DNA from: Octopus sinensis
Taxonomy: Eukaryota
Reading direction: 5' to 3'
Length of the DNA: 64,000 bases
Assembly: GCF_006345805.1 (NCBI RefSeq)
Contig: NC_043006.1
Coordinates: forward strand, 60,202,001-60,266,000
Positions 1 to 64,000 of the stretch are shown piece after piece (the first letter of the stretch is position 1; the number at the start of each line of letters is the position of its first letter). The notes under the pieces are model-generated. The model had not been told where the DNA came from. It saw only the letters and a program-made list of their open reading frames with translations, and ran no database searches. The position numbers and the translations under genes were made by a program.

Positions 1-473
1 CATGCATGCATGCATGCATGCATGCATGCACACATACATACATACATGCATGCATGCATGCATGCATGCATGCATGCATACATACATACATACATACATA
101 CATGCATGCATGCATGCATGCATGCATGCATACATACATACATACATACATACATGCATGCATACATACATACATACATACATACATACATGCATGCATG
201 CATACATGCATGCATGCATGCATGCATGCATGCATGCATACATACATACATACATACATACATACATGCATGCATGCTGCATGCATGCATACATACATGC
301 ATGAATGCATGCATGCATGCATGCATGCATACATACATACATACATACATACATACATACATACATACATACATACATACATGCATGCATACATACATAC
401 ATACATACATACATACACACATACATACATGCATGCATGCATACATACATGCATGCATACATACATACATACA

Positions 474-505
<32 letters not shown>

Positions 506-1736
506 CACACACACATACATACACACATACATACATACACACACATACACACACATACATACATACATACATACGTACACACATATATACATACATACAA
601 ACATACATACATACATACATACAAACAAACATACATACATCCATACATACATACATACATACATACATACATACAAACATACATACATACATACATACAT
701 ACATACATACATACATACATACAAACAAACATACATACATACATACATACATACATACATACATACATACATACATACATACATACATACATACATACAA
801 ACATACATACATACATACATACATACATACATACATGCATGCATACATACATGCATGCATACATACATACATACATACATACATACATACATACAAACAT
901 ACATACATACATACATACATACAAACATACATACATACATACATACAAACATACATACATACATACATACATACAAACATACATACATACATACATACAT
1001 ACATACATACATGCATGCATACATACATGCATGCATACATACATGCATGCATACCATACATACATACATACATACATACATACATACATACATGCATGCT
1101 ACATACATACATACATGCATGCATGCATGCATCACATACATGCATACATACACATACATACATACATACATACATACATACATACATGCATGCATACATA
1201 CATACATACATCATGCATGCATGCATGCATGCATACATGCATGCATACATACATACATACATACATACATACATACATACATACATACATGCATGCATAC
1301 ATACATGCATGCATACATGCATGCATACATACATACATACATACATACATGCATGCATACATACATACATACATACATACATGCATGCATGCATGCATAC
1401 ATGCATGCATACATACATACATACATACATACATACATACATACATACATACATGCATGCATACATACACACATACATGCATGCATGCATGCATACATGC
1501 ATGCATGCATACATACATACATACATACATACATACATACATACATGCATGCATGCATGCATGCATACATACATACATACATACATACATACATGCATGC
1601 ATCATGCATGCATACATACATACATACATACATACCATGCATGCACGCATGCATGCATGATACATGCATGCATGCATACATACATACATACATACATACA
1701 TACATGCATGCATACATACACACATGCATGCATGCA

Positions 1737-1767
<31 letters not shown>

Positions 1768-2940
1768 CATACATACATAATGCATGCATGCATACATACA
1801 TACATACATACATACATACATCATACATACATGCATGCATGCATGCATGCATACATACATAACATACATACATACATACATACATACATACATACATGCA
1901 TGCATACATGCACACATACATACATGCATGCATGCATGCATGCATACATGCATGCATGCATACATACATACATACATACATACATACCTACATGCATGCA
2001 TACATACACACATACATGCATGCATGCATGCATGCATACATACATGCATGCATACATACATACATACATACATACATACATACATACATACATGCATGCA
2101 TACATACACACATACATACAAACATACATACATACATACATACATACATACAAACATACATGCATGCATACATACACACATGCATGCATGCATGCATGCA
2201 TACATACATACATGCATGCATGCATACATACACACATGCATGCATGCATGCATGCATGCATACATACATGCATGCATACATACATACATACATACATACA
2301 TACATACATGCATGCATGCATACATACATACATACATACATACATACATACATACATACATACATACATGCATGCATGCATGCATACATACATACATAAT
2401 ACATACATACATACATACATACACACATACATACATACATGCATACATACACACATACATGCATGCATGCATGCATGCATGCATACATACATACATACAT
2501 ACATACATACATACATGCATGCATACATACACACATACATGCATGCATGCATGCATGCATAAATACATGCATGCATACATACATACATACATACATACAT
2601 ACATACATACATGCATGCATGCATACATACATACATACATACACATACACACATACATACATACATACATACATACATGCATGCATGCATACATACATAC
2701 ATACATACATACATACATACATACATACATGCATGCATACATACACGCATACATACATACATACATACATACAAACATACATACATACATACATACATAC
2801 ATACATACATACATACATACATACAAACAAACATACATACATACATACATACCTACATACATACATACAAACATACATACATACATACATACATACATAC
2901 ATACATACATACATACATACATACTACATACATACATACA

Positions 2941-3204
2941 TGGGAGCTAACTTGCACCTAGACAACAACAATGGGAGCCTTAACATAGTTGATTGCCAAG
3001 CTAAATTAGCAGTCAAAGTACCAAAACAAATCATATACTACTGCCTTCAAGATGGAACGGTGTTTTAGGTTATGTAGGATCTGATATATAAGAATAAAAA
3101 ACACTGAAGACTTTCATCGAAGATATAGTCAAGATGGGAATAATTATCCCAGTTCCCCTTCAAATTACACATCCTACCATCCTACCGGATGTATACATTA
3201 GTGT
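2941..3204. repeat. Unique 264-bp spacer inside the satellite (copy A)
   Basis: tgggagctaacttgc...gtatacattagtgta. Recurs at 6011-6266 with few substitutions and one fewer atcctacc 8-mer. Confidence 0.93.
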
Positions 3205-3215
3205 ACATACATACA

Positions 3216-3247
<32 letters not shown>

Positions 3248-3473
3248 CCACACACATACATACATACATATACATACACACATCATACATACATGCATAC
3301 ATACACACATACATACACACATACATACATACACACACATACACACACATACATACTACATACATACATACATACATGCATGCATGCATGCATGCATACA
3401 TACATACATACAACTATACATACATACATACATACATACATACTACATACATACATACACATACACACACACA

Positions 3474-3505
<32 letters not shown>

Positions 3506-3691
3506 CACACACACATACATACATACATGCATACATACACACATACATACATACATGCATACATACACACATACATATACACATACATACATACACACAC
3601 ATACACACACATACATACATACATACATACATACATTCATGCATGCATGCATGCATACATACGTACATACATATATACATACATGCATACA

Positions 3692-3740
<49 letters not shown>

Positions 3741-4006
3741 CACACACACATACATACATACATGCATACATACACACATACATACATACATGCATACATA
3801 CACACATACATACACACATACATACATACACACACATACACACACATACATACATACATACATTCATGCATGCATGCATGCATACATACATACATACAAA
3901 CATACATACATACATACATACATACATACATACATACATACATACATACACACATACATACATGCATGCATGCATGCATACATACATGCATGCATACATA
4001 CATACA

Positions 4007-4038
<32 letters not shown>

Positions 4039-4752
4039 CACACACACATACATACACACATACATACATACACACACATACACACACATACATACATACA
4101 TACATACATACAAACATACATACATACATACATACATACATACAAACATACATACATACATACATACAAACATACATACATACATGCATACATACAAACA
4201 TACATACATACATACATACAAACATACATACATACATACATACATACATACAAACATACATGCATACATACATACAAACATACATACATACATACATACA
4301 TACATACATACAAACATACATACATACATACATACATACATACAAACATGCATGCATACATACATACATACATACATACATACATACATACATACATACA
4401 TACATACATACATACATACATACATACATACATACATGCATGCATACATACATACATACATACAAACATACATACATACATACATACATACATACAAACA
4501 TACATACATACATACATACATACATACAAACATACATACATACATACATACATACATGCATGCATACATACATGCATGCATACATACATACATACATACA
4601 TACATACATACATACAAACATACATACATACATACATACAAACATACATACATACATACATACATACATACATACAAACATACATACATACATACATACA
4701 AACATACATACATACATACATACATACATACATACATACATACATACATACA

Positions 4753-4786
<34 letters not shown>

Positions 4787-6010
4787 CATACATACATACA
4801 TACATACATGCATGCATACATACATGCATGCATACACACATACATACATACATACATACATACATACATGCATGCATACATACATACATACATACATACA
4901 TGCATACATACATACATACATGCATGCATACATACATACATGCATACATACATACATACATACATACATACATACATACATACATACATGCATGCATACA
5001 TACACACATACATGCATGCATGCATGCATACATGCATGCATGCATACATACATACATACATACATACATACATACATGCATGCAATGCATGCATGCATAC
5101 ATACATACATAATACATACCATACATACATACATACATACATGCATGCATGCATGCATAGCATCACTACACATACATACATACGTACATACATACATACA
5201 TACTACATGCATGCATACATACATACATACATGCATGCATGCATGCAGCATACATGCATGCATGCATACATACATACATACATACATACATACATGCATG
5301 CATACATACATACATACATACATACATACATACATACATGCATGCATACACACATGCATGCATGCATGTATGCATGCATGCATACATACATACATACATA
5401 CATACATACATACATACATACATACATGCATGCATGCATACATACATACATACATACATACATACATACATACATACATACATACATGCATGCATGCATA
5501 CATACATACATACATACATGCATGCATACATACACACATACATGCATGCATGCATGCATGCATACATACATGCATGCATACATACATACATACATACATA
5601 CATACATACATACATACACACATACATGCATGCATGCATGCATGCATACATACATGCATGCATACATACATACATACATACATACATACATACATACATA
5701 CATACATACATACATACATGCATGCATACATACACACATACATACATGCATGCATGCATGCATACATACATGCATGCATACATACATACATACATACATA
5801 CATACATACAAACATACATACATACATACATACATACATACATACATACATACAAACATACATACATACATACATACATACATACATACATACAAACATA
5901 CATACATACATACATACATACATACATACAAACATACATACATACATACATACCTACATACATACATACAAACATACATACATACATTCATACATACATA
6001 CATACATACA

Positions 6011-6266
6011 TGGGAGCTAACTTGCATCTGGACAACAACAATGGGAGCCTTAACATAGTTGATTGCCAAGCTAAATTAGCAGTCAAAGTACCAAAACAAA
6101 TCATATACTACTGCCTTCAAGATGGAACGGTGTTTTAGGTTATGTAGGATCTGATATATAAGAATAAAAAACACTGAAGACTTTTATCGAAGATATAGTC
6201 AAGATGGGAATAATTATCCCAGTTCCCCTTCAAATTACACATCCTACCGGATGTATACATTAGTGT
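6011..6266. repeat. Unique 256-bp spacer inside the satellite (copy B)
   Basis: Near-identical to 2941-3204. The flanking satellite variants (cctacatac, caaacatac) are also repeated. Confidence 0.93.
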
Positions 6267-6289
6267 ACATACATACATACATACATACA

Positions 6290-6321
<32 letters not shown>

Positions 6322-6475
6322 CACACACACATACATACATACATGCATACATACACACATACATACATACATGCATACATACACACATACATACACACAT
6401 ACATACATACACACACATACACACACATACATACATACATACATACATACATTCATGCATGCATGCATGCATACA

Positions 6476-6509
<34 letters not shown>

Positions 6510-7759
6510 CATACATGCATACATACATACATACATACATACATACATACATACATACATACATACATACATACATACATACATACATACATACATTCAT
6601 ACATACATACATACATATATACATACATGCATGCATGCATGCGTGCATGCATGCATACATACATACATGTGAAAGGTTTAGTGAGTAAACATTGAAGAAG
6701 TACTAAAGCTGAAGTCCCTAAGGCGTGAACAAGATAACACCACTGAAAGCCCGCACCGGACGAGACCATCAAAGACAGAGACAACAAAGTTGTGTGCTTG
6801 TCTCACTGTTTTTAGCGGGCTATAAACGAGTTTTTCTCAAGCTGCTGATGATCAAGAGTTGCCTGCGGAATTCTAAGATTAAGTGATGTTACGAAAATCT
6901 GACTCGAAGATATCTTCCTTTGCTTTATGGCAAAACACCGAAACAGAAGAATTGCTTTTGTGTTCCATCACCTTTATCTATTGCTACTTTAGAATTACAT
7001 TAAAAACTGACATTCGACATTTATTTATTTGTGTAATAAATACATTTAAATCTCATTTCTCAGATTTCATTCTTATATAAAAGTTTATCCATCTTCATAG
7101 TTTTCTGCCCGAACTTTTACTGAGTTGCCACATAGAGGGAGTAAAACCAAAAAAATAAGTGTCTCAAATCGTAAAGACAATATAGGAATGAATTGTCTGT
7201 AAGAAAATATATATTTGATTTGAATATCAGAATACAGATTACTTAGATTTAACGTTGGTGTAAATGTGTCCTGTATACAAAACAATTAAGAAAGACAAAA
7301 GAATTTCGTCAAGTGAAAAAACACCGTGGTAAAACATGTGAACCTACGCAAAATTATTTTCGTTATGATTGGGTGTGGATGTTTAATGACAAGGATATAT
7401 TCCCAGCAATTAAATGAAAACCTGTTAGGAGTCATTTGCTTTCTCAGGATCAACGACTATTATTTATTCTTAAAAAATTATATTGTTAATAGTATTGCGG
7501 TCTATAAACACATTGATTAAAACGTGATGATAATGAAGAACTTATTTAACCACCACCTTGTGAAACACCTCTGATACTATTGTTTTTTATCGTAAGAAGG
7601 CCCAACCTATTTATGAATAGTTTATTTTTAGGAAGAAACCATTAATGAGAAATTAAAACTACCTATTTATTGATGTTTATTTTTGCTGTTTCTAAATACG
7701 GAATTTGTAAAGCCAATTAATTCCCACGATGTATGCAGCTGATCACGTTTATTGCGGCC

Positions 7760-7795
7760 TATATAAAGCGTACGTTTGAGACGTTTGTCAAACTC
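7760..7795 (+). promoter_or_regulatory. TATA box and Inr-like site of the Cys-rich gene, copy 1
   Basis: TATATAAAG at 7760-7768, TCAAAC ~28 nt downstream, ATG at 7867. Conserved in copy 2 (31428). Confidence 0.6.
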
Positions 7796-7866
7796 ATCCT
7801 TGTTTCGGTAAACAACAGTCACCAGTCTACAAGAGGCAGAAAGAAAAGATAAACCAACTGGCCAAC

Positions 7867-7924
7867 ATGCTGCGACTATTGCTACTAGTAACAGTAGCTA
7901 TTTCTTATGTGAACAGCTACAACA
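7867..7924 (+). CDS. Exon 1 (signal peptide MLRLLLLVTVAISYVNS-YN) of secreted multi-module Cys-rich protein, copy 1
   Basis: Good ATG context (ccaacATG), hydrophobic core and GTAAGT donor at 7925. The phase-1 end matches the phase-1 start of the exon at 11524. Confidence 0.8.
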
Positions 7925-8104
7925 GTAAGTAAATTACACCGCTATTCATAATTCATTTCTTTCTTATTTTAAAGTTATTTCGTTCAATTTATCAACAGTA
8001 GTGTTATTACAACTAACTTATCCATGCATGTTATTTAAAATATCGGTGCTACCTAAGACATTTTTCAGTTTTGGCTCTAATTTCTATAGAAAATCTAGAG
8101 ATAA

Positions 8105-8153
<49 letters not shown>

Positions 8154-8264
8154 ACACACACACATATATATATATGCATGCATGTATGTATGTATATGTA
8201 TACATATACATCTATACCTAACTCTCTATATTTATATAACCACAATGGGTTAGAGCCCACACCG

Positions 8265-8850
8265 TCGCTCCAAATACTTGGCTTCACTACTACCGAGGAT
8301 CTCCCCTGGTTTCTGACAAAGGTACATCCTTAGCATCTATAGGATCGCTTTTCAAAGTCTAGCCCTTCTGTTTAGGAACCAGAATACACTTTAGTATCCA
8401 GCAGGTGCTGTCATTCTACAAGGCTTACTTGAAACCCACAATAAGTACTACTGCCGCAAGTAAAACAGTGGCACCACTTTGCGTGATGACATATTGGACG
8501 CATCGAGACAAAGACCATTGATTAGAATTCAGTCACTAATGAGTACACTGCAATATCTGGCGCACGGGTGCGCTGTGTCCTCCCTGTCTTTTCAATCGCT
8601 ATTCTAATGGCCTCTGTTTCTGGGGACTGGTTTGTCTCGTACTACCACCACCCAGGCACAATCGACCCACTCGTCTCTGCAACAATTTTGAAGAGCAGGA
8701 GTTAGTTGATACCATAGATCCCATTACTTGTCTGGCGGGTATACTGGGCTTCATATATTTTACCCCAGTTTAACTTTGATGGCAAGCACAGCTCTGTCAT
8801 TCAGTAATAATCGATCTCAGAGAGATGAACAACAAAGTTGATTTCGACGA
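8265..8850 (+). mobile_element. Decayed LINE (CR1/Jockey group) 3' remnant in intron 1
   Basis: Frameshifted peptides ILGFTTTEDLPW, QQVLSFYKAYLKPT and LMSTLQYLAHGCAVSSLS resemble the post-RT C-terminal region of such LINEs. Second copy at ~31915-32490. Confidence 0.55.
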
Positions 8851-9333
8851 GAGGCGAACTCAGCAATAAAACACAATTTTGGAACGGGATACAGCCTATT
8901 CCATACTTAAAACGTGAGGTCGACTGTTTCTACCGGTGATCTATCACTTTCGAAAAGCATAAATAACAATTTTAGGTAGAAAAATGAAATTAGATGGAAA
9001 AATTATTCAAAGAATTACGTTATCTTTTATCTACCGCCGTGCTTTTGGCGTATATCAGCAAAATTCCACATTTTTTCCTTGCTCCACCTTTGGTGCCTCC
9101 ACTCTGTCTTTATTCTCTTTCATTTTAGTCAATGTCGATGCTTCATTTTCATGCTATTGTCTCTCTCCACAACCCAACTCCTCTTCTTCTGGTATAGTTT
9201 GTAAACTCGTTTCTGTCACCTCCTTATCACCTTCCTCCTCAAGCTCCTTCTCATTCTCTTTTTTCTTTTTCTGCCTTCTCGTTCTTTTCTTTTTCACTTA
9301 TTTACTACTGTGAACGCCTCTTCTGTTATACTA

Positions 9334-9553
9334 CCTATTTCTTTACTACCCACAAGGCGCTAAACACAGAGAGAACAAACAAGGACAGACCAACGGATTA
9401 AGTCGATTTTACCGACCCCAGTGAATAACTGGTACTCCGACAGGATGAAAGGCAAAGTCGACCTCGGCGGAATTTGAACTCAGAACGTAACGGCAGACGA
9501 AATAAGGTTTCACATTTCGCCCGGGGTGATAACGTTTCTGCCAGCTCGCCGCC
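9334..9553 (-). mobile_element. tRNA-derived SINE, family A
   Basis: The minus strand reads ggcggcgagctggcagaaacgtt (A box)...gagttcaaattccgcc (B box)...gcctttcatcct core. The family has many copies in this window. Confidence 0.75.
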
Positions 9554-9835
9554 TCTTCTGTTACTACCGTCTCCTTCACACCCTCTAGCACCACTTCGTC
9601 TTCCTTCTCTTATTCTTCAGGCTATTCCATCCGTTGCTCCTCCTCTTTTTGGGGACACCTTGCCTTCATGTGGTCTTTCTCCCCAAATACATAGCATATA
9701 GGAAGCATACCCTCCACTACTACTTTCAGCCTCACATACTCTACTAAAAATTATTTCCTCTGTAATTTTGTTTAAGTCATTTAATCTTGCTTGTACGGCC
9801 ATCTCTATATGTATATATATAGATATATATATATA

Positions 9836-10090
9836 CTAGCTGAAGGTGACCCGCTCTACGCGCGGGTAAGGGTCTGGGTGTTACTTCCTGTTGCTTCCTT
9901 TCAGCACGTAAAAAGCACCATCCGAACGTGGCCGATTGCAGCACCGCTTTGACTTGCTTCTGTGCCGGTGGCACGTAAAAAGCACCAACCGATCGTTGCC
10001 ACTGCGAGAACCCCTGGAACCAGTGCCGGCGGCACGAAAAAAGCACTCACTACACTCACAGAGTGGTTGGCGTTAGGAAGGTCATCCACC
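9836..10090. mobile_element. Composite insert: Helitron-like 3' end (minus) plus RTE-like repeat fragment
   Basis: The minus strand gives a cccgc-gcgtaga-gcggg hairpin then CTAG-T (9836-9870). It is followed by ggcacgtaaaaagcacc units and gagtggttggcgttaggaagg. Absent from unit 2. Confidence 0.5.
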
Positions 10091-10197
10091 TTCCACTACT
10101 ACTTTCAGCCTCACATACTCTACTAAAAATTATTTCCTCTGTAATTTTGTTTAAGTCATTTAATCTTGCTTGTACGGCCATCTCTATATGTATATAT

Positions 10198-10254
<57 letters not shown>

Positions 10255-10259
10255 TATAT

Positions 10260-10300
<41 letters not shown>

Positions 10301-10349
10301 TATAGGTATATATATATAATATATTATATATATATATATACATATATAT

Positions 10350-10402
<53 letters not shown>

Positions 10403-10962
10403 ATATATATAAACATACATATGAATATGTATATACACATATGTATATGCATATATATATAGGTATAGTGAACATTTTTGAGATATTTAAGGTTCAAAAA
10501 TAGCAACGTCTTGAGGATATTCTTTTTCAAGTTGGATATAATGTCTTAATGTTAATTTTGCTAGTAATATTTTACATGTTAATTACTTTATGTAACTTAT
10601 TGTTTTTGTATGATTCTAATTTCTTTGAGGAGGTCGGTACTCCATAGATGCGTAATTTTGTCAGTTGGTTTTCCGTTTATTTTCCTGAGAGGAGATTTCA
10701 ATGCTGGTTAAAAGGAATTGATCCTTCTTACCTGTTTTCTTTGTGTCTTGGTATGGTTCTATGGTCTTTGTAAGGTCAGTCGGACTAGCACGTGTACTTC
10801 GACGCTTCCTGACCACATATCACCTTTTGTTAAATCTGCCTCGATTACTCTCCCATACTGATACAGGATGTTTCGAACCGATCGTTGTAAGTAACAAAGT
10901 TTCCCTTGTGTTGCATTTTCTATCATTTGTTTAATATATATATATATATATATGTACATGTG

Positions 10963-11013
<51 letters not shown>

Positions 11014-11014
11014 A

Positions 11015-11059
<45 letters not shown>

Positions 11060-11523
11060 TATATATATATGTACATATATATATATACACGTACATATAT
11101 AGTGATAATCAGAAAGATAGATGGAGATGCAGACGAGTTATTGCAACATTATACTCTACGTGCGTACTGAGTTCTTTATCTCCTAGAATTTAGCCATAAC
11201 TATAACTATATATATATATATATAGACACGTATCTATAGTTATGCGTGTTTTATTAGCCTGTATGTGTGTGCGTCAACATAACAATAAAGTTCTCATCAT
11301 CACGATATCTGAAAACTGGTTTTCGGATACATACTGCAAAGTATCTGTATATTTCGGGCTGTACATTCCAACCATTTCTAAAGAATAATGTCGCTCGATA
11401 TTATTCTTTGAGAATTTATAGATATATCATAATCACATACTTACGCTAGAATCTATAACATGTTCTTCTTTCAGGAACATTGTAGTTGTTGATTGAAATA
11501 ATTATTGTTTCTCTTCTTTACAG

Positions 11524-14500
11524 ACGAATGTACATATAATGGAAAGAAGTATACAGGAGTATTTAAGATCGACTGCAACACGTGTGTATGTGACACAAAT
11601 AACAAAGCAATTTGTTCAAATTTACGTTGTGGTTATGGGAAGGGGCCTTCATGTACATATCAAGGCAGACGTTACAGAGTAGGACAGACATTCCAGCAGT
11701 CTTGTAATACATGTAAATGCAACTATGATGGCCAGATAAAATGTGACAACAAAGACTGTCCTAAACGATGTACTTATAAAGAAAAGCAGTACCAAGAAGG
11801 TGAAGAATTCAATGACAACTGTAATAAATGTAAATGTCTTTCTTCTGGATATGTTCAGTGTACCAATAATGTGTGTCAGTGCCAATACAATGGTAAAGAC
11901 TACAATATTGGAGAGAGTTTTAACGATGGCTGTAAGACTTGCACTTGTCAAACTAGAGGAATAGTGCAGTGTAACAGTGATAGATGTGGATGTACTTATA
12001 AAAATGTACAATATCAAATCGGCCAAACCTTCACTGATGATTGCAATACTTGCGAATGTTTGAACAATGGTCAGGTTAAATGTACTAACAAAATTTGTAA
12101 GTGTTACTTCAGAGGAAGAGTATTAAGTGTGGGCCAGAAATTTGAAGGGGATTGTAACATTTGCTATTGTAGAGACAACGGTCAGTTAGAATGTACAAAG
12201 AAAATTTGTCAATGTACTTATCAAGGACAGACATACCGAGTTGGACAAACATTCAGTAATGATTGTAACCAATGTGAATGTTTAAGAAGCGGTATTGTGC
12301 AGTGCTCTCTAACAAACCATGTAAGTGTATATACAATGGAAACACCTACGAAATAGGGACTACATTTAAAAAGGACTGTAATACGTGCACATGCAAAGCC
12401 GATGGGACAGTAGACTGCACAAAAATGTCATGTACCTGTACTTATAATATAATGTTTATAATTTCGGAGCAGAGTTCAAGGATGATTGTAATACTTGCAG
12501 ATGTAAAAATAACGGACAAGTTGATTGTACAAACAAACCCTGCCACTGTACTTATAAAGGACAAACTTATGGAATTGGTAATAGATTTTCGGACGATTGC
12601 AATCAATGCGAATGTTTAGCAACTGGATATGTCCGATGTTCAACCGATGTTTGTGAATGTAAGTACAACAACCAGATATATAAAGTAGGAGAAACATTTA
12701 AACAGGGCTGTAATACGTGCACATGCAAAGCCGATGGGACTGTAGACTGCACAACAAACACATGTACCTGTACTTATAAATATAATGTTTATGATTTCGG
12801 AGCAGAGTTCAAGGATGATTGTAATACTTGCAAATGTAAAAATAACGGACAAGTTGATTGTACAAACAAACCCTGCCGCTGTACTTATAAAGGACAAACT
12901 TATGAAATTGGTACTAAATTTTCGATGGGTTGCACTCAATGCGAATGTTTAGCAACTGGATCTGTCATATGTTTAGCCGATGTTTGTGAATGTAAGTACA
13001 ACAACCAGATATATAAAGTAGGAGAAACATTTAAACAGGGCTGTAATACGTGCACATGCAAACCCGATAGGACTGTAGACTGCACAACAAACCCATGTAC
13101 CTGTACTTATAAATATAATGTTTATGATTTCGGAGCAGAGTTCAAGGATGATTGTAATACTTGCAAATGTAAAAATAACGGACAAGTTGATTGTACAAAC
13201 AGACCCTGTCACTGTACTTATAAAGGACAAACTTATGGAATTGGTACTAGATTTTCGGACGATTGCAATCAATGCGAATGTTTAGCAACTGGATATGTCC
13301 GATGTTCAACCTATCTTTGTCAATGTAAGTACAACAACAAGATATATAAAGTAGGAGAAACATTTAAAAAGGGCTGTAATACGTGCACATGCAAAGCCGA
13401 TAGGACTGTAGACTGCACAACAAACCCATGTACCTGTACTTATAATATAATGTTTATGATTTCGGAGCAGAGTTCAAGGATGATTGTAATACTTGCAAAT
13501 GTAAAAATACGGACAAGTTGATTGTACAAACAGACCCTGCCACTGTACTTATAAAGGACAAACTTATGGAATTGGTAATAGATTTTCGGACGATTGCAAT
13601 CAATGCGAATGTTTAGCAACTGGATATGTCCGATGTTCAACCTATCTTTGTCAATGTAAGTACAACAACAAGATATATAAAGTAGGAGAAACATTTAAAC
13701 AGGGCTGTAATACGTGCACATGCAAAGCCGATGGGACTGTAGACTGCACAACAAACCCATGTACCTGTACTTATAAATATAATGTTTATGATTTCGGAGC
13801 AGAGTTCAAGGATGATTGTAATACTTGCAAATGTAAAAATAACGGACAAGTTGATTGTACAAACAGACCCTGCCACTGTACTTATAAAGGACAAACTTAT
13901 GGAATTGGTAATAGATTTTCGGACGATTGCAATCAATGCGAATGTTTAGCAACTGGATATGTCCGATGTTCAACCTATCTTTGTCAATGTAAGTACAACA
14001 ACCAGATATATAAAGTAGGAGAAACATTTAAAAAGGGCTGTAATACGTGCACATGCAAAGCCGATAGGACTGTAGACTGCACAACAAACCCATGTACCTG
14101 TACTTATAAATATAATGTTTATGATTTCGGAGCAGAGTTCAAGGATGATTGTAATACTTGCAAATGTAAAAATAACGGACAAGTTGATTGTACAAACAGA
14201 CCCTGCCACTGTACTTATAAAGGACAAACTTATGGAATTGGTAATAGATTTTCGGACGATTGCAATCAATGCGAATGTTTAGCAACTGGATATGTCCGAT
14301 GTTCAACCTATCTTTGTCAATGTAAGTACAACAACCAGATATATAAAGTAGAGAAACATTTAAACAGGGCTGTAATACGTGCACATGCAAAGCCGATAGG
14401 ACTGTAGACTGCACAACAAACCCATGTACCTGTACTTATAAATATAATGTTTATGATTTCGGAGCAGAGTTCAAGGATGATTGTAATACTTGCAAATGTA

Positions 14501-15891
14501 AAAATAACGGACAAGTTGATTGTACAAACAAACCCTGCCGCTGTACTCATAAAGGACAAACTTATGGAATTGGTACTAAATTTTCGGATGGTTGCAATCA
14601 ATGCGAATGTTTAGCAACTGGATATGTCCGATGTTCAACCAATGGTTGTTGTAAGTACAACAACCAGATATATATAGTAGGACAAAAATTTAAACAGGGC
14701 TGTAATACGTGCACATGCAAAGCCGATGGGACTGTAGACTGCACAACAAACCCATGTACCTGTACTTATAAATATAATGTTTATAATTTCGGAGCAGAGT
14801 TCAAGGATGATTGTAATACTTGCAAATGTAAAAATAACGGACAAGTTGATTGTACAAACAGACCCTGCCGCTGTACTTATAAAGGACAAACTTATGGAAT
14901 TGGTAATAGATTTTCGGACGATTGCAATCAATGCGAATGTTTAGCAACTGGATATGTCCGATGTTCAACCTATCTTTGTCAATGTAAGTACAACAACCAG
15001 ATATATAAAGTAGGAGAAACATTTAAACAGCGCTGTAATACGTGCACATGCAAAGCCGATAGGACTGTAAACTGCACAACAAACCCATGTACCTGTACTT
15101 ATAAATATAATGTTTATGATTTCGGAGCAGAGTTCAAGGATGATTGTAATACTTGCAAATGTAAAAATAACGGACAAGTTGATTGTACAAACAAACCCTG
15201 CCGCTGTACTCATAAAGGACAAACTTATGGAATTGGTACTAAATTTTCGGATGGTTGCAATCAATGCGAATGTTTAGCAACTGGATATGTCCGATGTTCA
15301 ACCAATGGTTGTTGTAAGTACAACAACCAGATATATATAGTAGGACAAAAATTTAAACAGGGCTGTAATACGTGCACATGCAAAACCGATGGGACAGTAG
15401 ACTGCACAACAAACCCATGTCCCTGTACTTATAAAAATAAGGTTTATAATTTGGGAAATCAATTCAAAGATGGCTGCTTTAATTGTACTTGTCAATATAA
15501 TGGTGAGGTTAGCTGCACTGAAGTACCTTGTTCCTGTAATTACAACGGTAAAATTTATGAAATTGGTTCTGTATGGTATAATGATTGCAACAAATGTCAG
15601 TGCAACTCCGATGGGAAAGTCGATTGTGAGCAAAAACCATGCAGTAAGTCCTGTATACATAAAGGAAAAACTTATTCTGTCGGTGAAACATTTAAAGATG
15701 CCTGCAATACTTGTAGATGTGGACAGTTTGGTCAAATAAGCTGTACTAAAATGTACTGCCCCCCGACAACATGCCAGTATTATGGAAAATCTTACAAAGA
15801 TGGAGAAATGTTCATGAGTCAAGATAAGTGCAATGTTTGTCGATGTTCGATTGGGAAGGTCAAGTGTACCAAGTATGACTGCTATCGTTTG
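11524..15891 (+). CDS. Exon 2, copy 1: 39 tandem six-Cys VWC/pacifastin-like modules (~1456 aa; five small frameshifts in this assembly)
   Basis: Acceptor ctcttctttacAG at 11523 and donor GTGAGT at 15892. Module consensus C-x-Y-x-G-x2-Y-x2-G-x2-F-x3-C-N-x-C-x-C-x3-G-x-V-x-C-T-x3-C with 111-bp period. Layout is 10 modules + 8 ABC triplets + 5 terminal modules. Indels near 12305 (+2), 12443, 13441, 13506 and 14349 (-1 each) sum to the required phase. Confidence 0.88.
12658..15312 (+). repeat. Coding 333-bp tandem repeat (8 triplets of 111-bp modules)
   Basis: A-module starts (tgtaagtacaac) at 12658, 12991, 13324, 13655, 13988, 14321, 14650, 14983 and 15313. Confidence 0.95.
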
Positions 15892-16483
15892 GTGAGTAAA
15901 GTGTTTTATTAGTGTTTTACTGTCCCTAACGTAACTAATTTAATCCATCCTTTACCCTTTGCAACCCCTATTTTATTTCTCATATTAAACAGAAAATAAT
16001 CACCCAGCAATTAGATGATATTTAGCATACAAACTGTTCTCTTCTAAGTTTTTTCATGTATATGCATACATTCAATAATATACATGGAAGAAATGGTTGA
16101 CTTACAATTTTCAATTTAATGTTATTGACACTTATGTAAAATTTGCACGACATTGCTCTTAATGTTAGAAATATTTATGTATATTTAAGAAATATTTATT
16201 TTTCAACTGTTTAAATAGTGATACAGACTCTTTGGAGATACATTTGTGAATTATTCTATATACGGGATATTTCAGGATATAGCTTATGAGAGTGTGAATT
16301 GGGCTTTAAAATCTGGGCTCTGATGAATTTTTAATACTTTGTATAATCATGTGATATTTAATCTAACGTATAATTGTTCAAATCTAAATTTTGTATTGTA
16401 CTTAGTCATACTAAATTTGAAATACAATGTGTATATCCAGTCCGATAAATATATTAATTTCTTGCAAATTTATTTTATTGCAG

Positions 16484-16501
16484 AAACAACAGTACGGATG
16501 A
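16484..16501 (+). CDS. Exon 3, copy 1 (KQQYG-stop)
   Basis: tttattgcAG acceptor, phase 0 as required, in-frame TGA at 16499-16501 and AATAAA at 16563. Identical in all three copies. Confidence 0.75.
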   Translation, partial: KQQYG

Positions 16502-16562
16502 AGAACTATTAATTTATTTTGATATTTTCAATAATTGTGATACCTGAAATATAATTTTTTAA

Positions 16563-16568
16563 AATAAA
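16563..16568 (+). terminator. Polyadenylation signal AATAAA, copy 1
   Basis: 61 nt after the stop codon. Conserved at 39400 and 51639. Confidence 0.6.
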
Positions 16569-16785
16569 ACATATATCTACCACAATTTCGTTGTTTAATC
16601 TATAAATTTAATTTTTTTCATTAGAATGATAGTCAACCGAGTTATCCATTTAACTTTTAGGCTGAGTTATTTCTTATTTGCATTTTAGTATTTCTAATCT
16701 ATTTCCAATATAAACAAAATTTCAACTCAGCCGCGAAAATGCAAACGTAAAAGATTTGATACAATTATATAAAAAATAAATAAAT

Positions 16786-17010
16786 GCGCCCTCTTAAAGC
16801 CTAGCCAGGCTCATGGGCTCGGTTTCCCGGTTTCTATGGCATATGTGTTGCCCAGCTGTACGGGACGCCAGCCCATCGCAGCGTTACTCATTTTTGCCAG
16901 CTGAGTGGACTGGAGCAATGTGAAATGAAGAACACAACGAGTCGTCCGGTCCAGGAATCGAAACCACAACCTTACGATCATGATGCTGACACTCTAACCA
17001 CTGAGCTGCG
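16786..17010 (-). mobile_element. tRNA-derived SINE, family C
   Basis: Minus strand: gctcagtggttagagtg (A box), ggtttcgattcc (B box), gctccagtccactcagctg core. Also at ~39992-40215 and ~51862-52085. Confidence 0.7.
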
Positions 17011-17430
17011 GGAGAAAAACTTTCTTAATCTTTCATGCCGGTCAACGACCCTGCATTGATGAACATCTCTTCCAAAGGGAATATTTGTAGACAACTGCTT
17101 CAAAACCTGTAGCGTCTTTAGACTGATTATAAATTTATATTTATACCAATAATTCTTGGTGAATTATGGTAATGTTTAATTTTTAAAAAATTCTTTTACT
17201 TGTTTCAGTCATTTGACTATGGCCATGCTAGAACACTGACATAAAGGGTTTTAGTCGAAGAAATCTACCCCAGAACTTATTCTTTGTAAGCCTAGTACTT
17301 ATTCTATCGGCAATAGAAATTGCCGAACCGCTAAGTTACGGGGACATAAATGCACTAGCATCGGTTGTCAAGCGATGGCGAGGGGGCATGCAGACAAACA
17401 CACACACACACACACACACACACAGATATA

Positions 17431-18634
17431 TATATATCTATAAAGCTGAAGTTGTGTGTGTGGAAGGTTTGGGAGCCTTCAACTAACACTATCTCCTCCG
17501 AGACCCTGCTTCGCGAGTTGACCAAAATTGAGAGTATGATAGATGAAGGCTTGCTCTTCATTCCGTAGACGAAAAAATTAAAATTGGACCATGTTAAGAC
17601 CAAAAATTATTTACATGAAAAAGCAGTGCAGTTTGAAACTTGAGCTTCAATACAGTGCAAGGGAGATAACTAATGTTAATAATTTGTCTACAAAATTCTT
17701 CCCGGTTCTGGAAAGAGAGAGGACGTTTTAATAACTAAGATTACACTTACGACATCAGGAGCTGATGCACCCTACTGTTTCAGAAGGACACAGTTTCCCC
17801 TACGTGTTGTATTTGCCATGTCCATAAACAAACCACAGGGTCAGACATTATCCGTGGCAGGGCTTCACTTGCAGGAGCCATGTTTCTCACATGGACAATT
17901 ATACGTTGGATGTTCCCGAGTCGGTAGTCAGAACAACCTATTTGCTTTGGCTCCATCTGAAAGAACAAAGAACGTTGTCTATCTCGACGAGCTGTAACCA
18001 TATTTCATCAACGACTATACTATGCATTGCCTTATATTAACTGTGTTTCTGAATGAATCTATATCTATAAAGCTGAAGCTGTGTGTGTGTGTGTGTGGCA
18101 TGTTTGGTAGCCTTCAACTAACACTATCTCCTCCGAGCCCCTGCGACGCAAGTTGACCAAAACTGAGAGTATGATAGAAGGCTTGCTCTTCATTCCGTAG
18201 AAGAAAAAATTTAAATCGAACCATGTTAAGACCAAAAATTAGTTACATCACAAAGGTGCTTTTTTTTCTATGAAAAGCCCTATGTTCTACGATTTTTTTA
18301 CTGCTGTGTACTTTTTCTTAATGAATACTGTTGCAGTGTTAACTTCTTAATAGATTTTCTGTGCAGTTCGAAACTTGAGCTTCATTTTGCTTTAAATCTA
18401 CGGGTAAATTGTTTTCTCCATAATGTTAATAGTAGGAATATTAACTAACAGTACCAACAATTGAAGTCGGCATTACACATTTGCAGCACATTCAGGGCAA
18501 ACTCGAGGATCGCCACACTATACCTTTATTCATAGATTGAAACTATGGCAAAACTTTGTTAACGCGACATCAAAGTCTGCTGTTTTAAGCGCAACTAAAA
18601 AACAAACCCGAGCAACGCCGGGCTATACTGCTAG
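17431..18634 (+). mobile_element. Non-autonomous Helitron composite (two 5' heads, RepHel tail, one 3' end)
   Basis: Heads (t)atatctataaagctgaag at 17431 and 18058. The 3' end is a cccg-agcaacgc-cggg hairpin + CTAG (18631-18634). Caveat: the 3' flank is C, not the usual T. Confidence 0.8.
17704..17997 (+). pseudogene. Helitron RepHel Pif1-like helicase C-terminal fragment
   Basis: Open frame without ATG: ...FRRTQFPLRVVFAMSINKPQGQTLSVAGLHLQEPCFSHGQLYVGCSRVGS...TKNVVYLDEL*, matching the Helitron helicase motifs FAMTINKSQGQT and FSHGQLYVACSRV. Confidence 0.88.
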
Positions 18635-18661
18635 CACACACACACGCACACACACATACAA

Positions 18662-18708
<47 letters not shown>

Positions 18709-18959
18709 CAACGGAACCTTTCAATTTCCGTCTACCAAATTACCAAATCCATTTACAAGGCTTTGGTCAGCCCGAGGCTATAGTAGTTGACAGTTGTCCA
18801 AGTGCTACGCAGTGGGACTGAACCCGGAACCATGTGGTTGAGAAGCAAGCTTCTTATCGTTAACAAATGTCAACAATCTCAAAAGTGAGCACTTCAGGCA
18901 AAAGAAGTCATCAACAAATAGGTTGTTTGCAAATAAATTTTACAACTGCAGTGTTCAAC

Positions 18960-19497
18960 TGGTACTTATTTTATCGACGCCGAAAGGATGAAAGGCAAAG
19001 TCGATCCCTGCGAAATTTGAACCCAGAAAGTAAAAACGGATCAAATGTCGATAATCATTTTACCCTGCGTGCTAAATTTCCTTATTTCTTTATTGTCCAC
19101 AAGGGGCTAAACATAGTGGGGACAAACAAGGACAGACAAAGGGATTAAGTCGATTACATAGACCTCAGTGCGTAACTGGTACTTATTTAATCGACCCCGA
19201 AAGGATGAAAGGCAAAGTCGACCTCAGCGGAATTTGAACTCAGAACGTAGCGGCAGGCGAAATACCTATTTCTTTATTGCCCACAAGGGGTTAAACACAG
19301 ACGGGACAAACAAAGACAAACAAAGTGATTAAGTCGTTTACATCGACCTTAGTGCGTAACAGGCACTTAATTTATCGACCCCGAAAGGATGAAAGGCAAA
19401 GTTTACCTCGGCGGAATTTGAACTCAGAACGTAACGGCAAATGAAATACGGCTACGCATTTCGGCCGGCGTGCTAACGTCTCTGCCAGCTCGCCGCC
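18960..19497 (-). mobile_element. SINE family A tandem cluster (head + two 184-bp internal units + variant fragment)
   Basis: Repeats of cgaaaggatgaaaggcaaagtcgacctc...gaactcagaacg. Confidence 0.75.
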
Positions 19498-19735
19498 TTA
19501 GTGTGTTTAAATATGAATATCGAAAAAAGAAGGGGTTAAACTAATATACCCTTTGTAATTTTCATAAAGTACACATATCAATATATACTAGTTCCTAGTT
19601 CCGTATGAAGCTATTTTCTGGGGTGACAAATAAGTAAATTTTATTTTAAAGCAAATGGTTCGTTGGGAGACATTTCGACTATAGTCATAACATTCACGCT
19701 CCATATCCGTGAGCTAACCCAGAACTGCATACTAT

Positions 19736-19814
<79 letters not shown>

Positions 19815-19959
19815 TATTTACATGTGTACTTGCCTATATATTGTTTTGATCTGAGATTGTGTGCTGAAACTGGCCATTAGGAAATACACAAAGAAAGTTA
19901 ACTTCAATTAAACTTTTATTTTAAGAACTTTTCGCGGACTGCTTCCTTGTTCTAAGGAA

Positions 19960-20155
19960 TAGACACGATGTTTACGCCAGGGAAAATGGTTGGCGACATT
20001 TCGTCTTCATGTTCTGAGTTCAAATTCCACCGATGTCCACTTTGCCTTTCATCCTTTCGGGGTCGATAAAATAAGTACCCGTTGAGTACTGAGTTCGATG
20101 TTATCGACTTAACCCCTTCTCCGATATTGTTGGCCTTGTGCCAAAATTTGAAAGT
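19960..20155 (+). mobile_element. SINE family A-related element with variant 3' end
   Basis: gagttcaaattccacc B box plus gcctttcatcctttcggggtcgataaaataagtacc core. Confidence 0.6.
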
Positions 20156-21174
20156 AATATTTTTAGAGAATTTGAGCAAAATCAATAAACTGGTAAATAT
20201 CGCACTAATTCCAATGTTCAACAATGAATTGCTAGGTTACCTATTGTCGTTCTTCCAAAATTTGGTTAAATTTCGATACTTTCACCCTCACGAGTTTCAC
20301 TAAGAAAAGAAAAATCAGATTATTCGCATGGAATTAAGTGAAATCGGAAAAAAGGGGTGGGGAAAACTGGACCCCATCCATTCCGGAATCATTGGAATAT
20401 TTTATATTTTCGTTGAATGAATTGCAGTGACCTAATATGCCACAAAATGCTTTTTTGGTCCGGAAAACGGGGTGGAACCCTTGGAAATTTCACCTCCCCG
20501 TTCTCATTGGGAAGTACACCCGCACGATTTTCACTAAGAAAAAAGAAATTCGAATTTTTTTCATGGAATCAAGTACTCTGACCTCCTAATATGCAGAAAA
20601 CCCCATGATTCTTTTCGGAAAAAAGATGGGGAGAGAAGCCGGATCCTCCATCTTGGAATCATTGGATGTTCTTTTTTCGTTGAATGAATTACGGTGACCT
20701 CCTAATATGCCACAAAACCCTTTTTTGGTCCGGAAAACAGAGGGTGGGGCGTGGAACACACGGAAATTTTACCCCACCACTCTCAACATTTTACAAAAAT
20801 ACGTTTTCCAGAGTGCGGATTACTTGGTTCGTTATTCAATAAATAGAGAATGTGGATTAATATGTTCACATGTATATTGTGTGTATTTTATGCTGAAAAT
20901 ATTTTTTGTGAAGTCGTAATGAATGCATATATATATGTATAGATGGCGTGTGTGTCTGTATAAGTAGACAGGTAAAAATTTACCTACAAAGTACTACTTA
21001 CTTCTTTGCTGTCAAATCATTAATTAATCCCAACAAAATACACACTTTTTCTCCACTAAATATTTTCAGTTTTATACCAGTGTTTTAGAAACAGAAAACA
21101 AAAATCTTTCGCGCGCAAACACACTTCGGTTTCTTTTTTGTGTGAGAGGGAGAGAGAGGGAATAAATGTTTTCT

Positions 21175-21430
21175 CAGAACGTAGCGGCAGACGAAATACT
21201 TATTTCTTTACAGCCCAAAAGGGGTTAAACACAGAGAGGACAAACAGGGACAGACAAACAGATGAAGTCGATTACAACGAACCCAGTGCGTAACTGGCAC
21301 TTATTTAATCGACCCGAAAGGATGAAAGGCAAAGTCGACCTCGGCGGAATTTGAACTCCGAACGTAACGGCAGACGAAATACGGCTACGCATTTCACCCC
21401 GGCGTGCCAACGTTTCTGCCAGCTCGCCAC
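21175..21430 (-). mobile_element. SINE family A
   Basis: Same core and head as the element at 9334-9553. Confidence 0.7.
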
Positions 21431-21801
21431 CTTTAAATAGAGGGAAATATTAGAGTTCAATATGAGGAGTTATTTTGGAAAAGGAAGCAAATAAGGAGTA
21501 TATAGGGAAATAGAATGTAGAGATAAAAATAAAAATGTATAAAGATGTTATAGTTACAGTTCCATTTTCCAAGGAAAGTGGTTGAAATGCTTCCTGTCCG
21601 TGGTTTGTAAATTCTAATATGTATGTACACGTGCATGTAGGCGTGTATATGTGCGCACGTGTATGCGTTTATGCATGTATTTAGGGGTATGCGTGTGTGC
21701 GCATATATATATATGTGTATGGATGTGCATGTATGTTTGTATGGGCATCTGTATGTATACGTATGTGCGTATATATTTGTACGTGTATATGTATCTGTAT
21801 G

Positions 21802-21849
<48 letters not shown>

Positions 21850-22433
21850 GATGCATGCATGCATACAGGTTTAAATACACTAGTACGCAAGTCTATATAA
21901 TAATGCATTTCACACACACATACATGTGCATGTGTGCGTGCGTATATCGATATACACTTCTCTCTTTCCTTCTCTCTGATTCCTCTCTCCATACTATAAC
22001 ATTAGCCAGTTGAATAAGCATATAAATCTATTTATAGAAACTTGACCAGTCTTAGTATTCTTCCCTTCCAATTTGTGGTTTACTACTGACTTTAGAAACC
22101 CTCCTCCTATATCTTTTCCTGTACCCATTCCTTAACACCATTCTAACATATCACTCCACCTCACACATATTCACTACATACATTCTTATCACTTCTTACC
22201 CTCCCCTACTCCTCTCCCATCCCCCCCTCATAATATCTTGACCACCATCTAACACTCCTCCTTTCACTTTTTTCACTTCCTTACACTTTTTCATTTTCTC
22301 TTCTTTTTTTCATTTTCTCATCCTGTCTTCATCTTCTCTTCCTATTTCTTTCCTTCTTCTTTTCTCACCTTTTCCTTTGACCTCTTTCTTCATTTTAACA
22401 TACACAGCTCTTCTCCCCTCTCTATCCACTAAC

Positions 22434-22783
22434 ATATGATCACCTAAATCCCCAAACTGCAACCCCTTTGATTATTATGTGTGAGGCGCTGTTGGGCGAG
22501 AGATTAACAAAACTCCTTGTAACACCAAAGATGAACTGAAAGCAAGGATTATGGCAGCATTCACCAACTTAAAGAAAGAGACAGTCCAGAAGAGTTGCAG
22601 GAGATTCCGAAATAGTTTGGATGCTGTGGTTGATCCCAATGGCGATTTTATTGAATAAATTTACTTTTTAGTATTTCAAGATATTTTTATGTAATTTTAG
22701 TAAATATATCTGTTAAAATGAGATGTCGGTGTTATTTTCATTTTTGCATAATTTAAACAACAATATATTCACCACACCCTGTA
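22434..22783 (+). mobile_element. Tc1/mariner 3' remnant (transposase C-terminus + right TIR end + TA)
   Basis: SP.CNPFDYYV*GAVGREINKTPCNTKDELKARIMAAF...NGDFIE* (stop at 22656-58) matches the WPPxSPDLNP region onward. It ends ...caccacaccctg|TA. Also at 45458-45804 and 59340-59689. Confidence 0.8.
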
Positions 22784-23553
22784 TGTGTGTTTTACTGTAT
22801 ATGTTAGTTTTACTGTCTCCTTGCCTTAAATTCGAGCAGTGGTTTTGTGTGTCATTAATGCAAGAGATGTTCTTCGTTTTCAGCCTTCCACATAATCAGG
22901 CCTAGGCTTGGATACCTTTCCCATCGACTATCCTCACATGCTTCCATATGAGGGTTGGCGACGGGGGTGACATTCGGCTATACAAAATCTGTCTGTTCCA
23001 TGCGAGCGTGGACGTTTCATATATATTCATATTGCATGGATTATAATATTTTCAACCGAAATGTTACAACCGTATCTGATTGATCAAGTGCTTCAGTTCT
23101 GCTTATGTACATATATTTACTCCATTGCTAGCATTTATCAATGGTTTCTCTCATTGTCTCGATGCACCATTTTCTATCATTAATAAAACCGTCGACATTT
23201 TTGACAACACAGGTATGCTTGTTTGCTAATAATATCTTGTATTAAAAACTAAGTGTGGACGTGAAAATGCTTCTACATTTGTGCTTTAAATGTAAACTTG
23301 TTAAAATGTTAGCCCTTCGTTTAATGGAATAACGGCAAGAGTTTGTTTTAGTGTAATTAATAACATTTGTTGGGTTTTAGATGCGTGAAACGTGTAATAG
23401 ATTTCCACCCTTTCTCCTTCCAAAGGGTTTTTTCTTTGTCTTAGTAGCTATTGTTTCTAACTGCAATCATTTCGAGACACATCGTTAATAAAACTCATTT
23501 ACACATTTCACCATAATTCTATGCCTCCGTTTTATTTCTCGCTGTATACGTAC

Positions 23554-23754
23554 GGCGCAGGCATGGCTGTGTGGTAAAAAGCTTGCTCCCCAATCACATG
23601 GTTCCAAGTTCAGTCCGTGGCACCTTGGGTAAGTGTCTTCTACTTTAGCCTCGGACCGACCAAAACCTTGTGAGTGGATTTGGTAGACGGAAACTGAAAG
23701 AAGCCTATCATATATATATATATATACACACACACGCACACACACGCACACACA

Positions 23755-23795
<41 letters not shown>

Positions 23796-24020
23796 ACACA
23801 CACACACACACACACAAATGAATATGTTTTGTGTCTGTCGCTTGACAACTGATACTGGTGTATTTAGGTCCCAGTAATGTAGCGGTTCGGCAAAATAGTC
23901 CGATAGAATAAGTACTCGGCTTACAAAGAACAAGTTCTGCGGCGGATTTCTTCGACTAAAACCTTTTAAGGTGGTGCTCCAGCATGGCTGTAGTTAAATG
24001 ACTGAATCAAGTAAAAGAGT
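23554..24020 (+). mobile_element. SINE family B with internal (TA)n(CA)n
   Basis: ggcgcaggcatggctgtgtggtaa...ggttccaagttcagtcc head; 3' end tgactgaatcaagtaaaagag. Confidence 0.75.
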
Positions 24021-24368
24021 ATATATATATTTAAAACGTTTTGAGATTGTCTCTACAGATTCTCTATCGAAATTATAGCCAGCACTGATTTGTGACAACA
24101 TTTCATATTCAAATACGTCTAATGTAAACAGTGCAATCGAAGATAGAAAAAGTATGTAATGGATTTATATGAACATTGCCTCAACACATCTAACCCATTA
24201 ACTGTTCACGAACTCATTGTTTAAATAGCTACAAAATATAGCGGTGCAACACTAGTGGATCTACCAGTTGTACACATCTATAGTCTTCATTGTAACTACC
24301 TTGATTTCCCCTATGTGACACTTTTAAAAATCTCACCTTAATTTTCTCCCCTGTCTCCCCTACTACCT

Positions 24369-25269
24369 GACATAGATGCCAATTTAAAGAATGCCACAGT
24401 ATTGAAATATGCAGACGACATCAAGCTGTACCTTGAAATCAAGAGGACAGATCCTGATGTCTACAACTCTTTCCTGCAATCAGACCTAGACACAATGCAG
24501 CAATGGATCACAGACTGGCAACTGAAACTGGCCGTGGACAAGTGTACCACCATGCATTTTGGGAGAAAAAACCCTGCGTCCACATACTCCCTCCACAACA
24601 CTGATATCAAGAAATCCTCTTGCGAGCGTGACCTAGGCATCACTGTCAGCAGTGATTTGCGTTGGACAAAGCATATCTCTAAAATTGTCAAGAAGGCCGA
24701 GGGTGTCTTGGCATCACTCAGCAAGACTTTTGTTAGCCGCTCTCCAGCCATCTATTTAAAACTGTATACAGCTATGGTACGACCACACTTGGAATTCGCA
24801 TCATCAGTTTGGAACCCCTATCTTGCTCAGAACATTGACCTCCTGGAATCTGTCCAGAGACGTGTAACCAAACGTATACCGTCCATCAGACACCTACCAT
24901 ATTCTGAGCCCATTGTTTCCCTGGGAATGGATTCACTGAAGCTCCGGCGTCTGGCGACGGACTTGGTAAACACCCACAAAGTTATCAACCACCTCACCAA
25001 CAACAACACTGAACACCTTTTTGATCTCCATGTGTCTAACACACGTGGACATGCCTACAAAGTCAGAAAACAACACAGCTCCCATGACTTTCGGAAACAT
25101 TTTTTCACGCTCAGAGTTGCTGAAGCATGGAATAAACTGCCTGCGTCAGTTGTTGACTGCCATGACACTGCATCCTTTAAGGCCCTCATGCTTTCCGAAA
25201 TCCGCCGAAACTACACCTGATTATATATACACTTTAGATGAGTTGTAGTGCACCTGAGCACTGTACACA

Positions 25270-25306
<37 letters not shown>
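24369..25306 (+). mobile_element. 5'-truncated CR1-group LINE (RT YADD to C-terminus, 3' UTR, (TTA)n tail), copy 1
   Basis: The ORF 24402-25220 contains KYADD, ERDLG, LYTAMVRPHLEF..VWNP, LESVQRRVTK and FFTLRVAEAWNKLP. Homology starts abruptly at DIDANL, and the element ends in a (TTA)n tail. Confidence 0.9.
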
Positions 25307-25307
<1 letters not shown>

Positions 25308-25933
25308 TTACCGTTGCTCTATTTTAATTTACCTCTCTCCCTTTCTCTCTCTCTCTCACTCTCTCTCTATCCAACATTTCCTCTGCTTTTCCTGTCACCT
25401 GCTTCTGCTGATCACCACTCTTTTCTATCGCCCTTTGCGTCCAATTATATTTAGATTATATTTAGATGAAGGTCATTTTATTATTCTCCCCGTGCACTAG
25501 AACTCTTCCTCTTTCAAGAGGAAAGGCACCATCCTTTATACTCTGTATCTACTTGTTTTCTACAAGTTTTATATTTCCCCTCTGTGCGTTTTCAGTGGCA
25601 AAACTTGATTTCATTTCGTTCAAACTGGTAATTTCCAGACTAATCATCGAAACGGTTCCTAACCGCCGAAATCGTGTAACTCTTGCAGCATTATAGACCC
25701 TTGGGCAAATCACTGCACAGGGCTCTATAGTATTTATTTATTGACAGCAAGCCACGTCATACAAAGATTAGGATTGGACCCTTAGACCTATGAGGCCCCT
25801 AGACAACTGCGTATTGTGCCGATGCTTTGAAGTAGCACTGGACTCTGTATTAAAAACGTCGGCTGATGAAATGGGTTTATATGTATGTCTGTCTTTTCTT
25901 CTCTCCTTTGATTGTCGTACATGACATGGTAAG

Positions 25934-26168
25934 AAGGCGGCGAATTGGCAGAATCGTTAGCACGCCGGCGAAATGCGTAGCCGTATTTCGTCTGCTGTTA
26001 CGTCTTGAGTTCAAATTCCGCCGAGGTCGACTTTGCCTTTCATCCTTTCGAGGTCGATAAATTAAGTACCAGTTACGCACTGGGGTCGATGTAATCGACT
26101 TAATCTGTTTGTCTGTCCTTGTTTGTCCTGTCTGTGTTTAGCCCCTTGTGGGTAGTAAAGAAATAGGT
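25934..26168 (+). mobile_element. SINE family A, full length
   Basis: aaggcggcgaattggcagaatcgttag...gagttcaaattccgcc...aaagaaatagg. Also at 48955 and 62844. Confidence 0.8.
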
Positions 26169-26249
26169 AAGCATTCAAACAGTATACGCATATACACACA
26201 CGTATTCATATACACAAGTACGCACACATGCATATATATATATATATAT

Positions 26250-26280
<31 letters not shown>

Positions 26281-26826
26281 TATATATATATAGAGAGAGT
26301 GTGTGTATATATGTACGTATGTGTATACATATGAATATATGGATATGCAAGTTATTCATAAGAAATAAAGACACGGGTCGAAGAACCCGAATTCTATTAA
26401 AACCCCGGGGGAACAACATCACCACGACGACTATTATTATCACTGCTGCTGGTTACTCGACGGCTACAGCCACTCTTATAGAAAACAAGTCTTGACGACA
26501 CTTTTTAATTTACCAAAACAGATAGTAGCAATTTGCCGTCACAGACAGTTCAATTGTCATGCCACGAAAATTGACGGAAACTACCACGTGCTCTTGCAGA
26601 AAAAGGAAAGTAAACTATGAATGTTAACTTTAATTTTAACTTTATTTTATTAATAGCTCTTTCCTCTCTACATATTCCATTTTAGTACATATTTTTGAAA
26701 AGGTTGTTCAAAAATCGAAACATGTAAAACAAATCTAAAACATTCTTCTTTTAATGTATTTATATAAAGGAAAATTAAAATGTGCCCAACTTTTGAAAGT
26801 AGCATTTTAGTTCTTTTTTCATAAAT

Positions 26827-27230
26827 CTGTGTGGTAAGTATCTTGCTTACCAACCACATGGTTCCGGGTTCAGTCCCACTCGTGGCACCTTGGGCACGTG
26901 TCTTCTGCTATAGCCTCGGGCCGACCAAAGCCTTGTGAGTAGATTTGGTAGACGGAAACTGAAAGAAGCCCGTCGTATATATGTATATGTATATGTATGT
27001 GTGTGTATATGTTTGTGTCTGTGTTTGTCCTCCCAACATCGCTTCACAGCCGATGTTGGTGTGTTTACGTCCCCGTAACATAGCGGTTCGGCAAAAGAGA
27101 CCACTAGAATAAGTACTAGGATTCCAAAGAATAAATCCTGGGGTCAATTTGGTCGACTAAAGGCGGTACTCCAGCATAGCAGCAGTCAAATTACTGAAAC
27201 AAGTAAAAGTAAAAAGTAAAATAAGTAAAA
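26827..27230 (+). mobile_element. SINE family B
   Basis: ctgtgtggtaagtatcttgc...ggttcagtccc...tgaaacaagtaaaag. The copy in unit 3 begins at ~63746. Confidence 0.75.
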
Positions 27231-27461
27231 GGATATATATATATATATATGGCAATAATAATTCTCTAAATGAGATATAGACAGTGACTGCTCCGTAATA
27301 TAAGGGGTATTAGCCAACCGAATATGGCTAGGGACAGGGCAGAGTGGTGGGGGTGTCACTGTTGCATTTAGCCCCAGGCGAACATCAACGTCACCAGATA
27401 GGCCTGACGCCATCACGGCGTCCTCTCTCTTGCAAAGGGAGATCACTCACCAAGAAGCCGA

Positions 27462-27515
27462 TACCACACACGGACCTAGGTTTCAAGGTGTATTGCCTAT
27501 TATCAACGTGTGGTA
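27462..27515 (-). ncRNA. Type-I hammerhead ribozyme candidate with U3-A8 core
   Basis: Minus strand: UACCACACG-UUGAUAA-U-AGG caauaca CCU-U-GAAA-CCUAG-GUC/CGUGUGUGGUA. Stems I, II and III all form, stem III is palindromic (ACCUAGGU) and the cleavage triplet is GUC. Confidence 0.7.
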
Positions 27516-27806
27516 GGCATCGCTTCTCAATGAACGACCAACTTTGCAAGATATATATAAGGATTTTCAAGTAAATACATTTACTGATTTCGAAAATCTG
27601 TTCGACAGCAATAATAATTCTCTAAATGAGATATAGACAGTGACTGCTCCGTAATATAAGGGGTATTAGCCAACCGAATATGGCTAGGGACAGGGCAGGG
27701 TGGTGGGGGTGTCACTGTTGCATTTAGCCCGAAATCAGTAAATGTATTTACTTGAAAATCCTTATATATATCTTGCAAAGTTGGTCGTTCATCGAGAAGC
27801 GATGCC

Positions 27807-27860
27807 TACCACACGTTGATAATAGGCAATACACCTTGAAACCTATGTCCGTGTGTGGTA
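27807..27860 (+). ncRNA. Type-I hammerhead ribozyme candidate with U3-A8 core (inverted-arm copy)
   Basis: taccacacg TTGATAA t agg caataca cct t GAAA cctat GTC cgtgtgtggta. One G>T change breaks the stem III palindrome. Confidence 0.62.
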
Positions 27861-28473
27861 TCGGCTTCTTGGTGAGTGATCTCCCTTTGCAAGATAGAGG
27901 ACGCCGTGATGGCGTCAGGCCTATCTGGTGACGTTGATGTTCGCCTGGGGCTAAATGCAACAGTGACACCCCCACCACCCTGCCCTGTCCCTAGCCATAT
28001 TCGGTTGGCTAATACCCCTTATATTACGGAGAAGTCACTGTCTATATCTCATTTAGAGAATTATTATTGCTGTCGAACAGATTTTCGAAATCAGTAAATG
28101 TATTTACTTGAAAATCCTTATATATATCTTGCAAAGTTGGTCGTTCATATATATATATAGAAATTCGGGTGAGTACTTGATAATTGTAAGCACCTGTATA
28201 TACCGTTTGGTGGTGTAGGTGGTGGAGTAAATTAATCATAATTAAAACATGATGCCAAGGATTCAGCGGTACATATGTTTCGGGCCTTTATTAGACGGAT
28301 TTATAACAATGTATAATGTATGTCTGTGGCCTTCTTATATATATATATATAGAAATATATATATATAGAAATTCGGGTGAGTACTTGATAATTGTAAGCA
28401 CCTGTATATACCGTTTGGTGGTGTAGGTGGTGGAGTAAATTAATCATAATTAAAACATGATGCCAAGGATTCA

Positions 28474-28551
28474 GCGGTACATATGTTTCGGGCCTTTATT
28501 AGACGGATTTATAACAATGTATAATGTATGTCTGTGGCCTTCTTCAGCCGC
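28474..28551 (-). ncRNA. Type-I hammerhead ribozyme in Penelope pseudo-LTR (sense to ORF)
   Basis: GCGG-CUGAAGA-A-GGCC...GGCC-C-GAAA-CAUAU-GUA/CCGC, with palindromic stem III ACAUAUGU. Confidence 0.75.
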
Positions 28552-30256
28552 GCACAACAACTTCCACAAGGACATGTATTACATCAAAAATTCTTGGTTG
28601 GTGATGCAAATCCTCTCATTCGCGTACGACATAATGCGGCAACAGCATAAAAATGAAGCGTCCATCTCGTTCTTCTCTCAATGTAGAATGAAGAAATTTG
28701 GATGTTGAAGTAATGTAAATAAATTAATAAACAAATATATACATATATAAATATATAAATGCAGACAGACGTGAAGGAACCTGGTAATAAGAGTAAATAG
28801 AGATAAAGATGGAGGGGCGAGAATTCAGGACGAAGGATAAAAAATATATAAAAAGTGTAAGTATAGAAAAATATAAAAATGTAGAGTATAAAGATATAAA
28901 GAGATATAAAAAAATATAAATGAATATAAAGTTATAAAAATAAAGTTATAAAAATAAAAATAGAAATAAAAATAATAAAAAATGTAAAAGAATATAAGGA
29001 TAAGGGATATATAGTAGTTACGGACCAAACATGGTGGTCAGGGAAATGACAAATTCTGGTTGTAGAAGTCTTGGGTGTCATAAATCAACAGGGGCGTCTG
29101 GGGACTTAGTGTATTGTAAATCAGAGTTGTTGAGCAGCTTATCTAGTTCCTCTAGTTCTTCGTAACGTATTAAGTGGTCATCTTGTACATACGTACCCAC
29201 ATGGATACATACACCCATATACACGCGCACATATATGCACGCATACCCAGCCACAAGCATATAAGCATACATACGTACTCACGTGTAAACATATACAGAT
29301 ACACATATACACATACACACATGCGCATATATATATATATACACACACATGCGCATATATATATATATACACACACAACAGAATATGCATATATATACAC
29401 GGACAATATACATGTACATATACATACACACACACACACACATACTTATATACATACATATATATATACACATACACATATGCATACATATATATGCACA
29501 TGTATACATATACATACATACACATATACATACACACACGTATATATATATACTCACACCCATACCCACACACGCACATATATATGTGTGCATACATGCA
29601 CACCCACGTGTGCATACATACACGCATACATACATACACACGGACCCACGCGCACGTATCCACACGCACACACACACACATCTGTGTGTCTATACGCGCG
29701 TGTGCGCATACCCTTACATACACATACACAGATGCCCACACATACAGGTATAGAAATAAGATATTAAAAGATGTATAAAAATTAGAAATGAAGTATAAAA
29801 ATTATAAAAACTATAAAAATTAAAATAAAGAATGAAAATAAAAATAAGAATAAAGGTAAAGCAAAATAAAATAGGATAAAATAAAATAAAAATATAATCG
29901 GGTAAAGCTTAACATGAGATGAAGGTAAAAATAAAAGGTGGTTGAAAGTGTAAAGTTAAAGGTGTGTGCTAAAGGTGACCACGTAGGGGCGGGCAGGGGG
30001 AACTGAAAATTGGAAGGGTGGGAAGCGGGGTTTGGTGGTGCGTGCTCAACATCAGAGTTAGAAATGGGAAAAGGTATAGATATAGGGAAACAAAAAATCT
30101 AGATAGGAAGAATGTAGGTGTAGGAGAAGAAAAAACATATATGGGAGACAAAATGTGTATATATAGGAAAATATATATATAGGAAAACGGGATGCGCTGG
30201 AGCCGACAGGTTGCACCGGGTGGGGGCAAATTGCATGGGGGAGCTGGTATAATAGC

Positions 30257-30576
30257 CTAAGCTTTGTAGTATTTGAAAGTATTAATAAGTTTGTGTATAC
30301 AGGATGGTTTGAACTCTGACCTTTTGTTAATAAGATTGTGTTTCTCCTTGAATTTCAAGATATTCAGGAGTTCTACACAACATAGTTGGCATCCTGCTCT
30401 ATTGTTTAAATAAGGTGCAGCTGATCCGGTGATGGACCACCTGATTTTGAAACCTATGCTATTGTCTTTTAATTCCCAAATTTTTTAGAAAGGGAGGTGC
30501 TGTTAGCTTTATGCCTATGCTTAAACGAGGACCGGTGGTTGTAGTATCTAGATTTCCAGGAGGTCGAGCAACCTAA
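30257..30576 (-). pseudogene. Penelope-type GIY-YIG endonuclease C-terminal fragment (one frameshift)
   Basis: LGCSTSWKSRYYNHRSSFKHRHKANSTSLSKK/IWELKDNSIGFKIRWSI...CQLC...NLINKRSEFKPSCIHK...*. The frameshift lies in the T run at ~30481. Confidence 0.8.
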
Positions 30577-30621
30577 ACCAAGAATTTTGATGTAATACAT
30601 GTCCTTGTGGAAGTTGTGTGC

Positions 30622-30699
30622 GCGGCTGAAGAAGGCCACAGACATACATTATGCATTGTTATAAATCCGTCTAATAAAGGCCCGAAACATATGTACCGC
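30622..30699 (+). ncRNA. Type-I hammerhead ribozyme in the inverted Penelope pseudo-LTR
   Basis: gcgg CTGAAGA (30626-32) aggcc...ggccc GAAA (30684-87) catat GTA (30693-95) ccgc. Confidence 0.75.
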
Positions 30700-30732
30700 T
30701 GAATCCTTGGCATCATGTTTTTATTTTGATTA

Positions 30733-30791
<59 letters not shown>

Positions 30792-30959
30792 TAAGGACAA
30801 AAGAAAAAATTTCTAATGCCAAAATATGCCGAAAATAGACAACGTCGATAACCATATAATTATCACTAACAAGCACGTTATTGCGAAGAAAGCTAATAGA
30901 AATTTCTAAAAAATCCTGTTATTACCATGTATATACCACATATATATATATATATACTC

Positions 30960-31190
30960 TTTACTCTTTACTCTTTTACTTGTTTCAGTCATTTTGACTG
31001 CGGCATGCTGGAGCACCGCCTTTAGTCGAACAAATCGACCCCGGGACATATTCTTTGTAAGCCCAGTACTTCTTCTATCGGTCCTCTTTTGCCGAACCGC
31101 TAAGAGACGGGGACGTAAACCACACCAGCATCAGTTGTCAAGCAATGCTAGGGGGACAAACACAGACACACAAACACACACACATATATC
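30960..31190 (-). mobile_element. SINE family B 3' half at the unit 1/unit 2 junction
   Basis: ttttactcttttacttgtttcagtcatt...gggggacaaacacagacac ends exactly where homology to 7490 begins. Confidence 0.7.
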
Positions 31191-31427
31191 TAGTATTGCT
31201 GTCTATAAACACATTGATTAAAACGTGATGATAAGAAGAGAACTTATTTAACCACCACCTTGTGAAACACCTCTGATACTATTGTTTGTTATCGTAAGAA
31301 GGCCCAACCTATTTATGAATAGTTTATTTTTAGGAAGAAAGAAACCATATTTTTGCTGTTTCTAAATACGGAATTTGTAAAGCCAATTAATTCCCACGTG
31401 TATGCAGTTGATCACGTTTATGCGGCC

Positions 31428-31462
31428 TATATAAAGCGTACGTTTGAGACGTTTGTCAAACT
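31428..31462 (+). promoter_or_regulatory. TATA box and Inr-like site, copy 2
   Basis: TATATAAAG at 31428-31436, with the same spacing as in copy 1. Confidence 0.55.
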
Positions 31463-31533
31463 CATCCTTGTTTCGGTAAACAACACCACCAGTCTACAAG
31501 AGGCAGAAAGAAAAGATAAACCAACTGGCCAAC

Positions 31534-31590
31534 ATGCTGCGACTATTGCTACTAGTAACAGTCGTATTTATTATGGGAACAGCTACAACA
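31534..31590 (+). CDS. Exon 1 (signal peptide), copy 2; 1-nt deletion relative to copy 1
   Basis: ATG at 31534 and GTAAGT at 31591. It is 57 nt instead of 58, so out of phase as assembled. Confidence 0.6.
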
Positions 31591-31770
31591 GTAAGTAAAT
31601 TACACCGCTATTCATAATTCATTTCTTTCTTATTTTAAAGTTATTTCGTTCAATTTATCAACAGTAGTGTTATTACAACTAACTTATCCATGCATGTTAT
31701 TTAAAATAATCGGTGCTACCTAAGACATTTTTCAGTTTTGGCTCTAATTTCTATAGAAAATCTAGAGATA

Positions 31771-31802
<32 letters not shown>

Positions 31803-33438
31803 ACAGACACACATATATATGCATGCATGTATGTATGTATATGTATCATATACATCTATACCTAACTCTCTATATTTATATAACCACAATGGGTAGAGCC
31901 CACACCGTCGCTCCAAATACGTGGCTTCACTACTACCGAGGATCTCCCCTGGTTTCTGACAAAGGTACATCTTTAGCATCTATAGGATCGCTTTTCAAAA
32001 TCTAGCCCTTCTGTTTAGGAACCAGAATACACTTTAGTATCCAGCAGGTGTTGTCATTCTACAAGGCTTACTTGAAACCCACAATAAGTACTACTGCCGC
32101 AAGTAAAACAGTGAACAACTTGCGTGATGACATATTGGACGCATCGAGACAAAGACCATTGATTAGAATTCAGTCACTAATGAGTACACTCCAATATCTG
32201 TGGACGGGTGCACTGTGTCTCTCTGTCTTTTCAATCGCTATTCTAATGGCCTCTGTTTCTGGGGACTGGTTTTGTCTCGTACTACCACCACCAGGCACAA
32301 TCGACCCACTCGTCTCTGCAACAATTTTGAAGAGCAGGAGTTAGTTGATACCATAGATCTCATTACTTGACTGGCGGGTATACTGGGCTTCATATATTTT
32401 ACCCCAGTTTAACTTTGATGGCAAGCACAACTCTGTCATTCAGTAATAATCGATCTCAGAGAGATGAACAACAAAGTTGATTTCGACGAGAGGCGAACTC
32501 AGCAATAAAACACAATTTTGGAACGGGATACAGCCTATTCCATACTTAAAACGTGAGGTCGACTGTTTCTACCGGTGATCTATCACTTTCGAAAAGCATA
32601 AATAACAACTTTAGGTAGAAAATGAAATTAGATGGAAAAATTATTCAAAAATTACGTTATCTTTTATCTACCGCCGTGCTTTTGGCGTATATCAGCAAAA
32701 TTCCACATTTTTTCCTTGCTCCACCTTTGGTGCCTCCACTCTGTCTTATTCTCTTTCATTTTAGTCATGTCGATGCTTCATTTTCATGCTATTGTCTCTC
32801 TCCACAACCCAACTCCTATTCTTCTGGTATAGTTTGTAAGCTCGTTCTTGTCACCTCCTTATCACCTTCCTCCTCAAGCTCCTTCTCATTCTCTTTTTTC
32901 TTTTTCTGCCTTCTCGTTCTTTTCTTTTTCACTTATTTACTACTGTGAACGCCTCTTCTGTTATACTACCTATTTATTTACTACCCACATGGGGCTAAAC
33001 ACAGAGAGAACAAACAAGGACAGACCAACGGATTAAGTCGATTTTACCGACCCCAGTGAATAACTGGTACTCCGACAGGATGAAAGGCAAAGTCGACCTT
33101 TGAACTCAGAATTTGAACTCAGAACGTAACGGCAGACGAAATAAGGTTTCACATTTCGCCCGGGGTGATAACGTTTCTGCCAGCTCGCCGCCTCTTCTGT
33201 TACTACCGTCTCCTTCACACATTCTAGCACCACTTCGTCTTCCTTCTCTTATTCTTCAGGCTATTCCATCCATTGCTCCTCCTCTTTTGGGAACCTTGCT
33301 TTCATGTGGTCTTTCTCCCAAATACATAGCATATAGGAAGCATACCCTCCACTACTATCAGCCTCAACATACTCTAGTAAAAATTATTTCCTCTGTAATT
33401 TGTTTTAAGTCATTTAATCTTGCTTGTACGGCCATCTC

Positions 33439-34660
<1,222 letters not shown>

Positions 34661-35149
34661 TATAAACATACATATGAATATGTATATACACATATGTATA
34701 TGCATATATATATAGGTATAGTGAACATTTTTGAGATATTTAAGGTTCAAAAATAGCAACGTCTTGAGGATATTCTTTTTCAAGTTGGAATAATGTTAAT
34801 GTTAATTACTTTATGTAACTTATTGTTTTTGATGATTCTAATTTCTTTGAGGAGGTCGGTACTCCATAGATGCGTAATTTTGTCAGTTGGTTTTCTGTTT
34901 ATTTTCCTGAGAGGAGATTTCAATGCTGGTTAAAAGGAATTGATCCTTCTTACCTGTTTTCTTTGTGTCTTGGTATGGTTCTATGGTGTTTGTAAGGTCA
35001 GTCGGACTAGCACGTGTACTTCGACGCTTCCTGACCACATATCACCTTTTGTTAAATCTGCCTCGATTACTCTCCCATACTGATACAGGATGTTTCGAAC
35101 CTATCGTTGTAAGTAACAAAGTTTCCCTTGTGTTGCATTTTCTATCATT

Positions 35150-35210
<61 letters not shown>

Positions 35211-35215
35211 ATGTG

Positions 35216-35247
<32 letters not shown>

Positions 35248-35256
35248 TACATGTAT

Positions 35257-35290
<34 letters not shown>

Positions 35291-35737
35291 AATATATATA
35301 TACACGTACATATTAGTGATAAACAGAAAGATAGATGGAGATGCAGACGAGTTATTGCAACTTTATACTCTACGCGCGTACTGAGTTCTTTATCTCCTAG
35401 AATTTAGCCAAACTATAACTATATATATATATATATATAGACACGTATGTATAGTTATGCGTTGTTTTATTAGCCTGTATGTGTGTGCGTCAACATAACA
35501 AAAAGTTCTCATCATCACGATATCTGAAAACTGTTTTCGGATACATACTGCAAAGTATCTGTATATTTCGGGCTGTACATTCCAACCATTTCTAAAGAAT
35601 AATGTCGCTCGATATTATTCTTTGAGAATTTATAGATATATCATAATCACATACTTACGCTAGAATATATAACATGTTCTTCTTTCAGGAACATTGTAGT
35701 TGTTGATTGAAATAATTATTGTTTCTCTTCTTTACAG

Positions 35738-38736
35738 ACGAATGTACATATAATGGAAAGAAGTATACAGGAGTATTTAAGATCGACTGCAACACGTGTG
35801 TATGTGACACAAATAACAAAGCAATTTGTTCAAATTTACGTTGTGGTTATGGGAAGGGGCCTTCATGTACATATCAAGGCAGACGTTACAGAGTAGGACA
35901 GACATTCCAGCAGTCTTGTAATACATGTAAATGCAACTATGATGGCCAGATAAAATGTGACAACAAAGACTGTCCTAAACGATGTACTTATAAAGAAAAG
36001 CAGTACCAAGAAGGTGAAGAATTCAATGACAACTGTTATAAATGTAAATGTCTTTCTTCTGGATATGTTCAGTGTACCAATAATGTGTGTCAGTGCCAAT
36101 ACAATGGTAAAGACTACAATATTGGAGAGAGTTTTAACGATGGCTGTAAGACTTGCACTTGTCAAACTAGAGAATAGTGCAGTGTAACAGTGATAGATGT
36201 GGATGTCCTTATAAAAAGTACAATATCAAATCGGCCAAACCTTCACTGATGATTGCAATACTTGCGAATGTTTGAACAATGGTCAGGTTAAATGTACTAG
36301 CAAAATTTGTAAGTGTTACTTCAGAGGAAGAGTATTAGTGTGGGCCAGAAATTTGAAGGGGATTGTAACATTTGCTATTGTAGAGACAACGGTCAGTTAG
36401 AATGTACAAAGAAAATTTGTCAATGTACTTATCAAGGACAGACATACCGAGTTGGACAACATTCAGTAATGATTGTAACCAATGTGAATGTTTAAGAAGC
36501 GGTATTGTGCAGTGCTCTAACAAACCATGTAAGTGTATATACAATGGAAACACCTACGAAATAGGGACTACATTTAAAAAGGACTGTAATACGTGCACAT
36601 GCAAAGCCGATGGGACAGTAGACTGCACAAAAATGTCATGTACCTGTACTTATAAATATAATGTTTATAATTTCGGAGCAGAGTTCAAGGATGATTGTAA
36701 TACTTGCAGATGTAAAAATAACGGACAAGTTGATTGTACAAACAGACCCTGCCACTGTACTTATAAAGGACAAACTTATGGAATTGGTAATAGATTTTCG
36801 GACGATTGCAATCAATGCGAATGTTTAGCAACTGGATATGTCCGATGTTCAAACTATCTTTGTCAATGTAAGTACAACAACAAGATATATAAAGTAGGAG
36901 AAACATTTAAACAGGGCTGTATACGTGCACATGCAAAGCCGATAGGACTGTAGACTGCACAACAAAGCCATGTACCTGTACTTATAAATATAATGTTATG
37001 ATTTCGGAGCAGAGTTCAAGGATGATTGTAATACTTGCAAATGTAAAAATAACGGACAAGTTGATTGTACAAACAAACCCTGCCGCTGTACTTATAATGG
37101 ACAAACTTATGAAATTGGTACTAAATTTTCGATGGGTTGCACTCAATGCGAATGTTTAGCTACTGGATCTGTCATATGTTTAGCCGATGTTTGTGAATGT
37201 AAGTACAACAACCAGATATATAAAGTAGGAGAAACATTTAAACAGGGCTGTAATACGTGCACATGCAAAGCCGATGGGACTGTAGACTGCACAACAAACC
37301 CATGTACCTGTACTTATAAATATAATGTTTATGATTTCGGAGCAGAGTTCAAGGATGATTGTAATACTTGCAAATGTAAAAATAACGGACAAGTTGATTG
37401 TACAAACAGACCCTGCCGCGCTGTACTTATAAAGGACAAACGTATGGAATTGGTAATAGATTTTCGGACGATTGCAATCAATGCGAATGTTTAGCAACTG
37501 GATATGTCCGATGTTCAACCTATCTTTGTCAATGTAAGTACAACAACCAGATATATAAAGTAGGTGAAACATTTAAACAGGGCTGTAATACGTGCACATG
37601 CAAAGCCGATAGGACTGTAGACTGCACAACAAACCCATGTACCTGTACTTATAAATATAATGTTTATGATTTCGGAGCAGAGTTCAAGGATGATTGTAAT
37701 ACTTGCAAATGTAAAAATAACGGACAAGTTGATTGTACAAACAGACCCTGCCGCTGTACTTATAAAGGACAAACTTATGGAATTGGTAATAGATTTTCGG
37801 ACGATTGCAATCAATGCGAATGTTTAGCAACTGGATATGTCGATGTTCAACCTATCTTTGTCATGTAAGTACAAAAACCAGATATATAAAGTAGGAGAAA
37901 CATTTAAACAGGGCTGTAATACGTGCACATGCAAAGCCGATAGGACTGTAGACTGCACAACAAACCCATGTACCTGTACTTATAAATATAATGTTTATGA
38001 TTTCGGAGCAGAGTTCAAGGATGATTGTAATACTTGCAAATGTAAAAATAACGGACAAGTTGATTGTACAAACAAACCCTGCCGCTGTACTCATAAAGGA
38101 CAAACTTATGGAATTGGTAATAGATTTTCGGATGGTTGCAATCAATGCGAATGTTTAGCAACTGGATATGCCCGATGTTCAACCAATGTAGGTCAGACAT
38201 TTAGAAAGGACTGTAATACGTGCACATGCAAAACCGATGGGACAGTAGACTGCACAATAAACCATGTACCTGTACTTATAAAAATAAGGTTTATAATTTC
38301 GGAAATCAATTCAAAGATGCTGCAATACTTGTACTTGTCAATATAATGGTGAGGTTAGCTGCACTGAATTACCTTGTCCCTGTAATTACAACGGTAAAAT
38401 TTATGAAATTAGTTCTGTATGGTATAATGATTGCAACAAATGTCAGTGCAACTCCGATGGGAAAGTCGATTGTGAGCAAAAACCATGCAGTAGTCCTGTA
38501 TACATAAAGGAAAAACTTATTCTGTCGGTGAAACATTTAAAGATGCCTGCAATACTTGTAGATGTGGACAGTTTGGTCAAATAAGCTGTACTAAAATGTA
38601 CTGCCCCCCGACAAAATGCCAGTATTATGGAAAATCTTACAAAGATGGAGAAATGTTCATGAGTCAAGATAAGTGCAATGTTTGTCGATGTTCTATTGGA
38701 AAGGTCAAGTGTACCAAGTATGACTGCTATCGTCTG
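35738..38736 (+). CDS. Exon 2, copy 2: ~27 six-Cys modules (4 ABC triplets); many frameshifts as assembled (errors or pseudogene)
   Basis: Same acceptor (35737) and donor (38737). A-module starts at 36867, 37198, 37533 and 37864. The first frameshift at ~36170 gives a premature TAG. Confidence 0.7.
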
Positions 38737-39320
38737 GTGAGTAAAGTGTTTTATTAGTGTTTTACTGTCCCTAACGTAACTAATTTAATCCATCCTTTAC
38801 CCTTTGCAACCCCTATTTTATTTCTCATATTAAACAGAAAAAAATCACCCAGCAATAGATGATATTTAGCATACAAACTGTTCTCTTCTAAGTTTTTTCA
38901 TATACATGCATACATTCAATAATATATATGGAAGAAATGGTTGACTTACAATTTTCAATTTAATGTTATTGACACTTATGTAAAATTTGCACGACATTGC
39001 TCTTAATGTTGAAATATTTATGTTTATTTAAGAAATATTTATTTTCAACTGTTTAAATAGTGATACAGACTCTTTGGAGATACATTGTGAATTATTCTAT
39101 ATACAGGATATTTCAGGATATAGCTTAGAGAGTGTGAATTGGGCTTTAAAATCTGGGCTCTGATGAATTTTTAATACTTTGTATAATCATGTGATATTTA
39201 ATCTAATGTATAATTGTTCAAATTTAAATTTTGTATTGTACTTAGTCATACTAAATTTGAAATACAATGTGTATATCCAGTCCGATAAAATAAATTTCTT
39301 GCAAATTTATTTTATTGCAG

Positions 39321-39338
39321 AAACAACAGTACGGATGA
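39321..39338 (+). CDS. Exon 3, copy 2 (KQQYG-stop)
   Basis: Acceptor tttattgcAG; AATAAA at 39400. Confidence 0.7.
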   Translation, partial: KQQYG

Positions 39339-39596
39339 AGAACTATTAATTTATTTTGATAATTTCAATAATTGTGATACCTGAAATATAATTTTTTTAA
39401 ATAAAACATATATCTACCACAATTTCGTTGTTTAATCTATAAATTTAATTTTTTTCATTAGAATGATAGTCAACCGAGTTATCCATTTAACTTTTGGCTG
39501 AGTTATTTCTTATTTGCATTTTAGTATTTCTCATCTATTTCCAATATAAACAAATTTCAACTCAGCCGCGAAAATGCAAACGTAAAAGATCTGATA

Positions 39597-39966
39597 TCTC
39601 TCTATATATAAACGGCAGTTTGTCTGTGTGTGTTTCTGTGTGTCTGTCAGTTGTACCCTCACCCTGACCACGGCTTTCAACCGATTCTGATGAAACTTGA
39701 CACACACATAGCCGAATGTCATAATTCAAAACTAACATGGCGAAAATTTTGAAAGTTCCCTCAGTTCTGAAAAAAAATCGATAAATTCGACATGGAGTCG
39801 AGAATCAGAAACACAAACCACAGATTGTCTAGGGGACGAAACTCGACCTTTTTAACTAAAAAAAAAATTTACCATCATTTTATTCCAATTTTTTGGATAT
39901 AACTCTCTAAAAATGCTTTATAGTTATTTCCCTTACAAACCCGAGCAACGCGGGCGATACTGCTAG
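39597..39966 (+). mobile_element. 370-bp non-autonomous Helitron present only in unit 2
   Basis: 5' TCTCTCTATATATAAA and 3' cccg-agcaacg-cggg hairpin + CTAG. It sits between A and T with no TSD, and empty sites are at ~16760 and ~51838. Confidence 0.85.
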
Positions 39967-40597
39967 TAATTATATAAAAAATAAATAAATGCGCCCTCTT
40001 AAAGCCTAGCCAGGCTCATGGGCCCGGTTTCCCGGTTTCTATGGCATATGTGTTCCCCAGCTGGATGGGACACCAGTCATCGCAGCGTTACTCATTTTTG
40101 CCAGCTGAGTGGACTGGAGCAATGTGAAATGAAGAACACAACGAGTCGTCCGGTCCAGGAATCGAAACCACAACCTTACGATCATGATGCTGACACCCTA
40201 ACCACTGAGCTGCGGGAGAAAAACTTTCTTAAACTTTCATGCCGGTCAACGACCCTGCATTGATGAACATCTCTTCCAAAGGGAATATTTGTAGACAACT
40301 GCTTCAAAACCTGTAGCATCTTTAGACTGATTGTAAATTTATATTTATACCAATAATTCTTGGTGAATTATGGTAATGTTTAATTTTAAAAAATTCTTTT
40401 ACTTGTTTCAGTCATTTGACTATGGCCATGCTAGAACACTGACATAAAGGGTTTTAGTCGAAGAAATCTACCCCAGAACTTATTCTTTGTAAGCCTAGTA
40501 CTTATTCTATCGGCAATAGAAATTGCCGAACCGCTAAGTTACGGGGACATAAATGCACTAGCATCGGTTGTCAAGCGATGGCGAGGGGGGATGCAGA

Positions 40598-40635
<38 letters not shown>

Positions 40636-40644
40636 ACACACACA

Positions 40645-41809
40645 TATATATCTATAAAGCTGAAGTTGTGTGTGTGGATGGTTTGGTAGCCTTCAACTAA
40701 CACTATCTCCTCCGAGACCCTGCGGCGCAAGTTGACCAAAATTGAGAGTATGATAGATGAAGGCTTGCTCTTCATTCCGGACCATGTTAAGACCAAAAAT
40801 TATTTATCAAAAAGCAGTGCAGTTTGAAACTTGAGCTTCAACACAGTGCAAGGGAGATAACTAATGTTAATACTTTGTCTACAAAATCCTTTCCAGTTCT
40901 GGAAAGAGAGAGGACGTTTTAATAACTAAGATTACAATTACGACATCAGGAGCTGATGCACCCTACTGTTTCAGAAGGACACAGTTTCCCCTACGTGTTG
41001 TATTTGCCATGTCCATAAACAAACCACAGGGTCAGACATTATCCATGGCAGGGCTTCACTTGCAGGAGCCATGTTTCTCACATGGACAATTATACGTTGG
41101 ATGTTCCCGAGTCGGTAGTCAGAACAGCCTATTTGCTTTGGCTCCATCTGGAAGAACAAAGAACGTTGTCTATCGCGAAGTGCTGTAACCATATTTCAGC
41201 GACTATACTATGCATTGCCTATATTAACTGTTTATCTGAATGAATCTATATCTATAAAGCTGAAGCTGTGTGTGTGGCAGGTTTGGTAGCCTTCAACTAA
41301 CACTATCTCCTCCGAGCCCCTGCGACGCAAGTTGACCAAAACTGAGAGTATGATAGAAGGCTTGCTCTTCATTCCGTAGAACAAAAAATTCAAATCGAAC
41401 CATGTTAAGACAAAAATTATTTACATCACAAAGGTGCTTTTTTTTCTATGAAAAGCCCTATGTTCTACGATTTTTTTACTGCTGTGTACTTTTTCTTAAT
41501 GAATACTTTGCAGTGTTAACTTCTTAATAGATTTTCTGTGCAGTTCGAAACTTGAGCTTCATTTTTTTAAATCTACGGGTAAATTGTTTTCTCCACAATG
41601 TTAATAGTAGGAATATTAGCTAAGAGTACCAACAATTGAAGTCGGCATTACACATTTGCAGCACATTCAGGGCAAACTCGAGGATCGCCACACTATACTT
41701 TTATTCATAGATTGAAACTATGGCAAAACTTTGTTAACGCGACATCAAAGTCTGCTGTTTTAAGCGCAACTAAAAAACAAACCCGAGCAACGCCGGGCTA
41801 TACTGCTAG
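40645..41809 (+). mobile_element. Helitron composite with RepHel tail (40895-41188), unit 2
   Basis: Homologous to 17431-18634. The frame ends TKNVVYREVL*. Confidence 0.8.
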
Positions 41810-41818
41810 CACACACAC

Positions 41819-41927
<109 letters not shown>

Positions 41928-44840
41928 ATACGGAATCCTTCTACCAAATTACCAAATCCCTTTACAAGGCTTTGGTCAGCCCGAGGCTATAGTAGATGAC
42001 AGTTGTCCAAGGTGCTTCGCAGTGGGACTGAACCCGGAACCATGTGGTTGAGAAGCAAGCTTCTTATCGTTAACAAATGCTAACAATCTCAAAAGTGAGG
42101 ACTTCAGGCAAAGGAAGTCATCAACAAATAGGTTGTTTGCAAATAAATTTTACAACTGCAGTGTTCAACTGGTACTTATTTTATCGACGCCGAAAGGATT
42201 AAAGGCAAGGTCGATCCCTGCGAAATTTGAACCCAGAACGTAAAGACGGATCAAATGTCGATAATCATTTTACCCTGCGTGCTAAATTTTCTTATTTCTT
42301 TATTGTCCACAAGGGGCTAAACATAGAGGGGACAAACAAGGACAGACAATGGGATTAAGTTGATTACATCGACCTCAGTGCGTAACTGGTATTTAGTTTC
42401 TCGACCCCGAAAGGATGAAAGGCAAAGTCGACCTCAGCGGAATTTGAACTCAGAACGTAGCGGCAGACGAAATACCTATTTCTTTACTGCCCACAAGGGG
42501 TTAAACACAGAGGGGACAAACAAGGACAAAAAAGGGATTATGTCGTTTACATCGACCCCAGTGCGTAACAGGCACTTAATTTATCGACCTTGGAAGGATG
42601 AAAGGCAAAGTTTACCTCGGCGGAATTTGAACTCAGAACGTAACGGCAAATGAAATACGGCTACGCATTTCGCCCCGGCGTGCTAACGTTTCTGCCAGCT
42701 AGCCGTCTTAGTGTGTCTAAAATGACTATCGAAAAAAGAAGGGGTTAAACTAATATACCTTTGTAATTTTCCTAAAGTACACATATCAAAATATACTAGT
42801 TCCTAGTTCCGTATGAAGCTATTTTCTGGGGTGACAAATAAGTAAATTTTGTTTTAAAGCAAATGGTTCGTTGGGAGACATTTCGGCAATAGTCATAACA
42901 TTTACGATCCATATCCGGGAGCAAACCCAGACCTGCATACTATTCTCTCTCTCTCTTTCTCTCTCTCTCTCACACACACACACACATATTTACATGTGTA
43001 CTTGCCTATATATTGTTTTGATTTGAGATCGCGTGCTGAAACTGGCCATTAGGAAATACACAAAGTTAACTTCAATTAAACTTTTATTTTAAAAACTTTT
43101 CGCGGACTGCTACCTTGTTCTAAGGAATAGACACGATGTTTACGCCAGGGAAAATGGTTGGCGACATTTCGTCTTCATGTTCTGAGTTCAAATTCCACCG
43201 ATGTCCACTTCGCCTTTCATCCTTTCGGGGTCGATAAAATAAGTACCCGTTGAGTACTGAGTTCGATGTTATCGACTTAACCCCTTCTCCGAAATTGTTG
43301 GCCTTGTGCCAACATTTGAAACTAATATTTTTAGAGAATTTGAGCAAAATCAATAAACTGGTAAATATCGCACTAATTCCAATGTTCAACAATGAATTGC
43401 TAGGTTACCTATTGTCGTTCTTCCCAAATTTGTTTAAATTTCGATACTTTCACCCTCACGAGTTTCACTAAGAAAAGAAAAATCGGATTATTCGCATGGA
43501 ATTAAGTGAAATCGGAAAAAAGGGGTGGGGAAAACTGGACCCCATCCATTCCGGAATCATTGGAATATTTTATATTTTCGTTGAATGAATTGCAGTGACC
43601 TAATATGCCACAAAATGCTTTTTTGGTCCGGAAAACGGGGTGGAACCCTTGGAAATTTCACCTCCCCGTTCTCATTGGGAAGTACACCCGCACGATTTTC
43701 ACTAAGAAAAAAGAAATTCATTTTTGTTGAATGAATTACGGTGACCTCCTAATATGCCACAAAACCCTTTTTTGGTCCGGAAAACAGAGGGTGGGGCGTG
43801 GAACACACGGAAATTTTACCCCACCACTCTCAACATTTTACAAAAATACGTTTTCCAGAGGGCGGATTACTTGGTTCGTTATTCAATAAATAGAGAATGT
43901 GGATTAATATGTTCACATGTATATTGTGTGTATTTTATGCTGAAAATATTTTTTGTGAAGTCGTAATGAATGCATATATATATGTATATATGGCGTGTGT
44001 GTCTGTATAAGTAGACAGGTAAAAATTTACCTACAAAGTACTACTTACTTCTTTACTGTCAAATCATTAATTAATCCCAACAAAATACACACTTTTTCTC
44101 CACTAAATATTTTCAGTTTTATACCAGTGTTTTAGAAACAGAAAACAAAAATCTTTCGCGCGCAAACACACTTCAGTTTCTTTTTTGTGTGAGAGGGAGA
44201 GAGAGTGAATAAATGTTTTCTCAGAACGTAGCGGCAGACGAAATACTTATTTCTTTACAGCCCAAAAGGGGTTAAAGACAGAGAGGACAAACAAGGACAG
44301 ACAAACAGATGAAGTCGATTACATCGATCCCAGTGCGTAACTGGCACTTATTTAATCGACCCGAAAGGATGAAAGGCAAAGTCGACCTCGGCGGAATTTG
44401 AACTCCGAACGTAACGGCAGACGAAATACGGCTACGCATTTCGCCCGGCGTGCCACGTTTCTGCCAGCTCGCCACCTTTAAATAGAGGGAAATATTAGAG
44501 TTCAATATGAGGAGTTATTTTGGAAAAGGAAGCAAATAAGGAGTATATAGGGAAATAGAATGTAGAGATAAAAATAAAAATGTATAAAGATGTTATAGTT
44601 ACAGTTCCGTTATCCAAGGAAAGTGGTTGAAATGCTTCCTGTCCGTGGTTTGTAAATTCTAATATGTATGTACACGTGCATGTAGGCGTGTATATGTGCG
44701 CACGTGTATGCGTTTATGCATGTATTAGGGGTATGCGTGTGTGCGCATATATATATGTATGGATGTGCATGTATGTTGTATGGGCATCTGTATGCATACG
44801 TATGTGCGTATATATTTGTACGTGTATATGTATCTGTATG

Positions 44841-44880
<40 letters not shown>

Positions 44881-46775
44881 GATGCATGCATGCATACAGG
44901 TTTAAATACACTAGTACGCAAGTCTACATAATAATGCATTTCACACACACATACATGTGCATGTGTGCGTGCGTATATCGATATACACTTCTCTCTTTCC
45001 TTCTCTCTGATTCCTCTCTCCATACTATAACATTAGCCAGTTGAATAAGCATATAAATCTATTTATAGAAACTTGACCAGTCTTAGTATTCTTCCCTTCC
45101 AATTTGTGGTTTACTACTGACTTTAGAAACCCTCCTCCTATATCTTTCTGTACCCATTCCTTAACACCATTGTAACATATCACTCCACCTCACACATATT
45201 CACTACATTCATTCTTATCACTTCTTACCCTCCCCTACTCCTCTCCCATTCCCCTCATAATATCTTGACCACCATCTAACACTCCTTTCACTTTTTTCAC
45301 TTCCTTCTACCTTTTTCATTTTCTCTTCTTTTTTTCATTTTTCATCTTGTCTTCATCTTCTCTTCCTATTTCTTTCCTTCTTCTTTTCTCACCTTTTCCT
45401 TTGATCTCTTTCTTCATTTTAACATACACAGCTCTTCTCCCCTCTCTATCTACTAACATATGATCACCTAACTCCCCAAACTGCAACCCCTTTGATTATT
45501 ATGTGTGAGGCGCTGTTGGGCGAGAGATTAACAAAACTCCTTGTAACACCAAAGATGAACTGAAAGCAAGGATTATGGCAGCATTCACCAACTTAAAGAA
45601 GAGACAGTCCAGAAGAGTTGCAGGAGATTCCGAAATAGTTTGGATGCTGTGGTTGATCCCAATGGCGATTTTATTGAATAAATTTACTTTTTAGTATTTC
45701 AAGATATTTTTATGTAATTTTAGTAAATATCTGTTAAAATGAGATGTCGGTGTTATTTTCATTTTTGCATAATTTAAACAACAATATATTCACCACACCC
45801 TGTATGTGTGTTTTACTGTATATGTTAGTTTTACTGTCTCCTTGCCTTAAATTCGAGCAGTGGTTTTGTGTGTCATTAATGCAAGAGATGTTCTTCGTTT
45901 TCAGCCTTCCACATAATCAGGCCTAGGCTTGGATACCTTTCCCATCGACTATCCTCACATGCTTCCATATGAGGGTTGGCGACGGGGGTGACATTCGGCT
46001 ATACAAAATCTGTCTGTTCCATGCGAGCGTGGACGTTTCATATATATTCATATTGCATGGATTATAATATTTTCAACCGAAATGTTACAACCGTATCTGA
46101 TTGATCAAGTGCTTCAGTTCTGCTTATGTACATATATTTACTCCATTGCTAGCATTTATCAATGGTTTCTCTCATTGTCTCGATGCACCATTTTCTATCA
46201 TTAATAAAACCGTCGACATTTTTGACAACACAGGTATGCTTGTTTGCTAATAATATCTTGTATTAAAAACTAAGTGTGGACGTGAAAATGCTTCTACATT
46301 TGTGCTTTAAATGTAAACTTGTTAAAATGTTAGCCCTTCGTTTAATGGAATAACGGCAAGAGTTTGTTTTAGTGTAATTAATAACATTTGTTGGGTTTTA
46401 GATGCGTGAAACGTGTAATAGATTTCCACCCTTTCTCCTTCCAAAGGGTTTTTTCTTTGTCTTAGTAGCTATTGTTTCTAACTGCAATCATTTCGAGACA
46501 CATCGTTAATAAAACTCATTTACACATTTCACCATAATTCTATGCCTCCGTTTTATTTCTCGCTGTATACGTACGGCGCAGGCATGGCTGTGTGGTAAAA
46601 AGCTTGCTCCCCAATCACATGGTTCCAAGTTCAGTCCGTGGCACCTTGGGTAAGTGTCTTCTACTTTAGCCTCGGACCGACCAAAACCTTGTGAGTGGAT
46701 TTGGTAGACGGAAACTGAAAGAAGCCTATCATATATATATATATATACACACACACGCACACACACGCACACACA

Positions 46776-46816
<41 letters not shown>

Positions 46817-47389
46817 ACACACACACACACACACACAAATGAATATGTTTTGTGTCTGTCGCTTGACAACTGATACTGGTGTATTTAGGTCCCAGTAATG
46901 TAGCGGTTCGGCAAAATAGTCCGATAGAATAAGTACTCGGCTTACAAAGAACAAGTTCTGCGGCGGATTTCTTCGACTAAAACCTTTTAAGGTGGTGCTC
47001 CAGCATGGCTGTAGTTAAATGACTGAATCAAGTAAAAGAGTATATATATATTTAAAACGTTTTGAGATTGTCTCTACAGATTCTCTATCGAAATTATAGC
47101 CAGCACTGATTTGTGACAACATTTCATATTCAAATACGTCTAATGTAAACAGTGCAATCGAAGATAGAAAAAGTATGTAATGGATTTATATGAACATTGC
47201 CTCAACACATCTAACCCATTAACTGTTCACGAACTCATTGTTTAAATAGCTACAAAATATAGCGGTGCAACACTAGTGGATCTACCAGTTGTACACATCT
47301 ATAGTCTTCATTGTAACTACCTTGATTTCCCCTATGTGACACTTTTAAAAATCTCACCTTAATTTTCTCCCCTGTCTCCCCTACTACCT

Positions 47390-48290
47390 GACATAGATGC
47401 CAATTTAAAGAATGCCACAGTATTGAAATATGCAGACGACATCAAGCTGTACCTTGAAATCAAGAGGACAGATCCTGATGTCTACAACTCTTTCCTGCAA
47501 TCAGACCTAGACACAATGCAGCAATGGATCACAGACTGGCAACTGAAACTGGCCGTGGACAAGTGTACCACCATGCATTTTGGGAGAAAAAACCCTGCGT
47601 CCACATACTCCCTCCACAACACTGATATCAAGAAATCCTCTTGCGAGCGTGACCTAGGCATCACTGTCAGCAGTGATTTGCGTTGGACAAAGCATATCTC
47701 TAAAATTGTCAAGAAGGCCGAGGGTGTCTTGGCATCACTCAGCAAGACTTTTGTTAGCCGCTCTCCAGCCATCTATTTAAAACTGTATACAGCTATGGTA
47801 CGACCACACTTGGAATTCGCATCATCAGTTTGGAACCCCTATCTTGCTCAGAACATTGACCTCCTGGAATCTGTCCAGAGACGTGTAACCAAACGTATAC
47901 CGTCCATCAGACACCTACCATATTCTGAGCCCATTGTTTCCCTGGGAATGGATTCACTGAAGCTCCGGCGTCTGGCGACGGACTTGGTAAACACCCACAA
48001 AGTTATCAACCACCTCACCAACAACAACACTGAACACCTTTTTGATCTCCATGTGTCTAACACACGTGGACATGCCTACAAAGTCAGAAAACAACACAGC
48101 TCCCATGACTTTCGGAAACATTTTTTCACGCTCAGAGTTGCTGAAGCATGGAATAAACTGCCTGCGTCAGTTGTTGACTGCCATGACACTGCATCCTTTA
48201 AGGCCCTCATGCTTTCCGAAATCCGCCGAAACTACACCTGATTATATATACACTTTAGATGAGTTGTAGTGCACCTGAGCACTGTACACA

Positions 48291-48327
<37 letters not shown>
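47390..48327 (+). mobile_element. 5'-truncated CR1-group LINE, unit 2
   Basis: The ORF 47423-48241 translates identically to 24402-25220. Confidence 0.9.
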
Positions 48328-48328
<1 letters not shown>

Positions 48329-49249
48329 TTACCGTTGCTCTATTTTAATTTACCTCTCTCCCTTTCTCTCTCTCTCTCACTCTCTCTCTATCCAACATTT
48401 CCTCTGCTTTTCCTGTCACCTGCTTCTGCTGATCACCACTCTTTTCTATCGCCCTTTGCGTCCAATTATATTTAGATTATATTTAGATGAAGGTCATTTT
48501 ATTATTCTCCCCGTGCACTAGAACTCTTCCTCTTTCAAGAGGAAAGGCACCATCCTTTATACTCTGTATCTACTTGTTTTCTACAAGTTTTATATTTCCC
48601 CTCTGTGCGTTTTCAGTGGCAAAACCTGATTTCATTTCGTTCAAACTGGTAATTTCCAGACTAATCATCGAAACGGTTCCTAACCGCCGAAATCGTGTAA
48701 CTCTTGCAGCATTATAGACCCTTGGGCAAATCACTGCACATGGCTCTATAGTATTTATTTATTGACAGCAAGCCACGTCATACAAAGATTAGAATTGGAC
48801 CCTTAGACCTATGAGGCTCCTAGACAACTGCGTATTGTGCCGATGCTTTGAAGTAGCACTGGACTCTGTATTAAAAACGTCGGCTGATGAAATGGGTTTA
48901 TATGTATGTCTGTCTTTTCTTCTCTCCTTTGATTGTCGTACATGACATGGTAAGAAGGCGGCGGATTGGCAGAATCGTTAGCACGCCGGCGAAATGCGTA
49001 GCCGTATTTCGTCTGCTGTTACGTCCTGAGTTCAAATTCCGCCGAGGTCGACTTTGCCTTTCATCCTTTCGAGGTCGATAAATTAAGTACCAGTTACGCA
49101 CTGGGGTCGATGTAATCGACTTAATCTGTTTGTCTGTCCTTGTTTGTCCTGTCTGTGTTTAGCCCCTTGTGGGTAGTAAAGAAATAGGTAAGCATTCAAA
49201 CAGTATACGCATATACACACACGTATTCATATACACAAGTACGCACACA

Positions 49250-49295
<46 letters not shown>

Positions 49296-49698
49296 TAGAT
49301 AGATATATATATATATATAGAGAGAGTGTGTGTATATATGTACGTATGTGTATACATATGAATATATGGATATGCAAGTTATTCATAAGAAATAAAGACA
49401 CGGGTCGAAGAACCCGAATTCTATTAAAACCCCGGGGGAACAACATCACCACGACGACTATTATTATCACTGCTGCTGGTTACTCGACGGCTACAGCCAC
49501 TCTTATAGAAAACAAGTCTTGACGACACTTTTTAATTTACCAAAACAGATAGTAGCAATTTGCCGTCACAGACAGTTCAATTGTCATGCCACGAAAATTG
49601 ACGGAAACTACCACGTGCTCTTGCAGAAAAAGGAAAGTAAACTATGAATGGTAATTTTAATTTTAACTTTATTTTATTAATAGCTCTTTCCTCTCTAC

Positions 49699-49798
49699 NN
49701 NNNNNNNNNNNNNNNNNNNNNNNNNNNNNNNNNNNNNNNNNNNNNNNNNNNNNNNNNNNNNNNNNNNNNNNNNNNNNNNNNNNNNNNNNNNNNNNNNN
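49699..49798. other. Assembly gap (100 N)
   Basis: Exactly 100 N, typical of a scaffolding gap of unknown size. Confidence 0.99.
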
Positions 49799-50971
49799 GG
49801 GACACTAGACCGCACAACAAACCCATTACCCTGTACTTATATAATATAAGGTTTATGATTTCGGACGCAGAGTTCAAGGATGATTGTAAATACTTGCAAA
49901 TGTAAAAATAACGGACAAGTTGATTGAGACAAACAACCCTGCACTGTACTCATAATGGACAACTTATGGAATTGGTAATAAATTTCTCGGACGATTGCAA
50001 TGCAATGCGAATGTTTAGCATGGATATGTCCGATGTTCAACCATGTTTGTGAATTGTAAGTACACAACCAGATATATAAAGTAGAGAAACATTTAAACAA
50101 TGGGCTGTACTACGTGCACATGCAAAGCCGATGGGACAGTAGACTGCACACAAACTCATGTACCTGTACTTATAAAACTATAATGTTTATAATGTCGGAG
50201 CAGTGTTCAAGGATGATTGTAATACTTGCAAAATGTAAAATTAACGGTACAAGTTGATTGTACAAACAACCCTGCCACTGTACTCATAAAGTACAAACTT
50301 ATGGAATTGGTAATAAATTTTCGGACGATTGCAATGAATGCGAATGCTAATAAAACACACTGGATCATGTCCGATGTTTCACCAATGTTTGTGAATGTAA
50401 GTACAACAACACATATATAAAGTAGGAGAAACTTTATAAAACGGCTGTAATACGTGCACATGCAAAGCCGATGGACAGTAGACGCACACAAACCCATGTC
50501 CCTGTACTTATAAAAATAAGGTTTATAATTTCGGAAATCAATTCAAAGATGGCTGCAATACTTGTACTTGTCAATATAATGGTGCGGTTAGCTGCACTGA
50601 TTACCTCGTGTTCCTGTAATTACACACGGTAAAATTTATGAAATTGGTTCTGTATGGTATAATGATTGCAACAAATGTCAGTGCAACTCCGATGGGAAGT
50701 CGATTGTGAGCAAAAAACATGCAGTAAGTCCTGTATACAAAAGGAAAAACTTATTCTGTCGGTGAAACAAATTAAAGATGCCTGCAATACTTGTAGATGT
50801 GGACAGTTTGGTCAAATAAGCTGTACTAAAATGTACTGCCCCCCGACAACCATGCCAGTATTATGGAAAATTTACAAAGATGGAGAAATGTTCATGAGTC
50901 AGATAAGTGCAATGTTTGGTCGATGTTCGATTGGGAAGGTCAATTGTACCAAGTATGACTGCTATCGTCTG
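49799..50971 (+). CDS. 3' part of exon 2, copy 3 (~10-11 modules; indel-rich contig edge)
   Basis: B, C, A, B, C, A modules then the terminal modules ending CTKYDCYRL, with donor GTGAGT at 50972. Confidence 0.6.
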
Positions 50972-51559
50972 GTGAGTAAAGTGTTTTATTAGTTTTACTG
51001 TCCCTAAACGTAACCTATTTAATCCATCCTTTACCCTTGCAACCCCTATTTTATTTCTCATATTAAACAGAAAAATCACCCAGCAATTAGATGATATTTA
51101 GCATACAAACTGTCTCTTCTAAGTTTTTTCATGTACATGCATACATTCAATAATATATGGGAGAAATGGTTGACTTACAATTTTCAATTTAATGTTATTG
51201 ACACTTATGTAAAATTTGCACGACATTGCTCTTAATGTTAGAAACATTTATGTTTATTTAAGAAATATTTATTTTTCTACTGTTTAAATAGTGATACAGA
51301 CTCTTTGGAGATACATTTGTGAATTATTCTATATACAGGATATTTCAGGATATAGCTTATGAGAGTGTGAATTGGGCTTTAAAATCTGGGGCTCTGATGA
51401 ATTTTTAATACTTTGTATCATCATGTGATATTTAATCTATAATGTATAATTGTTCAAATTAAAATTTTGTATTGTACTTAGTCATACTAAATTTGAAATA
51501 CAATGTGTATATCCAGTCCGATAAATATATTAATTTCTTGCAAATTTATTTTATTGCAG

Positions 51560-51577
51560 AAACAACAGTACGGATGA
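51560..51577 (+). CDS. Exon 3, copy 3 (KQQYG-stop)
   Basis: Acceptor ttattgcAG at 51559; AATAAA at 51639. Confidence 0.65.
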   Translation, partial: KQQYG

Positions 51578-52478
51578 AGAACTATTAATTTATTTTGATA
51601 ATTTCAATAATTGTGATACCTCAAATATAATTTTTTTAAATAAAACATATATCTACCACAATTTCGTTGTTTAATCTATAAATTTAATTTTTTTCATTAG
51701 AATGATAGTCAACCGAGTTATCCATTTAACTTTTAGGCTGAGTTATTTCTTATTTGCATTTTAGTATTTCTAATCTATTTCCAATATAAACAAAATTTCA
51801 ACTCAGCCGCGAAAATGCAAACGTAAAAGATTTTATATAATTATATAAAAAATAAATAAATGCGCCCTCTTAAAGCCTAGCCAGGCTCATGGGCCCGGTT
51901 TCCCGGTTTCTATGGCATATGTGTTCCCCAGCTATACGGGACGCCAGCCCATCGCAGCGTTACTCATTTTTGCCAGCTGAGTGGACTGGAGCAATGTGAA
52001 ATGAAGAACACAACGAGTCGTCCGGTCCAGGAATCGAAACCACAACCTTACGATCATGATGCAGACACCCTAACCACTGAGCTGCGGGAGAAAAACTTTC
52101 TTAAACTTTCATGCCGGTCAACGACCCTGCATTGATGAACATCTCTTCCAAAGGGAATATTTGTAGACAACTGCTTCAAAACCTGTAGCGTCTTTAGACT
52201 GATTATAAATTTATATTTATACCAATAATTCTTGGTGAATTATGGTAATGTTTAATTTTAAAAAAATTCTTTTACTTGTTTCAGTCATTTGACTATGGCT
52301 ATGCTAGAACACTGACATAAAGGGTTTTAGTCGACGAAATCTATCCTAGAACTTATTCTTTGTAAGCCTAGTACTTATTCTATCGGCAATAGAAATTGCC
52401 GAACCGCTAAGTTACGGGGACATAAATGCACTAGCATCGGTTGTCAAGCGATGGCGAGGGGGGGATGCAGACAAACAA

Positions 52479-52505
<27 letters not shown>

Positions 52506-52512
<7 letters not shown>

Positions 52513-53710
52513 CTATAAAGCTGAAGTTGTGTGTGTGGAAGGTTTGGTAGCCTTCAACTAACACTATCTCCTCCGAGACCCTGCGGCGCAAGTTGACCAA
52601 AATTGAGAGTATGATAGATGAAGGCTTGCTCTTCATTCCGTAGACGAAAAAATTAAAATCGGACCATGTTAAGACCAAAAATTATTTACATCAAAAAGCA
52701 GTGCAGTTTGAAACTTGAGCTTCAACACAGTGCAAGGGAGATAACTAATGTTAATACTTTGTCTACAAAATCCTTTCCGGTTCTGGAAAGAGAGAGGACG
52801 TTTTAATAACTAAGATTACACTTACGACATCAGGAGCTGATGCACCCTACTGTTTCAGAAGGACACAGTTTCCCCTACGTGTTGTATTTGCCATGTCCAT
52901 AAACAAACCACAGGGTCAGACATTATCCGTGGCAGGGCTTCACTTGCAGGAGCCATGTTTCTCACATGGACAATTATACGTTGGATGTTCCCGAGTCGGT
53001 AGTCAGAACAACCTATTTGCTTTGGCTCCATCTGGAAGAAGAAAGAACGTTTTCTATCGCGAAGTGCTGTAACCATATTTCATCAGCGACTATACTATGC
53101 ATTGCCTTATATTAACTGTTTATCTGAATGAACCTATATCTATAAAGCTGAAGCTGTGTGTGTGTGTGTGGCAGGTTTGGTAGCCTTCAACTAACACTAT
53201 CTCCTCCGAGCCCCTGCGACGCAAGTTGACCAAAACTGAGAGTATGATAGAAGGCTTGCTCTTCATTCCGTAGAAGAAAAAAAAATCAAATCGAACCATG
53301 TTAAGACCAAAAATTATTTACATCACAAAGGTGCTTTTTTTTTCTATGAAAAGCCCTATGTTCTACGATTTTTTTACTGCTGTGTACTTTTTCTTAATGA
53401 ATACTGTTGCAGTGTTAACTTCTTAATAGATTTTCTGTGCAGTTCGAAACTTGAGCTTCATTTTGCTTTAAATCTACGGGTAAATTGTTTTCTCCATAAT
53501 GTTAATAGTAGGAATATTAGTTAACAGTACCAACAATTGAAGTCGGCATTACACATTTGCAGCACATTCAGGGCAAACTCGAGGATCGCCACACTATACT
53601 TTTATTCATAGATTGAAACTAAGGCAAAACTTTGTTAACGCGACATCAGAGTCTGCTGTTTTAAGCGCAACTAAAAAACAAACCTGAGCAACGCCGGGCT
53701 ATACTGCTAG
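52506..53710 (+). mobile_element. Helitron composite with RepHel tail (52779-53072), unit 3
   Basis: Homologous to 17431-18634; CTAG at 53707-53710. Confidence 0.8.
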
Positions 53711-53741
53711 CACACACACACATACATACATATATATATAT

Positions 53742-54305
53742 ATTTCGCAGGGATCGACCTTGCCTTTCATCCTTTCGGAAAAGATAAAATAAGTACCAGT
53801 TGAACACTGCAGTTGTAAAATGTATTTGTAAACAACCTATTTGTTGATGACTTCCTTTGCCTGAATTCCTCACTTTTGAGATTGTTAACATTTGTTAACG
53901 ATAAGAAGCTTGCTTCTCAATCACATGGTTCCGGGTTCAGGCCCACTGCGAGGCACCTTGGACAACTGTCATCTACTATAGCCTCGGGCTGTACACAACG
54001 GGATCCTTTCAATTTCCGTCTACCAAATTACCAAATCCCTTTACAAGGATTTGGTCAGCCCGAGGCTATAGTAGATGACAGTTGTCCAAGGTGCCTCGCA
54101 GTGGGCCTGAACCCGGAACCATGTGATTGAGAAGCAAGCTTCTTATCGTTAACAAATGTTAACAATCTCAAAAGTGAGGAATTCAGGCAAAGGAAGTCAT
54201 CAACAAATAGGTTGTTTACAAATACATTTTACAACTGCAGTGTTCAACTGGCACTTATTTTATCTTTTCCGAAAGGATGAAAGGCAAGGTCGATCCTTGC
54301 GAAAT
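53742..54305. repeat. 250-bp inverted duplication with 64-bp spacer (unit 3 only)
   Basis: 53742-53991 is the reverse complement of 54056-54305, with ~2 mismatches. Confidence 0.9.
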
Positions 54306-54389
54306 TTGAACCCAGAACGTAAAGACGGATCAAATGTCGATAATCATTTTACCCTGCGTGCTAAATTTTCTTATTTCTTTATTGTCCAC

Positions 54390-55870
54390 AAGGGGCTAAA
54401 CATAGTGGGGACAAACAAGGACAGACAAAGGGATTAAGGTGATTACATCGACCCCAGTGCGTAACTGGTACTTAGTTTATCGACCCCGAAAGGATGAAAG
54501 GCAAAGTCGACCTCAGTGGAATTTGAACTCAGAACGTAGCGGCAGACGAAATACTTATTTCTTTACTGCCCACAAGGGGTTAAACACAGAGGGGACAAAC
54601 AAGGACAAACAAAGGGATTAAGGTGATTACATCGACCTTAGTGCGTAACTGGTACTTAGTTTATCGACCCCGAAAGGATGAAAGGCAAAGTCGACCTCAG
54701 TGGAATTTGAACTCAGAACGTAACGGCAGACGAAATACTTATTTCTTTACTGCCCACAAGGGGTTAAACACAGAGGGGACAAACAAGGACAAACAAAGGG
54801 ATTAAGTCGATTACATCGACCTCAGTGCGTAACTGGTACTTATTTAATCGACCCCGTAAGAATGAAAGGCAAAGTCGACCTCAGCGGAATTTGAACTCAG
54901 AACGTAGCGGCAGACGAAATACTTATTTCTTTACTGCCCACAAGGGGTTAAACACAGAGGGGACAAACAAGGACAAACAAAGGGATGAAGTCGTTTACAT
55001 CGACCTCAGTGCGTAACTGGTACTTATTTAATCGACCCCGAAAGGATGAAAGGCAAAGTCGACCTCAGCGGAATTTGAACTCAGAACGTAGCGGCAGACG
55101 AAATGCCCATTTCTTTACTGCCCACAAGGGGTTAAACACAGAGGGGACAAACAAGGACAAACAAAGGGATTAAGTCGTTTACATCGACCCCAGTGCGTAT
55201 CAGGCACTTAATTTATCGACCCCGAAAGGATGAAAGGCAAAGTCGACCTCAGCGGAATTTGAACTCAGAACGTAGCGGCAGACGAAATACCTATTTCTTT
55301 ACTGCCCACAAGTGGTTAAACACAAAGGGGACTAACAAGGACAAACAAAGGGATTAAGTCGTTTACATCGACCCCAGTGCGTAACAGGCACTTAATTTAT
55401 CGACCCCGAAAGGATGAAAAGCAAAGTCGACTTCAGCGGAATTTGAACTCAGAACGTAACGGCAGACGAAATACCTATTTCTTTACTGCCCACAAGGAGT
55501 CAAACACAGAAGGGACAAACAAAGGGATTAAGTCGTTTACATCGACCCCAGTGCGTAACAGGCACTTAATTTATCGACCCCGAAAGGATGAAAGGCAAAG
55601 TCGACCTCAGCGGAATTTGAACTCAGAACGTAGCGGCAGACGAAATACCTATTTCTTTACTGCCCACAAGATGTTAAACACAGAGGGGACAAACAAGGAC
55701 AAACAAAGGGATTAAGTCGTTTACATCGACCCCAGTGCGTAACAGGCACTTAATTTATCGACCCAGAAAGGATGAAAGGCAAAGTTTACCTCGGCGGAAT
55801 TTGAACTCAGAACGTAACGGCAAATGAAACACGGCTACGCATTTCGCCCGGCGTTCTAACGTTTCTGCCA
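54390..55870 (-). repeat. Tandem array of eight 184-bp SINE-A internal units
   Basis: Unit starts at 54390, 54574, 54758, 54942, 55126, 55310, 55494 and 55668. A single SINE head is at the right end. Confidence 0.92.
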
Positions 55871-56124
55871 GCTCGCCGTCTTAGTGTGTCGAAATATGAA
55901 TATCGAAAAAAGAAGGGGTTAAACTAATATACCCTTTGTAATTTTCATAAAGTACACATATCAAAATATACTAGTTCCTAGTTCCGTATGAAGCTATTTT
56001 CTGGGGTGAGAAATATGTAAATTTTATTTTAAAGCAAATGGTTCGTTGGGAGACATTTCGACTACAGTCATAACATTCACGCTCCATATCCGGGAGGAAA
56101 CCCAGACCTGCATACTATTCTCTC

Positions 56125-56203
<79 letters not shown>

Positions 56204-57592
56204 TATTTACATGTGTACTTTCCTATATATTGTTTTGATCTGAGATCGTGTGCTGAAACTGGCCATTAGGAAATACACAAAGAAAGTTAACTTCAATTAA
56301 ACTTTTAATTTAAGAACTTTTCGCGGACTGCTACCTTATTCTAAGGAATAGACACGATGTTTACGCCAGAGAAAATTGTTGGCGACATTTCGTCTTCATG
56401 TTCTGAGTTCAAATTCCACCGATATCCACTTCGCCTTTCATCCTTTCGGGGTCGATAAAATAAGTACCCGTTGAGTACTGAGTTCGATGTTATCGACTTA
56501 ACCCCTTCTCCGAAATTGTTGGCCTTGTGCCAAAATTTGAAACTAATATTTTTAGAGAATTTGAGCAAAATCAATAAACTGGTAAATATCGCACTAATTC
56601 CAATGTTCAACAATGAATTGCTAGGTTACCTATTGTCGTTCTTCCAAAATTTGGTTAAATTTCGATACTTTCACCCTCACGAGTTTCACCAAGAAAAAAA
56701 AAACTCGGATTTTTCGCATGGAATTAAGTGAAATCGGAAAAAAGGGGTGGGGAAAACTGGACCCCATCCATTCCGGAATCATTGGAATATTTTATATTTT
56801 CGTTGAATGAATTACAGTGACCTAATATGCCACAAAATGCTTGTTTGGTCCGGAAAACGGGGTGGAACCCTTGGAAATTTCACCTCCCCGTTCTCATTGG
56901 GAAGTACACCCGCACGATTTTCACTAAGAAAAAAGAAATTCGAATTTTTTTCATGGAATCAAGTACTCTGACCTCCTAATATGCAGAAAACCCCATGATT
57001 TTTTTCGGAAAAAAGATGGGGAGAAAAAGCCGGATCCTCCATCTTGGAATCATTGGATGTTCTTTTTTCGTTGAATGAATTACGGTGACCTCCTAATATG
57101 CCACAAAACCCATTTTTGGTCCGAAAAACAGAGGGTGGGGCGTGGAACACACGGAAATTTTACCCCACCACTCTCAACATTTTACAAAAATACGTTTTCC
57201 AGAGTGCGGATTACTTGGTTCGTTATTCAATAAATAGAGAATGTGGATTAATATGTTCACATGTATATTGTGTGTATTTTATGCTGAAAATATTTTTTGT
57301 GAAGTCGTAATGAATGCATATATATATGTATATATGGCGTGTGTCTGTATAAGTAGACAGGTAAAAATTTACCTACAAAGTACTACTTACTTCTTTGCTG
57401 TCAAATCATTAATTAATCCCAACAAAATACACACTTTTTCTCCACTAAATATTTTCAGTTTTATACCAGTGTTTTAGAAAAAGAAAACAAAAATCTTTCG
57501 CGCGCAAACACACTTCTGTTTCATTTTTGTGTGAGAGGGAGAGAGAGGGAATAAATGTTTTCTCTTTTCAAAAAAGTAATTTAAAATAAATA

Positions 57593-57814
57593 GGCGTAGG
57601 AGTGACTGTGTGGTAAGTAGCTTGCTTACCAACCAAACAGTTCCAGGTTCAGTTCCACTGCGTGTCATCTTGGGCAAGTGTCTTCTACACTCGCCTCGGG
57701 CCGACCAGAGCCTTGTGAGTGGATTTGGCACACGGAAACTGAAAGAAGCCCGTCGTATATATGTATATATATATATGTATATACATATATATATGTATAT
57801 ATATATGTATATAC

Positions 57815-57901
<87 letters not shown>

Positions 57902-58135
57902 TTGTGTGTGTGTGTGCGTGTATGTTTGTGTGGCTGTGTTTGTTTGTCCCCCCCAACATCGCTTGATAACCGATGCTGCTGTGTTTACATCCCCGTAACT
58001 TAGCGGTTCGGCAAAGAGACCGATAGAATAAGTATTAGGCTTACAAAGATTAAGTCCTGGGGTCGATTTGCTCGACTAAAGGCGGTGCTCCTGCATAGCC
58101 ACAGTTAAATCATTGAAACAAGTAAAAGAGTAAAA
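57593..58135 (+). mobile_element. SINE family B present only in unit 3
   Basis: ggcgtaggagtgactgtgtggtaag...tgaaacaagtaaaagag. Units 1 and 2 go directly from ttttctc into SINE-A at 21175 and 44218. Confidence 0.75.
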
Positions 58136-58764
58136 TGAGATGGTTAAATAGAAGGAAATACTTATTTCTTTACTACCCACAAGGGGCTAAACACAGAGAG
58201 GACAAACAAGGACAGACAAACAGATGAAGTTGATTACATCGAACCACTGCGTAACTGGTACTTATTTAATCGCCCCGAAAGGATGAAAGGCAAAGTCGAC
58301 CTCGGCGGAATTTGAACTCCGAACGTAACGGCAGACGAAATACGACAACGCATTTCGCCCCGGCGTGCTAACGTTTCTTCCAGCTCGTCACCTTTAAATA
58401 GAGGGAAATATTAGAGTTCAATATGAGGAGTTATTTTGGAAAAGGAAGCAAATAAGGAGTATATAGGGAAATAGAATGTAGAGATAAAAATAAAAATGTA
58501 TAAAGATGTTATAGTTACAGTTCTGTTATCCAAGGAAAGTGGTTGAAATGCTTCCTGTCCGTGGTATGTAAATTCCAATATGTATGTACGTGTGCATGTA
58601 GGCGTGTATATGTGCGCACGTGTATGCGTTTATGCATGTATTTAGGGGTATGCGTGTGTGCGCATATATATATGTGTATGGATGTGCATGTATGTTTGTA
58701 TGGGCATATGTATGTATACGTATGTGCGTATATATTTGTACGTGTATATGTATCTGTGTGTATG

Positions 58765-58798
<34 letters not shown>

Positions 58799-60657
58799 TG
58801 CATGCATGCATACAGGTTTAAATACACTAGTACGCAAGTCTATATAATAATGCATCTCACACACACATACATGTGCATGTGTGCGTGCGTATATCGATAT
58901 ACACTTCTCTCTTTCCTTCTCTCTGATTCCTCTCTCCATACTATAACATTAGCCAGTTGAATAAGCATATAAATCTATTTATAGAAACTTGACAGTCTTA
59001 GTATTCTTCCCTTCCAATTTGTGGTTTACTACTGACTTTAGAAACCCTCCTCCTATATCTTTTCCTGTACCCATTCCTTAACACCATTGTAACATATCAC
59101 TCCACCTCACACATATTCACTACATACATTCTTATCACTTCTTACCCTCCCCTACTCCTCTCCCATTCCCCCCTCATAATATCTTGACCACCATCTAACA
59201 CTCCTTTCACTTTTTTCACTTCCTTCTACCTTTTTCATTTTCTCTTCCTATTTCTTTCCTTCTTCTTTTCTCACCTTTTCCTTTGACCTCTTTCTTCATT
59301 TTAACATACACAGCTCTTCTCCCCTCTCTATCCACTAACATATGATCACCTAAATCCCCAAACTGCAACCCCTTTGATTATTATGTGTGAGGCGCTGTTG
59401 GGCGAGAGATTAACAAAACTCCTTGTAACACCAAAGATGAACTGAAAGCAAGGATTATGGCAGCATTCACCAACTTAAAGAAAGAGACAGTCCAGAAGAG
59501 TTGCAGGAGATTCCGAAATAGTTTGGATGCTGTGGTTGATCCCAATGGCGATTTTATTGAATAAATTTACTTTTTAGTATTTCAAGATATTTTTATGTAA
59601 TTTTAGTAAATATATCTGTTAAAATGAGATGTCGGTGTTATTTTCATTTTTGCATAATTTAAACAACAATATATTCACCACACCCTGTATGTGTGTTTTA
59701 CTGTATATGTTAGTTTTACTGTCTCCTTGCCTTAAATTCGAGCAGTGGTTTTGTGTGTCATTAATGCAAGAGATGTTCTTCGTTTTCAGCCTTCCACATA
59801 ATCAGGCCTAGGCTTGGATACCTTTCCCATCGACTATCCCCACCTGCTTCCATATGAGGGTTGGCGACGGGGGTGACATTCGGCTATACAAAATCTGTCT
59901 GTTCCATGCGAGCGTGGACGTTTCATATATATTCATATTGCATGGATTATAATATTTTCAACCGAAATGTTACAACCGTATCTGATTGTTCAAGTGCTTC
60001 AGTTCTGCTTATGTACATATATTTACTCCATTGCTAGCATTTATCAATGGTTTCTCTCATTGTCTCGATGCACCATTTTCTATCATTAATAAAACCGTCG
60101 ACATTTTTGACAACACAGGTATGCTTGTTTGCTAATAATATCTTGTATTAAAAACTAAGTGTGGACGTGAAAATGCTTCTACATTTGTGCTTTAAATGTA
60201 AACTTGTTAAAATGTTAGCCCTTCGTTTAATGGAATAACGGCAAGAGTTTGTTTTAGTGTAATTAATAACATTTGTTGGGTTTTAGATGCGTGAAACGTG
60301 TAATAGATTTCCACCCTTTCTCCTTCCAAAGGGTTTTTTCTTTGTCTTAGTAGCTATTGTTTCTAACTGCAATCATTTCGAGACACATCGTTAATAAAAC
60401 TCATTTACACATTTCACCATAATTCTATGCCTCCGTTTTATTTCTCGCTGTATACGTACGGCGCAGGCATGGCTGTGTGGTAAAAAGCTTGCTCCCCAAT
60501 CACATGGTTCCAAGTTCAGTCCGTGGCACCTTGGGTAAGTGTCTTCTACTTTAGCCTCGGACCGACCAAAACCTTGTGAGTGGATTTGGTAGACGGAAAC
60601 TGAAAGAAGCCTATCATATATATATATATATACACACACGCACACACACATGCACGC

Positions 60658-60720
<63 letters not shown>

Positions 60721-61287
60721 TGAATATGTTTTGTGTCTGTGTTTGTCCCCCTACCATCGCTTGACAACTGATACTGGTGTATTTAGGTCCCAGTAATGTA
60801 GCGGTTCGGCAAAATAGTCCGATAGAATAAGTACTCGGCTTACAAAGAACAAGTTCTGCGGCGGATTTCTTCGACTAAAACCTTTTAAGGTGGTGCTCCA
60901 GCATGGCTGTAGTTAAATGACTGAATCAAGTAAAAGAGTATATATATATTTAAAACGTTTTGAGATTGTCTCTACAGATTCTCTATCGAAATTATAGCCA
61001 GCACTGATTTGTGACAACATTTCATATTCAAATACGTCTAATGTAAACAGTGCAATCGAAGATAGAAAAAGTATGTAATGGATTTATATGAACATTGCCT
61101 CAACACATCTAACCCATTAACTGTTCACGAACTCATTGTTTAAATAGCTACAAAATATAGCGGTGCAACACTAGTGGATCTACCAGTTGTACACATCTAT
61201 AGTCTTCATTGTAACTACCTTGATTTCCCCTATGTGACACTTTTAAAAATCTCACCTTAATTTTCTCCCCTGTCTCCCCTACTACCT

Positions 61288-62216
61288 GACATAGATGCCA
61301 ATTTAAAGAATGCCACAGTATTGAAATATGCAGACGACATCAAGCTGTACCTTGAAATCAAGAGGACAGATCCTGATGTCTACAACTCTTTCCTGCAATC
61401 AGACCTAGACACAATGCAGCAATGGATCACAGACTGGCAACTGAAACTGGCCGTGGACAAGTGTACCACCATGCATTTTGGGAGAAAAAACCCTGCGTCC
61501 ACATACTCCCTCCACAACACTGATATCAAGAAATCCTCTTGCGAGCGTGACCTAGGCATCACTGTCAGCAGTGATTTGCGTTGGACAAAGCATATCTCTA
61601 AAATTGTCAAGAAGGCCGAGGGTGTCTTGGCATCACTCAGCAAGACTTTTGTTAGCCGCTCTCCAGCCATCTATTTAAAACTGTATACAGCTATGGTACG
61701 ACCACACTTGGAATTCGCATCATCAGTTTGGAACCCCTATCTTGCTCAGAACATTGACCTCCTGGAATCTGTCCAGAGACGTGTAACCAAACGTATACCG
61801 TCCATCAGACACCTACCATATTCTGAGCCCATTGTTTCCCTGGGAATGGATTCACTGAAGCTCCGGCGTCTGGCGACGGACTTGGTAAACACCCACAAAG
61901 TTATCAACCACCTCACCAACAACAACACTGAACACCTTTTTGATCTCCATGTGTCTAACACACGTGGACATGCCTACAAAGTCAGAAAACAACACAGCTC
62001 CCATGACTTTCGGAAACATTTTTTCACGCTCAGAGTTGCTGAAGCATGGAATAAACTGCCTGCGTCAGTTGTTGACTGCCATGACACTGCATCCTTTAAG
62101 GCCCTCATGCTTTCCGAAATCCGCCGAAACTACACCTGATTATATATACACTTTAGATGAGTTGTAGTGCACCTGAGCACTGTACACAATTATTATTATT
62201 ATTATTATTATTATTA
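61288..62216 (+). mobile_element. 5'-truncated CR1-group LINE, unit 3
   Basis: The ORF 61321-62139 translates identically to the other two copies. Confidence 0.9.
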
Positions 62217-63138
62217 CTTACCGTTGCTCTATTTTAATTTACCTCTCTCCCTTTCTCTCTCTCTCTCACTCTCTCTCTATCCAACATTTCCTCTGCTTTT
62301 CCTGTCACCTGCTTCTGCTGATCACCACTCTTTTCTATCGCCCTTTGCGTCCAATTATATTTAGATTATATTTAGATGAAGGTCATTTTATTATTCTCCC
62401 CGTGCACTAGAACTCTTCCTCTTTCAAGAGGAAAGGCACCATCCTTTATACTCTGTATCTACTTGTTTTCTACAAGTTTTATATTTCCCCTCTGTGCGTT
62501 TTCAGTGGCAAAACCTGATTTCATTTCGTTCAAACTGGTAATTTCCAGACTAATCATCGAAACGGTTCCTAACCGCCGAAATCGTGTAACTCTTGCAGCA
62601 TTATAGACCCTTGGGCAAATCACTGCACATGGCTCTATAGTATTTATTTATTGACAGCAAGCCACGTCATACAAAGATTAGAATTGGACCCTTAGACCTA
62701 TGAGGCTCCTAGACAACTGCGTATTGTGCCGATGCTTTGAAGTAGCACTGGACTCTGTATTAAAAACGTCGGCTGATGAAATGGGTTTATATGTATGTCT
62801 GTCTTTTCTTCTCTCCTTTGATTGTCGTACATGACATGGTAAGAAGGCGGCGGATTGGCAGAATCGTTAGCACGCCGGCGAAATGCGTAGCCGTATTTCG
62901 TCTGCTGTTACGTCCTGAGTTCAAATTCCGCCGAGGTCGACTTTGCCTTTCATCCTTTCGAGGTCGATAAATTAAGTACCAGTTACGCACTGGGGTCGAT
63001 GTAATCGACTTAATCTGTTTGTCTGTCCTTGTTTGTCCTGTCTGTGTTTAGCCCCTTGTGGGTAGTAAAGAAATAGGTAAGCATTCAAACAGTATACGCA
63101 TATACACACACGTATTCATATACACAAGTACGCACACA

Positions 63139-63186
<48 letters not shown>

Positions 63187-64000
63187 TAGATAGATAGATA
63201 GATATATATATAGAGAGAGTGTGTGTATATATGTACGTATGTGTATACATATGAATATATGGATATGCAAGTTATTCATAAGAAATAAAGACACGGGTCG
63301 AAGAACCCGAATTCTATTAAAACCCCGGGGGAACAACATCACCACGACGACTATTATTATCACTGCTGCTGGTTACTCGACGGCTACAGCCACTCTTATA
63401 GAAAACAAGTCTTGACGACACTTTTTAATTTACCAAAACAGATAGTAGCAATTTGCCGTCACAGACAGTTCAATTGTCATGCCACGAAAATTGACGGAAA
63501 CTACCACGTGCTCTTGCAGAAAAAGGAAAGTAAACTATGAATGGTAATTTTAATTTTAACTTTATTTTATTAATAGCTCTTTCCTCTCTACATATTCCAT
63601 TTTAGTACATATTTTTGAAAAGGTTGTTCAAAAATCGAAACATGTAAAACAAATCTAAAACATTCTTCTTTTAATGTATTTATATAAAGGAAAATTAAAA
63701 TGTGCCCAATTTTTGAAAGTAGCATTTTAGTTCTTTTTCATAAATCTGTGTGGTAAGTATCTTGCTTACCAACCACATGGTTCCGGGTTCAGTCCCACTC
63801 GTGGCACCTTGGGCACGTGTCTTCTGCTATAGCCTCGGGCCGACCAAAGCCTTGTGAGTAGATTTGGTAGACGGAAACTGAAAGAAGCCCGTCGTATATA
63901 TGTATATATATATGTATGTGTGTGTATATGTTTGTGTCTGTGTTTGTCCTCCCAACATCGCTTCACAGCCGATGTTGGTGTGTTTACGTCCCCGTAACAT

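What the first reader, a model, noticed from the sequence alone, without database searches (positions are those of the whole stretch)
27252..28148. Retrozyme-like 356-nt element with a non-canonical U3-A8 hammerhead ribozyme
Seen: a 356-bp monomer occurs as 1.34 tandem copies followed by 1.17 inverted copies. The two arms start at different points of the monomer (circular permutation) and are flanked by (TA)n. Each arm holds a full type-I hammerhead fold (27462-27515 minus; 27807-27860 plus): stem I UACCACACG/CGUGUGUGGUA, core UUGAUAA, stem II AGG/CCU, GAAA, stem III ACCUAGGU (palindromic) and GUC cleavage triplet. Stem I extends through CGAU/AUCG, GAAGC/GCUUC and a 10-bp UCUUGCAAAG/CUUUGCAAGA helix, and the rest of the monomer has further hairpins (GACGCC/GGCGUC, UAGCCA/UGGCUA, ACAGUGAC/GUCACUGU). 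Established: C3-G8 is a tertiary Watson-Crick pair in the active hammerhead, and U3-A8 is a tolerated but rare compensatory form. Metazoan non-LTR retrozymes are monomers of a few hundred nt with type-I hammerheads that yield circular RNAs, and palindromic stem III permits dimeric cleavage. Inference: this is a retrozyme family that CUGANGA-based screens would miss. Caveats: the first stem II position is U.U, and no two hammerheads lie in the same orientation here, so this locus alone cannot excise a monomer.
Basis: partly seen in the sequence, partly recalled or inferred. Interest (0 to 1): 0.92.

Follow-up and report, generated by a model that had tools for sequence, protein, structure and literature searches.

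The report
Hammerhead-ribozyme retroelement insertion, dead-end copy
This is most likely one stranded insertion of a small non-coding "retrozyme"-type mobile element carrying a hammerhead self-cleaving RNA motif with a rare but already published core variant; it is a plausible new family of a known kind, not a new kind of element.

Summary
A 356-bp unit occurs as 1.35 copies (27252-27730, ribozyme strand = minus) joined head-to-head to 1.18 inverted copies (27730-28148, plus). The whole structure sits inside a (TA)n tract.

Each arm holds one type-I hammerhead-like motif with core UUGAUAA (U3-A8). It matches Rfam HH9 only below threshold (19.4 bits against 52). One detail is wrong: the plus arm reads ACCUAUGU, which breaks the helix III palindrome.

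- **Architecture:** it matches the experimentally self-cleaving axolotl retrozyme hammerhead HHR_Amex2 feature for feature, apart from the U3-A8 swap. That swap was published in 2014 for hammerheads of Penelope-like elements.
- **Insertion signature:** partial tandem, inverted 5'-truncated copy and a (TA)n target together form the published signature of Penelope-like elements.
- **Strand signal:** the enclosing hairpin has 8 G·U pairs and no A·C, so it is an RNA helix on the ribozyme strand.

No second locus could be found in the window or in any searchable collection. Family conservation, catalysis and circular RNA therefore remain untested. This locus cannot release a monomer. Verdict: probable new member of a known kind, moderate interest.

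The parts
27233..27250 (.). (AT)9 tract, left half of the presumed (TA)n target microsatellite. It directly follows the (GTAAAA)n tail of a SINE-like repeat (26830-27232).
27252..27730 (-). Arm 1: 479 nt = 1.35 units, ribozyme-sense on the minus strand. The sense 5' end is at 27730 (monomer phase s219) and the sense 3' end is at 27252 (s341), abutting the AT tract. It consists of a full unit (27252-27607) plus a 123-nt partial unit (27608-27730, 1 mismatch).
27450..27525 (-). Hammerhead-like motif with an intact palindromic helix III.
- Stem I: CACACG/CGUGUG
- Core: U3 U4 G5 A6 U7 A8 A9
- Stem II: U·U then AGG/CCU, loop CAAUACA
- G12 A13 A14, A15.1-U16.1, C15.2-G16.2, tetraloop CUAG, C17
- Predicted cleavage between 27473 and 27472
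   Evidence: Rfam HH9 at 19.4 bits; descriptor hit; the homodimer minimum-energy fold is a double hammerhead
27422..27552 (-). About 127-nt hairpin that extends stem I. Energy is -56.6 kcal/mol (z = -6.8), with 8 G·U pairs and no A·C. The complementary strand folds at only -41.7 and not as a rod.
27730..28148 (+). Arm 2: 419 nt = 1.18 units, ribozyme-sense on the plus strand. The sense 5' end is at 27730 (s1), joined head-to-head to arm 1 with 1 nt of overlap. The sense 3' end is at 28148 (s63), abutting the AT tract. It differs from arm 1 by 5 substitutions and 0 indels.
27797..27872 (+). Second hammerhead-like motif, identical to the first except U for G at 27846. Helix III reads ACCUAUGU, so the palindrome is lost. 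The 2-bp stem plus tetraloop is retained. Predicted cleavage is after 27849.
   Evidence: not reported by Rfam even at E<=10
27770..27896 (+). Hairpin extending stem I in arm 2. Energy is -61.2 kcal/mol, z = -7.8. The C at 27793 pairs with G, where arm 1 has U·G.
28147..28159 (.). (AT)6 tract, right half of the presumed (TA)n target.

Best explanation
The locus is a single, non-autonomous, dead-end insertion of a roughly 356-nt hammerhead-bearing retroelement of the metazoan non-LTR retrozyme type.

Proposed life cycle of the family (inferred from the published model, not shown here):
1. Tandem master copies are transcribed.
2. The type-I hammerhead cuts after GUC. It probably does so mainly as a dimer, through the palindromic helix III ACCUAGGU.
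3. The 356-nt linear RNA is circularised by a host tRNA ligase.
4. The circular or multimeric RNA is reverse-transcribed at a nicked (TA)n microsatellite by the RT-endonuclease of an autonomous Penelope-like element.

At this site the process left more than one unit on each side (1.35 and 1.18 units), arranged head-to-head with both 3' ends against the TA tract. The 3' ends lie at different monomer phases (s341 and s63), and neither lies at the cleavage site (s120). That fits a template with no fixed 3' end, meaning a circle or a multimer.

The ribozyme core carries the compensatory U3-A8 pair and a U·U at the base of helix II. Both have natural precedents, so I expect weak, dimer-dependent activity rather than none.

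Each arm contains only one hammerhead, so this locus cannot release a unit-length RNA. The plus arm has additionally lost the helix III palindrome.
For: Shown here:
- Repeat geometry and TA flanks.
- Only two descriptor hits in the window, both in the arms, against 0.02-0.03 expected per shuffled window.
- Rfam HH9 partial match with conserved UAC, GAAACCU..AGGUCC and loop 2 CAAUA-type sequence.
- The homodimer of the minus copy folds as a double hammerhead with an 8-bp intermolecular helix III as its minimum-energy structure.
- The hairpin around the motif is strongly stabilised on the ribozyme strand only. Energies are -56.6 against -41.7, with 8 G·U and 0 A·C, binomial about 0.004.
- One of the five inter-arm substitutions is C-G to U·G in that helix.
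- The unit is 356 nt and 45% GC. The longest stop-free translation is 80 aa, and none has a homologue among 5.8 billion proteins.
- The head-to-head orientation is only obtained if the hammerhead strand is taken as sense.

From papers:
- Penelope-like-element insertions are partial tandems, often with an adjacent inverted 5'-truncated copy, and show (TA)n bias (PMC8557442).
- U3-A8 covariation and opposite-strand dual motifs occur in such hammerheads (PMC4209133).
- HHR_Amex2 of the 353-nt axolotl retrozyme has the same U·U base, 3-bp stem II, 2-bp helix III and palindromic tetraloop. It cleaves 22% per hour as a monomer and much better as a dimer, and gives circular RNA in vivo (PMC7229834).
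- Mussel retrozyme units are 350-390 bp.
- Retrozymes are proposed to be non-autonomous derivatives of Penelope-like elements, and monomer loci are common (bioRxiv 10.64898/2026.07.22.740005).
Against: - Only one locus is available, so there is no test of conservation or covariation across copies.
- The Rfam score is far below the gathering threshold (19.4 against 52), and only one arm is reported.
- On a genome scale, a descriptor with 0.02-0.03 chance hits per 64 kb would produce many false positives.
- G10.1, a known metal ligand (PMC7151607), is replaced by U.
- The hammerhead fold is about 6 kcal/mol less stable than the competing rod for a monomer.
- No Penelope-like reverse transcriptase is in the window. 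The only RT fragment is a YADD non-LTR type.
- The source organism is not established.
- Arm 1 shows no clear microhomology at its junction with the TA tract.
Confidence: 0.6

Rival explanations
1. Relic with a dead ribozyme. The element descends from a hammerhead-bearing Penelope-like or retrozyme repeat, but the U3, A8 and U10.1/U11.1 changes are decay. The family, if any, no longer self-cleaves or makes circles, and the locus is simply old repeat debris.
For: - The score is below the Rfam threshold.
- Three or four positions deviate from the canonical core and stem II base.
- The plus arm carries a further helix III substitution.
- Published min-HHRs of Penelope-like elements have low in-vitro activity (PMC4209133).
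- The locus has only one ribozyme per arm.
Against: - The two core changes are exactly the compensatory pair, which is unlikely for two random hits among about 11 constrained positions.
- All other core positions are intact in both arms.
- The U·U base is present in an active natural ribozyme.
- The 8:0 G·U to A·C bias indicates that the RNA structure was maintained.
- The arms are only 1.5% diverged.
Confidence: 0.2
2. Chance resemblance. This is a local low-copy tandem or foldback repeat with a stable hairpin whose apical region happens to fit a relaxed hammerhead descriptor. The inversion and TA flanks would then come from microsatellite-associated rearrangement, not retrotransposition.
For: - There is no other copy in 64 kb and none in viral or metagenome scans or the protein-space search.
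- The region is rich in rearranged repeats. There is a 208-bp perfect duplication and a 2.5-kb inverted-repeat structure next door, inside a segmental duplication.
- TA tracts make up 3.5% of the window.
- The relaxed descriptor has a non-zero false-positive rate.
Against: - Given a pre-existing hairpin, the odds of core, GAAA and UH sitting in exact register at its apex are well below 1e-6 (my estimate).
- Helix and loop architecture matches HHR_Amex2 feature for feature.
- The strand that gives the hammerhead is also the strand with the G·U-rich helix and the strand that makes the arms head-to-head.
- The negative searches covered collections that do not hold this kind of genome: the closest homologue of a window-encoded exon is only 40% identical.
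Confidence: 0.12
3. The inverted arm is an assembly artefact (chimeric or palindromic long read, or mis-join). The true locus would then be a simple short tandem array.
For: - The window contains a 100-N scaffold gap (49699-49798).
- There are 100%-identical local duplications.
- PMC8557442 notes that such structures cause assembly problems.
Against: - The arms differ by 5 substitutions with no indels, and they start at different monomer phases. They are therefore not a mirrored read.
- The arrangement is the expected biological signature of Penelope-like-element insertion.
Confidence: 0.08

Closest known systems
Axolotl non-LTR retrozyme Rtz_353 with HHR_Amex2 (Cervera & de la Pena 2020, PMC7229834)
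   Same: - Unit length is 353 against 356 nt.
- Both have a type-I hammerhead with a U·U mismatch at the base of a 3-bp helix II.
- Helix III is 2 bp (A15.1-U16.1, C15.2-G16.2) capped by a palindromic tetraloop (ACGU against CUAG).
- Both are expected to depend on dimers.
- In both, helix I is closed by the rest of a rod-like monomer.
   Different: - The core is CUGAUGA (C3-G8) there and UUGAUAA (U3-A8) here.
- The cleavage triplet is GUA there and GUC here.
- There is no sequence similarity outside the motif.
- The axolotl family has about 60,000 copies in tandem arrays with shown cleavage and circular RNA. Here there is one locus and nothing has been shown.
U3-A8 min-HHR variants in pseudo-LTRs of Schistosoma mansoni Penelope-like elements (Cercyon) (Cervera & de la Pena 2014, PMC4209133)
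   Same: - The same core covariation, U3-A8 in place of C3-G8.
- An association with Penelope-type retroelements.
- Frequent occurrence as single motifs, or as two motifs 100-700 bp apart on opposite strands.
   Different: The Schistosoma motifs are minimal hammerheads: no or vestigial helix III, a long helix II of 7-8 bp and a short helix I. Here the architecture is the canonical retrozyme type, with a 3-bp helix II and a helix III plus tetraloop. The repeat unit is 356 bp rather than a roughly 3-kb element.
Penelope-like element insertion structure (Arkhipova lab; PMC8557442)
   Same: Partial tandem, an adjacent inverted 5'-truncated copy forming inverted repeats, and insertion into (TA)n microsatellites that obscures target-site duplications.
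   Different: There is no RT/GIY-YIG ORF. The unit is 356 bp, so this would be a non-autonomous passenger. The clade reported with (TA)n bias (Naiad) lacks canonical hammerheads.
Rfam Hammerhead_HH9 (RF02275), clan CL00010
   Same: Full-length alignment to the model (positions 1-77). It shares UACC in the helix I internal loop, an A-rich loop 2, and GAAACCU..AGGUCC.
   Different: The score is 19.4 bits against a gathering score of 52. Positions 3 and 8 and the first helix II pair are changed, and the helix III loop is shorter.
Mussel (Mytilus galloprovincialis) retrozymes, 350-390 nt (PMC7229834)
   Same: Invertebrate host, the same unit size, and a type-I hammerhead with helix III GAAAC-GCGC-GUC, a palindromic tetraloop.
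   Different: The mussel elements have a canonical CUGAUGA core and a G-C base pair in helix II. There is no sequence similarity beyond the motif.

Membership tests
Hammerhead ribozyme, type I | Three-helix junction with helices II and III capped and helix I open, in the order: helix I 5' arm, core, helix II, GAAA, helix III, H17, helix I 3' arm | tested here: met
   Descriptor hits at 27816-27849 (+) and 27506-27473 (-), with helix I 6 bp, helix II 3 bp and helix III 2-3 bp. Rfam HH9 gives a full-length alignment.
Hammerhead ribozyme, type I | Conserved core C3 U4 G5 A6 N7 G8 A9 / G12 A13 A14 / A15.1-U16.1 / H17 | tested here: inconclusive
   All positions are canonical except 3 and 8, which are U and A together. 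This is a Watson-Crick covariation with a published natural precedent (PMC4209133). The strict CUGANGA consensus is not met (0 canonical hits).
Hammerhead ribozyme, type I | Score at or above the curated Rfam gathering threshold for a hammerhead model | tested here: not met
   No hit at gathering thresholds. The best hit is HH9 at 19.4 bits against 52, on the minus arm only.
Hammerhead ribozyme, type I | G10.1-C11.1 pair closing helix II (metal-binding G10.1) | tested here: not met
   It is U·U in both arms. The same U·U occurs in the active axolotl HHR_Amex2, so it is not disqualifying for function.
Hammerhead ribozyme, type I | Site-specific Mg2+-dependent self-cleavage 3' of position 17 | not testable with these tools
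   This needs in-vitro transcription of monomer and dimer constructs.
Metazoan non-LTR retrozyme | Short non-coding repeat unit (about 150-450 bp, GC below 50%) carrying one type-I hammerhead | tested here: met
   356 bp and 44.9% GC. Stop-free translations reach at most 80 aa and have no homologue. There is one motif per unit.
Metazoan non-LTR retrozyme | Tandem arrangement with at least two hammerheads in the same orientation, so that a unit can be excised | tested here: not met
   The arms are 1.35 and 1.18 units and each contains one motif. The two motifs lie on opposite strands. This holds for this locus only and says nothing about master copies elsewhere.
Metazoan non-LTR retrozyme | Multi-copy family in the genome with a conserved ribozyme | not testable with these tools
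   - There is no other copy in the 64-kb window.
- The source genome is not in any searchable collection: exact-protein look-ups found nothing.
- The six-frame protein search found nothing.
- Viral and metagenome pattern scans were empty.
Metazoan non-LTR retrozyme | Expression as unit-length linear and circular RNA | not testable with these tools
   No transcriptome data are available here. The predicted circle is structured (-110 kcal/mol, z = -5.1 on the sense strand).
Penelope-like-element type insertion (as passenger) | Partial tandem plus an adjacent inverted 5'-truncated copy, with 3' ends outward | tested here: met
   Arm 1 runs s219 to s341 on the minus strand and arm 2 runs s1 to s63 on the plus strand. 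Their 5' ends meet at 27730.
Penelope-like-element type insertion (as passenger) | Insertion into a microsatellite, typically (TA)n | tested here: met
   There is an (AT)9 tract at 27233-27250 and an (AT)6 tract at 28147-28159. TA tracts cover 3.5% of the window, so p is about 0.035 for a random insertion.
Penelope-like-element type insertion (as passenger) | Autonomous Penelope-like element (RT plus GIY-YIG) with a related pseudo-LTR in the same genome | not testable with these tools
   None is in the window. The only RT fragment (24342-25220 and its paralogues) is of the YADD non-LTR type.

The most novel reading that the evidence does not exclude
The unit belongs to a live retrozyme family, possibly in a cephalopod. 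Its canonical-architecture type-I hammerhead would work with a U3-A8 core pair and a U·U helix II base, and would produce 356-nt circular RNAs. That would be the first retrozyme-type (not minimal) hammerhead with the swapped tertiary pair. This locus, with two arms longer than one unit ending at different phases and not at the cleavage site, would also be a direct genomic footprint of rolling-circle reverse transcription of a circular RNA by the machinery of Penelope-like elements.
Probability: 0.3. Interest if true: 0.55.

Novelty: new member of a known kind. Interest (0 to 1): 0.4.

Why it matters
If the family is real and active, it would do four things:
- Extend non-LTR retrozymes to another invertebrate lineage.
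- Give a natural, selected example of the C3-G8 to U3-A8 swap in a full tertiary-stabilised hammerhead.
- Show that screens restricted to CUGANGA under-count retrozymes.
- Provide a clean insertion footprint bearing on how circular RNAs are reverse-transcribed and integrated by Penelope-like elements.

If it is a lone relic, it is ordinary repeat annotation.

Tried and rejected
1. **Rfam at gathering thresholds, whole window.** Nothing found.
2. **Permissive Rfam scan, whole window.** It was swamped by 740 simple-repeat hits to microRNA models and was uninformative for hammerheads.
3. **Looking for further copies.**
   - blastn of the monomer against the window found none.
   - An exact-product look-up of the 76-aa ORF found nothing.
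   - A 370-aa concatenate of all six-frame stop-free segments against 5.8 billion proteins gave no hit at E<=1e-3.
4. **Trying to identify the genome or reach an orthologous locus through window-encoded proteins.** Exact look-ups of the 272-aa RT ORF and the 283-aa pacifastin/VWC ORF found nothing. A homology search gave only three hits, the best at 40% identity on a 2.2-kb contig. The source genome is therefore not in these collections.
5. **Paralogous empty or filled site.** The element lies just past the end of a segmental duplication copy. One paralogue is cut by the N gap and the other by the window end.
6. **Penelope-like element in the window.** Rejected. The RT fragment is a YADD non-LTR type and no GIY-YIG domain was seen.
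7. **tRNA head for the upstream SINE.** ARAGORN found none.
8. **MAFFT alignment with published retrozyme hammerheads.** It mis-registers the loops, so I made the comparison by hand from the sequences.
9. **First circular-fold shuffle script.** It timed out and was rerun successfully.
Full report
**Observation.** The region was read directly and analysed for repeats.
- A 356-bp unit is present as a full copy (27252-27607) plus a 123-bp partial direct copy (27608-27730, one mismatch).
- This is followed by an inverted arm, 27730-28148: 341 nt at 98.5% identity, then 78 nt at 100%.
- I take the plus-strand arm as reference (s1 = 27730). The ribozyme-sense strand of arm 1 is then the minus strand, running s219-356 and then s1-341. 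Arm 2 is on the plus strand, running s1-356 and then s1-63.
- The arms therefore meet 5'-to-5' at 27730 with one shared base. Their 3' ends face outward and abut AT/TA tracts at 27233-27250 and 28147-28159.
- The arms differ by five substitutions and no indels.
- No other copy exists in the 64-kb window.

**The hammerhead claim.** Rfam at curated thresholds finds nothing.
- A permissive local scan gives Hammerhead_HH9 at 19.4 bits (gathering score 52, E=0.084 for 2.4 kb x 4227 families), on the minus arm only. Rescaled to that one family over the whole window, this is about 1e-3 (my arithmetic).
- I wrote a descriptor that accepts CUGANGA or UUGANAA, one mismatch at the first helix II pair, helix II of at least 3 bp, helix III of at least 2 bp and helix I of at least 5 bp. 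It hits only the two arms and gives 0.033 hits per dinucleotide-shuffled window, or 0.02 with helix I of at least 6 bp.
- The motif is therefore beyond chance for this window. A genome-wide scan with so relaxed a descriptor would yield many false positives, so the context has to carry weight.
- All core positions are canonical except 3 and 8, which have changed together to U and A. The first helix II pair is U·U.
- One detail is wrong. The plus arm has U at 27846, so helix III there is ACCUAUGU and not palindromic. The self-duplex energy falls from -11.4 to +0.4 kcal/mol.

**Folding.**
- Unconstrained, each 76-nt motif prefers a rod (-23.4 kcal/mol) over the hammerhead junction (-17.2 when constrained). 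This is usual for type-I motifs with a 2-bp helix III.
- Two minus-arm motifs cofold into a textbook double hammerhead. It has an 8-bp intermolecular helix III and open cores, and it is the minimum-energy structure (-49.8). The plus-arm variant does not do this.
- The motif sits at the tip of a roughly 127-nt hairpin (z = -6.8 and -7.8).
- The complementary strand folds much worse (-41.7, not a rod). The reason is that the sense helix holds 8 G·U pairs and no A·C oppositions, including six G·U in one 18-bp helix.
- A decaying DNA palindrome should show both kinds equally, and 8 of 8 has a probability of about 0.004. This is an RNA-level helix on the same strand as the hammerhead.
- One inter-arm substitution (27793 C / 27529 U) keeps that helix paired (C-G against U·G).
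- The whole unit folded as a circle gives -110 kcal/mol (z = -5.1) on the sense strand and -96 (z = -2.5) on the antisense strand. The part outside the hairpin is unremarkable (z = -1.8).

**Comparison with published elements.** The published construct sequences (PMC7229834 supplement) allow a direct comparison.

| Motif | 5' helix I | Core | Helix II base | Helix II and loop | Base | GAAA and helix III | 3' helix I |
|---|---|---|---|---|---|---|---|
| Axolotl HHR_Amex2 | CACCUCA | CUGAUGA | U | GCC-CACUA-GGC | U | GAAAC-ACGU-GUA | UGGGGUUG |
| This window | CACACG | UUGAUAA | U | AGG-CAAUACA-CCU | U | GAAAC-CUAG-GUC | CGUGUG |

- Both share the U·U base, the 3-bp helix II, the 2-bp helix III and the palindromic tetraloop. 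The units are 353 and 356 nt.
- HHR_Amex2 cleaves 22% per hour as a monomer and much better as a dimer. Its unit accumulates as circular RNA in axolotl tissues.
- The only architectural difference is the 3-8 pair. The U3-A8 covariation was reported in 2014 for hammerheads in the pseudo-LTRs of Schistosoma Penelope-like elements, with about 1,300 hits from a U3-A8 descriptor. The same paper noted pairs of motifs 100-700 bp apart on opposite strands (PMC4209133).
- That C3-G8 is a tertiary Watson-Crick pair whose double mutants retain activity is established biochemistry. I recall this (Martick & Scott 2006; Przybilski & Hammann 2007) but could not retrieve the papers here.

**The insertion architecture.**
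- Penelope-like elements characteristically insert as partial tandems. They often have an inverted 5'-truncated copy adjacent at the 5' end, and they show a bias for (TA)n microsatellites that obscures target-site duplications (PMC8557442).
- The present locus has all three signatures. The head-to-head reading holds only if the hammerhead strand is the sense strand, and that agrees with the G·U asymmetry.
- TA tracts occupy 3.5% of the window, so landing in one is mildly non-random.
- The period is 356 bp, not about 3 kb, so this is not a truncated autonomous element.
- Both arms exceed one unit and end at different phases (s341 and s63), neither at the cleavage site (s120). I infer a circular or multimeric RNA template. 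This is inference, not demonstration.

**What the locus can and cannot do.**
- Each arm has one motif, so neither can release a unit. A read-through transcript would be cut at most once.
- A transcript spanning both arms would fold into a roughly 340-bp double-stranded hairpin. This is speculative and could be relevant to small-RNA silencing.
- I therefore regard the locus as a dead-end daughter insertion.
- The arms are 1.5% diverged, similar to the 1.2-1.5% divergence between copies of the surrounding segmental duplication. The paralogous sites are hidden by the N gap and the window end, so the insertion cannot be dated.

**Limits.**
- Every attempt to obtain further copies or the source genome failed. 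Conservation, covariation, copy number, expression and catalysis are all untested.
- The window looks metazoan. It has pacifastin/VWC exons, a CR1-like LINE fragment and a multi-copy SINE. From memory the SINE resembles the abundant octopus SINE, but I could not test this. Octopus genomes do contain recently active Penelope-like elements (PMC13282606).

**Verdict.**
This is very probably derived from a hammerhead-bearing retroelement of the retrozyme / Penelope-like-element type.
- Its two 'non-canonical' features each have published natural precedents, and the inversion is the expected insertion signature rather than an oddity.
- It is best filed as a probable new member of a known kind, of moderate interest. 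The genome-wide copy census and a cleavage assay are the decisive missing pieces.

Noticed in passing
window 7678-64000: There is a large segmental tandem duplication. Copy A runs about 7678-27081, copy B about 31348-49698 (cut by the 100-N gap at 49699-49798), and copy C runs 49799-64000 (equivalent to A 14728-27081). Identity is 95-99%. The hammerhead element lies about 170 bp beyond the last aligned base of copy A, so no paralogous site is visible.
   Followed up: partly
window 1-6700: A short-period TG/TA-rich satellite is open in all six frames, with ORFs up to 974 aa. Self-identity is 82-91% at many offsets. It produces hundreds of spurious sub-threshold Rfam hits to mir-297, mir-3149 and mir-5014.
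   Followed up: no
window 11505-15456, 36402-38184, 49799-50564: Tandem units of about 332 bp encode repeated Pacifastin_I / VWC / FnI_RECK-like cysteine-rich domains (Pfam E down to 6e-33). The closest protein in the 5.8-billion-protein collection is only 40% identical.
   Followed up: partly
window 24342-25220 (paralogues 47423-48241, 61321-62139): A 5'-truncated non-LTR (LINE) reverse-transcriptase C-terminal fragment with a YADD motif gives a weak RVT_1 hit. It is not a Penelope-like element.
   Followed up: partly
window 26830-27232: A SINE-like interspersed repeat has an internal (TG/TA)n tract and a (GTAAAA)n tail. At least 8 diverged copies (74-88% identity) occur in the window, and ARAGORN finds no tRNA head. 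From memory it resembles the abundant octopus SINE, which I did not test. The hammerhead element is inserted in the AT tract right after its tail.
   Followed up: partly
window 28147-28544: A perfect (100%) tandem duplication of a 208-bp unit starts with the (TA)n tract immediately 3' of the element. Its origin is unknown: slippage, insertion-associated or assembly.
   Followed up: no
window 28228-28610 and 30570-30790: Part of the duplicated segment plus about 70 further nt recurs inverted about 2 kb downstream at 97-98% identity. Each copy is preceded, in its own orientation, by (TA)n, including a (TA)27 tract at 30736-30789. The pair encloses about 2 kb of AT-rich and microsatellite sequence with no convincing ORF. 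This looks like a roughly 2.5-kb foldback or TIR-bounded non-coding element adjacent to the hammerhead element.
   Followed up: no
window 27563-27602 / 27735-27774 / 28080-28130: The AT-rich part of the monomer contains a nested hairpin (GAUUUUC...GAAAAUC with AGUAAAU/AUUUACU inside). The head-to-head junction at 27730 falls inside its 5' stem, so it is possibly a template-switch site.
   Followed up: no
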